A stretch of DNA of 64,000 nucleotides, taken from an uncultured Candidatus Saccharibacteria bacterium (GTDB lineage: Bacteria > Patescibacteriota > Minisyncoccia > UBA6257 > WO2-44-18). The notes under the pieces are model-generated. The model searched no databases and was not told the origin of the DNA. It saw only the letters and a list, made by a program, of their open reading frames with translations. The translations under genes and the position numbers were made by a program. The stretch lies in assembly GCA_964637575.1 (NCBI GenBank), contig CAZWVU010000003.1:1586-65585 (forward strand), read 5' to 3'. This document shows, piece after piece, positions 1 to 64,000 of this stretch (position 1 is the first letter of the stretch; the number at the start of each line of letters is the position of its first letter).

Positions 1-7
1 AGAAGAG

Positions 8-538
8 ATGCGTCGCGACGCGTCTCTTCAGCTGGGCACGAATCTGGTATTCGGCGAGGGCAATATCAACTGTGACGTGATGTTTATCGGCGAGGCGCCG
101 GGCGAGCAGGAAGATATCCAAAAAAGACCCTTTGTCGGCCGCGGCGGGCAATTGCTGAATAAAATGCTGGAGAAGATCGGCTGGAAGCGGGAAGACGTGT
201 ATATCACCAACATCGTAAAACGCCGGCCGCCGAATAACCGCGATCCTCTGCCGGAGGAGATTGCCGCCTACAAGCCCTATCTCGCGCGCCAGATCGAGAT
301 CATCAATCCAAAGATTGTCGCGACGCTCGGCCGGTTCTCCATGAATTATTTCAACGAGCAGTTAAAAATCAGCCGCGATCACGGCAAGGTCTTCCGCATG
401 GATAGGCGTCTGCTGGTGCCTTTATTCCACCCTGCGGCGATTCTCCGCAATATGGGAATGATCGGAGACTACGAGAAGGATTTCAAAAAACTTCCCAAAG
501 TAGTGGCGAAGTTTGATGAGCTGATAAAGAAAGCTTGA
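8..538 (+). CDS. Uracil-DNA glycosylase, family 4 (5' end may lie upstream of window)
   Basis: GEAPGEQED motif and overall UDG family 4 pattern in the 176 aa ORF; the ORF begins at the window edge. Confidence 0.8.
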   Translation: MRRDASLQLGTNLVFGEGNINCDVMFIGEAPGEQEDIQKRPFVGRGGQLLNKMLEKIGWKREDVYITNIVKRRPPNNRDPLPEEIAAYKPYLARQIEIINPKIVATLGRFSMNYFNEQLKISRDHGKVFRMDRRLLVPLFHPAAILRNMGMIGDYEKDFKKLPKVVAKFDELIKKA

Positions 539-641
539 CTTTTTAAATAAATTCAGTACAATATTCAACATATTAAGCATTGCGCTTAATTGCGGGTCGC
601 GAGCTCTCGCGGCATAGCACTTTTCCAAACGGAGGTGTGCG

Positions 642-1313
642 ATGGAAAAACCCATCGTGAGCCCCAAGCAGATGCCCGTGCACAAGGTGCTCGGGCGGGT
701 CGCCGAGTGGTACCGGATGATGTCGGAAGCCGGCCTGGCCTTTGACGATCTCCAGCGCGCCATTGACGATCCGGATTTCCGGAGCCGTCTGGTGGAGTTC
801 TGGAAAAAGGACGGGAAAAAAGTGGTTTCCAGCGCCAAGTTTCCAATCTGGCGTACCCTAAAACTCGGCACCGGCCACCAGACCGCCGACGACTTCCGGA
901 AAGTTATCAAGAAGGCCAACTGCAAGATCTCCGACTGGGCCAACGACATCCTCGGCAAACCGGATTTCACCGCATCCACCGAAGAGCAGGAAGTGGAGCT
1001 GGTCGTGGCTTCGGTCGCCGAGCTGGGCTTCCCCAACGGTGCCACCCGCGAAAAGATCTACGCCAAAGCCAAGGAGCTTGGCCTGGATCTCTGTCCGGCA
1101 GAAGTTGGTCCCCAGCTCCGCCTCCAGTACAAGGATCAGCCGATGAACGAATGGCTCCTTATTGGAATGGAGCCCATCACTGACTCGGTCGGCAGTCTCG
1201 AGGTGTTCTACGTTGAGCGCGATGGCGGCGGCCGGTGGCTCAGCAGCTACTGTGACGGCGCCGACGGCGTCTGGCACGGCGCCTACCGCTGGGTGTTTGT
1301 CCGTCGCAAGTAG
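642..1313 (+). CDS. DGR target (variable) protein, 223 aa, no signal peptide
   Basis: The last ~130 nt (VR) are a near-repeat of the downstream TR, with substitutions confined to TR adenine positions. The C-terminus reads ...RWVFVRRK. Confidence 0.8.
   Translation: MEKPIVSPKQMPVHKVLGRVAEWYRMMSEAGLAFDDLQRAIDDPDFRSRLVEFWKKDGKKVVSSAKFPIWRTLKLGTGHQTADDFRKVIKKANCKISDWANDILGKPDFTASTEEQEVELVVASVAELGFPNGATREKIYAKAKELGLDLCPAEVGPQLRLQYKDQPMNEWLLIGMEPITDSVGSLEVFYVERDGGGRWLSSYCDGADGVWHGAYRWVFVRRK
1180..1310 (+). repeat. DGR variable repeat (VR) at 3' end of target gene
   Basis: Aligns base-for-base with 1563-1692. About 21 mismatches, every one at a position that is A in the TR (e.g. gac gac gac -> ggc ggc ggc; aac -> tac/agc/cac). 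The conserved GC-rich 3' end ctgggtgtttgtcc matches an IMH-like region. Confidence 0.85.
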
Positions 1314-1350
1314 CTTCGGACATCTGGAACCCTGGCTCCTGGTTACCCAT

Positions 1351-1389
1351 CCCCCGTGAAGCATTGCTTCACGGGGGATTTCTTTTTTG
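1351..1389 (+). terminator. GC hairpin plus T-run about 40 nt downstream of VR
   Basis: cccccgtgaagcattgcttcacggggg followed by atttctttttt. Reads as a Rho-independent terminator of the target gene. In a DGR context it may also be the stem-loop that aids retrohoming. Confidence 0.6.
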
Positions 1390-1562
1390 TTAGATTATTT
1401 TTGGAGTGGGTTGGTATTTGTTCACGGCTACGGCTTTGAGCGGCCGATTCCAAAATAAAAATGAAGCTATTTGGTGTAGGGCGCTAGGGCATTTTAGATG
1501 CCGAACGCGATACAGCTCCAAGAGCATTCAAGGAGCGGTGGCTTGGAGGGCGCCCTATACGC

Positions 1563-1692
1563 AACTGACTCGGACGGCAATCTCAAGGTGTTCAACGTTG
1601 AACGCAATGACGACGACCGGTGGCTCAACAGCAACTATGACAACGCCGACAACGTCTGGAACGGCGACAACCGCTGGGTGTTTGTCCGACGC
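1563..1692 (+). repeat. DGR template repeat (TR)
   Basis: Non-coding copy of the VR. The ORF-track 'ORF' 1498..1797 is merely its translation. It is Asn/AAC-rich where the VR is variable. A hairpin ctctcccgattatctcgggagag plus T-run follows at 1706-1740. Confidence 0.85.
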
Positions 1693-1714
1693 AACTTGCT
1701 TCATTCTCTCCCGA

Positions 1715-1975
1715 TTATCTCGGGAGAGTTTGTTTTTCAGCCGCTTTTATCCAACTGCCGAGCATTTTGCCAACCTCAACCAGGTTTTTGGATATAAGAA
1801 TATATTTTTTTTCATCCAGCGCCTTTAAATCCCAGGAAAACTGCAAGAAAAACTTTAAAATGTCCAATTTGCCGCTGGTTTTATTGAGAATAGGAAGTTT
1901 GTGTTCTTTATTCAGCTTGCTTGCCACAAAAAGTAATTCCAGAATCTCTATCAGCAAAGAATCTATTTTTATCAC
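1715..1975 (-). CDS. avd: Accessory variability determinant (Avd)-like four-helix-bundle protein
   Basis: The C-terminal LVEVGKMLGSWIKAAEK matches the conserved Avd / TIGR02436-type C-terminal helix. Similarity continues in-frame upstream to ~2080 (…IAIYKLWDNFKNHFPKRFKSL…) with no canonical ATG/GTG/TTG start, so the true start is uncertain. Length would be ~118 aa if extended. Confidence 0.55.
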   Translation of the reverse strand: MIKIDSLLIEILELLFVASKLNKEHKLPILNKTSGKLDILKFFLQFSWDLKALDEKKYILISKNLVEVGKMLGSWIKAAEKQTLPR

Positions 1976-2096
1976 CAGTGATTTGAATCGCTTCGGAAAG
2001 TGGTTTTTAAAATTATCCCAAAGTTTATATATCGCGATAAACTTATTGATAATAATTAAATTTCCCGAGAGAGAGAGAGTTCAAGGATTCTTCATT

Positions 2097-3155
2097 ATGA
2101 AAATTCAATTGCGACATAAGTTGGAAGATATAATTTCCGTGGAAAATCTTTTGATTGCCTGGAAGGAATTCCTGAAAGGGAAGCGAAGCAAGCCCGACGT
2201 CCAGGAATTCGGCCTGAATTTATTTGATAACATTCTACTTCTCCACCAAGAATTAGCCAATGGCAGCTATGTCCACGGCCAATATTATCGTTTCACTATC
2301 TCCGACCCGAAGCCGCGGATCATCCACAAAGCTGAAGTCCGCGACCGCCTCCTCCATCACGCCATCCACCGGGTCCTCTATCCGTTTTTTGAAAAGACAT
2401 TTATCGCCGATTCCTTTTCCTGCCGCGTGGAGAAAGGCACGCACCGCGCCATGAAACGGTTCCGCTCGTTCGCCTATCAGGTAAGCAAGAATCATACCCG
2501 GACCTGTTGGGTGCTGAAGTGCGATATCAAAAAGTTCTTTGACAGTATTGACCATTCCGTTCTGTTGGGGATTCTGGAATCATATATCCCCGACCGGCGC
2601 ACTATTGCGCTTCTCAAGAATATTATCAGCAGTTTTTCCGTGGCGCCCGGCAAGGGCCTGCCGCTCGGCAATCTCACCTCCCAGCTCTTCGCCAATGTCT
2701 ATATGAATCAATTTGATCAGTTTATGAAACACACGCTCAAAGCCCGGCATTATATCCGCTATGCCGACGACTTTGCAGTGCTTTCTCGCGAGAAAGCACT
2801 GCTGGAAGAACTTATTCCCGAGATCGGTGATTTTCTGGATAAGCGACTCAAGCTTATGCTCCACCCCGACAAAGTGTTTATCAAAACCTTCGCCTCCGGC
2901 GTGGATTTTCTCGGCTGGGTTCATTTTCCTGACCATCGGCTACTGCGGACGACTACTAAGAGGAGAATGCTGAAACGCCTTGCCGAGAATCCAAGCAATG
3001 AGGCCAGGCAGTCGTATCTTGGATTATTGAAGCATGGGAATACTATCAAGATACGAAAAAGCGAACCCCTCCTTCCCGCAGACAGGATTGTGGCCCGACG
3101 TCCTGGCGAGGAGAAGGAGGGGTTCGTTGAGATTGCCGCGCTTCGCTCGCAATGA
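2097..3155 (+). CDS. DGR-type reverse transcriptase
   Basis: RT motifs are present: PKPRIIHKA, SCRVEKGTHRA, GLPLGNLTSQLFANVYMNQFD (the DGR-specific Q..F.N.Y in motif 4), and YADDF. AAGGA RBS lies 9 nt before ATG 2097. The annotated ORF start at 1767 is a low-complexity upstream extension. Confidence 0.9.
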   Translation: MKIQLRHKLEDIISVENLLIAWKEFLKGKRSKPDVQEFGLNLFDNILLLHQELANGSYVHGQYYRFTISDPKPRIIHKAEVRDRLLHHAIHRVLYPFFEKTFIADSFSCRVEKGTHRAMKRFRSFAYQVSKNHTRTCWVLKCDIKKFFDSIDHSVLLGILESYIPDRRTIALLKNIISSFSVAPGKGLPLGNLTSQLFANVYMNQFDQFMKHTLKARHYIRYADDFAVLSREKALLEELIPEIGDFLDKRLKLMLHPDKVFIKTFASGVDFLGWVHFPDHRLLRTTTKRRMLKRLAENPSNEARQSYLGLLKHGNTIKIRKSEPLLPADRIVARRPGEEKEGFVEIAALRSQ

Positions 3156-3177
3156 CGACAAGAGTATAATAGAGGTA

Positions 3178-3525
3178 ATGTCATTTTCCGTAGTCTATCT
3201 CTTGCAGCGGTTTTTCTATCGTATCTATGAAGCCATCCGGCACTGGTACAGGGACGGATTTTTGTGGTTTGTCCACCATACGCTGAATGTGCTGGAAGGA
3301 CTGGATCGGACATTCGCCCTCCGGATTACGTTCCGCTACTGGCTGAAACCGCTCTACCAGGATTACACGGTCATCGGCTACATTCTGGGATTTATTTTCC
3401 GGACGTTTCGTTTGGTGATCGGGGGATTTGTCTACCTGGTAATCATACTCGCAGCGCTCCTGCTCTACCTCGTGTGGGCGGCAATCCCGATTTACATTGT
3501 ATATAAAGGATTCAATGGCCAATAG
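3178..3525 (+). CDS. Small hydrophobic membrane protein (hypothetical)
   Basis: 115 aa ORF with 2-3 predicted TM segments; TATAAT-like box sits just upstream. No homology recognised. Confidence 0.4.
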   Translation: MSFSVVYLLQRFFYRIYEAIRHWYRDGFLWFVHHTLNVLEGLDRTFALRITFRYWLKPLYQDYTVIGYILGFIFRTFRLVIGGFVYLVIILAALLLYLVWAAIPIYIVYKGFNGQ

Positions 3526-5965
3526 AGAAATATATTTCAACGATCCGCGGCTGAAAATGACCATCGCCGGCCGGCTGATTGTCCGGCTCGGCGCGTATGC
3601 CGGTTACGCCCTGCTGGTCGTGGGCGCCGCCATGTTTCTTGCCGGCGACGTCCGGCTTCTCCGGGCGTTCGGTCTGCTCCTTATGCTTTTTCTTGCCGAC
3701 CGCGCCGCGCATGCCCGGAAATCGGAAAAAAATATCCTCCGGCTCCCCGAGGGGAAGATCAACGCGGCATCATATTGCGCTCCGGCAAGTTTCGGGGTGC
3801 TGGAGTGGGCGTTTGACCGGGCGCTCTTTTCCGGGAAAAACTTTTACCTGTTTCTGGCGCAACGTTTGCTGAACCGCCACGACGTCCAGGCGGGGCTTGT
3901 CCGCATGGACGTGAAGCCGGGCGACATGAAGAACCGGATCGAGGCGGCGCTCCGGGAATCTTCCGCCGCGAGCACCTCCAAAAATCAGCTCTTGTATAAA
4001 GTGGGCGTGGTAACTGCCCAGGCAATCGGGACGGCGTACCGGCTTCACGATCCGCAGATCGACCCGAAAGATCTTTTTGCGGCACTGGCGCTGGTGGAGG
4101 ACGAGGATTGCAGGCGCCTCTTCGGATCTTTCAACATCGCTCCGGGCGATCTTCAGAATGCGATGGTATTCAGCGCCGGTCCGGGGCGGAACCTCACCGG
4201 ATTTTTGAGCCGGCCCCATAAAACCCGCCACCGGATTATGAACCGGGCCTGGACTGCCCGCCCGACGCCATATCTTGATCAGGTTTCCTCCGATCTTACT
4301 GATCTGGCGCGGCTTGGGCAGATCGGAATGCTCATCGGACACGAGCAGGAATATGACCGCCTCCTGGACGTGCTTTCCCGTCCCGGCCGGCCGAACGCGC
4401 TCCTTGTGGGCGACGCCGGCTCGGGTAAATCGAGCGTGGTGGAGCATCTGGCGTTTGAAATCAGCAAAGACCGGGTCCCGCCGCAGCTGTTTGACCGCCG
4501 TCTGGTGAAGCTGGATATCGGCAGTCTGGTCGCGGGAGCCGGAGAAAGTGAAATGCAGGCGCGGACAAAAAAGATTCTGGAAGAAATTGTCCGGGCCGGA
4601 AATATCATTCTCTATATTCCCGACATCCATAATTTAATGAAAACGGCCGGCGGGCGGGGAGTCTCCGCCGCGGATATGCTGGTGCCCGCGATCAAATCCG
4701 GCGCCTTTTCGGTAATCGGCGGCACGTATTCCCAGGAATACAAGCAGTATATTGAAACGAACAGCGATTTTGCCGGTGGATTTGAAACGATCCGCGTGCA
4801 GGAGGTCAGCGAAGACGAAGCGGCGCAGTATCTGGTGTATGAAAGCCTGCTCCTCGAGCGGCAGTATCGCATCATCATCAGTTTTGCCGCGGTAAAGGAG
4901 GCGGTGGTTCTTGCCAAGCAGTATTTTCACGGGAAACTGCTCCCGGCGAGCGCCGAGGACCTCCTAAAAGAAGCCCTTGCCGACGCGGCGGGCAAACGGC
5001 GGAAAGTGCTTGGCGCGGACGACGTGATCGCGGTCGCGGAAAAGAAAATCAACGTGCCGATCCACAAGGCCGGAAAAGAGGAGGCGGAAACCCTTCTCAA
5101 TCTTGAAGAGGTGATCCATGCGCGGCTGATTGACCAGGAAGAGGCGGTGCGCGCGGTGTCCCGGGCGCTCCGCGAGTACCGGAGCGGCCTTGCCAGAAAA
5201 GGCGGGCCGATCGCCAGTTTTCTTTTTGTCGGCCCCACCGGAGTCGGGAAAACAGAACTTTCCAAAATTCTTGCCGGGATCCAGTTCGGATCGGCGGAGA
5301 TGATGGCGCGGTTCGATATGTCGGAATACCAGGACAAAGGCACGGTAAACCGGCTGCTGGAAAATGTTACCGACGCCATCCGCCAGCGGCCGTACAGCCT
5401 CGTTCTTCTCGATGAATTTGAAAAAGCTCATCCCGACATCCTGAATCTGTTTTTGCAGGTGCTCGACGATGGGCGGCTCACCGACGCCGCCGGGCGCACA
5501 GTGGATTTCCAAAACACCATTGTCATCGCGACCAGCAATGCCAACTCCGATTTTATCAAGGCGGAGCTTGAGAAGGGTGCCGATGTCAGGACGCTGTCGG
5601 AGGCGGTGAAGAAAAAACTCACCGGGTTTTTCAAGCCGGAGCTGTTGAACCGGTTTTCGGGCATCATTGTCTTCAAGCCCCTTTCTTCCGCCGCTATTGA
5701 GCGGATTGCCGGCATCCAGCTTTCGGAAGTGGCGGAAACCCTTCGACAATCCCAGGGGATAGAATTACAATTTGATGATGAGGTAGTGCGGGAGATTGCC
5801 AGGCGGGGGTTTGACCCGGTGTTCGGCGCCCGCCCGCTCCGGGGCGTCATCTCCGAGCAGGTGCGCGGGGTGCTGGCCGAAAAGATTCTCCGCGGGGAAG
5901 TCGCCCGCGGCAGCCGGATTAAAGCAGTAATGAGCAACGGCGCCCTCCAATTCAAAAATGTTTAA
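3515..5965 (+). CDS. Clp/Hsp100-family double AAA+ ATPase (ClpC/ClpB-like) with N-terminal transmembrane segment
   Basis: Two Walker A motifs (GDAGSGKSS; GPTGVGKTE) and LLDEFEKAH. A Clp_N-like repeat follows two N-terminal hydrophobic helices. AAAGGA RBS precedes ATG 3515. Confidence 0.85.
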   Translation: MANREIYFNDPRLKMTIAGRLIVRLGAYAGYALLVVGAAMFLAGDVRLLRAFGLLLMLFLADRAAHARKSEKNILRLPEGKINAASYCAPASFGVLEWAFDRALFSGKNFYLFLAQRLLNRHDVQAGLVRMDVKPGDMKNRIEAALRESSAASTSKNQLLYKVGVVTAQAIGTAYRLHDPQIDPKDLFAALALVEDEDCRRLFGSFNIAPGDLQNAMVFSAGPGRNLTGFLSRPHKTRHRIMNRAWTARPTPYLDQVSSDLTDLARLGQIGMLIGHEQEYDRLLDVLSRPGRPNALLVGDAGSGKSSVVEHLAFEISKDRVPPQLFDRRLVKLDIGSLVAGAGESEMQARTKKILEEIVRAGNIILYIPDIHNLMKTAGGRGVSAADMLVPAIKSGAFSVIGGTYSQEYKQYIETNSDFAGGFETIRVQEVSEDEAAQYLVYESLLLERQYRIIISFAAVKEAVVLAKQYFHGKLLPASAEDLLKEALADAAGKRRKVLGADDVIAVAEKKINVPIHKAGKEEAETLLNLEEVIHARLIDQEEAVRAVSRALREYRSGLARKGGPIASFLFVGPTGVGKTELSKILAGIQFGSAEMMARFDMSEYQDKGTVNRLLENVTDAIRQRPYSLVLLDEFEKAHPDILNLFLQVLDDGRLTDAAGRTVDFQNTIVIATSNANSDFIKAELEKGADVRTLSEAVKKKLTGFFKPELLNRFSGIIVFKPLSSAAIERIAGIQLSEVAETLRQSQGIELQFDDEVVREIARRGFDPVFGARPLRGVISEQVRGVLAEKILRGEVARGSRIKAVMSNGALQFKNV

Positions 5966-6590
5966 CAATATCAATAAAATCATCAAGACAATCGTCGTCG
6001 TCGATTTTTTCTATAACTCGGCGTTCGCGTCCTTCGCGCCGGTGTTCGCGCTGTTCATCACCAGCCACATCCATAACGGCACTGCGGCGGTGGCCGGCTT
6101 CGCGGTTTCGGTCTACTGGATTACGAAATCGATTTTCCAGCTTCCGATCGCCCGCTTCCTCGACCGGACGGACGGCGAGCGCGACGATTACTGGGCAATG
6201 ATGGGCGGATATTTTTTCAGCGGACTCATCCCGTTCGCCTATCTCTTCGTGTCCGAGCCGTGGCATCTGTATCTCGTGAACGGCATCTACGGGTTTATCA
6301 TGGCCTGGACCGTGCCCGCCTGGTACTCCATTTTTACTCGCCACGTGGATAAATGGCGGATCAGTTTCGAGTGGAGCCTGGAAAGCGTGTTCGCCGTCGG
6401 CATTGCCACCGCCGGGGCTTCGGCGCTCGGGGGCTGGCTGGTGGATCAGTTCGGGTTTCGCGTGCTCTTCATCGGTGCCGGAATTATCGGATCGTCCTGC
6501 GCGCTCCTGTTTCTTACCCTGCGGAAGCATCTGTTCCAGCGCGAAAGCGATTCCCGCGCCATTCCGGAGCGGCCGCATCAGCAGAAGTAG
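5958..6590 (+). CDS. MFS-type transporter, N-terminal 6-TM half only
   Basis: Six TM helices and a motif-A-like loop (ARFLDRTDGERDD). The gene ends 4 nt before polX, so no C-terminal half is encoded. Confidence 0.55.
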   Translation: MFNNINKIIKTIVVVDFFYNSAFASFAPVFALFITSHIHNGTAAVAGFAVSVYWITKSIFQLPIARFLDRTDGERDDYWAMMGGYFFSGLIPFAYLFVSEPWHLYLVNGIYGFIMAWTVPAWYSIFTRHVDKWRISFEWSLESVFAVGIATAGASALGGWLVDQFGFRVLFIGAGIIGSSCALLFLTLRKHLFQRESDSRAIPERPHQQK

Positions 6591-6593
6591 TCC

Positions 6594-8345
6594 ATGAAAA
6601 AAGTTTTGAATAACCAGGAAATAGCCCGGATACTTTATGAGATCGGGGAATATTTGGACATGCAGAAGGTTCCCTTCAAGCCGCGGGCGTATGAAAAGGC
6701 TGCGGAAAGCGTGGAGTCGCTGGGAGAAGCGCTGACCGAACTTTATGCGCGCGGCGGCATAAAAGCTGTACATGGAATACCCCACGTGGGCGCCTCCATC
6801 GCGGAAAAAATCGAGGAATTGCTGAAGAGCGGCCGTCTGAAATACTATGAGGATTTAAAAAAACGCGCCCCGGTGGATCTCTCCTCCCTCACGCAGATTC
6901 AGGGGCTGGGACCGCAGAAAATCAGGGTCTTATATGAGAAGCTGAAGGTCCGGAGCGTCGAAGATCTTGAGCGGGCGATTGCTTCGGGAAAGGTGGCCGC
7001 GCTTCCGGGGTTTGGATCAAAAAGCGCTGAAAATATTTCAAAAGGTATCGAGTTCCTGAAGCATTCCCATGGGCGCTTTCTTCTGGGTTCTGTGCTGCCG
7101 GGAGTTTTCGCCGTGCGTGACCGCCTCAAAAAATTGCGGGAGGTGAAAAAGATTGAAATCGCGGGGTCGGTGCGCCGCTGGAGAGAGACGATCGGCGATG
7201 CGGATCTGGTGGTAGTTTCCGACAACCCGAAACCGGTGATGGACTATTTCACGTCGATGCCGGGGATCGCGATGGTGATCGGGCACGGCGATACGAAGTC
7301 CTCCATTAAATTAAGGAATGGACTTCAGATGGATCTCCGGGTAGTTCCGGAAGAGTCTTACGGCGCGGCGCTCGCGTATTTTACCGGCTCCAAAGAACAC
7401 AATATCGAATTGCGGCAGATCGCCATTGAAAAAGGATTCACGCTGAATGAATACGGGTTGTACCGCGGCGCTGCGGCGCGGAAAGGAAAACTCATCGCCG
7501 GCCGCACGGAAGAAGAATTATACCGGGCTCTCGGGCTCGAATATATCCCTCCGGAAATCAGGGAGATGCACGGGGAGATCGAAGCCGCCCGGAAGCACGC
7601 GCTCCCCGATCTCGTCGGCTATGGCGATCTCAAAGGGGATCTGCAGGTGCAGACGGGTTGGACCGACGGCGACCATTCGATTGAGACCATGGCGCTTGCC
7701 GCGAAAGAATACGGATTCCAATACATTGCTATTACCGATCACACCCAGCGTCTCGCGATGACCGGCGGTCTAAACGAGAAGAAGATCCTGAAACAGATTG
7801 CGGAAATCGACCGTCTTAATCGCCAATTTAAAAATAAAAATTTACAATTTAAGATTCTGAAAGGCACCGAGTGCGATATTCTGGAGGATGGCAGTCTGGA
7901 TCTGCCGGACCGGGTGCTTGCAAAGCTTGATGTGGTCGGCGCATCAGTGCACTCGCTGTTCAATCTTTCCAAAGACAAACAGATGGCGCGGATTAAAAAA
8001 GCCATGCGTAATAAGCATGTCGATATCTTTTTCCATCCCACCGGCCGGTTGATTCACCGGCGGGAGCCGTATGCGGTGGATATCGATGGAATTATCAAAA
8101 CCGCCAAAGAAACGGGTACGGTGCTTGAGATCGACGGATCGCCGGACAGGCTTGATCTGAAAGACGATTATATTAGAAAGTGCGTGGAGGCGGGCGTGAA
8201 GATGTCGGTGGATTCCGACGCCCACGGCAAGGAACAATACCGGTTCACCCAGTATGGGATCGCCCAGGCGAGGAGAGGGTGGGCGACCAAAAAAGACATC
8301 ATCAATTGCTGGCCGGCCGACACTATGCTAAACATGCTTAAATAA
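6594..8345 (+). CDS. polX: DNA polymerase X family protein with C-terminal PHP phosphoesterase domain
   Basis: Pol beta-like HhH and palm motifs at the N-terminus; PHP His/Asp motifs (ITDHTQ…, DSDAHG) at the C-terminus. Confidence 0.85.
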   Translation: MKKVLNNQEIARILYEIGEYLDMQKVPFKPRAYEKAAESVESLGEALTELYARGGIKAVHGIPHVGASIAEKIEELLKSGRLKYYEDLKKRAPVDLSSLTQIQGLGPQKIRVLYEKLKVRSVEDLERAIASGKVAALPGFGSKSAENISKGIEFLKHSHGRFLLGSVLPGVFAVRDRLKKLREVKKIEIAGSVRRWRETIGDADLVVVSDNPKPVMDYFTSMPGIAMVIGHGDTKSSIKLRNGLQMDLRVVPEESYGAALAYFTGSKEHNIELRQIAIEKGFTLNEYGLYRGAAARKGKLIAGRTEEELYRALGLEYIPPEIREMHGEIEAARKHALPDLVGYGDLKGDLQVQTGWTDGDHSIETMALAAKEYGFQYIAITDHTQRLAMTGGLNEKKILKQIAEIDRLNRQFKNKNLQFKILKGTECDILEDGSLDLPDRVLAKLDVVGASVHSLFNLSKDKQMARIKKAMRNKHVDIFFHPTGRLIHRREPYAVDIDGIIKTAKETGTVLEIDGSPDRLDLKDDYIRKCVEAGVKMSVDSDAHGKEQYRFTQYGIAQARRGWATKKDIINCWPADTMLNMLK

Positions 8346-8963
8346 ATGGCGCCTACCACAGGAATTTTAGGATTAGTGAATCATTACGGCTACCTGGCCA
8401 TTTTTCTACTCGTATTCTTACAGGAGATCGGCATCCCGAATATTGTGCCCAATGAACTCATTCTCCTTTTCGCGGGCGCTCTCACGGTGATCGGCGGATT
8501 AAGCTTCTGGCTGACATTTTTGACCGCGGTATCGGCTGACGTGATCGGCACCACCATCCTTTTTTCCGTGTTCTACTTTTTCGAGCGCTATATCATGGAA
8601 AAAATTTCCAAATGGAAAGGCATGAACGAAAAACTGGACCGGCTTAAAGAAACGATTCTCCGCCGCGGCGGGTGGGGAATTTTCCTTGGCCGGATGATGC
8701 CGTACCTTCGGGGATATGTTTCGATCGCGGCCGGCATCCTGAATATTCCTTACAGAAAATTTCTGCCCATGGTGATCATTCCGGCGATACTCTGGACCGG
8801 CGGCTATGTGACGCTCGGGCATTTCCTCGGCAAAAAATGGGAGGTGGTAGCGGGTTTCATTCATCAATACGAATGGATCCTTCTCGTGGCGGTAGTTATC
8901 ATTATCATTAATGTCTGGTATTGGAAAAACCGGAAGAAGCGGATTGATCAGCTGCAAAGATAA
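8346..8963 (+). CDS. DedA/TVP38-family membrane protein
   Basis: LQEIGIPNIVPNE plus multiple TM segments are typical of DedA. Confidence 0.75.
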   Translation: MAPTTGILGLVNHYGYLAIFLLVFLQEIGIPNIVPNELILLFAGALTVIGGLSFWLTFLTAVSADVIGTTILFSVFYFFERYIMEKISKWKGMNEKLDRLKETILRRGGWGIFLGRMMPYLRGYVSIAAGILNIPYRKFLPMVIIPAILWTGGYVTLGHFLGKKWEVVAGFIHQYEWILLVAVVIIIINVWYWKNRKKRIDQLQR

Positions 8964-9029
8964 AGTTTTTCTAAAATCTGTGCTATACTCGATAATAGTT
9001 CTGTGACAAACAGCGTGATAGGAGACCGT

Positions 9030-9653
9030 ATGGCGAAGAGGGAGATGTCTCTGCTCGCAAGGATGTATACCAAGTTGGTCAACGCCGTGTTGAGTCGCGG
9101 CGGCAAAGAAGAAGACGTGCGACGTCTGGTATCGATCCGGAGCCGCCGTCCCATCACCAGCGTCGCGGACGCCATCGTCGGCATCCGGACTCCGGCTTCC
9201 AACGGAATTTTCACGGTCACGGTGGATTCCCGCCAGTCATTCCGGGAGCTTGCCGGAAAATTCCATCATCTTGACCGGGATATCAGGCGGGAACAGGCCT
9301 CGCCTCCTTCGGAAGGACAGCAAAAACTTGAGTTGGAACTGTATCATCCGGACGAAGAGATACTTCCGCGCGAAGTAGTTGTCATATGCAAAAAGCGCGG
9401 ATGGCGGATGGCGAACACCTGGGAGCTCATGGTCTTCGTCGATTGGTACATAGAATGGATCAGAAAAGAGAAGCCCTTCTTTCCGATTTTTGCCCTCGGC
9501 GATCCCTGGAGATCCGCGGAGAAAGGAAGTTGCGGACGCATCGCCGTCTTCAACAACTATCCCGATGGCCGGCGCGAGCTTCATTCCGACTGGTTCGACA
9601 GCGTCCGCAATCACCTCGACCGCTTTCTTGTGGTGAAAGAAAAGCAGCCCTGA
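9030..9653 (+). CDS. Hypothetical protein
   Basis: ORF with GGAG RBS 5 nt upstream of ATG 9030, followed by a terminator. No recognisable domain. Confidence 0.5.
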   Translation: MAKREMSLLARMYTKLVNAVLSRGGKEEDVRRLVSIRSRRPITSVADAIVGIRTPASNGIFTVTVDSRQSFRELAGKFHHLDRDIRREQASPPSEGQQKLELELYHPDEEILPREVVVICKKRGWRMANTWELMVFVDWYIEWIRKEKPFFPIFALGDPWRSAEKGSCGRIAVFNNYPDGRRELHSDWFDSVRNHLDRFLVVKEKQP

Positions 9654-9660
9654 TTCCATA

Positions 9661-9692
9661 AAGGCCCCGATCTTTCGGGCCTTTTTATTTTG
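9661..9692 (+). terminator. Rho-independent terminator
   Basis: aaggccccgatctttcgggcctt hairpin plus tttattttg. Confidence 0.7.
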
Positions 9693-9710
9693 TGATACCC
9701 TAGTGGAGTA

Positions 9711-10193
9711 ATGAGAAAAGTAATTTCCGCGGGTATTATTATTTTCCGGAAATCCCGGGAGGGGATAAAATTTTTACTGCTGTACCATGGGCGCAATTAT
9801 TGGAATTTCCCGAAAGGAAAGCTGGAAGCGGCCGAGCGCAGCTGGCAGGCAGCCTTCCGGGAAGTGCAGGAAGAGACCGGCTTGAAGCAGTCGGAGCTGC
9901 GGATCGTCGAGAATTTCAAGACCTACGAACGGTTCAGTTTCGGCAAGGCTCCCAACCGGGTCTTCAAGATTGTCATTTTGTATCTCGCCGAAACCAAACA
10001 GCCGAATATTGCGGTATCTTATGAGCACGATGGATATGCCTGGTTCACCTTCTCTGAAGCCAAGAGCATTCTTGCCAAGTATCCGGAAAATGTCCGCATT
10101 CTCACCACTGCCCATGACTTTCTCCGAAAAGGTTTACAGAGTCGTAGCCGGAATCCCGAAAGGAAAAGTCCTCACGTACCGGGAAGTCGCTAA
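9711..10193 (+). CDS. NUDIX hydrolase
   Basis: NUDIX box GKLEAAERSWQAAFREVQEETGL. The C-terminal tail overlaps the next gene in another frame. Confidence 0.75.
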   Translation: MRKVISAGIIIFRKSREGIKFLLLYHGRNYWNFPKGKLEAAERSWQAAFREVQEETGLKQSELRIVENFKTYERFSFGKAPNRVFKIVILYLAETKQPNIAVSYEHDGYAWFTFSEAKSILAKYPENVRILTTAHDFLRKGLQSRSRNPERKSPHVPGSR

Positions 10194-10368
10194 GCGCGCC
10201 GGTTCGCCGCGCGCCTGCCGCGCGGTCGGGAATATCCTCAATAAAAACACCGATACCAAACGGGTGCCTTGCCATCGGGTGATCCGTTCGGACGGAACCC
10301 CTGGCGGCTACGCCTGGGGAAGCGCCAGAAAAAAGAAACTCCTTCGGGAGGAAGGAGTTTCTTTTTGA
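10114..10368 (+). CDS. MGMT-family methylated-DNA–protein-cysteine methyltransferase, C-terminal domain only
   Basis: Carries the conserved active-site motif VPCHRVI followed by SDG..GGY, with an upstream HTH-like YREVA. It overlaps the NUDIX ORF by ~80 nt in a different frame. Confidence 0.7.
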   Translation: MTFSEKVYRVVAGIPKGKVLTYREVAKRAGSPRACRAVGNILNKNTDTKRVPCHRVIRSDGTPGGYAWGSARKKKLLREEGVSF

Positions 10369-10370
10369 TT

Positions 10371-10715
10371 TTACTTTACCGCCGCCATTACTTTCTCGAA
10401 AACTTTCGGTTCATGTTCGGCGAGCATTGCGAGCGACTTCCGGTCGAGCGCGATCCCTTTTTTCTTCAGCGCCGGGATCAGCTGGCTGTATTTCATCCCG
10501 GAAGCGCGGCTCATGGAATTGATTTTCACATTCCAGAGCGTCCGGAAGTTGCGCTTCTTTTCCTTGCGGCCGCGGAACGCGTGCTCCCAGGCGTGCAGGA
10601 GCGCTTCTTTGGCGAGCGCTTCTTTGGCTTTGCGGCCCCAGCGGAAGCCCTTGGTGTATTTGAGGGTGGCTTTTCTCTTTTTGTGGGCGACGATGCCCCG
10701 TTTAACTCTGGTCAT
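10371..10715 (-). CDS. rplT: 50S ribosomal protein L20
   Basis: MTRVKRG…KKRK…LKYTKGFRW is the L20 signature. Confidence 0.9.
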   Translation of the reverse strand: MTRVKRGIVAHKKRKATLKYTKGFRWGRKAKEALAKEALLHAWEHAFRGRKEKKRNFRTLWNVKINSMSRASGMKYSQLIPALKKKGIALDRKSLAMLAEHEPKVFEKVMAAVK

Positions 10716-10717
10716 GG

Positions 10718-10924
10718 TTAGTGCGTGAAGGAAACTCCGTAATTTTTAATAAACTTTTTTCCGTCGACTTTGCTGACGGAGGTGCCGTTTTCCTGGCGTT
10801 TGCGGTGAAGTTCCCGGCTGCTTTTCTTGGATCGAAAATGGCCGATGCCCATTTTTCGGCGGATCAGCTTCCCGTTTTTGGTAACTTTAATTCGGTCTTT
10901 TACGCTGTCTTTAGTCATAGTCAT
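10718..10924 (-). CDS. rpmI: 50S ribosomal protein L35
   Basis: Small basic protein sitting between infC and rplT, with K/R-rich L35-like sequence. Start trimmed to the internal Met to avoid overlap with infC. Confidence 0.8.
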   Translation of the reverse strand: MTMTKDSVKDRIKVTKNGKLIRRKMGIGHFRSKKSSRELHRKRQENGTSVSKVDGKKFIKNYGVSFTH

Positions 10925-10934
10925 TGCTTCAGAA

Positions 10935-11423
10935 TTACTTTTTGGTGACATGCACCGTGATTCCGTATCCTCCCACTTTCGGCTCCATGGTTACTTTGTG
11001 CTCGGGAGTAATGATTTTCATGAATTCTCCCAGCTTTTCCCTCGCAAAATCCTTGTTGGCCTTTTCCCGGCCGCGGAGCGTCATCACAATTTCCACCTGA
11101 TTGCCCTCCTCCAAAAACTTGTTCACGCGTTCGGCTTTCATCTGAAGATCGTGCATAGCTTCCCGGATGCTGATCTGTACCTGCTTCATATCGCCGCCTT
11201 TCTGCTGAGCCCGCTGTTTCTTTATCCTTTTTTCCTGCTGATAGCGGAACTTGTCGTAGCTCATCAGGCGGGTAACGGGGGGTTTGGCGGAAGCGGCGAT
11301 CTCGATCAGGTCCAGTCCCTTCTCTTTGGCAAGCTTCAGGGCGTCGGCGATGTTCATTTTTCCGAGCATCTGTCCCGCCTCGTCAATCACCATTACTTCC
11401 GGGGACGATATTTGATTGTTAAT
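10935..11423 (-). CDS. infC: Translation initiation factor IF-3, probable AUU start
   Basis: IF3 motifs are present: …PEVMVIDEAGQ…LAKEKGLDLIEI…. In-frame upstream homology INNQISSPEV begins at an ATT codon (11421-11423), the classic IF3 autoregulatory start. Confidence 0.85.
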   Translation of the reverse strand: MNNQISSPEVMVIDEAGQMLGKMNIADALKLAKEKGLDLIEIAASAKPPVTRLMSYDKFRYQQEKRIKKQRAQQKGGDMKQVQISIREAMHDLQMKAERVNKFLEEGNQVEIVMTLRGREKANKDFAREKLGEFMKIITPEHKVTMEPKVGGYGITVHVTKK

Positions 11424-11760
11424 ACGTGGATTTTGGATAGTTCAAAATTTAACAGATTATTCTGCATGCGTCAACTCTGCTCGCAACCAGGAAATCCCCT
11501 AACCATCGCTCCGCCAACATTTTCGCCGACACGCTATCAATTTTCCCAGCGAGAAAATTGCGCTCGTTCTCGGCCTCGCTCGTCTCGCTCCGCGAGACAC
11601 CTGCCCGCTCGGCCTGCGAAACGGTCGGCTCAAACATTGGCGGAGCTCTTTTGGGAATCAGGGATTTTCTGGGGCTTACTAATCGTTTATGACGCCGGCC
11701 AGGCTGAACAATTTTGAACTATCCGGTGGGTTGGGTTTGAGCAGCGCGGAAGGAATAGCG

Positions 11761-13089
11761 TTAAAGGCCGAGCTTTCGCAAAACGTCTTTCGCTTGGCGG
11801 ACGGCATTATTGGTGCCGCGGTCGTCGGGATAGATCTGGGCCATCGTTGCCAGGTAACAATTGGGGATCGGCGTTTCGTATTCCGGGAGATTCCGGGAGT
11901 AGTTGATATCCACGACCGGCTGGGCGCACGGGTCTTTGAAAATATAATGCTCCTTTACCCATTCCGGCCGGAAGTCCTTGTTTATTTTCGGAAGATTGCG
12001 GAGATGCATTTCCAGAACTTCTTTTTCCGGCATCTGCATAATCGGATCTGCCGGATCGGGGTAATTCCCCAGATACACGATCGTGTTTCCGCCGTAATCA
12101 TCTTTCGGAACCAGATTGGTGTGCTCGATGACGGCAAGCAGGGGAATGTCCCGGTTGTTGACGTTAAGCCAGTAATATCCCTGCGGCATCAGGGATTTTT
12201 TCAGAACGAGGACGGTAACATGCGCGGCCCGGTAGCGGATGTTCGACAGGCGCGCGGCATACTCCTCCGGCAATCCTTTCGCGAGCCGCAGGAACACATT
12301 CATGGGCGTCGTAACAAAAACCTTGTCAAAAAATGTTTCCTGCCCGTCAATCGTCACCGCGACTGTATCTTTTGCAGACGCGATCGACTGGACGCTTACG
12401 CCGGTGCGCACCGTATTCCCCGCCGCCGCAATGGCGCGGGTCATGGCGTCCACGATCTGGCCGAAGCCGCCGCGCGGGTAGACCAGTTCTTCGCCCGCGC
12501 CGCTTGCGGTCCGGCTCCGGGCGCGCCAGTTGAGCCGGCTCCACATCCAGGCCATGGAAATTTCATCTTTATGATCCCCGAATTTTCCCCGCAGCAACGG
12601 TTCCCATACGACTTCATATGCTTTTTCGCCGGAGTGTTTTTTCAGCCAGTCGGCGGCGCGGACGCGGGAAAGCGGGCGGTAATCTTGGATGCGCCTGACG
12701 GCGAGAAGCGAGGCGCCGAGCCGGAGCCGGTCCAGAAACGGCAGAGGAGCGAATCCCAGGAGGTCTTTCGGCGTCGAGAAAGGGTAGATGGTTGTTCTAT
12801 GCCAGAGTCCCATGCGGCTTTTCGCGTACACCAGACGGTCGCCGAACCCGAGCTCTTCGGCAAGCGAAATAATATCGGCGTCGCGATTGGACCAGTGGTG
12901 ATAAAATCCTTCCAAGCCCGTGCCGGCCACTTTCAGCAGTCCGAGCAGCCCTCCCACATTCCGGTTTTTCTCGAGGAGGGTAACGGAAACGCGGGAATTT
13001 TTCGATAAAAAATATGCCAGGGCCAGGCCCTGGATACCGCCGCCCACCACCGCAATTTTGAGCGGTTTCATTTGGTTTGAATATACCAC
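11761..13089 (-). CDS. FAD-dependent oxidoreductase (amine oxidase / protoporphyrinogen-oxidase-like)
   Basis: N-terminal Rossmann motif KIAVVGGGIQGLALAY and an amine-oxidase-like body. The true start may be Met at 13071. Confidence 0.7.
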   Translation of the reverse strand: MVYSNQMKPLKIAVVGGGIQGLALAYFLSKNSRVSVTLLEKNRNVGGLLGLLKVAGTGLEGFYHHWSNRDADIISLAEELGFGDRLVYAKSRMGLWHRTTIYPFSTPKDLLGFAPLPFLDRLRLGASLLAVRRIQDYRPLSRVRAADWLKKHSGEKAYEVVWEPLLRGKFGDHKDEISMAWMWSRLNWRARSRTASGAGEELVYPRGGFGQIVDAMTRAIAAAGNTVRTGVSVQSIASAKDTVAVTIDGQETFFDKVFVTTPMNVFLRLAKGLPEEYAARLSNIRYRAAHVTVLVLKKSLMPQGYYWLNVNNRDIPLLAVIEHTNLVPKDDYGGNTIVYLGNYPDPADPIMQMPEKEVLEMHLRNLPKINKDFRPEWVKEHYIFKDPCAQPVVDINYSRNLPEYETPIPNCYLATMAQIYPDDRGTNNAVRQAKDVLRKLGL

Positions 13090-13110
13090 GCGATATATAA
13101 TGTAGGTATC

Positions 13111-14493
13111 GTGAAGAAGATCATTTTTACCTTCTCCTTGGTGCTTTCCGGTGCGGCTATCGCCTTCGCCCAGACGGGCGGATCGTCATCGGCCTCGTAT
13201 TGTAATCCGTTGTATCCAGGACAGAATCTGCCGGAAAACAGCGCTGCCGTGTCCGTGCGGATCGTCAACCCCGACTCCGCAGAAGTTAACGTGAAAGCGG
13301 TCTTTGATATTCCTTCTCAAATCACCCCGGTAAATCTGGGGCTTTTTGAATCATGGGATCCGCAAAGCCGGAAGCTCGGCATAGAGCTTGGGACGTTCCA
13401 GACTCACGAGACTAAGCAGCTCATCCTGGACTTTCAGGGATCGCCGGTGGCCTGCGTCGTGTACGGAACACTTTCCGGAGAGTGGTCTCCCAAACCCGTG
13501 GCAGGGCCGTCCACCTGGCAGAGCCAGATAAATTTTTCGGCGCTTATTCCTTCGTTCGGACCGGTGACGACCGGCGGGGGCGGCGTTTCGCCGACCAGTA
13601 TTGTGGACACAGTCCGCATTGATCCGCAGGTACAGTCGGCGGCGACTCCGGCGGCGGTGACCGCCGGCGCGCTCGGTGCCCTTGCGGCAAGCGCGGGGTT
13701 TCCCTGGTGGAATCTTCTCCATCTTTTCAATCTCGCGAGCATCGGATCGTTGAAGCGGAAGCCGCAAAAACCCTGGGGCGTGGTATTCGATAAAGCCACG
13801 AAGCAGCCGATCACCGACGCGACCGTAAAAGTCTATGACGCAGTTACCAACCGGCTGAAGGATTCGGCGCTTACCGATATCGACGGACGTTTCGGATTTC
13901 TTGTGCCGGCCGGTGCCTATTATCTGCACGTTACCCGGCCGGGGTTCGACGAATACCAGTCTCCGTTCGTGGACGTAAGCGACAAGGCGGAGGAAAAACT
14001 GAATATCGAAGTGCCGCTCGAAGGGAAATCTGTAAAGCACGCGCTTTTCGGCCGCGTGATCGGCTGGCTGAGGGACGTGCTGGACTATCTTAGTCCGTTT
14101 ATTTTAATCGTCGGCACGCTGGTGAGTGCGGTGGTAGTCGTTCTCTTTCCCAAACTGCTTCATTATATAGTGCTTGGCTTGTACCTGATTCTGGATATTC
14201 TGAAAATTATTCTGGACAGCATCGTTACCCGCTCGTTCGGGTCGGTGGTCGATAAAGATACGAAGCTGCCTCTTTCGCTCGCGGTGGTCCGCGTCTATGA
14301 AGTGCATCACGGCACCCTGTTGGCCACGCGGGTGACGAATCCGGAAGGCAAGTTCAAGTTTCTCGTTACTCCGGGAGAGTACTACATCACCTGCGCCCGC
14401 GACGGCTATATATCCTACACGTCGCCGCAGATGAACTTCCGCCGTTCCGATCTCATTAAACTGGATATTCCGCTGGAGCATGCATCGGCGTAA
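13111..14493 (+). CDS. Secreted/membrane protein with two carboxypeptidase-regulatory-like domains
   Basis: Signal peptide ends …AIAFAQT. Two copies of a DATVKVYD…DGRFGF…PGxYYL-type beta-sandwich motif, with TM stretches between them. Confidence 0.6.
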   Translation: MKKIIFTFSLVLSGAAIAFAQTGGSSSASYCNPLYPGQNLPENSAAVSVRIVNPDSAEVNVKAVFDIPSQITPVNLGLFESWDPQSRKLGIELGTFQTHETKQLILDFQGSPVACVVYGTLSGEWSPKPVAGPSTWQSQINFSALIPSFGPVTTGGGGVSPTSIVDTVRIDPQVQSAATPAAVTAGALGALAASAGFPWWNLLHLFNLASIGSLKRKPQKPWGVVFDKATKQPITDATVKVYDAVTNRLKDSALTDIDGRFGFLVPAGAYYLHVTRPGFDEYQSPFVDVSDKAEEKLNIEVPLEGKSVKHALFGRVIGWLRDVLDYLSPFILIVGTLVSAVVVVLFPKLLHYIVLGLYLILDILKIILDSIVTRSFGSVVDKDTKLPLSLAVVRVYEVHHGTLLATRVTNPEGKFKFLVTPGEYYITCARDGYISYTSPQMNFRRSDLIKLDIPLEHASA

Positions 14494-15784
14494 CGCATTA
14501 CTGGGAATTTTTTGGGGACTGGCGGCCCTGTCTTCGCCGGCGGCATTTGCCCAGGGAACCGTGGGGGACATCGGGAAGAATTATGAAATCCCCAGTTTTC
14601 CCGAATTTATATATTCGCTTCTTCCTCCGCCGGTTGTTTCCGGAACGGCCGCGCAGGCGCCGGTGCAGACCATTCCGAATTACGTCGACCAGTTTACTTA
14701 TGGCACCTGCGCGCCGTCGCCACAGCATTGCGATCTGGACGGCGTGGTCAATTCCGACAATAAAACGTACCGCCTGAACTGGATCTGCGAGGGGTATCCC
14801 GGCGGCTGCACGATTACCAAAAACAAAAAGCCGCTGATGAGCGTCGGGGGCACCGGATTTCTGGACGATCTGCCGATTGCGTCTTCCGCCGATGAGGTGG
14901 TGTTCGATCTTGCTGCGGTTGGCGACAGCTGCACTGACCGGTGGAGCTTTGTCCCGCCGCCGGGAGCGGGACCGCCGGCGCCGGCTCCTTCGTCCGCATG
15001 CCCGAACACCAATCAGCAGACGATCACCAGCCATTTCACTAAATTTTCCAATAATAAACTTATCTCCGGATTTTTCCCGCGCTTCCATTTTGTCGCCGAC
15101 AGCAACGGCACCGTCAGCATGAGCGCCACGGTCAGCCAATTCCTCGGCGGGCCGTGTCTTTCGCCGCAGTTCCGGGCATATCTTACCGACGGACCGATCC
15201 AGATCACGGATTTTATTAACGGCGTCGTCGGATCGCCCATGGCGCTTCCTCCGTTGAGTGTGACCGGCGGCAGCGTGCATAATCTTCAGCTGAACATTCT
15301 TACCAATTGCGCCGCGGGCCCCGTGGAATCGCTCGCGGATCTCGGCGACGTTTCCTTTACGCTTTCCGGTCCACTCGGCCCGTATTGCCCGATTACGCAG
15401 ACCGCGAGCAGTCTGAGCGTCACCTATAATAACAACCTTCTTTCATCAGGGTCGCTTCCGCTGATCAGCTTTACCCCGGCGACCAACGAGCGCGTGACGG
15501 CGACTGTCTCGGTCGGCGGCTTTGTCGGGGGAGCGTGTCTGACGCCGGCGTACCGGATTCATTTGTATGACAACGGCAATCCGATGCCGACGGGATTGCC
15601 GGTGCAGGATACCGTGGACGGAATAAACGGCGGCTGGTCCTGGACGTGGCCGGACTTTATTGATACCGCGCCGGGCAGTCACGTCATTCAGGTGGGCGCT
15701 GAAACTAACTGCACGAGCGGAACGTTCCAATCCACCCTCACGCTGAATAATATTTCCCTGAACGTGACAAGAAATCCCCAATAA
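14480..15784 (+). CDS. Secreted Cys-containing hypothetical protein
   Basis: Signal peptide ends …AAFAQG. Pro-rich linker, several Cys. Confidence 0.55.
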   Translation: MHRRNALLGIFWGLAALSSPAAFAQGTVGDIGKNYEIPSFPEFIYSLLPPPVVSGTAAQAPVQTIPNYVDQFTYGTCAPSPQHCDLDGVVNSDNKTYRLNWICEGYPGGCTITKNKKPLMSVGGTGFLDDLPIASSADEVVFDLAAVGDSCTDRWSFVPPPGAGPPAPAPSSACPNTNQQTITSHFTKFSNNKLISGFFPRFHFVADSNGTVSMSATVSQFLGGPCLSPQFRAYLTDGPIQITDFINGVVGSPMALPPLSVTGGSVHNLQLNILTNCAAGPVESLADLGDVSFTLSGPLGPYCPITQTASSLSVTYNNNLLSSGSLPLISFTPATNERVTATVSVGGFVGGACLTPAYRIHLYDNGNPMPTGLPVQDTVDGINGGWSWTWPDFIDTAPGSHVIQVGAETNCTSGTFQSTLTLNNISLNVTRNPQ

Positions 15785-15785
15785 C

Positions 15786-16838
15786 ATGAAAACGATTAAA
15801 AAAATAACGGTCATTGCCGCCGGGCTGCTCTCGCTCTATTCCGCCGTGGCCTTTGCCCAAACCACCGTCAACGGCAACAATAATCTCACGATCGTCCTGC
15901 CTCCGCCGCCCCAGGCGTTTCAGTACCAGCTTCCCGCACCCCCTCCGCTTACCACGATCGTCGACATAATCCGGAATTTTTTCATTCCGCCGGTCTGCCC
16001 CGTGCCGCTGCCCCAATGCAATGTATCGTTGAAGGACGTAAGCGATCCGTCAAATAATTTCACACTCTCCGCCGTGTGCACCGGAGGATTGGCGCCCTGC
16101 ACGCTGTACGAAACGAAGTCTCCGCCCAAACCGATCAGCGTGTTTCAGGGAAACTTCACGGCGAATCTGAACCTTGATGAGATCGGCGCGCCGGCGGTAA
16201 CCTACACGATCAAGGACAAGCATAACCAGGTGTGCAACTGGGTGATCGCGCATGCCTTCGTGCCAGGCACTCCGCCGCCGGGCCAGTCAATCGCGCTTGA
16301 TGAAAGCGGCTACCGCTTTTTCGCCAACGCCGATTCCGTGACGCCGGGAAGTCCGCTTGCCGGTCTGAACACCGCGCCAAGCATGGTTAAAAATTCCACC
16401 TTCCGCGCCAGGATTCTTGTCCAGGTGACCAATCAGGCGCTCGCGCTGAACGGCCAGAGTTTCAAGCTGCAATTCGGTACAAAGGTGAGTACCTGCTCCG
16501 CGATCGGTTCCTGGACAGATGTCGCGTCCGGTTCCGGCGCCATCCGCTACAATAACAACGCCACTCCCGCCGATGGCGACCCGCTTGGCGTCACCGCCAA
16601 CGACCCGACGCACGATACCGACACGATCGTGAACCAGACATACGAAGAAGCCAATAATTTTATCAACTCGCAGGGAGCCGTACCCGCGGGACAGGACGGC
16701 CACTGGGATTTTTCACTCACTCATTTCTTTTCCGGGACCAGCTTCTCCAACACAACCTATTGTCTGCGTATCGTGAAAGCGGACGGCACCACTCTGGATA
16801 GTTACAGCCAGTATCCGGAACTCAATGTCACGAATTAA
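15786..16838 (+). CDS. Secreted hypothetical protein (paralogous N-terminus to preceding gene)
   Basis: Signal peptide ends …VAFAQT. Pro-rich region and Cys pattern similar to 14480..15784. Confidence 0.55.
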   Translation: MKTIKKITVIAAGLLSLYSAVAFAQTTVNGNNNLTIVLPPPPQAFQYQLPAPPPLTTIVDIIRNFFIPPVCPVPLPQCNVSLKDVSDPSNNFTLSAVCTGGLAPCTLYETKSPPKPISVFQGNFTANLNLDEIGAPAVTYTIKDKHNQVCNWVIAHAFVPGTPPPGQSIALDESGYRFFANADSVTPGSPLAGLNTAPSMVKNSTFRARILVQVTNQALALNGQSFKLQFGTKVSTCSAIGSWTDVASGSGAIRYNNNATPADGDPLGVTANDPTHDTDTIVNQTYEEANNFINSQGAVPAGQDGHWDFSLTHFFSGTSFSNTTYCLRIVKADGTTLDSYSQYPELNVTN

Positions 16839-18324
16839 ATCCCTGCTCCGGTTCCGCTGGCAGATCGCGCTTGGCATTCTGATGGCGGCCTACGCCGGAT
16901 ATTTTTCCTGGATGTCGCTCGCGCGCTACTACGATCTCGGCGCGCGTCACCTTGACCTCGGTGTGCTCCACCAGGCGGCCTACAATACCTATCGCGGCAT
17001 CCTTACCGGCGATGTAAGCCGGATTATGGAAGTTACCAAGGAATATGAATCGCCGCAGATCAATTTTCTCGGCTGGCACAACGACGTCCTGCACGGGCTT
17101 CTCTCGCTGACCTACCTCATCCATCCCGGTCCGCAGAATTTCCTCATACTCCAATCCCTGGCGCTCGCCCTCGGTGCCTGGGCCGTGTTCAAGATTGTCC
17201 AGCTGTTGTTCGCCGATGCCTCGCGCCGCGACGCCATCGCCTTTGTTTTTGCCGCGGCCTATCTTCTCTACCCGCCGCTCGAGCGCACCAATCTTTTTGA
17301 CTATCACAGCTTCGTCCTGGTCACGCCGCTGATTCTTTTCATGGTGTATTGCGCGCTGACCAGACGGTACGTCTGGGCGGCGGGGCTGTTCGCGGCGGCC
17401 TTGCTCACCCGGGAAAATGTCGGTCTGACGACGGCACTTTTGGGAGGGTATTTCATCTGGAAGGCCGGGAAGACCGGCGACCGCCCGCTTTTCAAATTCG
17501 GCCTGGGCGTGGCCGCGGCCAGCGTCGTCTGGTTTCTGCTTTCCATGTATGTCATCATCCCGTATTTCCGCGGCGGCGGGCATTTCGCGCTGGATTTTTA
17601 CGGCGACTTCGGCGCGACGCCGCTGGGCGTCGTCGCCGGCGTCTTCACCAAGCCGGCGACCGTGTTTTCCTACCTCGCGCGGCCGGATACGCTGCAATAT
17701 TTTCTTTCCGTTCTTGGCCCGCTCGGATTTCTCTCGCTGTATTCGTCGGTGCATCTCCTGATCGCTTCGCCGGAATTCGGCCTGGATCTTCTTTCCAACC
17801 AGTGGTACATGCGGGAGACGCTCTGGCACTACACGGCGCTCGTCCAGCCGTTCGTCATCCTCGCCGCAATCTACGGCGCTAAAAAAATATTTGACCGGGT
17901 CCGCCGGACGCGGTCGGAAAGATTGGCGGCGGGGCTGATCATCGGCTGGGTGCTGTTTTCCTCGCTGTCCTTCGCGTATCTGGAAGGCCCCACTGTCTTC
18001 GGCCGTGAATACCGGACGCCGATTTTTTCCACCTATCCCGAGGCGTATCCGGAAGCGCTCGTTTGGAGCGAAAAACTGAAAGACGAGAATATAAAAGTTT
18101 CCGCTTCGAGCAACCTCGCCCTGCTCTTCTCTGGCCGGAAATATTTTTACGTCTTCTTCAACAATTACCGCCAGGCGGATTACGTGATCGTGAATCCCCA
18201 CGAGTTTATCAATGACCAGCTTTTCACCCAGGTCTATGGCACGCTTACAAAAGATTCTGAATTCGTCCTTATCTCTAAATCCGTGAATCTGGAGGTCTAC
18301 AAAAAGAAAACCGCCGACCGCTAA
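16825..18324 (+). CDS. Polytopic membrane protein, DUF2079/GT-C-like
   Basis: About 12 TM helices. The N-terminal YYDLGARHLDLGVLHQA motif is reminiscent of DUF2079 membrane glycosyltransferase-like proteins. Confidence 0.55.
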   Translation: MSRIKSLLRFRWQIALGILMAAYAGYFSWMSLARYYDLGARHLDLGVLHQAAYNTYRGILTGDVSRIMEVTKEYESPQINFLGWHNDVLHGLLSLTYLIHPGPQNFLILQSLALALGAWAVFKIVQLLFADASRRDAIAFVFAAAYLLYPPLERTNLFDYHSFVLVTPLILFMVYCALTRRYVWAAGLFAAALLTRENVGLTTALLGGYFIWKAGKTGDRPLFKFGLGVAAASVVWFLLSMYVIIPYFRGGGHFALDFYGDFGATPLGVVAGVFTKPATVFSYLARPDTLQYFLSVLGPLGFLSLYSSVHLLIASPEFGLDLLSNQWYMRETLWHYTALVQPFVILAAIYGAKKIFDRVRRTRSERLAAGLIIGWVLFSSLSFAYLEGPTVFGREYRTPIFSTYPEAYPEALVWSEKLKDENIKVSASSNLALLFSGRKYFYVFFNNYRQADYVIVNPHEFINDQLFTQVYGTLTKDSEFVLISKSVNLEVYKKKTADR

Positions 18325-18560
18325 ACTAATCGTTTGCGCGCGAAAGCAAAACCAGAACCAGATTTGAGATATTTCTCAAAATCCAATGCTCTGAGCTTAT
18401 TACCGAAACCGCAAAACCAAATTAATCTGAAAGGCGCCTTAGAGGAGGAATACCGCGTTAAGTACGAATTATGCTCTTTGATTCTCTGTTGGAGATTGGC
18501 TGTCATTCCCGTGTAGTAACTTTTATCTTTCTGGCTTCGTAAGATATATACGTAATACAT
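18321..18560 (-). CDS. GIY-YIG domain small protein (COG2827/UPF0213-like)
   Basis: The N-terminal YYVYILRS…YYTGMTANLQQRIKEH matches the GIY-YIG motif pattern; 79 aa. Confidence 0.75.
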   Translation of the reverse strand: MYYVYILRSQKDKSYYTGMTANLQQRIKEHNSYLTRYSSSKAPFRLIWFCGFGNKLRALDFEKYLKSGSGFAFARKRLV

Positions 18561-18631
18561 GAGAAGAAATTAACAGAAGCCCTCCTTCGCGTAAAGCTTC
18601 GGATGGGCACTTCTTCGCAAAAGAAAAAAAT

Positions 18632-18660
18632 CCTCTTGAGAGGATTTTTTTCTAGTGCTG
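18632..18660 (-). terminator. Bidirectional hairpin terminator downstream of tmRNA
   Basis: aaaaaaatcctcttgagaggattttttt. Confidence 0.6.
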
Positions 18661-18686
18661 CGCACTTCGTAGCTTTAGCGAAGAAG

Positions 18687-18990
18687 TGGAAGTGGCCGGA
18701 ATCGAACCGGCGTACAGGACAATTTCAAATCACCATCGACAAGCTTAAGGTTTGCTCCGGTTTGATTTAGTCCCGGTACGGTACGAAGCGGACCGACCGA
18801 GGACGAGCTTGAGATATAACACCGGTGATGGCCCGATCAAGCATCAGGCCGCCGATGGCTTAGGCAATTACGCGAAAGCTAACGCTAGGTTTTGATTAGC
18901 AATTATTAAGGTTTGCCGTAGTTTTACGAGTTGCGGCAGCTCGACTTGCAGTGGTTTGAAGTGTTGCCCAGTCGAGGCCTGTACACTCCC
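18687..18990 (-). ncRNA. ssrA: tmRNA (SsrA)
   Basis: On the minus strand the 5' end is GGGAGUG…. It pairs with the 3' end …CACUUCCA to form a tRNA-like acceptor with G3:U70. T-arm is GCCGGUUCGAUUCCGGC. An internal ORF, GCU AAU CAA AAC CUA GCG UUA GCU UUC GCG UAA (ANQNLALAFA*), sits after a UAAUU pre-resume context. smpB lies immediately upstream. Confidence 0.8.
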
Positions 18991-18991
18991 A

Positions 18992-19438
18992 TTAGGATTT
19001 CAATGTCCGGCGGATCTCGCGGCTGGTTTCCCTCTTCTTTATAACTTCCCGCTTCTCAAATTGTTTCTTGCCGCGGGCGAGTCCCAGCTCAACCTTGATC
19101 CGACCGGCCTTACTATACAACTTTAAAGGCACTAATGTCAAGCGGTCGGACTTCATTTTCCCGATTAAATAAGTGATTTCTTTCTTGTGTAATAACAAAC
19201 GGCGCGAACGCGTCGGATCGTAGTCCTCCGGAGTATTTTTCGGCTGGTAGGGCGGGATATCGGCGCCGGTGAGCCAGAGCTGATTGTCTTTGACGGTCGC
19301 GAACGCACCGGCGATATTTCCCCGTCCGGCCTTCGCTGACTTCACTTCGTAGCCCTTGAGCTCAACCCCGGCCTCAAAACGCTCCACGATCTCGTAGTTG
19401 AAATACGCTTTTCTATTTTCTGACAATGCTTCGGACAT
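18992..19438 (-). CDS. smpB: SsrA-binding protein SmpB
   Basis: Full-length SmpB homology (…GYEVKS…LLLHKKEI…). Confidence 0.9.
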   Translation of the reverse strand: MSEALSENRKAYFNYEIVERFEAGVELKGYEVKSAKAGRGNIAGAFATVKDNQLWLTGADIPPYQPKNTPEDYDPTRSRRLLLHKKEITYLIGKMKSDRLTLVPLKLYSKAGRIKVELGLARGKKQFEKREVIKKRETSREIRRTLKS

Positions 19439-19496
19439 AGTTTTGATTATAGGGGATTTTTTGCTAGGCTCCCAGTAGTACTTTCAAAGGTGGCAG

Positions 19497-19910
19497 ATGA
19501 AAACAGCGCGCGTGGCATTTCTGGGATTGCTCGGAATCGTGATTTTTTTGGCGGGTTGCTGCGGCGGATCTTCTTTCGATCCGGAAAAAGAAAAAACCTC
19601 GGCGGCCGGTAGGCCGGCCTGGAATTCCGGCGAGGCGATCGTATCCGGCCGGATCCTTCGTGACAAAACGAAAAAAACTTTCTCAACTGGGTGGGGATTT
19701 CGCGGCGGCGAGAAAGAACAAGCGGCCTACTACCTGCTTAAGACCTACCCGAAAGAGTTTGACGACCCATTCAACGCGTCGTTTATGAATGAGCGTCGCG
19801 CCACGCTCAAGCTGGAACTTGGCAGCAAAGGAGGCGGCACGCTGGCCGATCCAATCCCTGCCGAAATTACGGATATCGTGGACATCAGCCGCCGCCTTGA
19901 CGGCAACTAG
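19497..19910 (+). CDS. Lipoprotein (hypothetical)
   Basis: Signal peptide with lipobox LAGC; RBS AAAGGTGG. Confidence 0.5.
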   Translation: MKTARVAFLGLLGIVIFLAGCCGGSSFDPEKEKTSAAGRPAWNSGEAIVSGRILRDKTKKTFSTGWGFRGGEKEQAAYYLLKTYPKEFDDPFNASFMNERRATLKLELGSKGGGTLADPIPAEITDIVDISRRLDGN

Positions 19911-19949
19911 CCGTGGCAGTAATCTTCCGGCAGAACCTTTGGAGGCATT

Positions 19950-20321
19950 ATGAGCAAGTTGGTCATTGCGCTCGCAGCGGTGGCAATGGTGTTCGGATCC
20001 GGCTGTTCCTCAGAACCGTCGGCAAGCGAATGCTTCAAGCCATTTGGCGCTGCCGCTTTTCCTGACGGGCAGGTGGTGGTCGCGGAAGGCAACGTTCTTC
20101 AGAACCCCTCAAACAGCCTCTGGTTCGTGGCTGATCAAAAAAGCGGCCAGTTCTATACTTTAATGTATTCGGGAGCGCCCGAGGTAGGCAAAAAATACTC
20201 TGATTACTTTGTGGCGAAGATGAAGCTTCGCGTGCTGCCAGAGTCGCTGGCCGACAAGGATGGGCCAGTCGCGGAAGTGGTGGAAGTGCTGGCTATTGAG
20301 AAAGTTCCCCGCAAGAAATGA
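19950..20321 (+). CDS. Lipoprotein (hypothetical)
   Basis: Lipobox FGSGC; GGAGG RBS. Confidence 0.55.
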   Translation: MSKLVIALAAVAMVFGSGCSSEPSASECFKPFGAAAFPDGQVVVAEGNVLQNPSNSLWFVADQKSGQFYTLMYSGAPEVGKKYSDYFVAKMKLRVLPESLADKDGPVAEVVEVLAIEKVPRKK

Positions 20322-20403
20322 AACTAGATTCCCTGACCGCCCGTGTGGCGGTTTTTCTTTTTGCCTGCTATATTGTTGGCAGTACTTTTTGGAGGTATCG
20401 GTC

Positions 20404-20859
20404 GTGAAAAACTTTCTGTGGCTCGCTGTGGGCACCTTGGGCATGTTCTTATTCGCCGGGCTTAGCGCTATTGTTGGCTACCATATGGGTAAGGAAGCGA
20501 AGGTTTCGCCGGCACCCGAAGCTGTCCAGCAGGACGAAGGGAAGCCAATTACCGGGACTGTCTGGTACAGCGAGCTGGACAAGGCCTGGAAGATCCAGAA
20601 CTTTGAGGATTTTAGCGGCAACCCGATCCGTCTTTCCAAGACCGAATCACTGGAGCGCCTGGTAGAAAGCAGAAAAAGATGGGAAGCTCGCCACGACCCC
20701 TGCTGCACATTTGTTGCCGGCTTGTACGTCCGGTATCTGAAGAGCAACGAAGAACCGAAGCCGGGAAGCCGCCAGAATTGTGAAATCATCAGAGTTGATT
20801 TTGTAAAAACTGATTTCTGCTTCCACTGTGAGCACACGGACAAAGCGCGCAGAGAATAG
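20404..20859 (+). CDS. Membrane-anchored hypothetical protein
   Basis: GTG start 8 nt after GGAGG; N-terminal TM; Cys-rich C-terminus. Terminator at 20868-20896. Confidence 0.4.
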   Translation: MKNFLWLAVGTLGMFLFAGLSAIVGYHMGKEAKVSPAPEAVQQDEGKPITGTVWYSELDKAWKIQNFEDFSGNPIRLSKTESLERLVESRKRWEARHDPCCTFVAGLYVRYLKSNEEPKPGSRQNCEIIRVDFVKTDFCFHCEHTDKARRE

Positions 20860-20867
20860 AGTTTTTA

Positions 20868-20896
20868 CAAAGCCCTACGAAAGTAGGGCTTTTTCA
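20868..20896 (+). terminator. Rho-independent terminator
   Basis: aaagccctacgaaagtagggcttttt. Confidence 0.7.
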
Positions 20897-20911
20897 TTTA
20901 TAATTAAGCCA

Positions 20912-22471
20912 ATGATTCAGAGGATTGAAGCAGTGATAAAAAAAGTAGTGGGCGAGAAGAAATTTCTGGTGACGGCTTCGGATAAGCCGGAATTCGGGCA
21001 TTATTCTACCAACGTCGCGTTTCAGATCCCGGGAAATACGGAGGATCTGGCCAAAAAAATTTTTGAAGCGGGCAAGGATCTTTTTGAAAAAGTGGAAGCC
21101 AAAGGAAAATTTATCAACTTCTGGCTTTCGCACAACGCGCTCGTGGAAGGCGTCGCGGAAGCGGTAAAACCGAAACTGAAAGCCGATAAAAAGCTGAAAA
21201 TAAACCTGGAGTTCGTCTCCGCCAACCCGACCGGACCGCTGACCATGGCCAACGGACGCGGCGGTTTTCTCGGTGACGCGCTGGCGAATGTCTTGGAAGC
21301 GGTCGGCCACAAGGTTACGCGTGAATACTATATAAATGACGCCGGGAATCAGGTACGCCTGCTCGGCGAGAGCGTGCTTGCCACGCTGGGAAAGACGGAA
21401 TCCAAAGAAGGGCATTACAAAGGAGAGTATGTAAAATCCCTCGCCAAAGAACTGGAGAAAAAAATAAAAAACAACGATGCGATGAAGGCGGGTCAACTGG
21501 CGGCGGCGGCTTTATTGAAAGAAATCCAGCAATCACTGAAAAAAGCCGGCATCAACTACGACGTCTGGTTTTCGGAGCAGAAAAATCTTCGGCAAAAAGA
21601 CGAGATCCAAAAAGTTCTGGACATGTTGGATACATCTGGCTTGGTGGAAAAGAAGGAGGGCGCGGTCTGGTTAAAAAGCCCCGACATTTCCGAGGATAAA
21701 GACCGTGTGCTGGTGAAGTCCGACGGTAATCCGACATATTTTCTCGCGGACACAGCGTATCATTACGACAAATTTATAAAACGGAAATTTGATCTCGTGA
21801 TAGATATCTGGGGCGCCGATCACCATGGCTATGTGGCGCGGCTGAAGAGCGGCGTGAAGGCAGTCGGCGTCGACCCGGGCCGCTTGAAGATTCTGATTAC
21901 CCAGCTGGTGCGGCTCACGGAGAACGGCCAGGAGGTGAAGATGTCCAAGCGGACGGGAACATTCGTGACGATGGATGAACTGATTGAAGAGGTCGGCTCT
22001 GACGCCGCGCGGTTCTTCTTCCTGATGCACGCGCCGGAAACGCATATGGATTTTGATCTGGCGCTCGCGAAAGAGAAGTCGCAGAAGAATCCGGTCTACT
22101 ACGCGCAGTACGCGTATGTGCGATGTGGCAGCATAATTACCAAGGCTCTAAATTTGAAATTTAAAATTAAAAATTTAAAATTGAGTTCGGATTGGGACTT
22201 GCTCAAGGCGGAGAGCGAGCTTCAGCTCATGCGCGAGCTGGTGAAGCTGCCGGATCTCATCTGGCAGACGGCGCAGGATTATCAGGTGAGCCGCCTTGCG
22301 CGCTACGCACTGGAAGTTGCGCGCGGACTCAACAACTTCTATGAAAAAGAGCGGGTGATCATTGACGATAAAGAACTCATGAGTGCGCGGCTCGGCCTCG
22401 TGGCCGCGACACGGGAAGTCCTCGCCAAAGTTTTGGATCTGCTGGGACTTTCCAAGCCAGAGCGGATGTAA
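20912..22471 (+). CDS. argS: Arginyl-tRNA synthetase
   Basis: Class I aaRS with ArgRS-specific anticodon-binding C-terminus (…YAQYAYVRCGSII…). Contains a ~33 nt AT-rich in-frame insert at 22150-22183 (LNLKFKIKNLKL). Confidence 0.9.
   Translation: MIQRIEAVIKKVVGEKKFLVTASDKPEFGHYSTNVAFQIPGNTEDLAKKIFEAGKDLFEKVEAKGKFINFWLSHNALVEGVAEAVKPKLKADKKLKINLEFVSANPTGPLTMANGRGGFLGDALANVLEAVGHKVTREYYINDAGNQVRLLGESVLATLGKTESKEGHYKGEYVKSLAKELEKKIKNNDAMKAGQLAAAALLKEIQQSLKKAGINYDVWFSEQKNLRQKDEIQKVLDMLDTSGLVEKKEGAVWLKSPDISEDKDRVLVKSDGNPTYFLADTAYHYDKFIKRKFDLVIDIWGADHHGYVARLKSGVKAVGVDPGRLKILITQLVRLTENGQEVKMSKRTGTFVTMDELIEEVGSDAARFFFLMHAPETHMDFDLALAKEKSQKNPVYYAQYAYVRCGSIITKALNLKFKIKNLKLSSDWDLLKAESELQLMRELVKLPDLIWQTAQDYQVSRLARYALEVARGLNNFYEKERVIIDDKELMSARLGLVAATREVLAKVLDLLGLSKPERM
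22150..22183 (+). repeat. AT-rich short repeat element (in-frame within argS)
   Basis: aaatttgaaatttaaaattaaaaatttaaaatt. A near-identical 20-mer aaatttaaaattaaaaattt recurs in tsaD; related copies sit at 7826-7856, 28936-29040 and 45509-45612. Confidence 0.6.
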
Positions 22472-22646
22472 TACACGTCCGTCATCGCGAGGCCGGAGGC
22501 CGTGGCGATCTTACAATAATCCTAATTTATAAATAGCTTTAATGTAAGATTGCTTCGCTGCGCTCGATGACAAAGAGCTTGCATCACCCTTGTTAATTGT
22601 TATTTTTAGTTATATTCTGTAGCCAGCTTTTTGAAGGAGGCCATTG

Positions 22647-22897
22647 TGTCAGCTTGGTGGATCGTGTGGATTCTTGGAGGAATTTTCACTTTCGGCTGGG
22701 TAAAGGGAACAATAAGAAATGGCTTGAAATTCAGCGGTCAGCGGTGGCGTTGGTGGCAGAATATTATATGTTTTGGTTCTGCTATTGTCTGGCACTTCAC
22801 TGTTCTCGCGCTTTGCTTGCTGCGGCTCACAGAACACAAGGTATTTCGCTTCGGCTTCTGTTTCCGGATGCCCAAGGAGTTTTGCGAGAGGAGGTAG
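22647..22897 (+). CDS. Small membrane protein (hypothetical)
   Basis: GAAGGAGG RBS then GTG; Trp-rich TM helix. Confidence 0.4.
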
Positions 22898-22899
22898 CA

Positions 22900-23151
22900 A
22901 TGATCGCGTGGGGGATCGCGCTTCTAATTTTCTGGGTGACGTGCGGAGTGATGGGCTACGGTTACTGCAAATACTGTTGGTTGGATTATCTCGCGCGGCA
23001 TCCGGAGCTTGGCCGTTTTGGCATGACGCACCTGTTTCGGTGCTTATTCGTCAGCCTGCTCGGTCCGGCATGGATTTTTCTGGCGATCAAAAAGCGGCTG
23101 GAGGAAGGTGTGCGGATCCGGTTCTGCTACAAAGAAAAAAGTCCCGACTAA
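22900..23151 (+). CDS. Small membrane protein (hypothetical, tandem paralogue-like)
   Basis: GGAGG RBS then ATG; similar layout to the preceding ORF. Terminator at 23138-23170. Confidence 0.4.
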   Translation: MIAWGIALLIFWVTCGVMGYGYCKYCWLDYLARHPELGRFGMTHLFRCLFVSLLGPAWIFLAIKKRLEEGVRIRFCYKEKSPD

Positions 23152-23168
23152 GTCGGGACTTTTATTTT

Positions 23169-23975
23169 TCAGCGTTTCAATCGGAGCATCATTCCGATGC
23201 CGATGGCGTCGCGGTTCACGCCCGCTACTTCGTAGTAGTCCACCGAGATGAAGCCGGCGACGAAATCGGTGAAGTTGTAGATGAACTCCCCCGAGACGCC
23301 ACAACGATGGTGGATGTGCCCATATTGGATATACGGCTTAAGCTCAAAGCCGAAATCATAGATCCCGCCCACGATCGGAAACGCGGTCATCGCGAAGGCG
23401 TTCTCCTCACCGGGACCGTAGGTGGACTTTTCCAGGATCGGCGCCCGGTTGCTGGAAAACCAGCAGGGCTCGAAAGAGGCTCGGATCCAGCAGCGCTGAT
23501 CGAAGTCGATCTTCGGCAAGTCGAATCTCGCGAGCAGCCAGTTCTGATCGTGGCCATAGTACTTGGCGGCATTTACGTCGATGTTGTGCCAGCTGTGATG
23601 GCCATACCCCACGCTGATCCATTCCACCGGCGTCTCATAGCGGGCCTCACCCATCAGGCCGATCCGCGAGATCCATTGATTCTCGCCGATCCAGGCGTAG
23701 GGTTCCACGTCCAAAGTGATACCCCAGAAGAGGTTACTCCGGACGATCAGATCCATCTGCTCGCCGGCCACGTGGCTGTAGCCGCTGTAATCATCCAGCA
23801 TCCGGTTGGGGATGGTGCTCTGGACGAAATATTCGCCGCGCACGTCGACGGAAGCGGTGAAATTTTCCCGGTTCTTGTCCGTGGGATAATCATCCACGAA
23901 CACCTGGGTCTGGGCCATGGCCGTGAGCGGCATTACAAGGAAGCAGGCCAGCACAATCACATAGCGCATAGGCAT
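23169..23975 (-). CDS. Secreted hypothetical protein, aromatic-rich
   Basis: Signal peptide ends …LTAMAQTQ; Trp/Tyr-rich body. No recognised domain. Confidence 0.5.
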   Translation of the reverse strand: MPMRYVIVLACFLVMPLTAMAQTQVFVDDYPTDKNRENFTASVDVRGEYFVQSTIPNRMLDDYSGYSHVAGEQMDLIVRSNLFWGITLDVEPYAWIGENQWISRIGLMGEARYETPVEWISVGYGHHSWHNIDVNAAKYYGHDQNWLLARFDLPKIDFDQRCWIRASFEPCWFSSNRAPILEKSTYGPGEENAFAMTAFPIVGGIYDFGFELKPYIQYGHIHHRCGVSGEFIYNFTDFVAGFISVDYYEVAGVNRDAIGIGMMLRLKR

Positions 23976-24073
23976 CCCTTCTCAAGGTACTTGTGGGGCA
24001 TACTATTATAAAGAATGGCTTTTGTAAATGACGGGCGTTGTAAGGAGGCGGAAATTTCATTACTATCAAGAAT

Positions 24074-27000
24074 ATGTTGAAAGGGCTCAAGCAGTTCAAT
24101 CTTCCTGAACTTGAGGAAAAGGTGCTGAAATTCTGGAAAGACCACAATATTTTCGGGAAGTCGCTCGAGCTTCGCGGAAAAGCGAAGCCTTTCCGGTTTT
24201 TTGAAGGGCCTCCGACCGCCAACGGCCGTCCGGGCCTCCATCATGTGCTCGCCCGGGCCTTCAAAGATATCATCTGCCGTTATAAGCAGATGAAGGGTTT
24301 TTTCGTGCTCCGGCGCGCCGGTTGGGACACGCACGGATTGCCGGTGGAAATTGAGGTGGAAAAAAAGCTCGGGATCAAACACAAGCAGGAAATTGAAAAA
24401 TTCGGCATCGCGGAATTCAACGCCCAGGCGAAAATGTCCGTCTGGACGTACAAAAGCGACTGGGAAAAACTTACCGAACGCATCGGCTTCTGGCTCGACT
24501 TCGATCATCCCTACATTACCTATGACAACAAATACATTGAATCGCTCTGGTGGGTGTTTTCGGAAATCGACAAACGCGGCCTGCTGAACAAGCTTCACAA
24601 AATCGTGCCGTGGTGCCCGCGCTGCCAGACGGCGCTTTCCAATCACGAACTCGGCCAGCCCGGCGCGTACCGGACCGCCAAAGACCCGTCGGTCTATGTG
24701 AAATTCCGGCTTAAGGGAAAGTCCGCCAAAGGCGGATCGGCCTCCGGTGGAAAAAAGGAACATGAATATCTGCTGGTCTGGACGACGACGCCCTGGACCC
24801 TGCCCGCGAATGTCGCGGTGGCAGTGAATCCCGGCCTCACCTATACCAAATATAAAGTGGGCGACGAATTTTACTGGAGCTATCATACCCCGCCGGTCCA
24901 CGCCGGAAAGGACGGGCGCAAGGAGGAGATGGAAGTAGTGGAAAAACTTTCCGGGAAAAAACTGGTGGGCGAGCAGTATGAGCCCCTCTATCCGAATGAG
25001 GGTGCTCACGAGGTGCTTGGCGCGGGCTTTGTTTCCACCGAAGAAGGGACGGGACTGGTGCACATCGCGCCGGCGTACGGCGAAGACGATCTGCGGGTTG
25101 CCGGCAAGGGGCCGGTGCCGGTTACCATTAACGACGAGGGGAAGATGCTCAAAGGATTTCCAGGCGCCGGGAAATTCATCAAGCAGGCCGACGATGATAT
25201 TATTGCCGATCTGGAAGCGCGCGGGTTTTTATACTCCAAGAGCACCATCGAACACGAATATCCGTTTTGCTGGCGCTGTTCCACGCCGCTTATTTATTTC
25301 GCGCGCAAATCCTGGTTCATCGAGATCAGTAAGCTCAACAAGGAAATGCTGGAAGCGAACCAGAAGATCAACTGGATTCCCGAACATATCAAAGAGGGGC
25401 GTTTCGGCGAGTGGCTGAAAGATCCGAAAGACTGGTCCATTGCCCGTAACCGCTATTGGGGAACGCCGTTGCCGATCTGGGAGTGCGAAAAAAATCAGGA
25501 GCACCGGCTGTTTGTCGGTTCGCTCGAGGACCTGGATACGCACGCGTATAACCGCAACCGGTATTTTGTCGCCCGGCACTGCGAGGGGGAGCATAACGTA
25601 GCGGGCGTGCTTGCGTCCGGTCCGGAAAAAAACGGTCACGGCGCCAGACTGACGGAAAAAGGAACGGTGCAGGCGGAGAAGATCGCCATGGCGCTGAAAA
25701 AACCGGGCATCGACGTCATTTATTCCTCGCCGCTCAAGCGGGCGGTGGAAACCGCGAAGATTATTTCCAAAGCGACCGGCGCGCCGGTAAAAACAGACAA
25801 GCGTCTCAGTGAAGTCGAATTTGGCACGTTTAACGGAAGTCCGGTCGGAAAATACTGGGAATTTTTCGCGAATGACGCCGAGCGGTTCGTCAAAGCTCCT
25901 CCCGGAGGCGAGAATCTTAGCGATGTAAAAAAGCGGATGATCGAATTCTGGAAGGAAATTGACTCTGAAAACAGCGGAAAGAATATTCTGATCGTCAGCC
26001 ACGGCGATCCGATCTGGGTGATGGAGGGGGCAATGAGCGGCCTGAATAATCAGGAGATTGAAAAAGCCCCATATCTTAAGGTGGGCGAATACCGGGAAAC
26101 CGAATATCACAACTGGCCATTTTCCCAGGAGGGAGCGCTGGATATCCACCGGCCGTTCGTCGACGCGGTAATTTTGAAATGTCCGGAATGCGGCGAAAAA
26201 ATGCGGAGAATCAAGGAGGTAGCCGACGTCTGGTTCGACTCGGGCGCCATGCCGTTCGCCCAGTGGCACTATCCTTTCGAAAATAAAAAGCTGATCGATT
26301 CCGGCGCGCAGTTTCCGGCCGATTACATCGCCGAAGGAATGGATCAGACGCGTGGCTGGTTCTACACCCTTCTTGCCGTGTCCGTCCTGCTGGAACGCGG
26401 GTTGGCGTACCGCAACGTGATTTCGTTCGGATTGTTGCTGGATAAGAACGGGCAGAAGATGTCCAAATCAAAAGGTAACGTGGTGGACCCCTGGGATGTG
26501 ATTAAAAAATACGGCGCCGACGCGGTGCGCTGGTATTTCTATACCGTGAACGCGCCGGGTGAATATAAAAAATTTGACGAGCTCGATCTCGGCAAAACGC
26601 TCCGCAAAGTCTTTCTTCTCGCGTACAACTCGTTTGCGTTTTATCAGTTAAACAGCGACGCGAAAGACAAGCCGATCGCGGTATTGGACGAGTGGATTCT
26701 CGCCAGAACCCATCAGACAATAGAGGGGACCACCGCCAGATTGGAGCACTACGACGTCGGCGGCGCGGCCAAGCTCATCGAAGAGCTGGTGGATGACTGT
26801 TCCCGGTGGTACATCCGCCGGTCCCGGAAAAACGTATCGCCAAAAACCCTTGCGCTGGTACTGGGAGAGATTGCCAAATTAATGGCTCCCTTCGCGCCGT
26901 TTTTCAGCGAGGGACTCTATAAGTCGCTGACGGCCGACCCGAAGGCATCCGTTCACCTTGCCGACTGGCCGAAAGCCGACAAAAAGAAGATTAATAAAAA

Positions 27001-27499
27001 AATGCTCGAAGCCATGGCGGAAGTGCGCCGCGTTGCCAGCCTTGGTCTTTCCGAACGCGAAAAAGCGGGCATCAAGGTGCGCCAGCCGCTGGCCGCGTTA
27101 AAAGTAAAAAGTAAAAAGTTAAAAATTGCCGACAAGGAACTTCTGGAAATCCTGAAGGATGAAGTAAACGTAAAAGAGGTGGTTTTTGACCCGAAGATCC
27201 AGGGCGAGGTGGAGCTGGATACGAACATCACCGCCGAATTGAAAAATGAAGGAATCCTCCGCGATCTTGCCCGGACCATTCAGGGACTCCGCCATGACGC
27301 AAAATATCAGCCCAAGGACGCCATCGCGCTATTGCTTGATCTTCCCCCCGAGCTTCTGAAGATAATCGAAGTGCATGAGTCCACGCTTAAGAATATGGTG
27401 CATGCGAAGCAGGTAATATACCGCCGCGAAAAATTCGATGCGGAACTTTCAACCAAGCTGGACGATGCGGATATCTGGGTTGCGGTAAGAAAGGCCTAG
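24074..27499 (+). CDS. ileS: Isoleucyl-tRNA synthetase with inserted histidine-phosphatase (PGM-family) domain
   Basis: Class I motifs are present (P.TANGRPGLHHVL as HIGH-like; KMSKS at ~26460). A ~195 aa insert at ~25540-26130 carries RHCEGEHN, SSPLKRAVETA and IVSHGDPI. Confidence 0.9.
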   Translation: MLKGLKQFNLPELEEKVLKFWKDHNIFGKSLELRGKAKPFRFFEGPPTANGRPGLHHVLARAFKDIICRYKQMKGFFVLRRAGWDTHGLPVEIEVEKKLGIKHKQEIEKFGIAEFNAQAKMSVWTYKSDWEKLTERIGFWLDFDHPYITYDNKYIESLWWVFSEIDKRGLLNKLHKIVPWCPRCQTALSNHELGQPGAYRTAKDPSVYVKFRLKGKSAKGGSASGGKKEHEYLLVWTTTPWTLPANVAVAVNPGLTYTKYKVGDEFYWSYHTPPVHAGKDGRKEEMEVVEKLSGKKLVGEQYEPLYPNEGAHEVLGAGFVSTEEGTGLVHIAPAYGEDDLRVAGKGPVPVTINDEGKMLKGFPGAGKFIKQADDDIIADLEARGFLYSKSTIEHEYPFCWRCSTPLIYFARKSWFIEISKLNKEMLEANQKINWIPEHIKEGRFGEWLKDPKDWSIARNRYWGTPLPIWECEKNQEHRLFVGSLEDLDTHAYNRNRYFVARHCEGEHNVAGVLASGPEKNGHGARLTEKGTVQAEKIAMALKKPGIDVIYSSPLKRAVETAKIISKATGAPVKTDKRLSEVEFGTFNGSPVGKYWEFFANDAERFVKAPPGGENLSDVKKRMIEFWKEIDSENSGKNILIVSHGDPIWVMEGAMSGLNNQEIEKAPYLKVGEYRETEYHNWPFSQEGALDIHRPFVDAVILKCPECGEKMRRIKEVADVWFDSGAMPFAQWHYPFENKKLIDSGAQFPADYIAEGMDQTRGWFYTLLAVSVLLERGLAYRNVISFGLLLDKNGQKMSKSKGNVVDPWDVIKKYGADAVRWYFYTVNAPGEYKKFDELDLGKTLRKVFLLAYNSFAFYQLNSDAKDKPIAVLDEWILARTHQTIEGTTARLEHYDVGGAAKLIEELVDDCSRWYIRRSRKNVSPKTLALVLGEIAKLMAPFAPFFSEGLYKSLTADPKASVHLADWPKADKKKINKKMLEAMAEVRRVASLGLSEREKAGIKVRQPLAALKVKSKKLKIADKELLEILKDEVNVKEVVFDPKIQGEVELDTNITAELKNEGILRDLARTIQGLRHDAKYQPKDAIALLLDLPPELLKIIEVHESTLKNMVHAKQVIYRREKFDAELSTKLDDADIWVAVRKA

Positions 27500-27533
27500 T
27501 GGTAGGCTTTCGCCAGAACTTTTGAGGTGAATT

Positions 27534-27887
27534 ATGGACAATGCAAAGCCGCTGATTTCCGGCGCGGTGTTTTGTCTCTGCGTCGCGGCCACGGCGTTGT
27601 GCGGAATGACCATATCCGAAGATTTCCCCTGGGCATTTATGCTGTATGGAAGCGGGGCAGGAGCGCTGATCGGCCTTAAAACCGACGTGAAGGAATACGG
27701 CTGGCCGGCGATGTACGGCGTTCTCGGAGCGCTTCTCGCGGCGATGGTTCTTTTCGGACGGCAGCACGTGCTGTGGTTTGCCGCGATGCTCTTCATCGCC
27801 CTCGCCGCCGCCTCGGTGCTGCTCGCGAAAAAGTTCATCACTGGCGTGCAGGAGCAGTATCGGAGCAGTCTGAAAATCCCCCGTTAA
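27534..27887 (+). CDS. Small membrane protein (hypothetical)
   Basis: 117 aa, 3-4 TM; followed by terminator aaatcccccgttaacgggggattttttt (27874-27902). Confidence 0.45.
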   Translation: MDNAKPLISGAVFCLCVAATALCGMTISEDFPWAFMLYGSGAGALIGLKTDVKEYGWPAMYGVLGALLAAMVLFGRQHVLWFAAMLFIALAAASVLLAKKFITGVQEQYRSSLKIPR

Positions 27888-27918
27888 CGGGGGATTTTTT
27901 TGTGGTCCTTCGACGCGT

Positions 27919-28932
27919 TCAGGATAAACCGATTTTCTTTTTGACCGCCAGCATTTTTTTCTTGGCGATCTCATGGGCTTTTTTGGAGCCGGCAGCCAGC
28001 ATAGTTTTAACGGCTGTCATTTTCAGCTTCGCCTTTCGGGCGCGGAAAGGTTCACAATATTCAATGACCACTTCGGCGAGACGCTTCTTGAAATCCGCGT
28101 AACCTTTGCCGGAAAATTCCGCTTCCACCTCGGGAATAGTCAGTCCGGAGAGCTCGGAGTAGATCATCATCAGATTGGATACCGCAGCCTTATTCTGCGG
28201 ATCAAACTTCACTCCGCTGCCGGAGTCGGTAACCGCCGTTCGGATTTTCTTTTCAATTTCTTCGGGCGAATCACTAAGAAACAGGCATCCCGCCGGCCGC
28301 GATTTGGACATCTTTTTCGCCGGATCATCGAGCGACATTACGCGGGGGAGATTGGTGAGTAATTCCTTCGGTTCGGCGAACATTGGGCCGAATTTGGAAT
28401 TGAATTTGCGCGCCAGCGTGCGGACGAGCTCAAGATGCTGAAGCTGATCATGGCCGACCGGTACGAATTTCGCGTCAAACATCAACACGTCAGCAGCCAT
28501 CAATACCGGGTAGGCGAACAGGCCGACATTAATATTTTCCTTCTGATCGCCGGACTTATCTTTGAACTGCGTCATGCGGCTCAACTCTCCCATTGGAGTG
28601 ATGGTCTCCAGAATCCAGGCGAGTTCCGGGGCGTGATGGACGACGGATTGCTGGAAAATGACGGATTTTTTCGGATCCAGGCCGGCGGAGAGATAGCTCG
28701 CGGCCAAATCCAGAATCTGGGCCGACTTAATGGATGGATTCCAGTCGGAGACTGGTCCGCCTCCGGCGGAAAAATCCTCGGTCAGTGAGTGATAATCAGC
28801 GATGAAAAAGTAGCACTGGTATTTGCCGGAATTTTGGAGCGCGACGAAATTCTTGAGCGCGCCGAGATAGTTGCCGAGATGGAGCGGGCCAGTGGGTTGA
28901 ATGCCGGATATCAGGATAGGCTTAGAAGACAT
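27919..28932 (-). CDS. trpS: Tryptophanyl-tRNA synthetase
   Basis: GIQPTGPLHLGNYLG (HIGH region) and KMSKS motif. Confidence 0.9.
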   Translation of the reverse strand: MSSKPILISGIQPTGPLHLGNYLGALKNFVALQNSGKYQCYFFIADYHSLTEDFSAGGGPVSDWNPSIKSAQILDLAASYLSAGLDPKKSVIFQQSVVHHAPELAWILETITPMGELSRMTQFKDKSGDQKENINVGLFAYPVLMAADVLMFDAKFVPVGHDQLQHLELVRTLARKFNSKFGPMFAEPKELLTNLPRVMSLDDPAKKMSKSRPAGCLFLSDSPEEIEKKIRTAVTDSGSGVKFDPQNKAAVSNLMMIYSELSGLTIPEVEAEFSGKGYADFKKRLAEVVIEYCEPFRARKAKLKMTAVKTMLAAGSKKAHEIAKKKMLAVKKKIGLS

Positions 28933-28935
28933 AGC

Positions 28936-29040
28936 TTTAATTGTAAATTTTAAATTTGAAATTTACAATTTTTAATAAATGTCCAATTTGTAAATTTAAA
29001 AATTAGAATATTTAAAATTTTAAATTGGTAATTGAAAATT
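28936..29040. repeat. AT-rich repeat cluster in trpS promoter region
   Basis: Multiple aaatttgaaatttacaatt / aaatttaaaaatt units within an otherwise ~58% GC genome. Confidence 0.5.
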
Positions 29041-29044
29041 CTCG

Positions 29045-30844
29045 CTATATCTCTATGATCACGGGCAGGATCATCGGCCGGCGTTTGGTTTTGCTGTAGA
29101 GCAGATTGCCGATCTGATCGCGGAGCAGAGTTTTGAGGTAGTCGGTTTCCATGCCGCTCTTGTCGGTCGGCACGCGGCCCACCAATCCGCGGATCTTCCG
29201 GCGGATTTCATCGAGCAGTTCCTGGTGTTCTTTGAGATAGATGAATCCCCGGGAAATGATATCCGGGTTCTTGAGGACGCGGGCATTGGTTCTGTCGAGC
29301 GTCAGGATGATCACGATCATGCCCTCCTGGGCGAGTGTGCGGCGGTCGCGCAGCACCACTTCCTCGACGTCGCCGACGCCGAGACCGTCCACCATCACGT
29401 AATACGACGGGACTTCCTCCTGGGTAATTTTGAAGTCGTCCTTGGTAAGCAGGGCCACCTGTCCGTTGTCCATCATCATGCTGTGTTCCCGGGGGATGCC
29501 GGCTTCCTGCGCGAGGTTGGTGGTAATTTTCCGAAAGAAATAGTAGCCGTGCACCGGCACGATATAGCGTGGCTTCACCAATTTAAAGACGAGCTTCAGG
29601 TCTTCCGCGTGGCAGTGGCCGGAGCTGTGAATGTCGAGGAATTTCGAGTTGTAGAGCTGATCCACCTGGCGGGCGATGTTGTCCTGCAGGGATTGAACGC
29701 TCCGTTCATTGCCCGGCACCACCGAAGAGGAAAAGATTACCATATCGGTCTGCTTGAGGGTGACAACGCGGTGCTCGCCGTTGACGATGCGCATCAGCCC
29801 GGCAGTCGGCTCGCCCTGCGAACCGGTGGTGAGAATCATCACCTTGTCGTCTTTGTGACTGTTGATTTCTTCAATGGGAATGATCGTGCCCTTTTTCGGT
29901 TTGATGTAACCGAGATTCTGGGCGATCTGAAGATTATCTTTCATCGAGCGGCCGTTGAGCGCCACTTTCCGTCCGATTTTTTCGGCAATATAAATAATTT
30001 CACCGAGACGGGAAAGCAGGGAGGCGAAGGTGGCCACGATAATCCGGCCCTTCGCGTTCTTGAAGAGTTTCTCCAGATTTTCTTCCACCACCTTTTCCGA
30101 AACGCCATGGCCTTCGCGGATGGAGTTGGTGCTGTCGATGAAGGCGGTATGAATGTTCATGTCGCCGAGCTTCTCGAAGATTTTCAGGCCGGCTTCGGAA
30201 GGTTTTCCTTCTCTGGTGATGTCGAGCCGGAAGTCGCCGAAGTGCACCATATTGCCGACCGGCGTGTTCAGCACGAAGCCGAGGCCGTCCGGAATGGTGT
30301 GGGCGATATCGAAAAATTCCGCGTGGAAATTTTCCGAGATGCGGACTTTATCGCCGTGCTTCACTACCTGGAATTTCAGCTTCGGAAGATTGGGAAATTC
30401 GGCGAAGCGGCGCTCAATGATCGCTTTGGTGAGCGCGGCGGTGTAGATCGTCGGATTGCCGAGCTTTTCAATAATATAAGGCAGCGCGTGGATGTGATCA
30501 TAGTGCCCGTGGGTAAAGATGATGCCGGCGACATTTTTCTTGCGCTGTTCGAGATAGGTGACGTTGGGAATAATGTAGTCCACGCCCGGCGTTTCTTCCT
30601 CCGGGAACTGGATGCCGACGTCCACGACGACAATTTCGTTTTTATATTCGAAGAATGAGCAGTTGCGCCCTATTTCTTCCAGGCCGCCGAGCGGCACAAA
30701 GCGGACCGTTTCCTGATCGTACGTTTTTGTGACTGGATTCTCGGCCGGCCGGGTCTTCGAATGTTCCGTGGGGCGGGCATGCCGGGGACCGCCGCTATGC
30801 GGCGGGCGCGGGGCGCCGGTCCGTGGTCTGAAATTTCTTTCCAT
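29045..30844 (-). CDS. rnj: Ribonuclease J (beta-lactamase/beta-CASP)
   Basis: HGHYDH metallo-beta-lactamase motif, beta-CASP region and C-terminal domain; Pro/Arg-rich N-terminal extension. Confidence 0.9.
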   Translation of the reverse strand: MERNFRPRTGAPRPPHSGGPRHARPTEHSKTRPAENPVTKTYDQETVRFVPLGGLEEIGRNCSFFEYKNEIVVVDVGIQFPEEETPGVDYIIPNVTYLEQRKKNVAGIIFTHGHYDHIHALPYIIEKLGNPTIYTAALTKAIIERRFAEFPNLPKLKFQVVKHGDKVRISENFHAEFFDIAHTIPDGLGFVLNTPVGNMVHFGDFRLDITREGKPSEAGLKIFEKLGDMNIHTAFIDSTNSIREGHGVSEKVVEENLEKLFKNAKGRIIVATFASLLSRLGEIIYIAEKIGRKVALNGRSMKDNLQIAQNLGYIKPKKGTIIPIEEINSHKDDKVMILTTGSQGEPTAGLMRIVNGEHRVVTLKQTDMVIFSSSVVPGNERSVQSLQDNIARQVDQLYNSKFLDIHSSGHCHAEDLKLVFKLVKPRYIVPVHGYYFFRKITTNLAQEAGIPREHSMMMDNGQVALLTKDDFKITQEEVPSYYVMVDGLGVGDVEEVVLRDRRTLAQEGMIVIILTLDRTNARVLKNPDIISRGFIYLKEHQELLDEIRRKIRGLVGRVPTDKSGMETDYLKTLLRDQIGNLLYSKTKRRPMILPVIIEI

Positions 30845-30913
30845 GGTTTATAATGTTTTTATTTTTTGTAATTAAGTAAGTTTAATAAGTTGTACGACTA
30901 TAAAACTTAACTA

Positions 30914-30931
30914 GTGCCGAGGAAGGGATTC
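30914..30931 (-). repeat. 18 nt direct repeat of tRNA-Leu 3' end
   Basis: gtgccgaggaagggattc is identical to 31085-31102 (the 3' acceptor/T-arm of tRNA-Leu). Confidence 0.6.
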
Positions 30932-31086
30932 CTCCTCCTTCGGCGCTCGCCGGGTAGCTTCGCTACATCGCGAGCGCCTCACCCGGAGCCTGGATTTTTC
31001 AAAAAGCAAAGCAGTTTGCTTTTTGAAAATACCCTTCGAATCCCTTTAAAGAACGATTTAAAAAAATACGAATTTTTTAAATCTTG

Positions 31087-31170
31087 TGCCGAGGAAGGGA
31101 TTCGAACCCTTATGCCCTTGCGGGCGCTGGTACCTGAAACCAGTGCGTCTGCCAGTTCCGCCACCTCGGC
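31087..31170 (-). tRNA. tRNA-Leu (anticodon CAG)
   Basis: Cloverleaf with long variable arm; anticodon loop UUCAGGU; no encoded CCA. Confidence 0.85.
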
Positions 31171-31296
31171 TTGTAAAAAAAGATGAGAACCAATTTATGG
31201 CAACACCTGAATAGGTCCTAAGGGCGCATTCAGCTGTCGCAATAAGGAGGAATTAACGTTATCTACAATATACTCGGCGGGTGCCGGAAAGTCAAA

Positions 31297-32313
31297 CTAG
31301 GGAGACGTGTGGTAATCCTGATTCACTTTATTATAGATAAGGCTCGAAAGGTCGCTGATCGTGCCGGCCAGGTCGGTAAAATTCTGGCCTTTTGTCATAA
31401 TACACAACAGATAAGGATGGTTGGGGTAATAGACAATGCCGCAATCATGAAGCTCGCGGAAAGAGACCGCTCCGGTCTGGTCATCATAGACCGTCCGTTC
31501 CCCGAATTTGTCGGCAAGCTCTGTCCCTTTCGGCAAACCGTTTAAAATACCCTGGGGAAAATCCGGCGAGCTCAATAATTCCATGGCCTTTTCGGAGAAT
31601 TCCCGGTTGAGATAGGTGGAGTTATAAAGCAGGCGGAAGAAAAAGCCGTATTGCTTGGGGGAAAGAAAGTCCACAACGTTGTTGTTCAGCCCCGGGAAGT
31701 TGATGCCGAGATCCGTATACACTTCCCGCAGCGTGCGGGCATCAATGGATTCATGGAGAAGGCGGGTGGCATTGTTGTCGGAATAGACGATCATCCGGCG
31801 CACGAGTTCTTCGCCGCTATAAAAGTGGCCCGCTTCGATAGCCTCGAGCGGCTTTATGCTCTCGGCCTTGTTGTCGTCAAAACTGCCGTCATAGAAAAAC
31901 TGTTTGGTCAGCAGCTCCGGATGATCTTCCGCGAGGCGGAAATACGCGATCATGGTCGGCACCTTTAAAAGACTCGCGGGAGCGAACGTCTCATTTTCAT
32001 TGATGCCCATCCAGTGATCGACATTCAGGTCGCGGAAGTACACCGCGACATCGGAAGCCAGGCCACTTTCTTTTTTCTGATTGATCAGATCGGTGACTGC
32101 GGTTTCCAGCGGTTTGTACTGCTGGAACTCCACATTGCCCGTATTCCGGCAGAGCAGGACGGGATTGATATATTGATATTTTCCCGTTTCGCGAAGCGTC
32201 GCATCCTGCGCCAGAATCTGGGATCCGGGTTTTATCAGCCAGGCAAAAAGAAATCCCGCGCCGAGAAGGAGGAGCGTCGGAGTGAATCGTTTTATTGTGT
32301 GACGCTGCAACAT
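31297..32313 (-). CDS. Serine hydrolase, class A beta-lactamase-like
   Basis: SLLK (SxxK) and SDN motifs plus N-terminal TM/signal. The ORF-track start at 32382 overlaps a tRNA, so the start was trimmed to Met 32313. Confidence 0.6.
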   Translation of the reverse strand: MLQRHTIKRFTPTLLLLGAGFLFAWLIKPGSQILAQDATLRETGKYQYINPVLLCRNTGNVEFQQYKPLETAVTDLINQKKESGLASDVAVYFRDLNVDHWMGINENETFAPASLLKVPTMIAYFRLAEDHPELLTKQFFYDGSFDDNKAESIKPLEAIEAGHFYSGEELVRRMIVYSDNNATRLLHESIDARTLREVYTDLGINFPGLNNNVVDFLSPKQYGFFFRLLYNSTYLNREFSEKAMELLSSPDFPQGILNGLPKGTELADKFGERTVYDDQTGAVSFRELHDCGIVYYPNHPYLLCIMTKGQNFTDLAGTISDLSSLIYNKVNQDYHTSP

Positions 32314-32324
32314 GGGAAAGTTTG

Positions 32325-32396
32325 TGCCGACGGGAGGGATCGAACCTCCGACCCGACGCTTATGAAACGTCTGCTCTGCCACTGAGCTACGTCGGC
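32325..32396 (-). tRNA. tRNA-Met (anticodon CAT; elongator or Ile2-type)
   Basis: Standard cloverleaf GCCGACG…UUCAUAA…CGUCGGCA. Confidence 0.8.
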
Positions 32397-32478
32397 GAAT
32401 ATTTATAAATGTAAGGAAATTGACGGTCTTTTACAATAGTTGTACGTTGGGGGTAGCTGGTTGAAAGGAGAAGCGGCG

Positions 32479-33027
32479 GTGCGGAAAACCTGCCTGGTCG
32501 GATTCATCTGCCATTCACCTGCCGAGCAAAATAAGTGTTTCGAAATCGCGGAGCGGTTTTTTGACGCACGGGGTGTCAGAATTTTCCGTCGCGACGCCCT
32601 CTATCCGGCGCGCGCGACGCAAAAAGTGATTCATGCGATGCTCGGCCTCCCGGATCCGGGAAACACGGCCGATCCCCAGACATTCGCGTTGGATGAACAT
32701 TTTTTCCATTACTTTCTCGAATTGTACGAAGCGCGCCATCTTGGCGCGTATCTGAAAAATTGCATTCAACAGATCCAGCGAGCACATGGGGAATGTCCGG
32801 TCGCGGTGATTACCACGGATGCCCGCAACAAAGTCTCTTCGACCATGCGGGAGCTTGGTTATGCGATCGTCCGGCTGGAGCCGCCGGTTCCCTTCGAGCG
32901 GGAAGAGGTGCGGTACGAAAACGTGATCGAAGAAGATTACTGTATCGCCCGGAAGGACTTTTCGAAAAAACCGAAGGCCATCATCACTGCCATTCTGGAA
33001 AAAATAATTAAAGATAAGAGAGCATGA
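32479..33027 (+). CDS. Hypothetical protein
   Basis: GTG start after AAAGGAGAAG RBS; no recognised domain. Confidence 0.4.
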   Translation: MRKTCLVGFICHSPAEQNKCFEIAERFFDARGVRIFRRDALYPARATQKVIHAMLGLPDPGNTADPQTFALDEHFFHYFLELYEARHLGAYLKNCIQQIQRAHGECPVAVITTDARNKVSSTMRELGYAIVRLEPPVPFEREEVRYENVIEEDYCIARKDFSKKPKAIITAILEKIIKDKRA

Positions 33028-33037
33028 ACTCTCTTTT

Positions 33038-33280
33038 TTATTTTGTCCGGATTAAGGCGAGTTTATCTTTCCGCGATAATTTTTTTATTTCCGCTTCACG
33101 CGTAAGCGCTTCGGATCGCGTAGCGAATTTCTCCATGTATACAATTTTATCAGCACCCCGGCTCCTGGTGTACGCGCCGCCCCTTCCATTTTTGTGAGCA
33201 GCGAGGCGTTTTTGAACATCGTTCGTGATGCCGGTATAAATGCTTTTGTCTCCGCAAAGTAATAGATACACAAACCACAT
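33038..33280 (-). CDS. GIY-YIG domain small protein (COG2827-like)
   Basis: VYLLLCGDKSIYTGITNDVQKRLAAH matches the GIY-YIG motif pattern; 80 aa. Second such gene in the window. Confidence 0.75.
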   Translation of the reverse strand: MWFVYLLLCGDKSIYTGITNDVQKRLAAHKNGRGGAYTRSRGADKIVYMEKFATRSEALTREAEIKKLSRKDKLALIRTK

Positions 33281-33331
33281 GTACTAAGACTAACAAAACG
33301 CAAAAGCGCCCATTGGGGCGCCTTGCATTTC

Positions 33332-33409
33332 GGTTGCGGGGGCGGGATTTGAACCCGCGATCTACAGGTTATGGGCCTGTCGAGATAGACCAAGCTTCTC
33401 CACCCCGCC
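33332..33409 (-). tRNA. tRNA-fMet-like initiator tRNA (anticodon CAT)
   Basis: Strong similarity to E. coli initiator tRNA (GCGGGGUGGAG…UUCAAAUCC.GCCCCCGCAACC), with A11:U24 and a mismatched 1:72 pair. Confidence 0.8.
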
Positions 33410-33486
33410 CCCATAAACTACCACAAACATTGAAAAAATCAAAATAGCGGCTTACAATCCGTATAGTTCTTAGAAAGGAAGTTTGT

Positions 33487-34080
33487 ATGGTACGCGGCCG
33501 GTTTGTCTGGGATCAATTTGAACGGTTGATCGAAAAAGAATTTCATTCCGCCGCCGGCTTTTCCAGGCACGAATTCGAGGCGCTGGTGCCGGAACCGAAG
33601 CGGAAAAACGGCGCGCTGCTCATCGTGTCGGAAATCTGCGTGAATCTGCATCTTCAGTGCGAGCTCCTGGGCATCGCCAACCGGATGACCCTGGAAAGTG
33701 ACTGCACGATGAATCAGCACCACAACATCATTCTTCCTCCGCAGGGACTTCTCTACTGGCGATACGAAGTGGAAGACGGCGACAAAACGCTTTCGCTTTC
33801 CACCGAGGCCGCGCTGGAAGTCTTCGCGCGCGAAGGCAGAATCGCCTGCGTGACTGCTGAAGTGCTCGCGATCTACCGGGAAAATCCGGAAGTGCTCTTC
33901 GGTGAGCGGGGACATTTCATTGACGCTGCCGGTTCCCGGCTCGGGAACCGCATGCCCGGTCTTTGTCATGTGGACAACACGGAAGACCGCCACACGAAAA
34001 AAGAAGTGACGCTGATGGCGAACAATCCCTCGGACAACGGTTTCCGGCGGTGGGGCGCCGCCTCCTGCAAGGCGGAATAG
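33487..34080 (+). CDS. Hypothetical protein
   Basis: AAGGAAG RBS; followed by terminator aaccccgtaattcttacggggtttttt (34089-34117). Confidence 0.45.
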   Translation: MVRGRFVWDQFERLIEKEFHSAAGFSRHEFEALVPEPKRKNGALLIVSEICVNLHLQCELLGIANRMTLESDCTMNQHHNIILPPQGLLYWRYEVEDGDKTLSLSTEAALEVFAREGRIACVTAEVLAIYRENPEVLFGERGHFIDAAGSRLGNRMPGLCHVDNTEDRHTKKEVTLMANNPSDNGFRRWGAASCKAE

Positions 34081-34133
34081 CAGATACCAACCCCGTAATT
34101 CTTACGGGGTTTTTTATTTGGTATACTGACGAC

Positions 34134-34859
34134 ATGTCAAAAACCATCATCGCCAACTGGAAATTAAACCCCGCGACTATTGCTGAAGCGAAAAAACTTG
34201 CGAAAGAAAGCGATATCGCCGGACTGATTATCTGCCCGCCATTTCCTTATATAGAAGACGTTGCGGCTTCGCTTAAAAAATCCAAACTCGGGGCGCAGGA
34301 TCTTTTTTGGGAGGAAAAAGGAGCCTTTACCGGGGAAGTTTCCGGAAGCCAGATGAAAGAGCTTGGCATCGAATATGTAATCATCGGCCATTCCGAGCGC
34401 CGGCAGAATCTGGGGGAGACTGATGATATGGTGGCGAAGAAAGTATTCGCGGCCATGCAGGACGGCCTTACTCCGGTGCTCTGCGTCGGCGAAACCCGGG
34501 CGGAGCGGGACAAAAATAAAACGAAAGAAGTCGTGGAGCGCGAGCTGCGGATCGGATTGTCGAAAGTGCTGCACGAAAAGAAAGAAGCGATTATTGCCTA
34601 CGAACCAATCTGGGCGATCGGAACGGGAAGTCCGGACAGTGCGCAGAACATGGTGGAAATGGTACGCTATATAAGAGAACTCCTGAAGGGGATTGGATCC
34701 CAGCTGACCGTGCGGATCATTTACGGGGGATCGGTGAAAAGCGGCAATGCCCGGCAATTCATGGAGCAGAAGGAAATTGAAGGGGCGCTGGTGGGAGGGG
34801 CGAGTCTCAGCGGAGAAGAAATAAAAAATATCGTCGCAATCGCGGAGCAGTATCAATAA
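34134..34859 (+). CDS. tpiA: Triosephosphate isomerase
   Basis: ANWKLN, IIGHSERR, AYEPIWAIGTG and IIYGGSV are the TIM signature motifs. Confidence 0.9.
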   Translation: MSKTIIANWKLNPATIAEAKKLAKESDIAGLIICPPFPYIEDVAASLKKSKLGAQDLFWEEKGAFTGEVSGSQMKELGIEYVIIGHSERRQNLGETDDMVAKKVFAAMQDGLTPVLCVGETRAERDKNKTKEVVERELRIGLSKVLHEKKEAIIAYEPIWAIGTGSPDSAQNMVEMVRYIRELLKGIGSQLTVRIIYGGSVKSGNARQFMEQKEIEGALVGGASLSGEEIKNIVAIAEQYQ

Positions 34860-34860
34860 C

Positions 34861-35622
34861 ATGCCTGTACGATCGGATACCATTAAAAACATATTCTGGA
34901 TTTTGCTGGACGTCGCGCTGGTCGGCCTGATTGTGTTTGGCGGATTTTTCGCCAATGCCCTGTGGCGCTACGGCCACGGAGTCCCGCCCGCCAAAACCAT
35001 TACGGTCAGCGCGCAGGGCAAGGCGGCAGTGGTGCCGGATCTTGCTACCGTCAACTTTTCGCTTATCGCCGAAGGAACCGATCCGGTGAAACTCCAGAAT
35101 GACAACACGGGGAAAGTGAATGACGTGATCGACTACATCAAAAGCCAGGGCATCGACCCCAAAGATATCAAGACGACCGGCTACAACCTGACTCCGAAGT
35201 ACACCTACAACCCGCGCAGCGGGAGAAGTTCCATCGAGGGGTATATCCTCACGCAATCGGTGGAGATTAAAATCCGCGACTTTTCAAAAATCAGTCCGAT
35301 TCTCGCGGCACTTCCCGGGAAGGGGATCAATGACATCAACGGTCCGCAATTCAGCGTGGAAGATCCGGACAAATACCTGAACCAGGCCCGCGAAGAAGCG
35401 TTCGGCAAGGCGCGCGACAAGGCGCAGGCCATTGCCGGTTTTGCCCATGTCCATCTTGGGAGCGTCGTAACCTTCAATGAATCCACGGGCGGATATCCGC
35501 CGCCGATTATGTATGCGGCACTGGAGAAAAATGCCGCCCCCGTCCCCGCGCCGGCCCCCACCATCGAACCGGGAAGCCAGGAAGTCACTCTGCAGATCAG
35601 CGTGACATACGAAATCTGGTAG
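34861..35622 (+). CDS. SIMPL/DUF541 domain protein
   Basis: N-terminal TM anchor then a SIMPL-like fold (…GYNLTPKYTY…SVEI…). Confidence 0.7.
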   Translation: MPVRSDTIKNIFWILLDVALVGLIVFGGFFANALWRYGHGVPPAKTITVSAQGKAAVVPDLATVNFSLIAEGTDPVKLQNDNTGKVNDVIDYIKSQGIDPKDIKTTGYNLTPKYTYNPRSGRSSIEGYILTQSVEIKIRDFSKISPILAALPGKGINDINGPQFSVEDPDKYLNQAREEAFGKARDKAQAIAGFAHVHLGSVVTFNESTGGYPPPIMYAALEKNAAPVPAPAPTIEPGSQEVTLQISVTYEIW

Positions 35623-35628
35623 CGCCTT

Positions 35629-36264
35629 ATGTATCTCACCGCTTCTGATGGAGTAAGGATCGCGTACGATTACTATCAGACGGACCAGCCGAAGAGATAT
35701 CTTCTCCTCATTCATATGATGCCGGCCACGAAGGAATCGTGGAAGAATTTTGCGGAGCAGATGCAGGACGCCGGTTTTGCCAGCCTTGCAATTGACCTCC
35801 GCGGACACGGACAATCCGACGGCGGCCCGGACGGTTTTCAAAATTTTTCCGATGCGGAACACCAGAAAAGCATCGCCGACGTGGAGGTGGCACTCGGCTT
35901 TTTGAAGGAACAGGGCGCGTCATGGGAATCAATCGCACTCATCGGCGCGTCCATCGGGGCGAATCTCGCACTGTGGGCGATGGCTAATCATGCAGTCATC
36001 AAAAAAGCAGCGCTCCTATCCGCCGGCCTGGATTACCGAGGCATCCAGGCGCCGCCGCTGATCCGCCGTTTGTCCGCCAATCAACAATTGCTGTTGATCG
36101 CCGGCAAAGACGATAATGATAATGCCGCGATGAATGAAACTCTCTCCGCCCACGCGCCGGCGGGAGTTACCTGCAACCTTATGATTGTGGAGCGCGGCGG
36201 GCACGGCACGGCGCTTTTGCCGCAGGTGACCCCGGTGATCCGGGACTTTCTCCTCGGTCAATAA
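35629..36264 (+). CDS. Alpha/beta hydrolase
   Basis: GASIG nucleophile elbow, HG oxyanion region, C-terminal GGHG. Confidence 0.7.
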   Translation: MYLTASDGVRIAYDYYQTDQPKRYLLLIHMMPATKESWKNFAEQMQDAGFASLAIDLRGHGQSDGGPDGFQNFSDAEHQKSIADVEVALGFLKEQGASWESIALIGASIGANLALWAMANHAVIKKAALLSAGLDYRGIQAPPLIRRLSANQQLLLIAGKDDNDNAAMNETLSAHAPAGVTCNLMIVERGGHGTALLPQVTPVIRDFLLGQ

Positions 36265-36300
36265 GGCCTTGTGGGAGAAAGAGTATGCTATAATTGTTCT

Positions 36301-36927
36301 ATGATTAAAAAATTACTCACTACAACGGTCGCGCTAGCTTTTGCGCTACAGGTCGGAGCGCAGACGGCGCCAACCAATCATATGCCGGACAACGATCAGG
36401 GACCGGCCAATCATGACGGGCTCAAAGCCCAGATAGAGGCCAAGCGGGCCGATTTGCAAAAGAAAATCCAGGCAATCAAAGACGCCAAAAAACAGGCGGC
36501 CTTGCAGAGAATCCAAAATGAAATTGACCGGATCAATAAATCCCGCACCGATCACTACACCGCGGTAACAGACCAGATTGAAAAGGTGCTGAACCGGATT
36601 ACTTCCCGGACGGACAAAGCGGCCGCGAAAGGCCTCGATGTTTCAAGCGTCCGCACCGCGATTGACGCCGCGAAAACGGCGATTGCCGCTGCCCGCGCCG
36701 CCATCGCCACGCAGGCCGCGAAGACCTACACGCTGACGATTACTACTCAAGTGAAATTGAGAGCCGACGTGAAAGCGACCCGCGACCAGATCCACAGCGA
36801 TCTCATGAAAGTTCAAAACCTTGTGAAGGCCGCCCGGCAGGCTGTCCAGAACGCAGCGACGATGCTCGCCCAGCTTCACGGCGTTGATGATGATAACGCC
36901 ACTTCCACTCCGGCAAACCATCAATAA
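36301..36927 (+). CDS. Secreted coiled-coil hypothetical protein
   Basis: Signal peptide MIKKLLTTTVALAFALQVGAQT, then Ala/Lys/Gln-rich heptad-like sequence. Confidence 0.5.
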   Translation: MIKKLLTTTVALAFALQVGAQTAPTNHMPDNDQGPANHDGLKAQIEAKRADLQKKIQAIKDAKKQAALQRIQNEIDRINKSRTDHYTAVTDQIEKVLNRITSRTDKAAAKGLDVSSVRTAIDAAKTAIAAARAAIATQAAKTYTLTITTQVKLRADVKATRDQIHSDLMKVQNLVKAARQAVQNAATMLAQLHGVDDDNATSTPANHQ

Positions 36928-36932
36928 ATACC

Positions 36933-37148
36933 ATGAATAAAACATTACTTATCGTACTTGTTCTCGCAGTCGTGGTAGTCGGCATCTGGATGCTGAGTTC
37001 ATCTTCACAGGCGCCGCAGCAGCAGGCTTCCGTACAGCAGCCGGCAAATGATACCGTCGCGGCGATCAACAGCGATCTCAATTCGATCAATGTGAATGAC
37101 CTCGACCAGGATTTTCAGAGCGTCAATTCCGATCTGAACACGCTTTAA
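36933..37148 (+). CDS. Small secreted/membrane protein (hypothetical)
   Basis: 71 aa, N-terminal TM; terminator-like hairpin at 37166-37192. Confidence 0.4.
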   Translation: MNKTLLIVLVLAVVVVGIWMLSSSSQAPQQQASVQQPANDTVAAINSDLNSINVNDLDQDFQSVNSDLNTL

Positions 37149-37612
37149 TCAGTTATCCACAGCTGCAAAGCCCCCTTTCAAGGGGGCTTTGTGGTATATT
37201 TGAAATCGTGCGTTCTCCAAGTATATAAATTTATAATTTTTTAAATTATTGGAGACGCCATCACAAGGTTTCCGGTTACCGCTTTACCGTAGGTGAAGAA
37301 AAATTCGGACCGTGCTGCGGGATCGCAGCCCCGCCTGGGGATTACAGGCCTCGTCTTGCCAGGTTAGGCAGACCCGATTTGCTGGGTAAAACGAACCGGC
37401 CGCGCGGAATCGCGGATCAGGAAGAGATGCGGAAGCATGGAAGCGCAATGGCCGCCGATTGCTTTCCCGCTTGCCCCAGTCCAAGACGTATATTTCCGTA
37501 ATGTGAGGTTATGGAAACGTGCATCGCGAACTGGCAGAGCTGGAAAACAAAACGCGGGCAACGCGCCGACACGCCGAAGTGTCTCTTTTTGTTTGCCAAT
37601 TTTTTAAAAAAT

Positions 37613-37678
37613 CGCTCACCCCTTCTTCCTCGCCAGGACGCCGGGCTACAATCCTGGCTGCGGAGAAGGGGTTCGCCG
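37613..37678 (+). repeat. Hairpin element, copy 1 (upstream of rmuC)
   Basis: Arms gctcaccccttcttcctcgc / gcggagaaggggttcgc enclose an inner hairpin gccagg…cctggc. A related copy lies at 38806-38976. Confidence 0.5.
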
Positions 37679-37738
37679 AAGACCAAAATTTGCAAACCCT
37701 GCGTTTTATTTTTTAAGGAAAGGGGTAGAATAGAAAGC

Positions 37739-38803
37739 ATGGAGTCTTTGTTGATCGTGATGCTGGTGGCGGTGGTGGCTGGCTTTGCCGTGATTTTTTT
37801 CTTACTAAAAAATCAGCGCAAAGAACAGGCGCCGGATCAGTCGTTGATAATGCTTCAGAATCAGATGAACGACCTCGCGCGGGTGCTTGATTCCAAGCTC
37901 GGTCAGGTGGCGACCGATTCGAAGCACAGCATCAGCCAGGTATTTCAGGCGATGCAGCAGGAGTCGGGGAGGAGCGCTAAGCTGATCAGCGATGTAACCG
38001 AGAAGCTCACCCGCGTCGACGAGGCGGCCCGGCAGACGCTCGCGATGAACGAGCAGATCAAGAAATTGCAGGACACGCTCACCAATCCGAAACAGCGGGG
38101 GATTCTCGGCGAGTATTTTCTGGAAACGGTGTTGAAGAATGTTTTGCCGCCGGGATCCTATCAGATGCAGTACCCGTTCAAGGATTCGGTGATCGTGGAC
38201 GCGGCGGTGTTTGTCGACAAGCGGATCATTCCGATTGACTCCAAGTTCTCGCTCGAAAACTACAACCGGTTTGCCGCGGCGATCGACCCGCTGGATAAGA
38301 AAAAATATGAAGCGGCGTTTATCGGCGATATCAAGATGCGCATCGACGAAACCTCGAAATACGTTAAGCCGCAGGAGGATACGATGGACTTCGCCTTCAT
38401 GTTTATTCCCTCCGAAGCGATCTACTATGATCTCCTTATCAACAAAGTCGGCTCAACGGCGGAAGATAAAAACCTGATCGCCTACGCGTTCCAGAAGAAG
38501 GTAATCGTGGTCTCGCCGACGTCGTTCCTCGCGTATTTACAAACGGTGCTCCAGGGGCTGCGTAATCAGAAAATTTCCGAGCAGGCGAAGGATATCATCA
38601 AACAGGTGGATAATTTGCGGAAACACCTGATCACCTATGAGGATTATTTCGGGAAGATCGGCAAGAATCTTGGCACGACGGTGAGCGCCTACAACCACGC
38701 CTACAAAGAATTCGCCAAAGTGGACAAGGACATTTTGAAGATCGCCGGCGAAGCCATCGGCGCCGAGGTTCAGCAAATCGAAGCCCCAACGCTCGAAGAA
38801 TAA
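37739..38803 (+). CDS. rmuC: DNA recombination protein RmuC
   Basis: N-terminal TM plus coiled coil and RmuC C-terminal domain. Start trimmed to Met 37739. Confidence 0.85.
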   Translation: MESLLIVMLVAVVAGFAVIFFLLKNQRKEQAPDQSLIMLQNQMNDLARVLDSKLGQVATDSKHSISQVFQAMQQESGRSAKLISDVTEKLTRVDEAARQTLAMNEQIKKLQDTLTNPKQRGILGEYFLETVLKNVLPPGSYQMQYPFKDSVIVDAAVFVDKRIIPIDSKFSLENYNRFAAAIDPLDKKKYEAAFIGDIKMRIDETSKYVKPQEDTMDFAFMFIPSEAIYYDLLINKVGSTAEDKNLIAYAFQKKVIVVSPTSFLAYLQTVLQGLRNQKISEQAKDIIKQVDNLRKHLITYEDYFGKIGKNLGTTVSAYNHAYKEFAKVDKDILKIAGEAIGAEVQQIEAPTLEE

Positions 38804-38805
38804 GG

Positions 38806-38976
38806 CGCTCACCCTCTTCTTCCTCGCTGCGCGCTCCGGTTTGGACACATTATCCCCGCCTCATTTCGGGGATCCCTCCGGAATTCCTCAAGACACCAGT
38901 TCCGGCTTCCCTCTCATGAGCCGAGGTAATGTGTATGCCAACCCTGCGCTCATGCAGCTGCGGAGAAGAGGGTTCG
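38806..38976 (+). repeat. Hairpin element, copy 2 (downstream of rmuC), expanded loop
   Basis: Arms gctcaccctcttcttcctcgc / gcggagaagagggttcgc carry compensatory changes relative to copy 1. Bidirectional terminator at 38995-39019. Confidence 0.5.
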
Positions 38977-39017
38977 CTAGTTTTATCTTTAAAATAAAAA
39001 ATCCCCGAAGGGATTTT

Positions 39018-39206
39018 TTAGTACAGCCACTCGCGGTCGGGCTTCTGGTCCGGTTCGCAATGAAACATGATCACCCACACTATCAGCATGGCCATGCCGG
39101 CCATCGCAGCCACAAACCCAACCTTTTCCGATTTCGGGTAGGGTCCGAGAATTATGCCAGCCATGATCAGAAAAAAACCGCCGAAGAAAACGAGCGCCTT
39201 GCCCAA
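39018..39206 (-). CDS. Small 2-TM membrane protein (hypothetical)
   Basis: 62 aa hydrophobic ORF. Confidence 0.35.
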   Translation of the reverse strand: MGKALVFFGGFFLIMAGIILGPYPKSEKVGFVAAMAGMAMLIVWVIMFHCEPDQKPDREWLY

Positions 39207-39253
39207 CGGGTCCTCCTTTCAAGAACTGATGTCAGTGTATAAACTAAGGTGGA

Positions 39254-39973
39254 ATGAATCAAGAAGTGATCGCCAAGCGCCAACAACAAGTTTTGCACGA
39301 CAAGAAGTGGATCAAATTTTTACGGCGGACGTGGCTGTTCCGGCATATTCCATTCGTGGAATTCGCGGTGGCGGCGGGATCGCTCGCGACGGGGAATGTT
39401 CACGCGGACTCGGACTTTGATGTGATCATCGGCGCGCGGACGGGGCGGATTTTCACCGCGCGGTTTTTCTGCGTGCTGGCCTTCGGTCTTTTCGGCTGGC
39501 GGCGGAAGCGGCTCCACGGAGCCGACGCCGATACGACGTATAAGTCCAATAAGACCTATAGGTCTTATACTGCTGACAAAGTCTGTCTGAATCATTTTGT
39601 TACCGCGGCGTCATATCGGTTAGCGCCGCCGCACAATGCTTATTGGAAACATCTTTATGGGAATCTCGTGCCGGTGTTCGGCAGCGCCGGAAGGATTAAA
39701 AAATTTTTTGCGGCGAATGAAGATTGGGCAGAAGGGCGGGGATACGAAATCGATCTCCGGCATCTTCACCAGACCGATTCCCGGATAAAAAAAATACGGG
39801 AATTCCTCCTTGGCGGAAGGTTCGGCGACTGGCTGGAGCGGAAGTTGAAGGCAGTGCAGGTGGCGCGGATTGAGAAAAGTTTCCAGAAAGAAGCCGGCTA
39901 CAAACCGCGCATCATTTACCGCGATGACGAGCTGGAGTTCCATCCGGATACGCGGCGCACGGAAGCCAATTGA
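39254..39973 (+). CDS. Nucleotidyltransferase-domain protein (Pol beta superfamily)
   Basis: GSLATGNVHADSDFDVI matches the GS…D.D NTase motif. Confidence 0.6.
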   Translation: MNQEVIAKRQQQVLHDKKWIKFLRRTWLFRHIPFVEFAVAAGSLATGNVHADSDFDVIIGARTGRIFTARFFCVLAFGLFGWRRKRLHGADADTTYKSNKTYRSYTADKVCLNHFVTAASYRLAPPHNAYWKHLYGNLVPVFGSAGRIKKFFAANEDWAEGRGYEIDLRHLHQTDSRIKKIREFLLGGRFGDWLERKLKAVQVARIEKSFQKEAGYKPRIIYRDDELEFHPDTRRTEAN

Positions 39974-40026
39974 TTTTTTTGACCGCGCATTCTATCATTG
40001 AGCAAGTTCTTTTACTAAGAGGCCTC

Positions 40027-40470
40027 ATGGACCGAGACGTCGGGCTTCAGCAGGAGGAGAAATGTCTGGAGGCGGTATATGCGCTGCAGTGCCGCGGCTG
40101 GCAATTCAACGGGTTCACGCTGCTGAAAGCAGTCAGAACGTACGGCCATCCACGTCCGGAAATCCGGAGATTTGACGGAAGGAGTAAGGCCGACCTTATT
40201 ATCCTTTTCCGCCATGCGGACTGTGAGTATCCGCTGGTGCTGGTATTGCAGGTGAAGTCCACCCATAAGTCGTTCAGGCGCTTCAAGAACAGTCCCAGCA
40301 AGAAAAATATCAAGTGCATCTGGATCCGGCCGAGCGAACCCCTGAAATTCGTAATGGCGGAACTGAACAGGATTTTTCAGGAAGTTTTCTCGCTGGAAGT
40401 GAAGAAAAACCCTTTCCTGCGCCGCAATCTTTCCAAAAAAACACTCAAAATTCTTTATGAGGGCCCCTAG
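40027..40470 (+). CDS. Hypothetical protein, possible PD-(D/E)xK-like fold
   Basis: AAGAGG RBS 4 nt before ATG 40027. The ORF track starts at TTG 39970, overlapping the NTase stop. Terminator at 40462-40487. Confidence 0.45.
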   Translation: MDRDVGLQQEEKCLEAVYALQCRGWQFNGFTLLKAVRTYGHPRPEIRRFDGRSKADLIILFRHADCEYPLVLVLQVKSTHKSFRRFKNSPSKKNIKCIWIRPSEPLKFVMAELNRIFQEVFSLEVKKNPFLRRNLSKKTLKILYEGP

Positions 40471-40520
40471 CAAAGGGGCCTTTTTTGTCTTACTATGATG
40501 GCGTTCATTGAGAGGTGAAT

Positions 40521-41438
40521 ATGGATTTGGAACACATCCGCATCAACCGGAGCGCGGTGGAAGCGCGGGCGAAGACGCTCGGCACGCGCCGGACATTCAA
40601 GGTGGAAGCCCAGGCGGCCTGCTATCTGAATATCGTCCGGTGCATCGATCTCACGACGCTGAAAGGCGACGACACGGAAGGCCGCGTGGAGCGGCTCTGC
40701 GCCAAAGCGCTCAATCCCGTGGACCGCGTACTTCTGGGGAAAATGAATCTCGCGACGCTGCCGATCACGGTCGGCGCGGTTTGCGTGTATCCGAATCTGG
40801 TGCCTGCGGCGGCCAATGCGCTCCGCGGCCGGGTTCCGGTGGCGTCGGTCGCGACGGGATTTCCCGCCGGACAGACGCCGTATGCGAGCCGGGAAAAGGA
40901 AATCGAAATGGCGATCGGCTATGGCGCCGCGGAAATTGACATTGTCATTCCGCGCGCCAAAGTGTTCGCCGGCCGCTGGCAGTCATTGTATGAAGAGCTC
41001 ACGCTCCTGCGCGATGCCTGTGGCAAGGCCAGAATGAAAACCATTCTCGGCGTCGGCGATTTGAAAACGCTCGACAATGTCGCGAAGGCGGCGGCGGTCG
41101 CGATCGCGGCGAGCCGCAACGGCGATTTCATCAAAACATCGACGGGGTTTGAGGATACCAACGCGACGCTGGAAACCGGCCTGGTCATGGCGCGCCAGAT
41201 CCGCGAAAGCGGACGGCGCATCGGACTGAAACCGGCGGGTGGGATCAAAACCGCGAAGGACGCGATGCTCTGGTATGCGCTGATGCTCGAAGAGCTCGGC
41301 GAAGACTGGTGCCGGCCGGAGCTGTTCCGGATCGGCGCCTCCAGCGGACAGGAAGGATTGCTCAACGACATCAATCGTCAGCTTTCCCATCTTGTACGCG
41401 GAACGTATTCGGCATTCCATCGTCAGTCAATTGGATAG
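40521..41438 (+). CDS. deoC: Deoxyribose-phosphate aldolase
   Basis: Lys-containing IKTSTGF and LKPAGGIKT motifs; the DeoC fold is conserved throughout. Confidence 0.85.
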   Translation: MDLEHIRINRSAVEARAKTLGTRRTFKVEAQAACYLNIVRCIDLTTLKGDDTEGRVERLCAKALNPVDRVLLGKMNLATLPITVGAVCVYPNLVPAAANALRGRVPVASVATGFPAGQTPYASREKEIEMAIGYGAAEIDIVIPRAKVFAGRWQSLYEELTLLRDACGKARMKTILGVGDLKTLDNVAKAAAVAIAASRNGDFIKTSTGFEDTNATLETGLVMARQIRESGRRIGLKPAGGIKTAKDAMLWYALMLEELGEDWCRPELFRIGASSGQEGLLNDINRQLSHLVRGTYSAFHRQSIG

Positions 41439-41448
41439 GAGGTGCTGT

Positions 41449-43845
41449 TTGAATACCGGTACAATCAGGGAATTTCTGGACCATCCGGGGTATGGCCCCG
41501 CGCCGGAATCGGACGCGAATGTCCGCGCATGGCTGAAAAAATACGACGGAAAATTCAGCCACTTCATCAACGGAGAATGGATCGCGGCGGATCCGGAAAA
41601 ACGTTTTCCCACGATCTGTCCGGCGACGAAAGAAGTCCTTGCCGAAGTGGCACAGGGCCAGCGCGCCGATGTTGATCTCGCGATGGCAGCCGCCGACACA
41701 GCAGGCGATTCCTGGAAGAAGCTCGGAGGATACGGCCGCGCCCGCTACTTGTACGCGATCGCGCGCTGCCTGCAGAAACACGCCCGGCTGTTCGCGGTGC
41801 TGGAATCGCTCAATAATGGAAAGTCTATCCGCGAAACCCGCGACATTGATATTCCGCTCGCGATCCGGCACTTCTATTACCATGCCGGCTGGGCAACGCG
41901 GCATGAACACGAATTTCCCGACATGCGGGCCGGCGGCGTGGTGGGCCAGGTCATTCCCTGGAACTTCCCGCTGTTGATGCTCGCCTGGAAGATCGCTCCT
42001 GCGATCGCAGTGGGCAACACGGTGGTGCTGAAGCCGGCGGAAACGACGCCGCTCACGGCACTGATGTTTGCCGAAATGCTCAAGGAAGAAGTCGGCCTGC
42101 CGCCCGGCGTGGTGAATATTGTCACCGGCGACGGGACAACAGGCGAATATATCGTGAACCATCCGGTTCCGTGGAAAATCGCTTTTACCGGATCGACGGA
42201 GGTCGGACGGATTATCCGCAAGGCCACTGCCGGAACGGGAAAGCGGTTGACGCTGGAACTCGGCGGCAAGTCGCCGTTTGTGGTGTATGCCGATGCCGAT
42301 CTGGATTCAGCGGTTGAAGGAGTCGTCAACGCGATCTGGTTCAATCAGGGCCAGGTCTGCTGTGCCGGCTCGCGTCTGCTCGTCGAGGAGAGCGTCTCCG
42401 CGCGGTTCATTGAAAAACTCAAGACAAGAATGAAGAAGCTTCGCGCCGGTCATCCGCTCGACAAGGCGATCGACATGGGCGCCATCAATTCCGAAGCGCA
42501 GTTCTGCAAAATCAGGGAGCTCGTCGAGTTGGGAAAACAGGAAGGCGGGGAAGTGTGGCAGCCCGAAAACTGGCTGCCCGATCTTGTCGGCTACTATTTT
42601 CCGCCGACGTTGATCGAACATGTTTCGCAGTCCGGCACGCTGGCCCAGGAAGAAATTTTCGGGCCGGTGCTGGTGTGCATGAGCTTCCGTACTCCCAGAG
42701 AGGCGGTGGAGCTCGCCAACAACACGCGTTACGGTCTCGCGGCGTCCGTGTGGAGCCAGGATATTGATAGGGCGTTTTACACGGCGAAGAAGATCAAGGC
42801 CGGAACGGTCTGGATCAACGGCACGAATCTGTTCGACGCCTCTTCCGGATTCGGCGGCTACCGCGAAAGCGGGTATGGCCGCGAAGGCGGAAGTGAAGGC
42901 GTCCGGGAATATCTGAAGGAGTCAGAAGTCCGGGAATACACCCATCCGGCGGCGTTCTTTATGAAGGATGTGATGCCGGAGGTTCGTGACGCGGAAGTAA
43001 TCGACCGGACGTATCGACTGTACATCGGCGGAAAACTTGTCCGTCCCGATGGTGAGGCGAATTTTCCGGCGCGCGGCTATCGCGGGTGCCTGTTGGGCAG
43101 GCTGCCCGACGCCAACCGCAAGGATGTCCGCAATGCTGTGGAGGCAGCGCGGAACGCGCAGGAGGCGTGGGCGGATCAGACCGCCGACCTTCGCGCGAAA
43201 ATTCTTTACTTTCTCGCGGAAAATCTTCAGGCGCAGAAACAGCGTTTTGGCGGATATGTGGCATTGGAATCGCACGGTTCCGAGAAGGCGGGTCTCGCCG
43301 AAGTGGAGATCTGCTGTTCCCGGCTGTTTGATTACGCGGCGCTCTGCGACAAGTTTGAGGGACGGGTCCATTCGGTTCCGGACCGGGCACTCGTTGCGGC
43401 ATTGAAAGAGCCGATCGGCGTGATCGGAATCCGCGGAGCCGACGAATACCCACTGCTGGGGATGATCGGCGCAATCGCTCCCGCAATCGCAATGGGCAAC
43501 ACGGTGGTCTATATCGCCGGCAAATATTCCTATACGGCAATGGAATGCATCCAGGTTCTCCAGAACTCGGACATCCCGGCCGGCGTGGTGAATATTGTGT
43601 CGGCGCACAAGCCCGAGGCGCTCGCGAAGGTGCTCGCGGAACACGAAGACGTGGACGCAATGTGGTATTTCGGTGATGCGGCCGGCAGTACCATGGCGGA
43701 AGCACTGTCCGTCAGCAACATGAAGCGGGTGTGGACATCCTATGGCGCACCGCTGGATTGGCTGAACGGAGGCAACTCCGCGGTGCTCAAGTTCCTCTAT
43801 GAAGCGACGCAAGTGAAAAACATCTGGTCCCCCTACGGAGTGTAG
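41449..43845 (+). CDS. Aldehyde dehydrogenase (NAD+) with extra C-terminal ALDH-like half domain
   Basis: ELGGKSP and CCAGSR catalytic motifs fall in the first ~480 aa. The C-terminal ~300 aa repeat an ALDH N-terminal-like fold without a catalytic Cys. GGAGG RBS then TTG 41449. Confidence 0.8.
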   Translation: MNTGTIREFLDHPGYGPAPESDANVRAWLKKYDGKFSHFINGEWIAADPEKRFPTICPATKEVLAEVAQGQRADVDLAMAAADTAGDSWKKLGGYGRARYLYAIARCLQKHARLFAVLESLNNGKSIRETRDIDIPLAIRHFYYHAGWATRHEHEFPDMRAGGVVGQVIPWNFPLLMLAWKIAPAIAVGNTVVLKPAETTPLTALMFAEMLKEEVGLPPGVVNIVTGDGTTGEYIVNHPVPWKIAFTGSTEVGRIIRKATAGTGKRLTLELGGKSPFVVYADADLDSAVEGVVNAIWFNQGQVCCAGSRLLVEESVSARFIEKLKTRMKKLRAGHPLDKAIDMGAINSEAQFCKIRELVELGKQEGGEVWQPENWLPDLVGYYFPPTLIEHVSQSGTLAQEEIFGPVLVCMSFRTPREAVELANNTRYGLAASVWSQDIDRAFYTAKKIKAGTVWINGTNLFDASSGFGGYRESGYGREGGSEGVREYLKESEVREYTHPAAFFMKDVMPEVRDAEVIDRTYRLYIGGKLVRPDGEANFPARGYRGCLLGRLPDANRKDVRNAVEAARNAQEAWADQTADLRAKILYFLAENLQAQKQRFGGYVALESHGSEKAGLAEVEICCSRLFDYAALCDKFEGRVHSVPDRALVAALKEPIGVIGIRGADEYPLLGMIGAIAPAIAMGNTVVYIAGKYSYTAMECIQVLQNSDIPAGVVNIVSAHKPEALAKVLAEHEDVDAMWYFGDAAGSTMAEALSVSNMKRVWTSYGAPLDWLNGGNSAVLKFLYEATQVKNIWSPYGV

Positions 43846-43919
43846 GGGGATTTTTTTATCCATTTGACAACGAATAGTAAATTTTGTTTAATTTTCATCA
43901 GTACGTTTGAGAGGGTTTT

Positions 43920-44213
43920 ATGAGCTCGAAGAGCCGCATCGCAATCAGGGGTCAGGGGTTGGAAGATCCGGAGCTGGAAGTGGACGCGACGGTCTTCCAT
44001 GGAAGGGTCTGCATTTCGTTCAAGCAGGATGGCAGCAGCCGCCAGCGGAAACTGGCCGATGAACTGCGGCGGACGCTCCACGAGGAACGGGATCCGTCCA
44101 TCGTCCAGAGCGACAAATGCTCCACCATGAACACCCGCTTCCCGACGATTTCCGAAATGCTGGAGTTCCTCAGGAACATCGGTTACAAATGCCGCGAATT
44201 TGCGGCCCGTTGA
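43920..44213 (+). CDS. Small hypothetical protein
   Basis: GAGAGGG RBS; terminator ggcccgttgacaacgggccgttttttt (44205-44230). Confidence 0.45.
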   Translation: MSSKSRIAIRGQGLEDPELEVDATVFHGRVCISFKQDGSSRQRKLADELRRTLHEERDPSIVQSDKCSTMNTRFPTISEMLEFLRNIGYKCREFAAR

Positions 44214-44311
44214 CAACGGGCCGTTTTTTTATATAATGAAATTATTCATGGATGGTCGCTCGCGGAGCGGCCATTCTTTATAAATAAAAGGTTTACCAAA
44301 TTAATTACAAA

Positions 44312-45508
44312 ATGTTTGATTTAAAAACACTGAAAAAGGCGATCGACCAGATTGCCGAAGAGAAGGGAATTGACGCCGGAAAAATCCTGGAAGCAATCGA
44401 GTCTTCCATCGCCGCGGCGTATAAACGGGAATACGGGCAGAGGGGCGAGATGGTGAAGTGCAAATTCGATCTGAAGACCGGCGCCTTGAAATTCTGGCAG
44501 GTAAAAACCGTCGTCGATGAAACTACTGTCCGGATCGTCGAGGAAGGCACGGAAGAGGCGCAGCAGCCGATCCCGGAAAGCAAGCCGGTGGAATTAACAC
44601 CGGAGGGCGAACCGGTGATTCCGCGCTATAACCCCGACCGGCACATGTTTCTGGACGAAGCCAAAAAGGTGAAGGAAGGCGTGAAGCTCGGCGACGAGCT
44701 GGAATTTCCCCTGGAAACGAAGGAAGATTTCGGCCGCATTGCCGCCCAGACCGCGAAGCAGGTCATTCTTCAGCGGCTTCGCGAGGCGGAGCGCGATTCC
44801 GTGCTCGGCGAATTCAAAAACAAGGAAGGCGAGATCGTCAGCGGCATCATCCAGCGTTTTGACCGCGGCAATGTGTATATTGATCTGGGCCGCACGACCG
44901 GCGTGATGTTCTACAATGAAACGATTCCAGGCGAGCACTATCGTGCCGGTGAACGCATGCGTTTTTACGTGGTGGCGGTGCAGTCCGACGCCAAGATGCC
45001 GGGCATTGTCCTCTCCCGCGCCCATCCCCGTTTCGTCAGCAAGTTGTTTGCGATGGAAGTACCGGAAATAAACGACGGCGTGATTGAGGTGAAGTTCATC
45101 GCCCGCGAGCCGGGTAGTCGCACCAAGATCGCGGTGATGTCCAAAGTGGACGGCGTGGATCCGGTGGGATCCTGCGTGGGCCAGCGCGGCACGCGCGTGA
45201 TGGCGGTGTCCAACGAACTTGGCCAGGAAAAACTGGATATTGTAGAATATTCTGAAGACCCGGCGAAATTCATTACGAGCGCTATTTCTCCCGCGAGAGT
45301 GGAGCGTGTGGAAATTTTGCCCCGCCGCGAAGCCCGCGTCTACATTCCGGAGGACCAGTTAAGCTTGGCGATCGGCAAGGGCGGCCAGAACGTCCGTCTC
45401 GCCGCGAAGCTTACGGGCTGGAAGATTGACGTCCGTTCCGCCGCGAAACCGGAGGAAGCCCAGGAAGGCGGCATTGCGGAAGCCGCTGAAGAAAAATCCC
45501 CAGAATAA
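44312..45508 (+). CDS. nusA: Transcription termination/antitermination factor NusA
   Basis: NusA N-terminal domain, S1 and KH domains. Confidence 0.9.
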   Translation: MFDLKTLKKAIDQIAEEKGIDAGKILEAIESSIAAAYKREYGQRGEMVKCKFDLKTGALKFWQVKTVVDETTVRIVEEGTEEAQQPIPESKPVELTPEGEPVIPRYNPDRHMFLDEAKKVKEGVKLGDELEFPLETKEDFGRIAAQTAKQVILQRLREAERDSVLGEFKNKEGEIVSGIIQRFDRGNVYIDLGRTTGVMFYNETIPGEHYRAGERMRFYVVAVQSDAKMPGIVLSRAHPRFVSKLFAMEVPEINDGVIEVKFIAREPGSRTKIAVMSKVDGVDPVGSCVGQRGTRVMAVSNELGQEKLDIVEYSEDPAKFITSAISPARVERVEILPRREARVYIPEDQLSLAIGKGGQNVRLAAKLTGWKIDVRSAAKPEEAQEGGIAEAAEEKSPE

Positions 45509-45612
45509 TTTTAAATTACAAATTTTAATTGAATTTTTAATGACTTAATGTTTTAAACATTGAATCATTGATTCAAAATTGAAAATTTCAAATTTAAAAT
45601 TTACAATCAATA
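45509..45612. repeat. AT-rich repeat cluster in hppA promoter region
   Basis: Contains aaaatttcaaatttaaaatttacaatc and related units. Confidence 0.5.
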
Positions 45613-45614
45613 CT

Positions 45615-47582
45615 ATGAATATTTATTACTTGATCTTCACTCCAGTCGCAGTCGCCATCGGCTACAGTGTCTATATTATGCTCTGGCTGAAGAAACAGCC
45701 GGCGGGAAATGACAAAATGAAGGAAATTTCCCACGCCATCCAGCTCGGTTCTTCCGCATATCTGAACCGGCAGTACAAAACGGTGGCGTATGTCGGCGTT
45801 CCTTTGCTGGTGTTGTTATATCTGGCACTCGGGTGGCTGATGGCGCTCGGATTTTTAGTGGGTGCCTTGGCTTCGGCGCTGGCCGGATACATCGGCATGA
45901 ACGTGGCGGTCCGCTCCAATTCCAAAACTGCCGCCGCGGCTTCCCAGGGAATGGACGCCTCTCTGTCCCTCGCGTTTAAAGCCGGATCGGTTACCGGATT
46001 CCTGGTGGTGGCCCTCGGTCTGCTCGCGGTCGCCGGATTCTATTTCGCGACCGGCAGCGTCCGGTCGCTCATCGGCCTCGGTTTCGGCGCCAGTCTGATT
46101 TCCATCTTCGCCCGTCTCGGCGGCGGTATTTTCACGAAAGCCGCGGATGTCGGCACTGACCTTGTCGGCAAAGTGGAGGCCGGTATTCCGGAAGATGACC
46201 CGCGCAATCCGGGCGTGATCGCCGACAACGTGGGCGATAACGTCGGCGACTGCGCCGGCATGGCCGCCGATCTTTTTGAAACCTATGCCGTGACGCTTAC
46301 CGCGGCGATGCTGCTCGGCGCCTCATTCTTGAAGGGAGCCCAACTCGCCTTTCCGCTCGTGCTCGGTGCGCTCGCGATCATCGCGTCCATTGTCGGGGGA
46401 TGGTTTGCGAAGCTCGGAAAAAATAAAATGGCGATCATGGGCGCTCTGTACAAGGCGCTGGCGGTGGCTTTGGTGGTGTCCGCCGGGCTTTTCTACTGGG
46501 CATCCGCGCACTATTTCCCGGAGAACACGATGGCAGTATTCCTGACGACGCTCATCGGCCTTGTGGTAACTGTGCTCATGGTGCTTGTTACTGATTATTA
46601 TACGGCGAAAAAATTCCGCCCGGTGAAGCTGATTGCTGAAGCCTCCCGCTCCGGCCACGGCACCAATATTATTATGGGTCTTGCCATCGGCATGGAATCC
46701 ACGGCGCTTCCGATCCTGGTGATCGTTGCCGGCATGCTCGGCGCCTACGCGCTGCTCGGCGTGTATGGCATCGCGCTCGCCGCGACCGCCATGCTTTCTG
46801 TCGCAGGTATTGTGGTGGCGATTGATTCCTTCGGCCCGATTACCGACAACGCCGGCGGCATTGCCGAAATGAGCGGCGCTCCGAAGGAAGTCAGGGAAAT
46901 TACCGACGCGCTGGACGCGGTGGGCAACACTACGAAAGCGGTGACCAAGGGATACGCGATCGCGTCCGCCGGACTGGCCGCGGTGGTGCTGTTTGCCGGC
47001 TACGTGGAAGGATTCAATAATTTCGGACGACTCGTGCTCTTTGAGCTGCAGAATCCGTATGTAGTGGCCGGTTTGTTTATAGGCGCGATGATCCCGTTTC
47101 TTTTCAGCTCGATGGCGATGCGCGCCGTCGGTGAGGCCGCGGCCGCGGTAGTGGAGGAGATCCGCCGCCAGTTCCGCGAGATTAAGGGGATTATGGAAGG
47201 AACTGCTAAGCCGGACTACAGCCGCGCGGTGGATATCGTGACGAAGTCCGCTTTGAGCAAAATGATCGTGCCGGCGATTCTGCCGATTGCCGCGGTACTC
47301 TTGACGGGATTTATTCTCGGGCCGGAAGCGCTCGGCGGCCTGCTGGTGGGAACAATTGTGACGGGAATTTTCCTCGGCATTTCGATGACGACCGGCGGCG
47401 CGGCCTGGGACAATGCGAAGAAATATATTGAAGCCGCGGGAGCCAAGGGCACTGACTGGCACAAAGCGGCGGTCACCGGCGACACCGTCGGCGATCCTTA
47501 CAAAGATACCGCCGGTCCGGCGATCAATCCGTTGATCAAAGTCATCAACATCGTGGCCCTCCTGATCGTCTCGCTGCTGTAG
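45615..47582 (+). CDS. hppA: K+/H+-translocating membrane pyrophosphatase
   Basis: [22 protein letters not shown] and [10 protein letters not shown]+-PPase signatures; ~16 TM helices. Confidence 0.9.
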
Positions 47583-47659
47583 ATTGTTGACAAATCATTA
47601 GAATTTAATTATAGTGTACCTGTTCTTTTGATTGGAGCGTACGCTCGGAAGGAGGAATC

Positions 47660-48043
47660 GTGGGCTCTTTCAAGAAGTGGCTGCTTCTGGTGGGCGTGGT
47701 GGTTCTGGCCGCGGGTTGCGCGCCGTATGGACCCTGGCCGTTCTCGACGGAGGCGCAGCGGCGCGAGCTTCTCATCTATCCCGGCATGACGGTGAAGGAG
47801 GTTCAGGACTGGAAGGGGCATTCCCTCAAGGAGTCGCACCTCAACCCCGCGTCCGGCGCGAGTTTCCAGGCACAATTGCCGGATGATTACACCGGAGTCG
47901 GCTACTGGGGCATCCACCTTTCGCACTGTCTGGAGATTGTGCGGTTCGAGAAGGGCGTGGCGGTGGAGATCAGGTACGGCCGTAACGAATGGGCCGATCT
48001 CGAGTGGAATGACCACATCGCCGAGTTCAACGCCAAGCACTAG
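47660..48043 (+). CDS. Lipoprotein (hypothetical)
   Basis: AAGGAGG RBS then GTG; lipobox LAAGC. Confidence 0.5.
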   Translation: MGSFKKWLLLVGVVVLAAGCAPYGPWPFSTEAQRRELLIYPGMTVKEVQDWKGHSLKESHLNPASGASFQAQLPDDYTGVGYWGIHLSHCLEIVRFEKGVAVEIRYGRNEWADLEWNDHIAEFNAKH

Positions 48044-48122
48044 ACAAGGAAAAACGTTCCCGAAGACCCGGTCAACACTGGGTCTTTTCTTTTGCGGAAA
48101 AATGTTATAATATATTTCAACA

Positions 48123-49058
48123 ATGAAATCTTCATTCAAGAAATTGCCGGGATCAAAAATTGAGGTGGAGGTCAGTCTGGAACAGAAGGAATTTTTGCCG
48201 TACTACCAGCAGGCCTATGACGCCGCGCTGAAGAATGTGCATCTGAAAGGGTTCCGGCCGGGGACTGCGCCGAAAGAGATCGCGGAAAGCGCCGTGGACA
48301 AAGAAGCGGCATTCAATGAAGCCGGCCGCAACGCCGTGCGCTGGTCGTTGGATGAAATTACCAAAGACAACGAATGGACGCTGATCGATACGCCGCAGGT
48401 ACAGATCGAGGACTCAAAGGATCTCGGCATCATGTACAAAGCGACGCTTACCGTGTTTCCGGAAATCAATCTTGCCAACTATAAAAAGATCGCGAAGAAA
48501 GTAATGGCGGAAGAGAAGCCCCAGCAGGTTGAGCAGAAAGAAGTCGACCAGACGCTCGAATGGCTCCGCAATCAGCGGAAAGAAGGGGAAAAATTGCCGG
48601 AGCTGAATGACGAATTCGCGAAATCGCTCGGCAAATTTGAAAATCTGGACGCGCTCAGGAAAAACGTGAGCGAGGGAATTCTGGCCGAAAAGAACGTGCG
48701 CGAGCATGACCGGCTCCGTCTGAAGATGCTGGATGAAATCGCCAAGGAAACCGAAATCGATCTGCCAGAGGTGATGGTGCAAAAAACGTACAACAATATG
48801 ATCAGGCAATACGGCCCGATGCTGAAGGCCGGCGGAAAAAAAGAGGAAGATGTCCAAAAGGAGGTCTACGAAAAATCGAAAGCGAATGTCCGGAATAACC
48901 TGGTGATGTACAAGCTCGCGCAGGTGGAAAAACTGGAACCGACCGAAGAGGAGGTGAGGAAGCAGCAGGGCGGTGTTGAAGATGATAAAAATTACCAGTA
49001 TATTTATGGAGTATTGCAAAACGAAAAAGTCTTTACATTTTTGGAAGCACAAAAATAA
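48123..49058 (+). CDS. tig: Trigger factor, short form lacking PPIase domain
   Basis: N-terminal ribosome-binding motif GFRPGTAPK; sits immediately upstream of clpP. Confidence 0.7.
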
Positions 49059-49663
49059 TGAAAAACGAATTACACAACGACTATCTGATCCCGACCGTCA
49101 TTGAGCGGGTGCCGGGAGGCGAGCGGGCGTTTGATATCTATTCCCGCCTGTTGAAAGAGCGCATTGTTTTCCTGGGCGGACCGATTACCGACGGGCTTGC
49201 CAACGTGATTATCGCCCAGCTGCTCCATCTTGAGCACGAGGATCCGAAAAAGGACATTAAGCTTTACATCAACAGTCCGGGCGGTTCGGTTACGGCCGGC
49301 ATGGCGATCTATGACGCGATGCAATATGTGAAGCCGGATGTCTCCACGGTCTGCATCGGCATGGCCGCGTCAATGGCGGCAGTGCTGCTGGCAGCCGGCA
49401 AAAAAGGGAAGCGCATTGTCTTGCCGAACTCGGAGATCCTGCTTCACCAGGTGATGGGCGGCGCGGAAGGCCAGGCGGTGGAGATTGAAATTACCGCGAA
49501 ACAGATCATTAAAATGAAGGACAAGCTGAACCAGATCATCGCCAAGCACACCGGCCAGTCTTTCGCGAAAATCGAGAAAGACACCGACCGCGATTATTAT
49601 CTGAGCGCCGAAGAAGCGAAGGCATACGGAGTGGTGGACGAAATTGTGAAATCCAAAAGATAG
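49058..49663 (+). CDS. clpP: ATP-dependent Clp protease proteolytic subunit
   Basis: [17 protein letters not shown] catalytic-Ser region plus His/Asp triad context. Confidence 0.9.
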
Positions 49664-49769
49664 CCCCCCGCGCCGTCGGAGTGTTTCAGTTGATTTATTC
49701 TAAAAGTGTGTTATTCTTTCGGCGTCGCCAATATTGGCGGAGGCACTTTGAAAATCGAAAGGAGAAGCG

Positions 49770-50495
49770 GTGGCTCGGTTGATGAGTCTGGACGACGCGA
49801 GGCAAATACTCAACGCACAATTTTCAGATTCGGAAACCCTTCGGCTCATTGAATTTTTGGAAGCGGCGGAGGGAACGTCGCGATCGTGTACGCGGCCAGA
49901 GTTTCCGACATTCGCCGTATTCCAAAACCTGCACAAGCTGCTTTTTGGAACATCCGACATTCGCGCGGGCAATTTTGGAAACAAAATCCGGTGGGATTTT
50001 TATCCAATAATCAAAGAGGTTCCGCGAATCAAAAAAATGATTCAGGAATTTTTTGCGAAAAAGGATACGCCGAAACCGGTTCAAAAAATCACTCCCGTCA
50101 GGGTCGTCTCTCACTTGGAGACCCAGCGGCGGCTTAAAGAAAAATTGATCAAAGAGCTGTTGGAATGCCCGGACCACCTTTCCGTAGCTCAGCACACAAC
50201 AGGAAAGGTGACAGTCACCAAACATGCCTGGCAAAGGTTTGTCGCGCGGTATTGCCATGTCACAAAAATCGGCAATCCACATTTCTATGACAAGGAGCAT
50301 TTCATCAGGCAATTGCAGCGCTGCTTCTCAGCGGCGCATGAAAAACAATTAAGCGTGAAGGGGGAGATAAAGCGCCTCTTCGCCAACCGGCTTGAGGCGG
50401 TGCGCTACTTTTACTACGCGCCGCTCAATCTCCGGTTCGTTGTTCTGGAGGAGCGCCCCGCGCTTCTCACGGTAGAGATCGCGAATCGATGGTAA
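49770..50495 (+). CDS. Hypothetical protein
   Basis: GTG start after GGAGAAG RBS; no recognised domain. Confidence 0.4.
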   Translation: MARLMSLDDARQILNAQFSDSETLRLIEFLEAAEGTSRSCTRPEFPTFAVFQNLHKLLFGTSDIRAGNFGNKIRWDFYPIIKEVPRIKKMIQEFFAKKDTPKPVQKITPVRVVSHLETQRRLKEKLIKELLECPDHLSVAQHTTGKVTVTKHAWQRFVARYCHVTKIGNPHFYDKEHFIRQLQRCFSAAHEKQLSVKGEIKRLFANRLEAVRYFYYAPLNLRFVVLEERPALLTVEIANRW

Positions 50496-50540
50496 CAACA
50501 AAATCTGGCTCGAATAGCCAGATTTTTTATTTCAGGTAAA

Positions 50541-51680
50541 ATGGACTGTATGAATTCAGACGGTGAAAAGCTGCTTGCGCGGGGCGTGGCCGAGGTGATT
50601 GTGAAAGAGCATCTTGAGCATGCGCTGAATTCCGGCAGGAAGCTGCGGGTGAAATTCGGCATCGATCCGACCGCACCGGATTTGCACCTGGGCCACACCG
50701 TGCCGCTCCGCAAATTGCGCCAGTTCCAAGATGCCGGCCATCAGGTGGTGCTTATTATCGGGGACTTTACCGCGATGATCGGCGATCCTTCCGGCCGCAA
50801 CGAGGCGCGCAAGCCGCTTACCGAAAAAGACGTGAAGCAGAATCTGAAAAATTATCTGAAGCAGGCGGGAAAAGTACTCACTATCAAAAAAGCGGAAGTC
50901 GTCTACAACAGCAGGTGGTACAAGAAGAATGCGGAATTGTTTCTTGATCTCGCCCGCCGCGAAAGCGTCCAGCGTCTTCTGGAGCGGGACGACTTCCAGA
51001 AACGGCTCAAAGAAGGAAAGGAAATCACCGTGCTGGAGGAATTCTACCCGTTGTTGCAGGGATACGATTCGGTCATGGTGAAAGCCGACGTGGAAATCGG
51101 CGGCACTGACCAGAAATTTAATCTGCTGATGGGGCGGAAGCTGCAGCGATCATATGAAATAGCCGAGCAGGACGTGATCACGCTCCCGCTCCTGGAGGGG
51201 ACCGATGGCGTGAAAAAAATGTCCAAGAGCGCGGGGAATTATATCGGCTTGGACGAATTGCCCATGGATATGTTTGGCAAGATTATGGCCGTGCCGGACA
51301 ATCTGATTGATAAGTATTATGAGTTACTGACTGATGAAAACCGGACAATGCCGGATCCGCGCGAGGCGAAGCTGGAGCTCGGCCGGATTATTGTCGGAAT
51401 GTACCACGGAACAAAGGCGGGCCAACAGGCGAAAGAAGAGTTTATCCGGGTATTTTCAAAAAAAGAAGCTCCTTCAGAGAGGCCGAAAAAGAACGTGGCC
51501 GGTCTGAATGTAGTGGAGGCGTTGGTGAAAGCGGGTGCTGCGGCAAGCAAAAGCGAGGCGCGCAGACTTGTAGAGCAGGGGGGTGTGGAATTTAACGGGC
51601 AAAAAGTACAAGACGCCGGCGCAACAGTTCCGGAGCATGTCACGGTCAAAGTTGGCAAGCACCATTATTTTGATACATAA
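50541..51680 (+). CDS. tyrS: Tyrosyl-tRNA synthetase
   Basis: PTAPDLHLGH (HIGH region), KMSKS, C-terminal S4 domain. Confidence 0.9.
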   Translation: MDCMNSDGEKLLARGVAEVIVKEHLEHALNSGRKLRVKFGIDPTAPDLHLGHTVPLRKLRQFQDAGHQVVLIIGDFTAMIGDPSGRNEARKPLTEKDVKQNLKNYLKQAGKVLTIKKAEVVYNSRWYKKNAELFLDLARRESVQRLLERDDFQKRLKEGKEITVLEEFYPLLQGYDSVMVKADVEIGGTDQKFNLLMGRKLQRSYEIAEQDVITLPLLEGTDGVKKMSKSAGNYIGLDELPMDMFGKIMAVPDNLIDKYYELLTDENRTMPDPREAKLELGRIIVGMYHGTKAGQQAKEEFIRVFSKKEAPSERPKKNVAGLNVVEALVKAGAAASKSEARRLVEQGGVEFNGQKVQDAGATVPEHVTVKVGKHHYFDT

Positions 51681-51690
51681 TATAAGCATT

Positions 51691-51987
51691 ATGGAAACAT
51701 TTCCCCGTCAGGAAAGTTTTGAAAGTAAGGAGCCCAGCTCTGAAGATTTGAAGCGGGTGGAGAAATTTTTGGAGAAGGAAACGGCGAATTCGAAAAAAGA
51801 AAAAGAGTCATACGAGCGGAGTCTGGATAAGGAAACTGCACGCACCGTCCTGGAGGCGCTTGGCGTGAAGAGCAGCAGGGAGCTTGAAGAAACCTGGCGG
51901 GCGCTGGCAGAGCTGGAGCAGACTACGCCGGAAGATGACAAGGAATTTTTAGACGAGATCCGCGCGCTTAAGGAAGCCGGAGTGTAA
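51691..51987 (+). CDS. Small acidic hypothetical protein
   Basis: 98 aa Glu/Lys-rich ORF. Confidence 0.35.
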   Translation: METFPRQESFESKEPSSEDLKRVEKFLEKETANSKKEKESYERSLDKETARTVLEALGVKSSRELEETWRALAELEQTTPEDDKEFLDEIRALKEAGV

Positions 51988-52056
51988 CTTTTTAGCTGGC
52001 AATCGGAGCGTTTTCCTGTTAGGCTGTGTTTAGTTTTTTGAGACTGGAGACGGAAC

Positions 52057-53196
52057 ATGATGCGTTGGTTGATTCGCGGCGCAGCGCTTATGGCGCTGGG
52101 AATCGCCGCCTGCAACGGCCCCTGTGTCTTTGAGAAGTCGCCGGTGATGCTGGTGGGCGGCCCGATGATTCAGTATGGCAATTACGATGGGCGGAACGGA
52201 ATGATCGTTACCTGGCGCACCGACAAAGATGCCGTCGGTAAGATCGAGTATCGGGAAGCGAAATCCCAATATTGTAGTGAGCGGTCCACGTATTCCCAGG
52301 AAGGCCGGCACGTCTTCTGGTTGGGCGATCTCCGGCCCTACCGGGTCTATTCCTACAAGATCTATGCCGACAATTTTGAAATCGGCAGAGGGGAATTCCG
52401 GACGGGCCGCCGGGCACACGAGCGTTTTTTCTTCACGGTATTCGGCGATTCCGGCTCGGGAACGCCCGATCAGTATGCGGTCGCGGAGGCGGTGGCGGAA
52501 AGAGATCCCGACCTGATTATCCATACCGGCGATCTCGTCTACTCCAAAGGCGAGGACGAAAATTACCCGGGCAAATTTTACAAACCGTATGCCCGGCTGA
52601 TCGCGAATGCGCCATTCTTTCCTTCGCTCGGTAACCATGACTGCGGCACTGCCGACGGCGGACCGTTCCTGAAGAATTTCTTTTTGCCCGGCTACGACTT
52701 CTGGGCTGACCGGAACCGCCGTTATTACAGCTTCGATTATGGTAATTCCCATTTTGTCGCGCTCGATTCCAATCAGATCACCGACGAGCAGACCGACTGG
52801 TTAAAGCGCGATCTGGCGAAGTCCGGCGCCCGCTGGAAGTTCGTGTTCTTCCATCATCCGGTATTCAGCAACAACCGGAAAAATACCGAAACGGACGCAA
52901 TTAAGGAAATATGGAAGCCGGTGTTCGAGGAGTACGGAGTGGACATTGTTTTCAACGGGCATGATCACATCTATACCCGCTTCCAGCCCGTGAAAAACGT
53001 AACCTACATCGTGGAGGGCGTGGGCGGGAAAAACCGCTACGAGCTTGCCGGGAATGACCCGCGGGTGGCCTTCACTGACAACCAGCATTTCGGATTCGGG
53101 CTGGTGGATATGGAAGGGGATCGGCTGACCTTCTGGCATTATGCCCTTACGGATCAGGGCGTGAAAATCTGGGACTGTCTCTATCTTGCTAAATAA
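52057..53196 (+). CDS. Calcineurin-like metallophosphoesterase (purple-acid-phosphatase-like)
   Basis: GDSG, HTGDLVY, GNHD and GHDH metal-binding motifs. Confidence 0.8.
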   Translation: MMRWLIRGAALMALGIAACNGPCVFEKSPVMLVGGPMIQYGNYDGRNGMIVTWRTDKDAVGKIEYREAKSQYCSERSTYSQEGRHVFWLGDLRPYRVYSYKIYADNFEIGRGEFRTGRRAHERFFFTVFGDSGSGTPDQYAVAEAVAERDPDLIIHTGDLVYSKGEDENYPGKFYKPYARLIANAPFFPSLGNHDCGTADGGPFLKNFFLPGYDFWADRNRRYYSFDYGNSHFVALDSNQITDEQTDWLKRDLAKSGARWKFVFFHHPVFSNNRKNTETDAIKEIWKPVFEEYGVDIVFNGHDHIYTRFQPVKNVTYIVEGVGGKNRYELAGNDPRVAFTDNQHFGFGLVDMEGDRLTFWHYALTDQGVKIWDCLYLAK

Positions 53197-53210
53197 AAGC
53201 AGAACAACAT

Positions 53211-53238
53211 AAAAACTCCAGCCATGGCTGGAGTTTTT
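53211..53238. terminator. Bidirectional hairpin terminator
   Basis: aaaaactccagccatggctggagttttt. Confidence 0.65.
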
Positions 53239-53244
53239 ATATAT

Positions 53245-53319
53245 TGGAGCGGGAGACGGGATTCGCACCCGCGACCTCTTCCTTGGCAAGGAAGCGTTCT
53301 GCTGCTGAACTACTCCCGC
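53245..53319 (-). tRNA. tRNA-Gly (anticodon GCC), CCA encoded
   Basis: GCGGGAGUAGUUCAG…CUUGCCAAGGAAG…CUCCCGCUCCA. Confidence 0.85.
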
Positions 53320-53330
53320 AAATCGCCGGA

Positions 53331-53468
53331 CTATTTGCCCAGACTTTGTTCCGTGTTGGCCTGCTGCTGCGCCTGCTGGGTCGACACCACAGAACCAAAG
53401 TTCATGTAGGTTGCCACCAGGCCGAAAATGACCAACCCTATAAAAACTATTTTTAAAAGGTTTTTCAT
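53331..53468 (-). CDS. Possible 45 aa membrane micro-protein
   Basis: MKNLLKIVFIGLVIFGLVATYMNFG… with only a weak SD. Confidence 0.25.
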   Translation of the reverse strand: MKNLLKIVFIGLVIFGLVATYMNFGSVVSTQQAQQQANTEQSLGK

Positions 53469-53521
53469 AACCTTGAAAGGTATGATAAGATAAATTATTA
53501 TAGAGTGCAACTTTTGGGAAT

Positions 53522-55363
53522 ATGAACAATAAATCCTTATATACCAATATTTTTTGGGCGGTAGTCATTTTAATGTCGTTGGCGCTCATCTTTTCCTTCG
53601 TATTTACGTCGGGTCCGGAGAAGACCCATCTGGATATGAATGAACTGGCCACGAAAATCAATGCCGGCGAAGTTCAGAAAATTACGGTGAATGGAAATGA
53701 CCTTACCATCTCCCTTAAAAACGGCGATCAGGCGACGGCGACCAAGGAAAGCGAGTCCGGACTTACGGAAACGTTGAAGAATTATGGAGTGGACCCGAAG
53801 GCGCTTCAGGGCGTCGCCCTGGACGTTCAGGAGGAATCGGGGACGAAGTTCTGGCTCGGCATTCTGATCCCGACAATCCTTCCGCTGGTGATCATTGGAA
53901 TAATGTTCTGGCTTATTTTCCGCCGGGCGCAGTCCGGGAGCAATCAGGCGTTCACGTTCGGACGGGCCAACATCCGGCTTTTCAGCGCGTTCAAGGACCG
54001 GCTTACGTTCAAGGACGTCGCCGGGCTGAAGGAGGCGAAGCAGGAACTGGTAGAGGTGGTGGATTTCCTGAAAAATCCTCAAAAGTATCTGGAGATCGGC
54101 GCCCGCATTCCCCGCGGCGTGTTGCTGATGGGCCAGCCGGGAACGGGAAAAACGTTGCTTGCCCGCGCGGTTGCCGGTGAAGCCAACGTGCCGTTTTTCC
54201 ATATTTCCGCGTCGGAATTCGTGGAAATGTTCGTGGGAGTGGGCGCCGCGCGCACGCGCGACGCGTTCGCGACCGCGAAAAAATCCGCTCCCTCGATTTT
54301 ATTTATTGACGAAATCGACGCGATCGGTCGGGAACGGGGAGCGGGCGTAGGCGGCGGACACGATGAACGCGAGCAGACGCTCAACCAGATTCTCGTGGAA
54401 ATGGACGGATTCGACCGGGATACCCAGGTGATCGTCATCGCGGCCACGAACCGGCCGGATATTCTGGACCGGGCGCTGCTCCGGCCGGGGCGGTTTGACC
54501 GTCGGGTAGTGTTGGATATGCCGGACATCCGGGACCGCGAGGAGATTCTGAAGGTGCACGCCCGTGGAAAACTCATGGAGAAGAACGTGGATTTGCGGCG
54601 GGTAGCAGTCCGGACGCCGGGATTTTCCGGCGCCGATCTTGCGAATCTGCTCAACGAATCGGCGATCGCCGCGGCGCGGCACAACCGCAAGACCATCTCC
54701 CAGCAGGACCTTTTTGACTCCATAGAAAAAGTGATTCTCGGGCCGGAGCGGCGGGGTCGGGTTATTTCCGAAAATGAAAAGAAAATTACCGCGTATCACG
54801 AGGCGGGGCACGCGCTGGTGGCGGCGAGTTTGAAGGACGCCGATCCGGTGCATAAGGTTTCGATTATAAGCCGCGGACCTGCGGGCGGGTACACGCTGAA
54901 ACTTCCTCTTGAAGAGAACCGGCTCCGCACCCGGTCCCAGTTTTTGACCGATATCGCGACCATGGTGGGAGGATATGCTTCGGAAAAGATAGTATTCGGC
55001 GATCTTACCACCGGCGCGTCCAATGATCTTAAGCAGGCATCGGAGCTGGCGCGTGCCCTGGTGACGAAGTACGGCATGAGCGACAAGCTGGGGCCGCTCA
55101 CCTTCGGAAAAACCGATGAACTGATATTTTTGGGCAAGGAAATAAGTTCAGAACGCAACTATTCCGAGAAGGTGGCCGCGGAGATTGACGAAGAAGTGAA
55201 CGGATTTATAGAGCGCTCATACGACGCAGCGAAAAAAATTATTACCACCCGGAAGAAAGCACTGGACGCGATCGCTCACGCGTTGATTGAGAAAGAAACG
55301 CTGGAACACGAAGATTTTTACGCCTTGCTCAAGCCGTTTAATCTGAAACCGCTGGCGGTGTAA
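53522..55363 (+). CDS. ftsH: ATP-dependent zinc metalloprotease FtsH
   Basis: N-terminal TM, AAA Walker [12 protein letters not shown] region, HEAGH zinc motif. Confidence 0.9.
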
Positions 55364-55386
55364 CGCCTTAGTGCTGCATCTTAGTG

Positions 55387-55458
55387 TGGGTGCGCCTGGG
55401 ATCGAACCAGGGACCAGTCGTGTATAAGACGACCGCTCTGCCACTGAGCTACGCACCC
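55387..55458 (-). tRNA. tRNA-Ile (anticodon TAT/UAU)
   Basis: GGGUGCGUAGCUCAGUGGCAGAGC…GUCGU CUUAUAC ACGAC…; anticodon positions 34-36 = UAU. Confidence 0.75.
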
Positions 55459-55562
55459 TTATCTGAGCAAAATGTACCACAGCTTTGAGGCACAGAAAAG
55501 CATCATTGACAAAATAGCACATTTTATGTATTATTGCGATTAGTAAATTTGAGAGGTGAGAC

Positions 55563-56006
55563 ATGCTGGATGAGTCAAGTTCGGCGTTGCCGGCAATCAC
55601 GCTTTCCCAGGTGGAACGGAGCGAGTCCTGGATGTCCGGATCGGACGAGATGGCCGCCAAGCTGATCGAGGCGGTTACCAGAGACGGGTCGGTTCCGAAG
55701 CCGGATGTCATCAAGCGGCCGGAGTCGACGATCGTGCCGCCTGAAGAAATGGCCGCCTACTTTGCCGAGCAGAAAAAGAAGGGCGAGCAGAAGCAGGAGG
55801 CGCCATTCATTCTCAAGGGTCGCCATGCCGACGCGTTTTTCCAGAGTCTCAACCTCCTTTCCGCCGACGTGGCGGGTGGTGAAGACCCGGAAGTCGTGAG
55901 GCGCGAGACGGCGATCCGGAAATCGCACCGGTGGCAGCCGCTGACGGACGTGGATGTTTCCAAAATTATCCGGAGAGAAACCGACAAGGAAATCCGAATC
56001 GGCTGA
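55563..56006 (+). CDS. Hypothetical protein
   Basis: GAGAGGTGAG RBS; terminator gctcccagtgttactgggagctttttatttttt (56013-56046). Confidence 0.45.
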   Translation: MLDESSSALPAITLSQVERSESWMSGSDEMAAKLIEAVTRDGSVPKPDVIKRPESTIVPPEEMAAYFAEQKKKGEQKQEAPFILKGRHADAFFQSLNLLSADVAGGEDPEVVRRETAIRKSHRWQPLTDVDVSKIIRRETDKEIRIG

Positions 56007-56109
56007 TCTCCAGGCTCCCAGTGTTACTGGGAGCTTTTTATTTTTTAAGAGTATTCACTTTTTCTTAATTTTGTTATACTATAGGCAGCTAAATGATGGA
56101 TATTGCAAA

Positions 56110-58275
56110 ATGATCCGCCTCGACACCGAACTCAAGATTATCAGGGGAATCAACGAAAAGTTTTTGGCGAAGCTCGATAAGCTGAATATCAAAACTGTCC
56201 GTGATCTGCTCTGGCACTTTCCCTTCCGGTACGATGATTTTTCGACCATCGTCAAAATAGCGGATCTCAAAATAAACCAGGCCGCTACCATCCACGGCGT
56301 GGTCCGCAACGTTTCACTGCGGCGCTCCTGGCGCCGCAAATTCGTTATTATCGAAGCCTTGATTGCCGACGACACGGGAGGCATTAAAGCGGTCTGGTTT
56401 AACCAGCCCTACATCGCAAAGGCTCTGCGTTCCGGATTGCGCGTAAATTTTGCCGGAAAGGTGGTGCTTTCCAATGAGGAGCTTGTCATGCAAAGCCCGG
56501 CCTACGAACCGGTTGCCGCGACCACCCAGACGAAGCATACCGCCGGTCTCATTCCGATTTATTCCGAAACCAAAGGGCTCACCTCGAAGGGATTGCGGTT
56601 TCTGACCGCGGCCATTTTGCGGGCGATGGAACCCGCGAAAGATTTTATCCCCCAGCATATTCTTGACGGGTACGAAATTCCCAACCTGATGAGCGCGCTC
56701 CGGGCAATTCATTTTCCTGCCACCCTGGCCCAGGCGGAACGGGCGCGGGAACGCTTCGCGTTCAGCGAACTTTTACTTCTCCAGCTGACTAATTTGAAAA
56801 ACAGGATCGCGCTTGCTAAAGAAAAAGCGCCGCCGCTTCTTATAGAGGAGAAATGGGTTGAGGAGGTGATCGCCGGACTTCCATTTCCGCTTACCGGGGC
56901 CCAGCGCCGGAGTCTGGATGAAATTTTGAACGATCTGCGGAAAAGCCAGCCGATGAACCGCCTTTTACAGGGCGACGTGGGATCCGGAAAAACCGTAGTG
57001 GCGGCGATCGCGGCACTCGCGGCCGCGAAGAATGGAAAGCAGACCTCCTTCATGGCGCCCACGGAGGTGCTGGCGCGCCAGCATTACAAAACGCTGACTG
57101 GGATTTTCAGGCATCATCCGATCGGAATCGGCATGCTCACCGGCTCGGAAGCGCGGATGTACTATGGCGACGCCTTGGAAACAAAAACCACCCGGTCCAA
57201 GCTCCTTGCGGAGATTGCCGCCGGAAAAATAAAGCTGGTGCTCGGCACGCACGCGCTGATCTCCGAAGGGAAAACCAGGAAGCCGGTGGAATTCCGGGAT
57301 CTCGCGCTCGCCATCGTGGACGAACAGCACCGGTTCGGGGTGGATCAGCGCGCGGCGCTGGTAAAACAGGAGCGGCAGCCGGGATTGGAGACGACCATAC
57401 ACTTTCTTTCCATGAGCGCCACTCCGATTCCCCGTACGCTCGCCCTTACGATCTTCGGCGATCTCGACGTGTCGATTATTGACGAGCTGCCGAAGGGAAG
57501 AAAGGAGATTTCCACCAAAATAGTGCCGCCGGAACACCGGCAGAATGCTTATGAATTCATCCGCCAGCAGATCAAGCAGGGGCGGCAGGCGTTTGTAATC
57601 TGCCCGCGCATAGAAAAATCGGAAGAAGGAAAACATGAGGAAGAGAGGGCGGAGGGGAGCGTGGACAAGCGGAAGAATCTTTGGGCGGAAGTGAAAAACG
57701 TTACCGAAGTGCACGAATCGCTCTCCAAGAAAATATTTCCCGATCTCCGCGTGGCGATGCTGCACGGCAAATTGAAAAGCCCTGAAAAAGCGCAGATCAT
57801 GTCCGAGTTTTCCGCGGGCGCGACGCATATCCTGGTTTCCACCTCGGTCATTGAGGTCGGCGTGGACGTGCCCAACGCCGCCATCATGATGGTGGAGGGC
57901 GCCGACCGTTTCGGGCTTTCCCAGCTTTATCAGTTCCGCGGCCGGGTGGGGCGCGGCGAGCATCAGTCATATTGTCTTCTTTTCACGGACGCGACTTCGG
58001 ACGTGACCGCGCACCGGCTCAACGCGCTTCTGAAAGCGAAGAACGGATTTGAACTGGCGGAAGAGGATCTCGCGATCCGCGGACCGGGCGAATTCATCGG
58101 TGACAAGCAGACCGGCATTCCCGACATCGCCATGCGGGCGCTTAACAATATGGAACTGGTGAAAGCCGCCCGGGAAGCGGCGCAGGAAATTCTGAAATCC
58201 GACAAAGAACTATCCGGATACGCGCCGCTCCGCGCCGCCCTTACCGCGTTTCAGAAACAGATCCACCTGGAATAG
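56110..58275 (+). CDS. recG: ATP-dependent DNA helicase RecG
   Basis: Wedge/OB N-terminal domain. Helicase motif I GDVGSGKT, motif II DEQHRFG, motif VI QFRGRVGRG. Confidence 0.85.
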   Translation: MIRLDTELKIIRGINEKFLAKLDKLNIKTVRDLLWHFPFRYDDFSTIVKIADLKINQAATIHGVVRNVSLRRSWRRKFVIIEALIADDTGGIKAVWFNQPYIAKALRSGLRVNFAGKVVLSNEELVMQSPAYEPVAATTQTKHTAGLIPIYSETKGLTSKGLRFLTAAILRAMEPAKDFIPQHILDGYEIPNLMSALRAIHFPATLAQAERARERFAFSELLLLQLTNLKNRIALAKEKAPPLLIEEKWVEEVIAGLPFPLTGAQRRSLDEILNDLRKSQPMNRLLQGDVGSGKTVVAAIAALAAAKNGKQTSFMAPTEVLARQHYKTLTGIFRHHPIGIGMLTGSEARMYYGDALETKTTRSKLLAEIAAGKIKLVLGTHALISEGKTRKPVEFRDLALAIVDEQHRFGVDQRAALVKQERQPGLETTIHFLSMSATPIPRTLALTIFGDLDVSIIDELPKGRKEISTKIVPPEHRQNAYEFIRQQIKQGRQAFVICPRIEKSEEGKHEEERAEGSVDKRKNLWAEVKNVTEVHESLSKKIFPDLRVAMLHGKLKSPEKAQIMSEFSAGATHILVSTSVIEVGVDVPNAAIMMVEGADRFGLSQLYQFRGRVGRGEHQSYCLLFTDATSDVTAHRLNALLKAKNGFELAEEDLAIRGPGEFIGDKQTGIPDIAMRALNNMELVKAAREAAQEILKSDKELSGYAPLRAALTAFQKQIHLE

Positions 58276-59743
58276 CGCGCGTTTTTGGAGTGACCCAGAA
58301 TCCCAGTTTGAATTTTCCGCCGAGCAGGAGGCGCGTCTGCGCTTCGATGGCGGGCAAACAGCCGAAGAAAATCAGTGTAATGGGGGTGAGCAGCCATTGC
58401 GCCACATAGCCGAGATAGTGATACGGCCTGAACCAGTCCGGCTTTTTCGGCAGGAGCATGATGGAAAGGATCGCCGAAGTGGCGATGCCGATGCCGGAGA
58501 TGGTCATGATAGTCCGGGTGGTGCCGGGGAGGTTATAAGAGAGAAGTGTTTCCTTAAAGACTGGCCCGCCGATCAGGATCGGCAGCCAGCCGAGCGCGAA
58601 GATCAGTAATGAATCGGTCGCCCAGCTCCGGTAGCTTTCAATCTGCATGATTATCCAGAACAATTTTTGTTTGAGCGGAATCAGGGGATCGCGGCGGAAC
58701 CCGTTCAGCATATACGCGACATTTTCCGCGCCGTACGCCCAGCGGCGCTGTTGTTTATAAAGATTTTTAAAGGTGTGCCACAGGGACGGCGCCACGTTCG
58801 CGTCCATGGACACGGGGTAGGTAAGCGGCACCACCCGCCAGTCGCCATGATAATGAATCAGGCATTGCCAGAAGATGCGTGAGTCTTCCGAGACGACGTC
58901 CGTCTGCCAGTAGCCGATCTCCACCAGCGCCCGGAAGGGCATTGAATGGGATGAGAAGGTGACGAGCGCGTGCGACCGGGACTGCATGATCATCTGCCAG
59001 AACGTGGAGGAAAACGCGACGACGCGCCCGAGCATGGAAGTCTGGTAAATATTATTGGTGAAAAACGGGATCGGCTGGAAGCTGGAACGCTGGGGTTTTT
59101 CGCAGGTGAGGAAGTTCCAGGTAAGGCAGCCGAAATAGTCGGGAAAGACCTGGGTGTCGGCGTCGAAGACCGACACGAGAATATTCTCGTAGGGAATGCC
59201 GGCTTCGTCGATCAGATGCCTGGCCTGCTTTGCCGCCCAGGCGCTGTTGGATCCCTTGCCGGCGATCTCCCCGGCGATATTGTCGGGATGCCAGCTCACG
59301 AGGAATTTGAAGAATTCTTCGCCATACTCGCGCTGGATGCGGCTGACGGTGGCAATGGTTTCCGCGCGTTTCCGTTCCTCCGCGGCAAGCACGACGATCA
59401 TATTTTGTTTCGGGTAGCGGTTATGCTTCAGGTGCTCGAAGGTATCGCGCACCAGCTCATACGGTTCGTTGTACATCGGCAGGATGACAAGGTGATATAT
59501 TTCCTGCCAGCGGGTTCCCGAAAGCATCGCCATCCAATCCGTCTTCAGCTGGCGGCGCATATTCATGTAGCTGGCCCGGAGATGGAAAAGAAGATAAATC
59601 GTTTTGAGCAGCCAGTACACGTCAAACAGAATAATGAATACGGCGACGGCCGCCGGAAGTTTCCAGGAAAGGCCGATCACCGATAATAATATTGCCCAGG
59701 CAAGCATCCCGGGCAACATTTCGAAAATACGCGCGTGCTTCAC
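58241..59743 (-). CDS. Family 2 glycosyltransferase, membrane-embedded (cellulose-synthase-like)
   Basis: DAD (FDADT) and QQRRW motifs flanked by TM helices. Confidence 0.8.
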   Translation of the reverse strand: MKHARIFEMLPGMLAWAILLSVIGLSWKLPAAVAVFIILFDVYWLLKTIYLLFHLRASYMNMRRQLKTDWMAMLSGTRWQEIYHLVILPMYNEPYELVRDTFEHLKHNRYPKQNMIVVLAAEERKRAETIATVSRIQREYGEEFFKFLVSWHPDNIAGEIAGKGSNSAWAAKQARHLIDEAGIPYENILVSVFDADTQVFPDYFGCLTWNFLTCEKPQRSSFQPIPFFTNNIYQTSMLGRVVAFSSTFWQMIMQSRSHALVTFSSHSMPFRALVEIGYWQTDVVSEDSRIFWQCLIHYHGDWRVVPLTYPVSMDANVAPSLWHTFKNLYKQQRRWAYGAENVAYMLNGFRRDPLIPLKQKLFWIIMQIESYRSWATDSLLIFALGWLPILIGGPVFKETLLSYNLPGTTRTIMTISGIGIATSAILSIMLLPKKPDWFRPYHYLGYVAQWLLTPITLIFFGCLPAIEAQTRLLLGGKFKLGFWVTPKTRAIPGGSVSETR

Positions 59744-59752
59744 GCCACTATC

Positions 59753-60154
59753 TTAGAATATGCGGAGGTAGTTGTCTAACGAATATATGCCGCCGCCGTT
59801 GGTGGCAAAAAGGACCGCCACTGCCAGCAAAATAACATCAAGTTCGTAGCCGTCTTTCAATCCCATCCCTTTGCGGATTTTCCAGAGGGTTGCGACGCTC
59901 ATATCAATAACGAAAAGCCAGGACACATACGGCAGGGCGAATCCGACAAGGATTGCGCACGCCCCCGCGGTTTCAGTCAGGCCGAGAATGAGGGCCCAGA
60001 ACGAGCCGGGGCGGAATCCCTGCGCCGCCAGCCATTCACCGGTGCCTTTCAGGTTTTTAATTTTCGGCAGACCGTGGGCAAGGAAAATAGTCGTAAACAC
60101 CAGACGGAGAATAAGGAATCCCACACCGCTGATTATGGAAAGCATGTTCACCAT
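59753..60154 (-). CDS. DoxX-family membrane protein
   Basis: Four TM helices with DoxX-like sequence. Confidence 0.7.
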   Translation of the reverse strand: MVNMLSIISGVGFLILRLVFTTIFLAHGLPKIKNLKGTGEWLAAQGFRPGSFWALILGLTETAGACAILVGFALPYVSWLFVIDMSVATLWKIRKGMGLKDGYELDVILLAVAVLFATNGGGIYSLDNYLRIF

Positions 60155-60172
60155 TACTATTATAGTAGCAAA

Positions 60173-60679
60173 TCAAAGAATGGTGCGCCTCACCGCGTAA
60201 TCGTCCAAAAATTTCTGAAGAGACCGCCGTTGCATATCGGTAAGGTGTATAGAAGGACGTTTTTCCTGCAGGAGGGCAATGGCGCGGTCGAGCTTCATTC
60301 TTTGCGCCACTGCCAGATAGGCTGCCACCAGCGTGGGCGCCCGGCCATGGCCGCGCAGACAATGCACATACACCTTCTCTTTGTTTTCGATGAGCTGATG
60401 CAGGAATTTAATGCCGGCGTCGAATTGTTTGAAGGACGGCGCGTCTTTGTCTTTTACCGGCAGCCAGAGATAGTACTCGGCGCCATAGGGTGCGTCAATG
60501 GTTTTTTCTTCGAGGGAAATATCGGCGCGAATTCCTTTTTTGATCAATTCTTTTACAAAATGAGCCTGGCAGCAGAGATTGCTGCCGACGTAAATCTGGT
60601 CAGTGATCTTGGAATATTCAAACAGCACTTTTTTCGGATGGTTCTTCCTGAAAAAATCGTCAGGTTGCCTGATTGTCAT
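60173..60679 (-). CDS. Dual-specificity / tyrosine protein phosphatase
   Basis: VHCLRGHGRAPT matches the CX5R P-loop. Confidence 0.75.
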   Translation of the reverse strand: MTIRQPDDFFRKNHPKKVLFEYSKITDQIYVGSNLCCQAHFVKELIKKGIRADISLEEKTIDAPYGAEYYLWLPVKDKDAPSFKQFDAGIKFLHQLIENKEKVYVHCLRGHGRAPTLVAAYLAVAQRMKLDRAIALLQEKRPSIHLTDMQRRSLQKFLDDYAVRRTIL

Positions 60680-60710
60680 AATTCTATTATACTATGTAGA
60701 ATCAAATTGA

Positions 60711-60783
60711 GGTCCTATCGTCTAGTGGCCAGGACGCGTCCCTTTCACGGACGAAACGCGGGTTCGATTCCCGCTAGGACTAC
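60711..60783 (+). tRNA. tRNA-Glu (anticodon TTC)
   Basis: Close to the E. coli tRNA-Glu pattern (…CGUCUAGUGGCCAGGAC…CUUUCACGG…GGUUCGAUUCCCGC…). Confidence 0.85.
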
Positions 60784-60887
60784 TACAAGCAAAAGCACCG
60801 GCATCCGCCGGTGCTTTTGCTTGCTGATGCTCGGCGGGAATCGAAGACCGCAGCGAAATTCGCCAGCGGGCGAATGAGCGAGGGGCG

Positions 60888-60927
60888 GGCTACAAGTCCG
60901 GCCACTGCGGCGGCCGGACTTGTAGCC
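60888..60927. repeat. Perfect 16 bp-arm palindrome
   Basis: ggctacaagtccggcc-actgcggc-ggccggacttgtagcc. A second hairpin, caagcaaaagcaccggcatccgccggtgcttttgcttg, lies at 60787-60824. Confidence 0.6.
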
Positions 60928-60975
60928 GATTCCCCAACCTTTATTTTTTAAGATAAAAGTGGTTTAGTATATGCA

Positions 60976-62007
60976 ATGAAAATTCTGGCGATTGAAACGT
61001 CCTGCGACGAGACATCCATCGCGTTGGTGAAAGGAAGCGGGGGATTGCGGAGTCCCCGTTTTACCGTTTTGAAAAATATCGTTTCGTCCCAGATTGAAAC
61101 GCACCGGCCGTTCGGCGGCGTGGTGCCGATGCTCGCCAAGCGGGAGCATCTTCACAATCTTCCGAAACTTTGGGAACAGCTCAAAAAAGAACACCCGAAG
61201 TTCGACGCAATCGCGGTCACAGTCGGCCCCGGACTTTCTCCGGCGCTTTGGGCCGGCATCGAGTTCGCGAAAGCGCTTGCGAAAGAATTGAAGAAGCCGC
61301 TGATCGGCGCCAATCACATGGAAGGACACCTCTACAGTAATTGGCTGCAGCCAATTACTGTAAATAAAAATTTAAAATTTAAAATTAAAAATTTTGGTAT
61401 CGCCTTTCCGGCGATAGCTTTAGTGGTAAGCGGCGGGCATACGATGGTACTCGCGCTGAAGTCTCCGACGAAATGGGAAAATCTCGGCGAGACGCGCGAT
61501 GACGCCGCCGGCGAAGCCTTCGATAAAGTGGCGCGTCTGCTTGAGCTGCCGTATCCCGGCGGTCCGGAGATCCAGAAAATTTCCCTGAAAGGAGATCCGA
61601 AGGCGATCGCCTTTCCGCGCCCGATGATGAAAGAAAAGAATTACGAATTCAGTTTTTCCGGAATCAAAACATCGGTCTTGTATTATCTGCGCGATAATCC
61701 GAAAGCGAAGAAGGCCGACGTTGCGGCGTCGTTCCAGCAGGCGGTGATTGACGTGCTTGCGGGCAAAACCATCCGCGCCGCGCGCGAATATGGCGCAAAA
61801 TCCGTCCTGCTCTCCGGCGGAGTATCGGCGAACCGGCTGCTCCGGGAAACGCTGGCCGCAGAATCGGAGCGGATAGGCGCGGAATTTTACGTGCCGGATT
61901 TTGCATTCAACACCGACAATGCGGCGATGATCGCCGCCGCGGCCTACATCCAAAAACTCCGCAAAAAGACACTCGCGCTGGAGGCCCAGCCCAACCTCAC
62001 CCTCTAA
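60976..62007 (+). CDS. tsaD: tRNA N6-adenosine threonylcarbamoyltransferase TsaD (Kae1/Gcp family)
   Basis: Metal-binding H..H (NHMEGH) and VSGGHT motifs. An in-frame ~35 nt AT-rich insert at 61362-61396 (VNKNLKFKIKNFG) lengthens the EGH–VSGGHT spacer. Confidence 0.9.
   Translation: MKILAIETSCDETSIALVKGSGGLRSPRFTVLKNIVSSQIETHRPFGGVVPMLAKREHLHNLPKLWEQLKKEHPKFDAIAVTVGPGLSPALWAGIEFAKALAKELKKPLIGANHMEGHLYSNWLQPITVNKNLKFKIKNFGIAFPAIALVVSGGHTMVLALKSPTKWENLGETRDDAAGEAFDKVARLLELPYPGGPEIQKISLKGDPKAIAFPRPMMKEKNYEFSFSGIKTSVLYYLRDNPKAKKADVAASFQQAVIDVLAGKTIRAAREYGAKSVLLSGGVSANRLLRETLAAESERIGAEFYVPDFAFNTDNAAMIAAAAYIQKLRKKTLALEAQPNLTL
61362..61396 (+). repeat. AT-rich short repeat element (in-frame within tsaD)
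   Basis: taaataaaaatttaaaatttaaaattaaaaatttt shares the 20-mer aaatttaaaattaaaaattt with the argS insert. Confidence 0.6.
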
Positions 62008-62310
62008 AGTAAGAGGGAGGCTTTCGGGATGTTCTTGAGGGAATATCTCGGAGCCGATTCGGCTTGGTGCTTGGCGAATCGGCGAGAGCTAAGTGGTGCC
62101 GTTGCGCCGCAGGAGCGCAACGGACACCCGGTTCCCGAGAGAATTTCCCGAAGGCCGGATGGGACTGTGGATAACTTTGCTTGCGTGGGCGAGGCGGGAT
62201 TGCAATAATGGTCTTAGCCCTTCGAAAGCCAAATAACAAACGTTCGCCCTCTAGGCGAGCATATATCGGACATACTACGTCCGAAACAGTTCTTTTCTTC
62301 CTAATTCACA

Positions 62311-62346
62311 AAAGGGTAATCTCACGATTACCCTTTCTTTTTTCTC
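62311..62346 (+). terminator. Rho-independent terminator (plus strand) in tsaD–downstream non-coding region
   Basis: aaagggtaatctcacgattaccctttcttttttc. Confidence 0.6.
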
Positions 62347-62360
62347 CAACGGAAGACAAC

Positions 62361-62397
62361 AAAAAAGCCCTCGCATCCTGCGAGGGCAAATTTTTTT
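62361..62397. terminator. Bidirectional terminator hairpin
   Basis: aaaaaagccctcgcatcctgcgagggcaaattttttt. Confidence 0.65.
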
Positions 62398-62674
62398 AAA
62401 TGGGGGACTTCGGCGCCTGCATCCAGTTGCGGTTGAGAATTTCAACCCGCCGGATTTCGACGCTCTCGCCGGCCCTGATTACCTCGATGAATTTTCTTTC
62501 CTCGAGATTGTGCAGGGCCATCCTCACCTGGCTGTGAGTGAGATGAAAGCATTCCGAAATGATTCCCACCAGCTTCGGCGAATTCAGGTCGCCCCGGTAA
62601 TCCTGTTCGGTCCGCAGAAGATACCTGAACAACTCCTGCACTGTTGTCTTCTGCGCCGCCTGGCTGCCGTTCAT
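62396..62674 (-). CDS. Small putative winged-helix/DNA-binding protein (hypothetical)
   Basis: 92 aa from Met 62674. Basic, with helix-rich prediction; no confident family. Confidence 0.35.
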   Translation of the reverse strand: MNGSQAAQKTTVQELFRYLLRTEQDYRGDLNSPKLVGIISECFHLTHSQVRMALHNLEERKFIEVIRAGESVEIRRVEILNRNWMQAPKSPI

Positions 62675-62821
62675 ACGTCTCCTCCTCCGAATGTGAAGAA
62701 CAAAACCAACCACCGGTTTATCCTAAAACAACGCTTTCCAAAAATCAATATTTTGGCTACACTGGCGGCAGAACGTTAAAAGGAGACCGTCCTAGAGATT
62801 TGTGTGGAAAGGAGAAGACTA

Positions 62822-64000
62822 GTGTTCGATGAGAAGATCGTGCAGCTTCGGGGATACGCCGGACAGGCGGGCATTTCGGATCGGGTGATGGAAGATTTAA
62901 GCACGCCTAAGGCGCGCCACGAAATGAAGATCCGCGCCCGGGTGAACGGCGCCCAGAAAAACTTTCAGCTGATGCTGGCGTTTCACTGCAATCCGCATTC
63001 CACCGGAGCCCGGCCTTACAAAGGTGGATTCCGTTTCCATCCGGCTGTGTCGATGGATCTGCTCTCGGCGCTCGCGCTCGACATGACGGAAAAGTGCGCG
63101 CTTGCCAAACTTCCCTTCGGTGGCGCCAAGGCGGGGATCGTGATCGATCCGGCCCAGCACACCCAGGAAACGCTCCGGCAGGTTACCGAGCAGGCGACCG
63201 AGCAGCTGCTCCGCAACAATTTGATTCATCCCGACGTGTACGTGCCGGGTCCGGACGTGGGCACCAATTCCAGCACCATGTTCTGGATGTACAACAAAGT
63301 GGCGGAGTGGAACGTGCTTTCCCGGATGCCGAACGTTCCCGCCGTGGTGACCGGCAAGCCGCTGGAGTATGACGGCTGTCCGGGACGTGAAGACGCGACC
63401 TCGCGCGGCCTGCTGATCCTTCTCAGAAAATATCTGGAGCTCACGGGCCGCAGCGACCGGAGTGTCGCCATTCAGGGATTCGGCAATGTCGGCATGAATC
63501 TCGCGAAGCTTATTCATGAAGAGTTCACGTTCCTCCGGGTGGCCGCGGTCAGTGATGTCTCCGGGGGGATTTACGACGAAGGCGCGGACTTCAGTATGAA
63601 GGACGTGCTTGAGTACTACCGCGAACATAAAACGTTCGCCGGCTACCGGAATGACCGCTACCGGCTTCGGAATCCAGGCGATGTTCTGTATGCGAATGCC
63701 GACATCCTCATTCCGGCGGCGGTGGAAAATCAGATTACCGAGCAGAATGCCGATCGGATCAACGCGAAACTGATCGTGGAAGCCGGCAACGAAACCACTA
63801 CCACCGGGGCACAGGCGATCCTGGAAGATCGCGGCCTCACTTTCATTCCCGGCATCGCGGCGAATGTCGGTGGCGTGACGGTTTCGTATCTGGAGTGGAG
63901 CCGCAACCGCGGCCCGCGGCGCCATGACGTGAATCTTGAAGAAGATCTGCGCCAGGTGCATCGCCAGCTCGACCAGATCATGACCGGCATTATCGAGGAA
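62822..64000 (+). CDS. gdhA: Glutamate dehydrogenase (Glu/Leu/Phe/Val DH family), 3' end beyond window
   Basis: GTG start after GGAGAAG RBS. Carries the conserved K(G)G…LPFGGAKAGI substrate-binding signature and the Rossmann motif GFGNVG. Absent from the ORF track because no stop lies in the window. The listed minus-strand ORF 62897..63961 is antisense to it. Confidence 0.85.
   Translation, partial: MFDEKIVQLRGYAGQAGISDRVMEDLSTPKARHEMKIRARVNGAQKNFQLMLAFHCNPHSTGARPYKGGFRFHPAVSMDLLSALALDMTEKCALAKLPFGGAKAGIVIDPAQHTQETLRQVTEQATEQLLRNNLIHPDVYVPGPDVGTNSSTMFWMYNKVAEWNVLSRMPNVPAVVTGKPLEYDGCPGREDATSRGLLILLRKYLELTGRSDRSVAIQGFGNVGMNLAKLIHEEFTFLRVAAVSDVSGGIYDEGADFSMKDVLEYYREHKTFAGYRNDRYRLRNPGDVLYANADILIPAAVENQITEQNADRINAKLIVEAGNETTTTGAQAILEDRGLTFIPGIAANVGGVTVSYLEWSRNRGPRRHDVNLEEDLRQVHRQLDQIMTGIIEE

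What the first reader, a model, noticed from the sequence alone, without database searches (positions are those of the whole stretch)
642..3155. Complete diversity-generating retroelement (target-VR / TR / avd / RT) with adenine-specific VR–TR divergence
A ~130 bp segment at the 3' end of the 223 aa gene (VR, 1180-1310) is repeated non-codingly at 1563-1692 (TR). Hand alignment finds ~21 differences, and every one falls where the TR has an A (TR gac gac gac vs VR ggc ggc ggc; TR aac vs VR tac/agc/cac/ggc). The only non-A difference is at the extreme 3' boundary. This is the diagnostic signature of DGR mutagenic retrohoming. Downstream lie an Avd-like gene and an RT with the DGR-specific motif-4 (LGNLTSQLFANVYMNQFD) and YADDF. 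The RT–avd block is markedly AT-rich relative to the ~58% GC flanks, suggesting horizontal acquisition. The target protein has no signal peptide and a short (~45 aa) variable C-terminus ending WVFVRRK. It may be an unusual cytoplasmic ligand-binding scaffold.
Basis: partly seen in the sequence, partly recalled or inferred. Interest (0 to 1): 0.8.

Follow-up and report, generated by a model that had tools for sequence, protein, structure and literature searches.

The report
Complete CPR-type diversity-generating retroelement
This is a genuine, complete diversity-generating retroelement of the type common in ultra-small (CPR/Patescibacteria) bacteria, in which a reverse transcriptase rewrites the last 44 codons of a small lectin-like protein at adenine-templated positions; the element is a known kind, but its template RNA and its avd/RT junction carry conserved features I could not find described.

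Summary
VR 1178-1309 and TR 1563-1694 align without gaps. All 21 differences lie at TR adenines (p about 2e-13), and the first non-A difference is at 1310/1695.

The RT (2097-3155) matches the Bordetella phage DGR RT far better than group II intron RTs. The avd gene is real but lies on the minus strand (1715-2059). This gives the layout target-TR-(avd)-RT, the published "B3" architecture typical of CPR bacteria.

The target belongs to a very large Patescibacteria family with no Pfam domain. Its conserved core is predicted to be a divergent C-type-lectin-like fold, with no signal peptide or membrane segment. At least 34 related loci carry the same cassette with A-specific VR/TR differences. The element itself is therefore a new member of a known kind.

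Three conserved features go beyond the finding.
- TR sits inside a self-contained, covarying RNA of about 335 nt with its own promoter-like element and terminator-like hairpin. Its helices bracket TR exactly, which suggests a permuted version of the Bordetella priming/stop junction.
- A slippage-prone simple repeat sits at the avd/RT junction.
- Short CTNGG repeats follow the VR.

The AT-richness of avd/RT is a family trait, not evidence of recent horizontal transfer.

The parts
535..562 (+). Promoter-like site upstream of the target gene (TTGACT-16-TACAAT)
   Evidence: Consensus scan, 10 of 12 matches. Inferred only.
642..1313 (+). Target (variable protein) gene, 223 aa. It has a poorly conserved helical N-terminus (aa 1-65) and a conserved C-type-lectin-like core (aa about 70-223).
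1178..1309 (+). Variable region (VR), codons 180-223
   Evidence: Ungapped match to TR with 21 mismatches, all at TR adenines.
1315..1343 (+). Four short quasi-periodic CTNGG-type repeats just after the stop codon (CTTCGG, TCTGG, CCTGG, CCTGG). Candidate target-site signal that distinguishes VR from TR.
   Evidence: Three to six such repeats occupy the same place in about 34 related loci and are absent after TR. Function is inferred.
1349..1388 (+). Perfect 15-bp inverted repeat (1349-1363/1365-1379) plus a T-run. It is an intrinsic-terminator-like hairpin in the position of the GC-rich inverted repeat that follows IMH in known DGRs.
   Evidence: The role of such repeats in DGRs is from Wu et al..
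1388..1396 (+). Extended -10-like element TGtTAGATT, the candidate promoter of the TR-containing RNA
   Evidence: The consensus TGnTAnAAT is conserved at this position in the 32-locus alignment.
1403..1451 (+). Leader hairpin module P1. Most relatives have two such modules; the window and L078 have one.
   Evidence: Covarying helices. Also present in the MFE fold.
1460..1473 (+). 5' strand of the long-range helix (AAUGAAGC) plus the near-invariant linker UAUUUG (consensus UACUUG). Candidate cis primer strand.
   Evidence: Pairs with 1692-1705 (I17). RNAalifold predicted the helix unaided. It is 94.5% paired, and 4 of 8 pairs show compensatory change.
1474..1560 (+). Domain closed by a 12-bp helix (1474-1485:1549-1560), with internal hairpin 1488-1502 and helix 1515-1518:1533-1536. 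Candidate cDNA 'stop' helix immediately 5' of TR.
   Evidence: 9 of 12 pairs have compensatory changes and 98.4% are paired. VR/TR homology begins 0-7 nt (mode 1) after this helix in 31 of 32 loci.
1563..1694 (+). Template region (TR), non-coding, 37 adenines
   Evidence: A-containing codons allow about 1e19 protein variants.
1692..1705 (+). 3' strand of the long-range helix (CAA CUU GCUUCAUU), overlapping the TR end and the IMH*-like boundary
   Evidence: The AA of CGCAA is unchanged in 59 of 60 cases across 32 VR/TR pairs, and the next base always differs.
1706..1737 (+). Post-TR 9-bp hairpin (CUCUCCCGA/UCGGGAGAG) plus a U-run. It is terminator-like and sits where the Avd-binding stem-loop lies in the Bordetella phage RNA.
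   Evidence: Found in 78 of 111 motif occurrences with 60 different stem sequences. The position of the Avd-binding stem-loop is from Handa et al..
1715..2059 (-). avd (accessory variability determinant), antisense to TR and RT. The listed ORF starts at GTG 1975, but homology to Avd profiles runs to 2059 with no ATG/GTG/TTG in that stretch.
   Evidence: PF22296 43.5 bits (cut-off 40). NF033474 68.4 bits over profile positions 1-104 (cut-off 80). Translation.
2068..2080 (.). Simple-sequence repeat (GA)6G, which is (CT)6 on the avd strand. It lies between the Avd-homologous region and the RT Shine-Dalgarno/ATG.
   Evidence: The same position holds poly-C/G of 6-13 nt in 54 of 63 related loci and (CA)12 in L100. 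Two pairs of otherwise identical contigs differ only in this tract.
2097..3155 (+). DGR reverse transcriptase, 352 aa
   Evidence: RVT_1 E 1.8e-24. Best solved relative is bRT 8ub7, E 1.7e-48 over residues 6-297. Motif LGNLTSQLFANVY aligns to bRT IGSLTSQLFANVY, and YADD is present.

Best explanation
This is a chromosomal diversity-generating retroelement of the CPR/Patescibacteria type, with architecture target-VR, TR, antisense avd, RT.

Shown here:
- The RT is a DGR-clade RT.
- An Avd homologue is present.
- TR (1563-1694) is a non-coding copy of the last 44 codons of the target gene and differs from VR only at TR adenines.
- The same cassette with the same signature recurs in dozens of Patescibacteria genomes.
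- TR is embedded in a conserved, covarying RNA structure.

Inferred mechanism:
- A discrete RNA of about 335 nt (roughly 1403-1737) is made from its own extended -10 promoter and ends at the post-TR hairpin and U-run.
- RT-Avd binds this RNA and copies TR into cDNA, misincorporating opposite adenines.
- The cDNA replaces VR by mutagenic retrohoming. This recodes up to 23 codons (about 1e19 protein variants) on the ligand-binding face of a small C-type-lectin-like protein that has no export signal.

Most likely RNA logic:
- The long-range helix 1460-1467:1698-1705, extended by UUG 1471-1473:CAA 1692-1694, is the template:primer duplex.
- The 12-bp helix 1474-1485:1549-1560, which ends 2-3 nt before TR, is the cDNA stop.
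- This is the same junction as in the Bordetella phage DGR RNA, but with the primer and stop strands and the protein-binding scaffold placed 5' of TR instead of 3'.
For: A-only VR/TR divergence: 21 of 21 mismatches, p 1.7e-13.

RT: best match is bRT 8ub7, E 1.7e-48, against 3e-18 for group II intron RTs. The group II intron model TIGR04416 scores 145 bits against a cut-off of 300.

Avd: PF22296 is above its cut-off.

Recurrence: 34 of 79 species-level loci carry target(+)-TR(+)-avd(-)-RT(+) with mismatches almost only at A. Multi-target cases exist.

Architecture: it equals the published B3, the CPR norm.

RNA structure: 63 pairs are 97.4% paired, against 40-49% when the 3' partners are slid. 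45 pairs show compensatory change, and 0 of 500 shuffles reach the observed values. The long-range helix was predicted unaided by RNAalifold and by the single-sequence MFE fold (z = -4.2).

TR boundaries: the 5' edge of TR coincides with the 12-bp helix in 31 of 32 loci. The 3' edge of mutagenesis lies just 5' of CAA.

Linkage to the RT/Avd core: the same leader and post-TR elements accompany at least 4 unrelated VR families.
Against: No read-level data, so current activity is not shown.

Full-length Avd lacks a canonical start codon here, and the nearest upstream ATG is out of frame. The element may be switched off at present.

The primer assignment is an inference from topology. The UUG:CAA extension is invariant and so carries no covariation evidence. 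The unchanged AA of CGCAA could also reflect selection for the terminal Lys codon.

Transcript ends were not measured. The post-TR hairpin could be an Avd-binding stem-loop with read-through into antisense avd, rather than a terminator.
Confidence: 0.93

Rival explanations
1. The cassette is a real DGR but is currently silent. In this genome avd cannot be translated in full length, so retrohoming is off, either by decay or by a reversible repeat-length switch.
For: There is no ATG/GTG/TTG between the upstream stop (2080) and GTG 1975, although Avd homology starts at 2059. The upstream ATG is in frame +1 and its reading frame stops early; one extra CT unit in the (CT)6 repeat would put it in frame.
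Against: The RT ORF is intact with its catalytic motifs. There are zero non-A differences in 132 nt of VR/TR, which argues against long inactivity. Non-canonical starts (ATT/ATA) are possible. About two thirds of related loci also lack an in-frame upstream ATG, so the true start may lie elsewhere.
Confidence: 0.25
2. The conserved leader is only a protein-binding or stabilising scaffold. Priming works as in Bordetella phage, from RNA 3' of TR, with transcription reading through the post-TR hairpin into antisense avd.
For: In Bordetella phage all priming elements lie 3' of TR, and a stem-loop right after TR binds Avd (Handa et al.). The post-TR hairpin here occupies that position. The sequence 3' of the hairpin is conserved, although it is also the Avd C-terminal coding sequence on the other strand.
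Against: The hairpin is followed by a conserved U-run, like an intrinsic terminator. Only about 45 nt lie between TR and that point. The leader strand pairs with the sequence immediately 3' of the mutagenesis boundary, with covariation, which is the geometry of a template:primer duplex. The leader and TR are bracketed by helices exactly at the TR edges.
Confidence: 0.3
3. This is not a DGR. The 132-nt repeat is an ordinary partial gene duplication or gene conversion next to an unrelated retroelement RT (group II intron, retron or defence RT).
For: The RT also gives sub-threshold hits to group II intron, retron and DRT models, as any RT of this superfamily would.
Against: All 21 mismatches lie at TR adenines (p 1.7e-13). 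No group II intron or retron RNA was found by Rfam. All NCBIfam RT models score far below their cut-offs, whereas bRT is the best solved relative by 30 orders of magnitude. An Avd gene is present. The same cassette and signature occur in at least 34 other loci.
Confidence: 0.01

Closest known systems
CPR/DPANN diversity-generating retroelements: architecture B3 'TR-(avd)-RT' of Wu et al. 2018 (PMC5758913); DGR clade 2 of Roux et al. 2021 (PMC8144416); first surveyed by Paul et al. 2017 (cited there, not readable here)
   Same: Gene order and strands (target, TR, reversed avd, RT). Host group: nearly all relatives are Patescibacteria MAGs. The target is a small protein without a signal peptide, TM segment or known domain. 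VR is C-terminal. Substitutions are A-specific.
   Different: Nothing in the gene content differs. In the papers I could read I found no description of three features: the covarying leader RNA that brackets TR, the simple-sequence repeat at the avd/RT junction, and the CTNGG repeats after VR. Wu et al. left the CPR VR classes (UVR1-6) without a fold assignment. Here the fold is predicted to be C-type-lectin-like.
Bordetella phage BPP-1 DGR (mtd-avd-TR-brt), the mechanistic paradigm; bRT-Avd-RNA structures 8ub7 and related entries (Handa et al., bioRxiv 10.1101/2023.10.23.563531)
   Same: The RT is homologous (E 1.7e-48) and shares the IGxxxSQLFANVY motif. Both have Avd, A-mutagenesis, a 3'-terminal VR followed by an inverted repeat and a stem-loop immediately after TR. 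In both, a helix sits just upstream of TR and a short duplex at the TR 3' end flanks the start of cDNA synthesis.
   Different: Here avd is on the opposite strand and 3' of TR. The RNA elements that form the two junction helices lie 5' of TR in a leader of about 160 nt, whereas in BPP-1 they lie in the 140-nt spacer 3' of TR. The host is cellular and chromosomal, not a phage. The target is not a tail fibre.
C-type-lectin-fold DGR variable proteins (Mtd, Treponema TvpA 2y3c) and FGE-sulfatase-type domains
Simple-sequence-repeat contingency loci (phase variation by slipped-strand mispairing in Neisseria, Haemophilus, Campylobacter)
   Same: A homopolymer or dinucleotide repeat lies at the 5' end of a gene, within a divergent intergenic region. 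Its length differs between otherwise identical sequences.
   Different: No experimental or read-level evidence of switching exists. It is unclear whether the repeat is translated, whether it sits in the RT 5' UTR, or both. I found no link between such repeats and DGRs in the literature searched.

Membership tests
Diversity-generating retroelement (DGR) | Reverse transcriptase of the DGR clade, with the motif-4 signature [LIV]GxxxSQ and YxDD | tested here: met
   Best solved relative is bRT 8ub7, E 1.7e-48, against 3e-18 for the best group II intron RT. LGNLTSQLFANVY aligns to bRT IGSLTSQLFANVY, and YADD is present. No tree was built.
Diversity-generating retroelement (DGR) | TR/VR near-repeat whose differences are confined to adenines of TR | tested here: met
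   21 of 21 mismatches in 132 nt lie at TR A, hypergeometric p 1.7e-13.
Diversity-generating retroelement (DGR) | VR inside (usually at the 3' end of) a protein-coding gene; TR non-coding and next to the RT | tested here: met
   VR is codons 180-223 of ORF 642-1313. TR lies 250 nt downstream of the gene and 400 nt upstream of the RT.
Diversity-generating retroelement (DGR) | Accessory variability determinant (Avd) gene | tested here: met
   PF22296 bAvd 43.5 bits (cut-off 40). NF033474 matches full length at 68.4 bits, below its cut-off of 80. It lies on the minus strand and has no canonical start for the full-length protein.
Diversity-generating retroelement (DGR) | IMH/IMH*-type 3' boundary and a GC-rich inverted repeat downstream of VR but not of TR | tested here: met
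   Homology ends at 1309/1694, after an A-free stretch. VR and TR flanks differ from 1310/1695 onward. A perfect 15-bp inverted repeat at 1349-1379 follows VR only. Function was not tested.
Diversity-generating retroelement (DGR) | Ongoing mutagenic retrohoming (VR heterogeneity within a population) | not testable with these tools
   No reads are available. The only other copy found (Logan contig from SRR8931233) encodes the identical protein.
CPR-type DGR, architecture B3 (TR-(avd)-RT) of Wu et al. 2018 | Order TR, avd on the reverse strand, RT; target upstream on the same strand as TR | tested here: met
   Coordinates. The same arrangement occurs in 35 of 79 related loci.
DGR clade 2 (Patescibacteria) of Roux et al. 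2021 | RT groups phylogenetically with cellular CPR DGR RTs | tested here: inconclusive
   All close RT relatives retrieved lie in Patescibacteria-type MAG or metagenome loci, and none were found in IMG/VR contigs. No phylogeny against the published clades was possible.
C-type lectin (CLec) fold variable protein | VR-bearing domain adopts the CLec fold | tested here: inconclusive
Group II intron / retron retroelements | Intron RNA domains or msr/msd RNA; RT reaching the family thresholds; maturase/X domain | tested here: not met
   No Rfam match in 1-6000 at E of 1 or below, nor at gathering score in the window. TIGR04416 scores 145 bits against 300, and retron models 65 bits against 235.
Phase-variable (simple-sequence-repeat) contingency locus | Repeat tract in a 5' coding or promoter region whose length varies among otherwise identical genomes and changes expression | tested here: inconclusive
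   A tract is present at the same site in 56 of 63 loci. Two contig pairs with 0 mismatches over 8.5 and 6.5 kb differ only in tract length. The expression effect was not tested, and homopolymer assembly error is not excluded.

The most novel reading that the evidence does not exclude
CPR 'B3' DGRs, including this one, may run on a self-contained template RNA that is a circular permutation of the Bordetella phage DGR RNA.

In this reading the cis-primer strand (AAUGAAGC-UAUUUG, 1460-1473), the cDNA-stop helix (1474-1485:1549-1560) and the protein-binding hairpin modules all lie 5' of TR. Only a short hairpin and U-tail lie 3' of TR, and cDNA synthesis is bracketed exactly by the two covarying helices.

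A second, independent novelty is not excluded. The slippage-prone repeat at the avd/RT junction ((GA)6G here, poly-G/C of 6-13 nt in most relatives) could make the mutagenesis machinery itself phase-variable. That would be a hypermutator gated by a hypermutable switch.

The probability given is for the RNA part (the leader supplies the primer and stop). For the repeat acting as a real on/off switch I would say about 0.35.
Probability: 0.4. Interest if true: 0.75.

Novelty: new member of a known kind. Interest (0 to 1): 0.5.

Why it matters
As a DGR, this locus adds one more member to a well-documented class. CPR bacteria are known to be rich in DGRs whose small, domain-less targets remain functionally opaque.

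Three things make the locus and its relatives useful.

1. They give a fold hypothesis (a minimal C-type-lectin-like domain) for a very large unannotated Patescibacteria family that is a recurrent DGR target. The family has 6424 clusters at 50% identity and no Pfam model.

2. They define a compact, covariation-supported DGR RNA with its own promoter and terminator. Its helices coincide with the two ends of TR. If the leader supplies the primer, the priming/stop junction solved for the Bordetella phage is a conserved module that tolerates permutation. That would help predict cDNA boundaries in uncultured DGRs and help design minimal DGR-based mutagenesis tools.

3. A simple-sequence repeat at the avd/RT junction suggests a testable way in which cells could switch diversification on and off. 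How DGR activity is regulated is an open question.

Tried and rejected
- My first local alignment picked a gapped path and gave meaningless mismatch counts. It was redone ungapped at offset 385.
- Searched for further VRs, RTs or target paralogues in the 64-kb window: none.
- Rfam found no family for the leader, TR or hairpin. The weak hits (NsiR1, snoR31, mir-922, RAGATH-25) are far below gathering scores and were dismissed.
- The group II intron, retron and DRT readings of the RT were rejected on scores.
- Tried to link the target to known families by Pfam, NCBIfam, a PDB sequence profile and Pfam scans of longer relatives: all empty.
- The AFDB fold library was unavailable.
- Paul et al. 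2017 could not be read, and Wu et al.'s supplements are not held. I therefore could not check which published 'UVR' class this VR belongs to, or whether the leader RNA was noted there.
- The leader motif gave 11 matches in IMG/VR with no RT, Avd or target nearby. I treat these as chance, so there is no sign of phage carriage.
- The idea that the upstream antisense ATG (the complement of the RT His7 codon) is the regular avd start was tested by frame counting. It is in frame in about 36% of loci, close to chance, so it gives no support on its own.
- The horizontal-transfer inference from GC content was rejected as a family-wide compositional pattern.
Full report
**1. The observation**

VR and TR were aligned without gaps at offset 385. 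VR 1178-1309 pairs with TR 1563-1694 and shows 21 mismatches. Every one falls where TR has an adenine (A>G 13, A>T 5, A>C 3). With 37 A in 133 TR bases the hypergeometric probability is 1.7e-13. The first non-A difference is at 1310/1695, the third base of the last codon. The repeat finder recovered the same pair independently (D1, 1179-1317/1564-1702).

Its TR coordinates are 2-3 nt out of register with its VR coordinates. No other sequence in the 64 kb matches TR when adenines are treated as wildcards. There is also no second RT, Avd or target copy.

**2. The genes**

- **Target.** ORF 642-1313 (223 aa) carries the VR as its last 44 codons.
- **RT.** ORF 2097-3155 is a reverse transcriptase (RVT_1, E 1.8e-24).
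  - Its best solved relative is the Bordetella phage DGR RT (8ub7, E 1.7e-48 over residues 6-297). The best group II intron RT scores 3e-18 and retron-type RTs about 1e-16.
  - The motif LGNLTSQLFANVY aligns with bRT IGSLTSQLFANVY.
  - All NCBIfam RT models (group II, retron, DRT, Abi) score far below their cut-offs.
  - Rfam finds no intron or retron RNA.
- **Avd.** The Avd homologue lies on the minus strand, 1715-2059.
  - PF22296 scores 43.5 bits, above its cut-off of 40.
  - NF033474 aligns over its full length at 68.4 bits, below its cut-off of 80.
  - The order is therefore target(+), TR(+), avd(-), RT(+).
  - Wu et al. 2018 call this architecture B3, 'TR-(avd)-RT'. They report that it accounts for 90% of CPR DGRs and is nearly absent elsewhere (PMC5758913).

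**3. The target protein**

- **No known family.** It has no Pfam or NCBIfam match.
- **No export or membrane signal.** There is no hydrophobic stretch: the maximum 19-residue Kyte-Doolittle mean is 0.92.
- **A very large family.**
  - More than 1456 clusters at 90% identity match it, almost all unnamed or 'hypothetical' proteins of Parcubacteria/Patescibacteria.
  - 279 GTDB species representatives encode a relative.
  - A profile search finds 6424 clusters at 50% identity.
  - None of nine longer relatives carries a Pfam domain.
- **Domain layout.** The conserved part starts near residue 70 (W-K/R-T-I/L-K-L-G-T-G). The N-terminal 50-70 residues vary between members, and some members are tandem fusions of two cores.
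- **Predicted fold.**
  - An AlphaFold model built from 78 sequences is confident for residues 70-223 (pLDDT above 90; mean 83.7).
  - Foldseek ranks C-type lectins first but not significantly (E 0.07).
  - A sequence profile finds nothing in the PDB.
  - I therefore read the core as a divergent, minimal C-type-lectin-like domain. This is a prediction.
- **Coding capacity.** The TR adenines sit mostly in first and second codon positions (eight AAC and two AAT codons). They allow about 1e19 protein variants.
- **Relation to the literature.** Roux et al. 2021 noted that CPR (clade 2) targets typically lack transmembrane or other recognisable domains. They left open whether these are truly non-membrane proteins (PMC8144416). 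This target fits that description and is not unusual for its group.

**4. Recurrence**

In 79 loci fetched around relatives of the target, 35 contain an RT and 40 an Avd, and Avd is always antisense and between target and RT. In 34 of them a TR follows the target, and the VR/TR mismatches are all or nearly all at TR adenines.

Some elements serve several targets.
- L062 has two tandem targets that both differ from one TR only at A.
- L006 has two targets 3 kb apart.
- The TR of L057 matches two distant paralogues in the same MAG, mostly at A.

About half of the family members have no RT within 6 kb. They may be remote targets or undiversified paralogues.

**5. The TR-containing RNA**

*Alignment and structure.* The 250-400 nt between the target's terminator and TR are strongly conserved. 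I aligned leader+TR+downstream from the window and 31 loci (A2). RNAalifold predicted the following elements:
- one or two similar hairpin modules;
- a 12-bp helix closing a small multi-helix domain;
- a helix that spans TR, in which leader AAUGAAG pairs with CUUCAUU immediately 3' of TR.

*Pair counts.* For a 63-pair structure, 97.4% of cells are paired, against 40-49% when the 3' partners are slid by 1-3 columns. 45 pairs show compensatory changes, and 0 of 500 shuffles reach the observed values. Controls of this kind can be inflated by relatedness, but the slid controls keep relatedness and are far lower. The long-range helix is 94.5% paired, with compensatory change at 4 of 8 pairs (for example L057 AAAUAGAGA/UUUCUAUUU).

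*Window coordinates.*

| Element | Coordinates |
|---|---|
| Extended -10-like TGtTAGATT | 1388-1396 |
| Hairpin module P1 | 1403-1451 |
| Long-range helix | 1460-1467:1698-1705 (also I17) |
| Near-invariant linker UAUUUG | 1468-1473 |
| 12-bp helix | 1474-1485:1549-1560 |
| TR | 1563-1694 |
| Post-TR hairpin | 1706-1728 |
| U-run | to 1737 |

*Single-sequence fold.* The MFE fold of 1403-1740 reproduces these elements (z = -4.2). It also pairs the A-run before the leader strand with the terminal U-run.

*Post-TR hairpin.* A hairpin with a U-run is found in 78 of 111 motif occurrences, with 60 different stem sequences.

*No curated family.* Rfam 15 has no matching family.

**6. The RNA belongs to the RT/Avd core, not to the target**

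An exact-pattern scan for the leader motif AAATGAAGMTAYTTGGTRYA found at least 120 metagenome stretches. Of 50 loci with enough downstream DNA, 28 have antisense avd and an RT at fixed distances.

These loci carry at least four unrelated VR/TR families. In each case the VR lies 220-410 nt upstream, the mismatches are A-specific, and the same CUUCAUUU-hairpin follows TR.

The 11 matches in IMG/VR have no RT, Avd or target nearby and serve as a measure of chance matches.

**7. The helices coincide with the edges of information transfer**

- **5' edge.** The VR/TR homology begins 0-7 nt (mode 1) after the 3' strand of the 12-bp helix in 31 of 32 loci.
- **3' edge.**
  - The two adenines of the conserved CGCAA are unchanged in 59 of 60 cases.
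  - Adenines a few bases upstream are mutated in 2 of 3 cases.
  - The next base always differs between VR and TR, and the preceding G is invariant.
  - Selection on the terminal Lys codon could contribute to the unchanged adenines.

**8. Comparison with the Bordetella phage RNA**

Handa et al. (bioRxiv 10.1101/2023.10.23.563531) describe the following for that RNA:
- cDNA is primed from spacer A56.
- Spacer 50-56 pairs with TR 118-124.
- The next spacer segment (59-70) pairs with the sequence just upstream of TR, forming a 'stop' duplex.
- An Avd-binding stem-loop directly follows TR.

Their survey of other DGRs looked only 40 nt upstream and 100 nt downstream of TR.

The CPR RNA has the same junction: strand t, a short linker, strand a, with a' just before TR and t' just after it. 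The difference is that t-linker-a lies in the 5' leader. I therefore propose that the leader supplies the primer and the stop, making this a circular permutation of the phage RNA. This step is inferred. The UUG:CAA extension is invariant and carries no covariation information. The rival is priming from read-through RNA 3' of the hairpin, and it is not excluded.

**9. Downstream of VR**

After the stop codon, all related loci carry three to six short repeats of the type CCTTGG/CTTTG/CTCGG spaced 7-11 nt apart, followed by a GC-rich hairpin with a T-run. In the window the repeats are at 1315-1343, and the hairpin is a perfect 15-bp inverted repeat at 1349-1379. TR lacks both.

In known DGRs an inverted repeat after IMH marks the recipient (Wu et al.). 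The repeats may play a similar role here. This was not tested.

**10. The avd/RT junction**

- **No canonical start.** The Avd-homologous reading frame has no ATG, GTG or TTG between the upstream stop (2080) and GTG 1975.
- **A repeat at the 5' edge.**
  - Directly 5' of the homologous region on the avd strand lies (CT)6. On the plus strand this is (GA)6G at 2068-2080, 16 nt before the RT ATG.
  - At the same place, 54 of 63 related loci have poly-C of 6-13 nt (mode 9-10).
  - L100 has (CA)12, and 7 loci have no repeat.
- **Length differences between identical contigs.** Two pairs of independently assembled contigs differ only in this tract. One pair is identical over 8503 bp and differs G10 against G9. 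The other is identical over 6451 bp and differs G10 against G8.
- **Frame of the upstream ATG.** The ATG upstream of the tract is in frame with Avd in about 36% of loci, close to chance. Frame statistics are therefore uninformative. In the window one extra CT unit would create an ATG-initiated full-length Avd.
- **Reading.** A slipped-strand on/off switch of avd (or an effect on the RT 5' UTR) is plausible but unproven. Homopolymer assembly error is an alternative. I found no paper in the library linking DGRs with such repeats.

**11. Composition**

avd is 33.9% GC, RT 49.8%, the target 60.4% and the window 53.9%. Across 35 related loci, avd and RT average 5 points below their flanks, and the target averages 14 points above in 34 of 35 loci. 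The contrast is a feature of the cassette family. It does not show recent acquisition by this genome.

**12. Verdict**

The finding is a true, complete DGR of the known CPR type and is a new member of a known kind. Its activity at present is not shown, and the avd start problem leaves room for an 'off' state.

The added value lies in three things:
- the fold hypothesis for a very large unannotated target family;
- the covariation-supported architecture of the template RNA;
- the repeat at the avd/RT junction.

The last two are the most novel readings and need experiments.

Noticed in passing
window 2068-2080 (and the same position in L002-L078, L082-L160): A simple-sequence repeat sits at the avd/RT divergent junction. 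It is (GA)6G here, poly-G/C of 6-13 nt in 54 of 63 related loci and (CA)12 in L100. Two contig pairs with zero mismatches over 8.5 and 6.5 kb differ only in this tract. It may be a phase-variation switch for avd or RT.
   Followed up: partly
window 1315-1343 (and after the target stop codon in about 34 loci): Three to six quasi-periodic CTNGG/CTTTG repeats lie between the VR stop codon and the terminator hairpin and are absent after TR. The motif resembles the invariant leader sequence UACUUGG. It may be a recipient-site signal.
   Followed up: partly
window 642-3155 and 35 related loci: There is a systematic compositional split within the cassette. The target gene averages 14 GC points above its flanks (34 of 35 loci), while avd and RT average 5 points below. 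The high GC of the whole target gene, not only of the VR, is unexplained.
   Followed up: partly
window 1452-1459 with 1729-1737: The A-run before the leader strand can pair with the U-run after the post-TR hairpin in the MFE fold. This would turn the hairpin into a branch of a longer closing helix and sequester the RNA 3' end. Both runs are conserved but invariant, so there is no covariation evidence.
   Followed up: no
window 2775-2802 and 3062-3126: A perfect 14+14 nt palindrome lies inside the RT coding region (GCAGTGCTTTCTCG/CGAGAAAGCACTGC). An imperfect 26-nt inverted repeat lies within the last 30 codons of the RT ORF, a tail that RT relatives mostly lack. Their significance is unknown.
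   Followed up: no
L062, L006, L057/L070/L076; proteins P0003, P0010: Some relatives have two tandem or distant target genes served by one TR. Some proteins are fusions of two complete target cores. About half of the family members have no RT within 6 kb.
   Followed up: partly
L080 (Logan contig SRR8931233_118612): The only other contig encoding the identical target protein ends about 330 nt after the gene, in the leader (window about 1505-1645), before the end of TR. This may be an assembly break caused by the VR/TR repeat, though that was not tested. The same run could be mined for VR and repeat-length heterogeneity.
   Followed up: no
window 18684-18990, 55386-55458 and other tRNA sites: The window holds a tmRNA (tag ANQNLALAFA) and six tRNAs, including tRNA-Ile(UAU). 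Together with UDG and ClpB-like genes flanking the DGR, this indicates an ordinary chromosomal context with no sign of a phage or plasmid.
   Followed up: no

Follow-up and report, generated by a model that had tools for sequence, protein, structure and literature searches.

What kind of sequence is the AT-rich segment at 22150-22183 of the plus strand, which lies inside argS and is translated in frame as LNLKFKIKNLKL? The initial annotation of the window (the whole 64-kb stretch of DNA analysed here) had taken it for one copy of a recurrent short element that had entered argS and tsaD, and probably polX and ileS, and that also occurs in promoter regions. We found the segment to be a degenerate tandem array of the 7-nt unit AAATTTN, composed of AAATTTG, AAATTTA, AAATTAA, AAATTTA and AAATTG (period 7, 4.7 copies, 88% matches). 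As had been stated, the element is AT-only and recurs in genes and promoter regions; it is, however, built of tandem 7-nt repeats and is not palindromic.

Heptanucleotide arrays in the window and in related genomes

Six heptanucleotide arrays are present in the 64-kb window, four of them in polX, argS, ileS and tsaD, the other two upstream of trpS and hppA. Tandem Repeats Finder (TRF) reported a period of 7 at all six sites, with 3.6-5.3 copies and 72-94% matches. The unit of the ileS array is AAAAGTN, unlike the AAATTTN of the other arrays in the window. When up to three mismatches were allowed, the pattern AAATTTNAAATTTNAAATT matched the window 53 times compared to 0.5 matches expected, and all matches except one weak one fell into 7824-7857, 22150-22183, 28938-29040, 45506-45609 and 61361-61394. 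The 7-nt periodicity of the arrays had gone unmentioned in the initial annotation. The GC content of the surroundings, initially put at about 60%, turned out to be lower (0.54 for the window and about 0.50 locally, with a GC3 of about 0.65).

The 20-mer AAATTTAAAATTAAAAATTT, previously described as common to argS and tsaD, does occur exactly at 22157 and 61375, and with up to three mismatches it has 14 matches in the window compared to 0.05 expected. The argS and tsaD copies are identical at 26 of 27 nt, and the regions upstream of trpS and hppA at 39 of 42 nt, with about 120 nt alignable. A scan of public genomes detected the exact 20-mer at no fewer than 120 loci, the window's own genome being absent among the matches listed. 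Since many of these matches are chance occurrences in AT-rich genomes, the 20-mer is not specific. Moreover, a perfect (AAATTTA)n array contains one TAA per 21 nt in each frame and a change of that TAA to AAA leaves the 20-mer, so that its presence in two genes is weak evidence for copying and pasting.

We rejected an assembly artefact because an independent Logan assembly matched at 100% identity over an 8.9-kb stretch that includes the tsaD array, and because arrays were found across NCBI, ENA, JGI and Logan data. Introns and inteins were dismissed as well, the arrays being far too short, translated in frame and devoid of splicing features. Known RNA families and tRNA genes were looked for at the arrays and none was found.

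Within 707 kb of related Parcubacteria DNA, 56 of 100 arrays with at least three copies had a period of 7. After removal of duplicate loci, 48 period-7 arrays were counted in 637 kb, compared to 3.4 in local shuffles. With the seed masked, period 7 accounted for 62 of 106 arrays at CPR loci versus 12 of 55 at non-CPR loci. Among the tandem repeats of Parcubacteria and other CPR DNA, heptanucleotide cassettes are the predominant type, and a literature search for 7-nt repeat arrays in CPR returned no description of them. ORFs of at least 200 aa, which make up 76% of the bases, hold 39 of the 48 arrays; genes are not depleted of period-7 arrays, which are genic as often as non-genic. Of the 39 genic arrays, 35 are A-rich on the sense strand. 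The arrays comprise 3-6 units (21-40 nt), and the units, which mostly start with a run of A and include AAAAGTC and AAATCCG, vary widely between sites and genomes.

Coding arrays and their turnover between relatives

Both the argS and the tsaD copy read in frame as NLKFKIKN(L/F), exactly as first described. In ArgRS the added length amounts to 7 residues compared to two syntenic relatives, which is exactly 21 nt or three units. The tsaD array (61361-61394, plus strand; period 7, 4.0 copies, 90% matches) is translated as NKNLKFKIKNF and lengthens the loop between HMEGH and VSGGHT by 13 residues compared to the T. maritima structure and by 10 compared to the closest relatives, in agreement with the extended EGH-VSGGHT spacer that had been claimed. 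The suggestion that such inserts occupy surface loops found support in TsaD, whose insert was modelled as low-confidence coil (pLDDT 57-71; model mean 91.7). A TsaD gene whose product is 71% identical to that of the window has an identical 25-nt stretch at this site, and the array is absent in the relatives P0002-P0004. An ancestral low-complexity segment was rejected, as the argS and tsaD segments are missing from T. maritima TsaD, C. jejuni ArgRS and the closest relatives. The orthologue comparison proposed with the initial annotation came out in its favour: neither the closest relatives nor orthologues from other phyla have the segment, which is lineage-specific at these two sites.

The degenerate polX array QFKNKNLQFKIL (7825-7856, plus strand; period 7, 4.6 copies, 72% matches) overlaps FKILKGTE, a conserved strand of the PHP domain; the PolX domains were confirmed. 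At this position PolX is 4 aa longer than T. thermophilus PolX and no longer than that of the syntenic relative L187, whose polX has ordinary sequence of equal length at the site. Arrays of AAATTTA, AGGGTTT and AAAATTG occupy the orthologous polX sites in L127, L130 and L151. The ileS array (27100-27124, plus strand; TRF unit AAAAGTA, period 7, 3.6 copies, 94% matches) encodes LKVKSKKLKI within a native-length segment after VRQPL and adds no length compared to the solved IleS 8c8u. Length and pattern of this segment are conserved in most Parcubacteria IleS among those listed. The ileS array is identical to that of L187 at 28 of 30 nt, including 10 of 10 third positions; synonymous sites are identical at 10/10 in the array versus 7/13 in the flanks, the IleS proteins being 76% identical. 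In L188 the ileS array has decayed. Of the four genes with coding arrays, just two are lengthened, tsaD by 10-13 aa and argS by 7 aa. The in-frame insertion claimed for these two genes, and taken as probable for polX and ileS, thus holds for tsaD and argS but not for ileS and polX, which show no gain over the syntenic relative. The fold of the argS array did not differ significantly from that of shuffled sequences (z -1.2), and the z-scores of the tsaD, polX and ileS arrays were -0.8, +1.3 and +1.2.

Comparison of relatives showed how these arrays change. L127 and L128, which are 99.4-99.9% identical, bear different cassettes at the IleS site, and over 49 nt the cassette of L127 shares 94% identity with one in the ArgRS gene of the same genome. 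Cassette swaps also distinguish proteins that are more than 90% identical. In other near-identical contig pairs no array differences were found; no near-identical strains were seen to differ simply by one or three units, and whole-cassette replacement was observed in one pair only. Between species, a length change is represented by the 21 nt gained in argS relative to the two syntenic relatives. The ArgRS loop and the PolX and IleS sites carry arrays of differing units in different lineages. These data show that arrays turn over by block replacement, that sequence can be shared between sites of one genome, and that in the housekeeping proteins ArgRS, TsaD, IleS and PolX arrays are located at a few tolerant loops or hairpin-like segments.

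Within arrays, only 4 of 44 third codon positions are G or C, compared to a GC3 of 0.65 genome-wide (P = 1.5e-14), and the genome uses TTA and CTA for just 5% and 2% of Leu codons. Given the encoded peptide, the probability of the codons is 7.5e-8 for the argS array and 6.7e-5 for the tsaD array. This codon usage shows that the arrays originate or are maintained at the nucleotide level and not at the peptide level.

Promoter-like cassettes upstream of trpS and hppA

The cassette upstream of trpS (28933-29044, minus strand) extends from the RNase J stop codon to the trpS start and consists of AT-rich DNA with AAATTTN arrays. Scanned for promoters on both strands, it contains TTGTAA-17-TACAAT (28968-28940), followed by 7 nt to the ATG at 28932, and a 12-bp perfect inverted repeat at about 28939-28970 (fold z -3.4), which makes it the sole site with a significant inverted repeat in the folding test. 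In the syntenic L187 the cassette is absent and the RNase J stop is separated from the trpS ATG by 8 nt. The AT-rich cassette between nusA and hppA (45509-45614, plus strand) likewise carries AAATTTN arrays, with TTGAAA (45579-45584) and TACAAT (45602-45607) spaced by 17 nt and lying 7 nt upstream of the ATG at 45615 (10/12 in the promoter scan), and a palindrome, TTGAATCATTGATTCAA, at 45560-45576. Both cassettes are homologous over about 120 nt and share the end TTGNAA-17-TACAAT-7-ATG. The clusters initially reported upstream of these genes are real, and period-7 arrays coincide with predicted promoters at both.

The shared end is likely a leaderless promoter, as predicted from its motifs, and judging from the geometry between -10 and ATG the trpS and hppA mRNAs are probably leaderless. 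In many CPR genomes AAATTTN arrays end 0-15 nt upstream of start codons. AT-only AAATTTN in intergenic DNA is, by this reading of the sequence, the spacer and -10 part of predicted sigma-70-type promoters abutting the start codon. A sigma-70-type spacing of 16-18 nt between -35 and -10 is found in the trpS- and hppA-upstream cassettes and in the argS array, where TTGAAA-16-TAAAAT spans 22154-22181 with a promoter match of 10/12; in its sequence, the argS copy resembles such a promoter. The promoter scan gave no promoter-like score for the tsaD and ileS arrays, and of the promoter hexamers only TACAAT is present in the polX array. A role of in-gene arrays as promoters of the next gene was rejected, as their distance to the gene ends is not constant and the genes after tsaD lie on the opposite strand.

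Origin of the arrays and comparison with known systems

We favour, with somewhat better than even confidence, the explanation that these are heptanucleotide repeat cassettes generated at the DNA level and filtered by translation, the AT-only version doubling as promoter DNA. Copying errors during replication or repair would make the arrays, by strand slippage or template switching during synthesis and by ectopic copying from one array to another. Of these events, those that preserve the frame, such as the 21-nt gain in argS, would alone survive, and translation would act as a filter under which stop codons are patched from TAA to AAA, giving rise to the shared 20-mer. With the A-rich strand as sense strand, the peptides would be rich in Lys and Asn and hydrophilic, and might be tolerated in a surface loop. 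Against this explanation, near-identical strains showed whole-cassette replacement in one pair but no change by single units, and single-unit slippage cannot build perfect arrays of 4-5 units in essential genes without frameshift intermediates. Moreover, selection on nucleotides explains the 10/10 synonymous identity in ileS and the 25 nt shared by TsaD genes no less well than neutral turnover does.

The latter observations bear on the possibility that the arrays are functional cis-elements under DNA or RNA selection, namely intragenic promoters, UP-like elements or A-tracts phased by 7 bp for a nucleoid or topology protein, with a REP-type role in a genome almost without intergenic space. This reading, which we regard as unlikely, would account for AT-only synonymous sites despite a GC3 of 0.65, for third positions kept in the ileS array while its flanks diverged from L187, for the same 25 nt in TsaD genes whose products are 71% identical, and for the many lineages that keep arrays at the same protein sites. 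The promoter match of the argS array, the location of intergenic arrays at start codons and the A-run that opens most units point the same way. However, unit sequences vary so widely between sites and genomes that a sequence-specific reader is unlikely, and close relatives either lack the array (argS and polX in L187; tsaD in P0002-P0004) or retain it in decayed form (ileS in L188). Neither the tsaD nor the ileS array resembles a promoter, the distances from arrays to gene ends vary, and no downstream need is obvious: the genes after tsaD are on the opposite strand, and argS is followed by a gene with AT islands of its own. A bolder proposal, to which we likewise assign a low probability, holds that a CPR-wide process writes and maintains 7-bp-periodic cassettes in promoters and essential ORFs, their nucleotides being selected as a genome-organising or regulatory element forced into genes by the near absence of intergenic space; heptamer blocks might be copied by a repair or replication activity, or a protein reading 7-bp-phased A-tracts might be at work.

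That a discrete sequence of about 30 nt, a small mobile or selfish element like an RPE or MITE, was copied into new sites including ORFs in a transposition-like manner seems to us improbable. The initial annotation had raised this idea. In its favour are the argS-tsaD (26/27 nt) and trpS-hppA (39/42 nt within about 120 alignable nt) identities, the 49-nt composite cassette common to ArgRS and IleS of L127, with a different cassette at the L128 IleS site, and presence or absence between relatives; sharing within a genome and strain-level replacement of such cassettes were observed in a related genome. Yet terminal inverted repeats, target duplication and conserved ends are absent when filled and empty tsaD and argS sites are compared, the coding copies do not fold and are far shorter than the RPEs of about 150 bp, and no transposase gene is linked to arrays in the loci examined. 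The polX array replaces ordinary sequence at equal length and the ileS array sits in a native-length segment; the inner structure is a tandem repeat of many different units, and the shared 20-mer is explained by unit plus stop-codon patch. Selection at the protein level, with Lys/Asn-rich loops favoured in tRNA-binding enzymes, for example for extra RNA contacts, and the AT-rich DNA as a mere coding image, is very improbable in our judgement. Three of the four hosts (ArgRS, IleS and TsaD) bind tRNA, the A-rich strand is sense in 35/39 arrays, and peptide pattern and length of the IleS segment are conserved across the clade. But a need for a peptide yields no 7-nt period, the codons are far from genome usage (TTA 5% and CTA 2% of Leu; GC3 4/44), PolX and non-coding DNA carry the same arrays, the closest relatives manage without the loop, and the model of TsaD shows the insert as coil of low confidence. 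Programmed -1 ribosomal frameshifting is almost certainly not the explanation. The sequence A_AAT_TTA has the slippery form X_XXY_YYZ, and argS, tsaD and polX each have it in the zero frame; all three array frames encode the same cyclic peptide, so this is no independent coincidence. The -1 frame after the argS array runs through 55 Ala/Gly/Arg-rich out-of-frame codons to a stop, downstream structure was not predicted, and units such as AAAAGTC and AAATCCG are not slippery.

Essential genes normally exclude repeats with a unit length not divisible by three, because copy-number change breaks the frame. In these ultra-small bacteria such repeats are equally common inside and outside genes, and different lineages carry them at the same protein sites. 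If they are a mutational by-product, they would reveal that replication or repair has an unusual property in a very large and little-studied part of bacterial diversity; if their nucleotides are selected, they would constitute a regulatory or chromosome-organising signal within coding sequence. For protein evolution, the arrays may represent a steady supply of new surface loops in core enzymes. For annotation, they flag probable leaderless promoters in genomes whose promoters are unknown, and account for many of the Lys/Asn-rich 'low-complexity' inserts of CPR proteins.

RPEs are about 150 bp long, occur in many unrelated housekeeping genes, are translated in frame and are compatible with the protein fold (PMC10969869). 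The arrays are similar in being short repeats in frame in housekeeping genes, with in-frame insertion at a tolerated position in tsaD and argS. RPEs are, however, palindromic and form defined families, whereas the arrays are 7-nt tandem repeats of 21-40 nt with many units, the coding copies show no fold above shuffles, and two of the four are not lengthened compared to a syntenic relative; the resemblance proposed at first is superficial. Terminal inverted repeats with target-site duplication, as in MITEs, were not seen in the filled and empty sites of tsaD and argS. In Haemophilus influenzae, (ATCTTTC)n repeats lie between the P2 and P1 promoters of hmw and their copy number sets the expression level; these arrays are long and perfect, vary between isolates from 13 to 24 copies and switch a surface adhesin (PMC8262952). 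The trpS and hppA arrays are tandem heptanucleotides in a predicted promoter region too, but they are short, degenerate and placed before housekeeping genes, and copy-number variation was not seen. A phase-variable contingency locus was likewise rejected for the arrays of the window, which are degenerate and short, lie in essential genes and showed no variation in unit number.

REPs are GC-rich palindromes of extragenic DNA that RAYT transposases mobilise. The arrays resemble REPs and BIMEs as short repeats found about once every 5-13 kb, but for the coding arrays there is no RAYT-type enzyme in the loci examined, no palindrome and no extragenic restriction. The near-identical promoter-bearing segments before unrelated genes formed by the trpS and hppA cassettes recall 'putative mobile promoters'. 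Head-to-tail 7-nt copies, in excess over chance and over other unit lengths, place the arrays among heptanucleotide simple sequence repeats (SSRs). Cyanobacterial STRRs are heptanucleotide repeats of this kind, e.g. CCCCAGT, that are longer and mostly intergenic, and Mrazek and co-workers reportedly surveyed long SSRs with 5-11-bp units; to our knowledge, neither type has an established function. The arrays share with both the 7-nt tandem unit and its over-representation in particular bacterial lineages, and differ from STRRs in that they are short and degenerate, have the A-rich strand as sense strand and mostly lie within essential genes.

Heptamer arrays in the window and their codon content

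The AT-only 20-mer AAATTTAAAATTAAAAATTT occurs as exact copies at 22157 (argS) and 61375 (tsaD) and, with up to 3 mismatches, matched 14 times in the window versus 0.05 expected, at a window GC of 0.54. The window belongs to a Parcubacteria-group (CPR/Patescibacteria) genome; its top protein matches are MAGs bearing that name. A looser pattern, AAATTTNAAATTTNAAATT, gave 53 matches versus 0.5 expected, which, bar one weak match, were confined to five loci: polX (7824-7857), argS (22150-22183), tsaD (61361-61394) and the regions upstream of trpS (28938-29040) and hppA (45506-45609). This bears out the recurrence of an AT-only element across genes and promoters described in the initial annotation, and more broadly than was thought there; what had been missed is a tandem 7-nt period present at every site. 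Tandem Repeats Finder called period 7 at all five loci and in ileS (27100-27124, unit AAAAGTA). Rfam families or tRNA genes overlapping the window arrays were not found.

The arrays originate, or are kept, at the nucleotide level, not at the peptide level. Window genes have a GC3 of about 0.65 and use TTA and CTA for 5% and 2% of leucine codons, respectively. Given the peptide, the probability of the observed codons is 7.5e-8 for argS and 6.7e-5 for tsaD, and the four coding arrays together carry G or C at only 4 of 44 third positions (P = 1.5e-14). As read directly from the sequence, a perfect (AAATTTA)n contains one TAA per 21 nt in each of the three frames, and its cyclic peptide K-F-K-I-stop-N-L is identical in all three. 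The 20-mer common to argS and tsaD, translated in frame as NLKFKIKN in both, is such an array with TAA changed to AAA and is therefore poor evidence for copies of one element.

Length effects in the host genes

Of the four genes proposed to carry in-frame insertions, argS and tsaD do so. argS is longer by 7 aa, exactly 21 nt, than in two syntenic relatives, where the site reads AAA AAA ATA AAA, and by about 4 aa than C. jejuni ArgRS. tsaD gains 10 aa over its closest relatives (80-82% identical) and 13 aa over T. maritima TsaD, and the extra residues form a coil with pLDDT 57-71 in an AlphaFold model of mean pLDDT 91.7. The proposal fails for ileS, which shows no length change relative to the solved IleS 8c8u; in most Parcubacteria IleS among the matches listed the length of this segment is conserved, as is its pattern L-K-[IV]-K-[NS]-x-K-L-K. 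For polX it stands only in part, with 4 aa added versus T. thermophilus PolX and no length change versus the syntenic relative L187, which has ordinary sequence there; the window's polX array overlaps FKILKGTE, a conserved strand. In L188, the closest syntenic relative, PolX is missing between the MFS-like and VTT-domain genes (window counterpart 5958-8963); the clade therefore varies in its possession of PolX and can dispense with it.

A -1 frameshift at the slippery-looking A_AAT_TTA in argS was rejected, as the -1 frame is junk with a stop after 55 codons, and an assembly artefact was rejected since an independent assembly reproduces the tsaD array without any difference.

In-frame mini-inserts of a second type are located in ileS (24722-24736, peptide GKSAKGGSASGGKK) and trpS (28756-28770, minus strand, peptide FSAGGGP): a GC-rich palindrome of 15 nt, TCCGCC-NNN-GGCGGA, which reads as S-A-x-G-G. 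Related hairpins (SAFGG, SASGG, PAGRQ) adjoin heptamer arrays in homologue loops of L161, L127, L179 and TsaD P0031. IleS (24074-27499) also has an inserted histidine-phosphatase domain at about 25.5-26.1 kb (Pfam His_Phos_1, motif ARHCEGEHN), present in 120 of 120 Parcubacteria homologues among the matches listed (precomputed Pfam). tRNA-Ile with a UAU anticodon is unusual in bacteria; one was predicted at 55386-55458 (anticodon TAT), besides two predicted tRNA genes with anticodon CAT (32324-32396, 33332-33409).

Cassettes upstream of trpS and hppA

The two upstream regions can be aligned over about 120 nt through to the ATG. Both cassettes close with a good match of sigma-70 type, exactly 7 nt ahead of the start codon (TTGTAA-17-TACAAT-TAAAGCT-ATG for trpS, TTGAAA-17-TACAAT-CAATACT-ATG for hppA), and both lack a Shine-Dalgarno sequence. 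This spacing and the missing Shine-Dalgarno sequence suggest that the trpS and hppA mRNAs may be leaderless. The -10-to-start geometry recurs at several other window genes: -10-like hexamers lie 6-7 nt before the start codon, without a Shine-Dalgarno sequence, at 18992-19438 (minus strand), ileS (24074) and 58241-59743 (minus strand). Other window genes carry clear GGAGG-type sites; together these starts suggest a genome with mixed leaderless and leadered mRNAs.

In L187, trpS begins 8 nt past the RNase J stop; the 112-nt cassette of the window is therefore an indel. AAATTTN arrays end 0-15 nt ahead of start codons in many other CPR genomes. The sole in-gene array scoring as a promoter was argS (TTGAAA-16-TAAAAT, 10/12), and a promoter scan of the tsaD array gave no promoter-like score. 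Perfect palindromes are present in both cassettes, at 28939-28970 (ATTGTAAATTTT..AAATTTACAAT, through which the trpS promoter reads identically on both strands) and at 45560-45576 (TTGAATCATTGATTCAA, just upstream of the hppA -35); these could be operators or bidirectional promoters.

Heptamer arrays across CPR and comparison with known repeats

In Parcubacteria, two loops are hypervariable, one in ArgRS following YVRCxSIL.K and one in TsaD between HMEGH and SGGHT. Translated 7-nt repeats fill them, including NLKFKILNLKL, KSKVKSPKSKV, KSQIKQIQ and RIKNYELGIKK; a further filling, KIFNFKFSIF, is the reverse-complement frame of the array behind NLKFKILNLKL. Units at the ArgRS site include AAAGTTN, AGAATTN, AAAATCC, GAAAGTG and AAAAGCC, among others, and the PolX and IleS sites likewise hold differing units in differing genomes, e.g. 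AGGGTTT and AAATCCG. In 707 kb of related DNA, selected solely for encoding ArgRS or TsaD, period 7 accounted for 56 of the 100 arrays that have 3 or more copies (13 had period 6 and 4 had period 9). After removal of duplicate loci (637 kb), 48 period-7 arrays remained versus 3.4 in shuffles preserving local composition; they are 21-40 nt long, seven are perfect, and 39 lie within ORFs of 200 aa or more, such ORFs making up 76% of bases, with the A-rich strand as sense strand in 35 of the 39. With the seed masked, period 7 comprised 62 of 106 arrays in CPR-titled loci from many CPR groups versus 12 of 55 in non-CPR loci.

In a Roizmanbacteria contig (L020, 2224-3390), six period-7 arrays, each with its own unit, fall inside 2 kb, within and immediately upstream of a single ORF of 348 aa. 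The unit GAACGTA is seen both ahead of this gene and close to its 3' end, which suggests local copying of arrays. The window further contains a diversity-generating retroelement (642-3155): VR (1179-1309) and TR (1564-1694) form a 131-nt direct repeat, 85% identical, whose mismatches are nearly all A in the second copy versus another base in the first, followed by an ORF (1767-3155) that matches the reverse-transcriptase family RVT_1 of Pfam (E 3e-24). L134, L172 and L179 contain comparable A-specific repeat pairs.

Array content turns over at some sites. Although contigs L127 and L128 share 99.4-99.9% identity, their IleS-site cassettes are unrelated: that of L127, (AGAATTA)2 followed by a GC hairpin and further heptamers, matches the cassette of the L127 ArgRS gene at 94% identity over 49 nt, while that of L128 is (AAATCCG)4.4, a unit also found in another array of the same gene. 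Cassette swaps are also the main difference among TsaD and among ArgRS proteins of more than 90% identity, e.g. KFKIKNLKLKI versus PSLRKAELRKGKQK. Selection acting on the array nucleotides themselves nevertheless has a sizeable probability, mainly because of the conserved ileS and tsaD arrays. Between the window and L187, whose IleS is 76% identical, 28 of 30 nt of the ileS array are identical, among them 10 of 10 third positions versus 7 of 13 in the flanks, and 25 nt of the tsaD array are kept in a TsaD only 71% identical; the ileS array has decayed in L188. Best supported is the view that heptanucleotide repeat cassettes form a lineage-wide class, made at the DNA level, on which translation acts as a filter. 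Blocks of 4-5 units would be made and exchanged without breaking essential reading frames, and the AT-only type would serve as promoter DNA at intergenic positions.

We found no literature linking 7-nt repeats or in-frame repeat inserts to CPR in a partial coverage, so that an earlier description is possible. Rickettsia palindromic elements (RPEs), to which the arrays had been likened as mobile repeats, are about 150 bp long and palindromic (PMC10969869). In-frame residence in housekeeping genes is the sole likeness: the coding arrays folded no better than shuffles, and comparison of filled with empty sites in tsaD and argS revealed neither terminal repeats nor target duplications. The reading as mobile, RPE-like repeats therefore has partial support. 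Formally, the arrays come closest to heptanucleotide simple sequence repeats, a class exemplified by the cyanobacterial STRRs. A second example, the (ATCTTTC)n repeat of H. influenzae, lies between the hmw promoters (PMC8262952). Unlike the arrays described here, both the STRRs and the H. influenzae repeat are long, mostly perfect and extragenic.

Follow-up and report, generated by a model that had tools for sequence, protein, structure and literature searches.

The 64-kb stretch of DNA analyzed here (the window) carries an ileS gene whose product, isoleucyl-tRNA synthetase (IleRS), is divided by an in-frame module (Table 1). We scored the whole ORF against the NCBIfam model TIGR00392 (ileS) and obtained 852.2 bits, above the equivalog cutoff of 621.4. 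Within the IleRS body, Pfam recognized tRNA-synt_1, Anticodon_1 (aa 872-1007) and DUF5915 (aa 1024-1140); the DUF5915-type end, without the C-terminal Zn-binding domain of IleRS1, is the organization of type-2 enzymes (IleRS2). The AF2 model of the full-length protein (pLDDT 92.3, pTM 0.85, pLDDT >90 in the linkers) had IleRS2 structures as the top matches of its IleRS body (8C8V, TMt 0.82; 8WND; 1ILE, TMt 0.91), with IleRS1 entries lower. No second ileS was found within the 64-kb window. Judged from its sequence, the window IleRS probably performs isoleucine-specific aminoacylation of tRNA(Ile).

Table 1. Features of the ileS locus, in window coordinates. Roles of individual phosphatase residues are predicted; conservation counts refer to 78 fused homologs.
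Feature	Residues	Nucleotides	Strand	Description
argS (ArgRS)		20828..22471	+	upstream syntenic neighbor; Pfam Arg_tRNA_synt_N, tRNA-synt_1d, DALR_1
ileS	1-1141	24074..27499	+	single uninterrupted ORF, 1141 aa; type-2 (IleRS2) with nested phosphatase domain
IleRS N-terminal part	1-488	24074..25537	+	first Rossmann half, CP1 editing domain, N-side half of second Zn knuckle (C471, N474)
Class I signature	54-57	24233..24244	+	non-canonical form GLHH; from sequence
Inserted module	489-689	25538..26140	+	complete His_Phos_1 domain with short linkers; Pfam core aa 498-666 (nt 25565-26071)
RHC motif	501-503	25574..25582	+	R501, H502 (predicted phospho-accepting nucleophile), C503 replacing the usual Gly; R and H invariant, 78/78
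R556	556	25739..25741	+	predicted second phosphate-binding arginine (SSPLKR); kept in 77/78
E580	580	25811..25813	+	predicted general acid/base (RLSE); 74 E and 4 D among 78
H643	643	26000..26002	+	predicted second catalytic histidine (SHG); invariant, 78/78
IleRS C-terminal part	690-1141	26141..27499	+	DIHRP, WFDSG, KMSKS, C-side half of Zn knuckle (C703, C706), anticodon-binding and C-terminal domains
KMSKS motif	795-799	26456-26470	+	from sequence

The editing motif WTTTPWT (CP1, aa 236-242) is invariant in 78 of 78 fused homologs, all of which also have a KMSKS-type motif. The class I signature takes the form G/AxHH in ~52 of these proteins and HxGH in ~21; the G/AXHH variant has been reported for IleRS2 and is functional there (PMC10485003). 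Assignment to the GNAT-type IleRS (NF040702; 280.7 bits, cutoff 1999) or to the mupirocin-resistance enzymes MupA/MupB (NF000257/8; 742 and 751 bits, cutoff 1900) was rejected. We are nearly certain that the gene encodes a housekeeping type-2 IleRS, with its synthetic and editing sites intact, into which a ~190-aa branch-1 histidine phosphatase has been inserted in-frame.

Position and junctions of the inserted module

The Pfam tRNA-synt_1 match was broken into two stretches, one on either side of a His_Phos_1 (PF00300) match that scored far above its cutoff of 21.7 bits, both in the whole protein (E=5.7e-36, 124.5 bits) and for the insert alone (E=1.8e-37, 129.3 bits). His_Phos_1 was the sole profile match within the insert, and we therefore rejected an intein or mobile element. 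The insertion site is the tip of the second zinc-knuckle loop, flanked by PIWEC and DIHRP (PIWECEKN at aa 467 and DIHRPFVD at aa 690), in a CP3-like region ~20 residues ahead of the active-site strand DVWFDSG. The solved type-2 IleRS 8C8W (E=2.5e-226) aligned to query residues 11-492 and 687-1036, its residues 11-479 matching the N-terminal part and 484-847 the C-terminal part, with ~4 residues between them. The spacing from WG.P.P.W to D.HRP was 21-34 aa in 13 insert-less relatives, 199-246 aa in 235 fused proteins and 220 aa in the window, and the insert measured 189-217 aa across 78 homologs, for a net gain of ~190 aa in IleRS. The GC content of the insert (0.52-0.56) was the same as that of its flanks.

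A preliminary description of this DNA had placed a branch-1 histidine-phosphatase domain between conserved IleRS segments and proposed a Pfam check of the insert, which the strong His_Phos_1 match bears out. The motifs on which it relied were all recovered (RHCEGEHN at aa 501, nt 25574; SSPLKRAVETA at aa 551; IVSHGDPI at aa 640), and its estimate that ~30-40 aa usually occupy the site was roughly right. Its coordinates of 25540-26130 shift slightly, to 25538-26140.

The fused architecture is widespread

All of the 120 best full-length homologs (54-100% identity, from many independent assemblies) had the same architecture; they include one identical protein and many that are 54-79% identical. 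A profile spanning the junctions matched 624 clusters (50% identity) at E<=1e-30, with both junctions covered in nearly all of the top 150, and a genome scan with the closer alignment (A4) located a fused ileS in ~50 GTDB species representatives, one complete genome included. Hundreds of sequences from independent assemblies have the same junctions, even at identities as low as 35%. We conclude that the fusion is, on the sequences collected, common to hundreds of uncultured Patescibacteria, so that its conservation in a clade, raised as a question in the preliminary description, extends over a large one. Some of the homologs carry odd taxon labels (Gammaproteobacteria, Acidobacteriaceae, Thermoprotei and others).

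That assembly or gene calling joined a phosphatase gene to ileS, a concern of the same description and a fair one given a metagenome-type source and relatives in which such a gene adjoins ileS, has a negligible probability, because a single frame runs through the insert and the IleRS sequence flanking it (which also disposes of a frameshifted or chimeric gene), composition does not break, and recurrence of the architecture in independent assemblies rules out a chance or chimeric join.

Catalytic residues of the phosphatase domain

If the domain follows the mechanism of its family, H502 would attack a phosphomonoester to give a phospho-histidine intermediate, with the phosphate held by R501, R556 and H643 (together with N508) and E580 serving as general acid/base; water would then free the phosphate. 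The pentad R501-H502-R556-E580-H643 was intact in 309 of 312 complete copies at the CP site, and likewise in the copies of multi-copy proteins (13/13), in copies after WFDSG (3/3), in four of five copies at the anticodon junction and in all 28 free-standing proteins. One anticodon-junction copy (L057) has Thr in place of Arg in the RHG motif. The residue after RH varied among the 78 fused homologs (G in 56, C in 9, A in 5, T in 5, S in 2 and V in 1), and the Cys found in the window could lower activity. Column conservation of the phosphatase core (0.52) was close to that of the editing domain (0.54).

The insert resembles small-molecule phosphatases

The AF2 model of the insert alone (pLDDT 92, pTM 0.90) has the alpha/beta phosphoglycerate-mutase-like fold. 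Its best Foldseek matches were PspA (4IJ6), PhoE (1H2E), GpgP (6S2Q/4QIH), a histidine phosphatase of the riboflavin pathway (HFP, 9MMH) and CobC, with TM ~0.77, 22-28% identity and a probability of 1.00, and its best PDB sequence match was PspA (4IJ5, 1.4e-16). When TM was normalized to the target, mutases scored 0.58-0.68 versus 0.73-0.78 for the small phosphatases. Thus, by modeled fold and by sequence, the insert resembles the small-molecule phosphatases (PhoE, PspA, GpgP, CobC) and not the mutases.

Membership in any one named family was rejected. The top NCBIfam match was NF038349 (archaeal-type dPGM), at 97.6 bits versus a cutoff of 225, and the other dPGM models scored lower (TIGR01258, 46.5 versus 81.7; PRK14115-14120, 27-45 versus 305-421). 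PspA (NF045917) reached 90.6 bits versus 350, and the CobC models TIGR03162 and NF011580 gave 88.2 versus 162.9 and 63.4 versus 250. The 'PGM-family' label of the preliminary description therefore holds at the superfamily level but fails below it, where the insert lies under all mutase, PspA and CobC equivalog cutoffs.

The small branch-1 histidine phosphatases (PhoE/YhfR, 1H2E and 1EBB; PspA, 4IJ5/6; GpgP Rv2419c, 4QIH and 6S2Q; CobC, 3HJG and 6E4B; HFP) share the ~200-aa size, the fold and the catalytic residues of the insert. In contrast to the window domain, which is nested in IleRS, and to the genes of its relatives, which adjoin ileS, they are free-standing enzymes with known small substrates; because the insert falls below every equivalog cutoff, these substrates cannot be assumed for it.

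A free-standing homolog lies between argS and ileS

The closest free-standing homologs of the insert are proteins of ~190 aa. In seven of seven synteny look-ups, which used phosphatase-only matches chosen without regard to IleRS, the free-standing gene lay directly upstream of an insert-less ileS, often overlapping its start; the gene order with the free-standing form was argS-His_Phos-ileS-recO (loci L081-L092). Since these cases come from one clade and one conserved gene block, they are not seven independent events, and the sequences speak for common descent of the arrangement, not necessarily for a common function. Free-standing loci found by the genome scan (L052-L059) were left out of the linkage evidence, because the search patterns of that scan were two IleRS motifs and the loci are not independent of ileS. 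In four divergent free-standing loci, the phosphatase gene is next to argS and 1.3-3.3 kb from ileS.

None of 50 fused loci retained a separate copy of the phosphatase. In 24 of these loci argS lies upstream, and in six it abuts ileS with a gap of 12-89 nt. The conclusion that the insert is the same protein as the free-standing ~190-aa gene between argS and ileS in related Patescibacteria is well supported, and in the window lineage the free-standing gene would in effect have moved into ileS. A neighbor-joining tree of 89 phosphatase domains interleaved free and inserted forms, and we make no claim for the number of fusion events because its deep branches are star-like and unsupported.

Other insertion sites and copy numbers

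In other lineages, IleRS has the phosphatase domain in one of two or three further loops, or carries 2-4 copies of it. With insertion sites classed by four HMM landmarks, the alternative sites include one just past WFDSG and one at the start of the anticodon-binding domain, which is a different structural domain; from these positions in the sequence, the sites are probably unrelated in space. The variability of both site and copy number argues against tight channeling with the synthetic site. What is new here is the upstream free-standing gene beside an insert-less ileS, the fused loci without a separate gene, and the alternative sites with 2-4 copies.

Comparison with known systems

The window protein has the Rossmann fold and the CP1 editing, anticodon-binding and type-2 C-terminal domains of IleRS2 (Priestia megaterium, 8C8U/V/W; Thermus thermophilus, 1ILE), but where solved and described IleRS2 enzymes have only a short loop, it has a 190-aa enzyme domain. 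No description of a phosphatase-bearing IleRS was found in the literature searched, in agreement with the earlier remark that the architecture is unfamiliar among characterized IleRS enzymes. Other class Ia insertions (the CP1 editing domain, the leucine-specific domain of LeuRS and the INS subdomain described for IleRS2; bioRxiv 10.64898/2026.02.03.703510) are likewise nested in surface loops; however, they serve tRNA binding or editing, and none is an independent enzyme from another superfamily.

There are two partial precedents. The RNase H/CobC-type acid phosphatase (Mycobacterium Rv2228c type, NF005567) also joins a CobC/PhoE-like phosphatase to a nucleic-acid enzyme, but it does so end-to-end and with a different partner, whereas the window insert is nested; the insert scored 89 bits against the phosphatase half of this family, far under the cutoff of 326. 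The family ileS_w_GNAT (NF040702) is a bacterial IleRS with an extra small-molecule-modifying enzyme domain, although the added domain differs. A relative of the window protein (P0281) has His_Phos and GNAT domains in one IleRS; membership in NF040702 was rejected for it (218 bits, cutoff 1999).

Possible roles of the nested phosphatase

The reading that we favor, with a probability of about one half, is that the domain is an autonomous phosphomonoesterase captured from the neighboring gene and tethered to IleRS. Most likely it would act on a small molecule, as do enzymes of the PhoE/PspA/GpgP/CobC type, and the tether would serve mainly for joint production and retention rather than for channeling an aminoacylation intermediate. 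We prefer co-production over channeling because in other lineages IleRS accommodates the domain at two or three further loops, with copy numbers from 1 to 4. The preliminary description had proposed that the domain could hydrolyze a phospho-intermediate, such as a mis-activated adenylate or NppN alarmones, or could be regulatory.

Two observations weigh against autonomy. Fusion to IleRS is repeated, at three or four different loops and with multiple copies, while no ArgRS-phosphatase fusion was found among ~20 free-standing loci or the 120 listed homologs of the protein P0037, even though argS is equally adjacent; this could reflect selection for physical coupling to IleRS, but the lack of ArgRS fusions carries little weight, as hits of query-like length seem to be favored by the search. 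In addition, the full-length model, by its pTM and linker confidence, suggests a fixed orientation of the domain in the window-type protein.

Both observations fit a second reading, which we consider possible but clearly less probable, namely that the phosphatase works specifically with IleRS, as a third catalytic site, on something IleRS handles. Examples would be a phosphate or pyrophosphate that blocks the 2'/3'-OH of the tRNA(Ile) CCA-end, a nucleotide that arises as product or by-product, or a phosphorylated inhibitor directed at IleRS. Consistent with this idea, the phosphatase shows a Rosetta-stone pattern, being either a gene beside ileS or a domain within IleRS in complementary distribution, and the main insertion site lies ~20 residues before WFDSG, with another just after it. 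Further features of the clade also point to pressure on IleRS (the G/AXHH hyper-resistance motif and the GNAT domain of P0281), and the free-standing proteins have a strongly basic character (median pI 9.6, net charge +10.5), as nucleic-acid binders often do. However, a basic pI is common in these genomes (8.7-8.9 for the IleRS body), the closest solved relatives are all small-metabolite enzymes, and neither insertion site nor copy number is fixed, one site being at the start of the anticodon-binding domain. The four divergent loci that keep the phosphatase gene beside argS and at a distance from ileS also count against a dedicated partner, and gene adjacency alone offers a simple duplication-deletion route into ileS.

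A stricter form, which we regard as doubtful, makes the phosphatase an obligate partner of IleRS, beside it or built in, that acts on the acceptor end of tRNA(Ile) or on a nucleotide bound by IleRS. Its task could be, for example, to clear a phosphate or pyrophosphate that prevents charging, or to break down a phosphorylated inhibitor of IleRS. If true, this Patescibacteria IleRS would have a third active site, a phosphohydrolytic one for tRNA repair or self-protection, which would be a first among aminoacyl-tRNA synthetases.

It is improbable that the domain has ceased to be an enzyme and regulates IleRS as a structural, dimerization or ligand-sensing module. The variable RHG glycine and the Arg to Thr change in L057 would suit such a role, as would copy numbers of 1, 2 and 4 if they form pseudo-oligomers in a family that is usually dimeric or tetrameric, but 99% of complete copies, among them every duplicated one, retain the full pentad, which is not expected of a pseudo-enzyme.

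It is also very unlikely that the domain is the cofactor-dependent phosphoglycerate mutase of the organism, merely hosted by IleRS. Glycolysis is patchy in Patescibacteria, the catalytic residues of mutases all belong to the superfamily core, and the best NCBIfam match is a dPGM model; nevertheless, every gpmA equivalog stays under its cutoff, the target-normalized TM favors the small phosphatases, and the ~190-aa domain has neither the extra cap segment nor the C-terminal tail of dPGM.

Few enzymes are as conserved as aminoacyl-tRNA synthetases, and an additional domain in one of them is usually a sign of a further function such as editing, tRNA binding or signaling. In the present case the added part is an entire enzyme from an unrelated superfamily that has kept its catalytic residues, and it resides within an essential synthetase throughout a large part of the candidate phyla radiation. 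A functional link would point to an unrecognized step in how these ultra-small symbiotic bacteria charge tRNA with isoleucine, maintain tRNA or defend themselves against antibiotics. If the link reflects co-production only, it would be a clear natural case of a neighboring gene captured through nested insertion in a streamlined genome, and would reveal permissive loops in IleRS. Domain-based metabolic reconstructions may score the hidden domain as a phosphoglycerate mutase. In NCBI, the fused proteins bear the product names 'class I tRNA ligase family protein' or 'hypothetical protein'.

Nested phosphatase domain in IleRS

The preliminary description had proposed that this ileS encodes an isoleucyl-tRNA synthetase carrying an inserted histidine-phosphatase domain, and this was confirmed, with every motif quoted for it found where it had been placed. 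In Pfam searches of the window protein, the product of an uninterrupted ORF, His_Phos_1 (aa 498-666, E=5.7e-36) interrupts tRNA-synt_1; further matches are to Anticodon_1 and, at the type-2 C-terminus, DUF5915, and the insert as sole query hits His_Phos_1 at E=1.8e-37. The protein is identified as ileS by TIGR00392 (NCBIfam; 852 bits vs a cutoff of 621), and among solved structures it best matches IleRS2 of Priestia megaterium (8C8W, E=2.5e-226), which aligns in two query blocks, 11-492 and 687-1036, with ~4 residues of 8C8W between them. Unlike the window protein, solved IleRS have nothing at the insertion position. The spacing from 'WG.P.P.W' to 'D.HRP' is 21-34 residues in 13 insert-less relatives, 199-246 in 235 fused proteins and 220 in the window, and GC content is flat over both insert junctions.

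The insert enters at the tip of the loop that links the N- and C-side halves of the second zinc knuckle (the CP site), ~20 residues N-terminal to the active-site strand DVWFDSG. Because these halves read C471-x2-N474 and C703-x2-C706, the host knuckle is partly degenerate in the window; many homologues keep CxxC...CxxC, and all four cysteines are gone in some. By the nomenclature of PMC11685878 and the T. thermophilus structure, this is presumably the CP3 region.

AlphaFold modelled both the insert alone (pLDDT 92, pTM 0.90) and the full-length protein (pLDDT 92.3, pTM 0.85; linkers >90) with high confidence, and superposition of the modelled IleRS body gave a TMt of 0.82 on 8C8V and 0.91 on 1ILE. 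The pLDDT falls below 50 solely in a loop of the CP1 editing-domain region (aa 217-226, GKSAKGGSASGGKK) that is rich in Gly, Ser and Lys. Among PDB sequences, the insert best matches PspA phosphoserine phosphatase (4IJ5, 1.4e-16), CobC and PhoE, and its best fold matches (TM ~0.77, 22-28% identity) are PspA, PhoE, GpgP (Rv2419c), a riboflavin-pathway HFP and CobC, whereas the larger mutases fit more poorly once normalised to mutase length. The insert reached no NCBIfam equivalog, with dPGM, PspA, CobC, GpmB and SixA all far below cutoff. Therefore, it is a superfamily member resembling the ~200-aa small-molecule phosphatases that lies outside the characterised orthologous groups.

Positions of ileS, its insert and surrounding features in the window
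Feature	Position	Strand	Basis
ileS ORF, 1141 aa	24074-27499	+	ORF list
Inserted module, aa 489-689	25538-26140	+	ORF, Pfam, alignment to 8C8W
IleRS signature GLHH instead of HxGH	24233-24244	+	sequence
Low-pLDDT loop, aa 217-226	24722-24751	+	
Second Zn knuckle, N-side half C471-x2-N474 (H477 close by)	25484-25495	+	sequence
Second Zn knuckle, C-side half C703-x2-C706	26180-26191	+	sequence
argS, upstream of ileS	20828-22471	+	
268-aa ORF	23169-23975	-	
tRNA-Ile, anticodon TAT (UAU)	55386-55458	-	
Two tRNA-Met(CAT) genes	32324-32396 and 33332-33409		
Translation/RNA cluster features	18686-18990 (-), 20828-22471 (+), 27919-28932 (-), 29045-30844 (-), 31297-32382 (-)		

Spread and conservation of the fusion

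The 120 best full-length database matches (54-100% identity, 1119-1219 aa) all combine PF00300 with the IleRS domains, so that the fusion is conserved in a large clade. Their sources were assemblies from NCBI, ENA, JGI and Logan, with contigs reaching 436 kb, and the recurrence of one architecture across all four sources leaves a negligible chance that an assembly artefact joined two genes. At E<=1e-30, a profile spanning both junctions retrieved 624 proteins from 1.84 billion 50%-identity representatives, and almost all of the 150 best matched it over its full length in a single stretch. The fusion occurs in ~50 GTDB species-representative genomes, one of them a complete Patescibacteria genome of 1.17 Mb (CP129476.1), under names that include Liptonbacteria, Colwellbacteria, Harrisonbacteria, Yanofskybacteria, Jorgensenbacteria, Minisyncoccota, Paceibacteria and Magasanikbacteria. 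Labels from outside Patescibacteria (Gammaproteobacteria, Acidobacteriaceae, Bdellovibrionales, Thermoprotei archaeon, Sedimentisphaerales) are attached to a few fused or free-standing examples (loci L018, L047, L054, L059 and L069 and protein P0001); these may be mis-binned contigs or genuine spread beyond Patescibacteria.

Across 78 aligned full-length fused proteins, which share 35-79% identity with the window protein, R501, H502, G530, S552, E613 and H643 of the insert are invariant, R556 is conserved in 77 and R621 in 76, and position 580 holds Glu in 74 proteins and Asp in the other four. The sole varying position is the glycine of the RHG motif (G56, C9, A5, T5, S2, V1), which is Cys in the window. 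When the pentad R-H-R-E/D-H was scored over all domain copies collected, it was intact in 309 of 312 complete CP-site copies, 13/13 copies within multi-domain proteins, 3/3 at the post-WFDSG site, four of five at the anticodon junction and all 28 free-standing genes. Alignment columns are about as well conserved in the phosphatase core (0.52) as in the editing domain (0.54). Among the IleRS motifs, WTTTPWT of the editing domain shows no variation and a KMSKS-type motif is present in all; the signature motif is G/AxHH in ~52/78 and HxGH in ~21/78, and the GLHH of the window is of the G/AXHH variant, one that gives IleRS2 mupirocin hyper-resistance (Brkic et al. 2023, PMC10485003). Both phosphatase and IleRS look functional. 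We conclude that a conserved, catalytically complete phosphatase is nested within a complete IleRS.

Fused members have been public since 2015 (KKW47148.1; UniProt A0A1G2CK72 and A0A1G1Z6H8) under the names 'Isoleucine--tRNA ligase', 'class I tRNA ligase family protein' or 'hypothetical protein', and the architecture is visible in databases because the sequences and automatic Pfam annotations are public. However, the impression that it is unfamiliar among characterised IleRS held: solved IleRS lack the domain, and we found no published description or experiment on it in the searchable literature. Of two studies covering IleRS broadly, neither Brkic et al. 2023 nor a 2026 preprint (bioRxiv 10.64898/2026.02.03.703510), in which 96,219 IleRS sequences were annotated using HMMs of the canonical domains, mentions a phosphatase, Patescibacteria or GNAT domains. 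The enzyme and the domain were already known, but their combination and gene-neighbour relationship were undescribed.

A free-standing counterpart next to ileS

The nearest non-fused relatives of the insert are ~190-aa proteins, 40-45% identical to it, belonging to a large Patescibacteria family of free-standing phosphatases (at least 120 clusters). In seven look-ups chosen by phosphatase sequence alone (proteins P0037, P0099, P0042, P0062, P0095, P0039 and P0058), the phosphatase gene lay directly upstream of an ileS lacking the insert (949-972 aa in complete copies) in all seven, sometimes overlapping its start by 4-32 nt, with argS immediately upstream of the phosphatase gene in six. Because one inherited gene block, smpB(-) / argS - His_Phos - ileS - recO, is common to all, these are not seven independent associations. 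At four divergent loci (L054, L056, L058, L059), the phosphatase gene adjoins argS, 1.3-3.3 kb from ileS.

The window likewise has argS upstream of ileS, but neither a separate phosphatase gene nor a second ileS was found in its 64 kb, and an extra free phosphatase copy was found at 0/50 fused loci in flanks of up to 4 kb each side; argS is upstream in 24 of these 50, with an argS-ileS gap of 12-89 nt in six. The free-standing and inserted forms are thus complementary, and the inserted domain is therefore the equivalent of the neighbouring gene.

The argS-ileS spacer of the window is filled by a 268-aa ORF with a signal-peptide-like N-terminus, no Pfam match and slightly higher local GC (0.57), exactly where relatives have the free-standing phosphatase. 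Free-standing phosphatases (e.g. P0037, P0099; loci L081-L092) are strongly basic, with a median pI of 9.6 and a net charge of ~+10. The inserted copies, with a median pI of 8.9, are less basic, and the window insert has a pI of 8.0.

Plasticity of insertion site and copy number

When assigned by HMM landmarks, 339 domains fell at the window-type site, five at the anticodon junction (that of locus L057 and the second domain in each of P0287, P0321, P0341 and P0382), three just after WFDSG (P0341, P0382, P0342) and one N-terminal to the CP site (P0241). The 1252-aa IleRS of L057 (labelled Peribacteria; 2435-6193) has its short CP loop intact; its sole phosphatase copy (aa 720-876) follows the KMSKS region and precedes the anticodon-binding domain, with THT in place of the RHG motif. 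Two tandem CP-site copies occur in P0306, P0325, P0352 and P0354, and P0241 has four matched stretches by Pfam vs three by a stricter HMM count. Both site and copy number are plastic in IleRS; the number of independent joining events could not be separated in a distance tree of the phosphatase domains. P0281, an IleRS relative known as a partial JGI metagenome protein (1066 aa), combines a phosphatase (aa 680-854) with a GNAT acetyltransferase (aa 921-1065) and, within the editing-domain region, a REP-associated tyrosine transposase (RAYT)-like domain (aa 326-472; NF047646, 81 bits vs a cutoff of 80).

Function and origin of the inserted domain

Our preferred reading, to which we give a probability of about one half, is that the insert is an autonomous phosphatase acting on a diffusible substrate that arrived in ileS from the adjoining gene. 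The domain would be active through the family's standard phospho-histidine mechanism, and its substrate would be a diffusible phosphomonoester because all near relatives act on such compounds and its position in IleRS is not fixed. An adjacent co-oriented gene would offer an easy duplication-deletion route into ileS, with permissive loops then setting which insertions survive.

The main rival, which we regard as rather unlikely, is a true functional coupling to IleRS, whether through the 3′ end of tRNA(Ile), through a nucleotide or through an inhibitor. It is favoured by the apparent exclusiveness of IleRS as host (no ArgRS fusion turned up among the 120 listed P0037 homologues), the closeness of two insertion sites to the active-site strand, the rigidity of the predicted full-length model and the basic charge of the free-standing phosphatases, none of them decisive. 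That the domain is a non-catalytic module is quite improbable, being at odds with 99% pentad retention, and a glycolytic mutase is similarly improbable, as the domain falls short of the mutase family cutoffs and also fails the fold comparison.

Genes surrounding ileS

The window encodes a tRNA-Ile(UAU), an uncommon bacterial means of reading AUA, and either of its tRNA-Met(CAT) genes could in principle be tRNA-Ile2 or the initiator. The ileS neighbourhood is a translation/RNA cluster of tmRNA (tag ANQNLALAFA), ArgRS, IleRS, TrpRS and RNase J, in which a beta-lactamase-family ORF adjoins a tRNA-Met gene.
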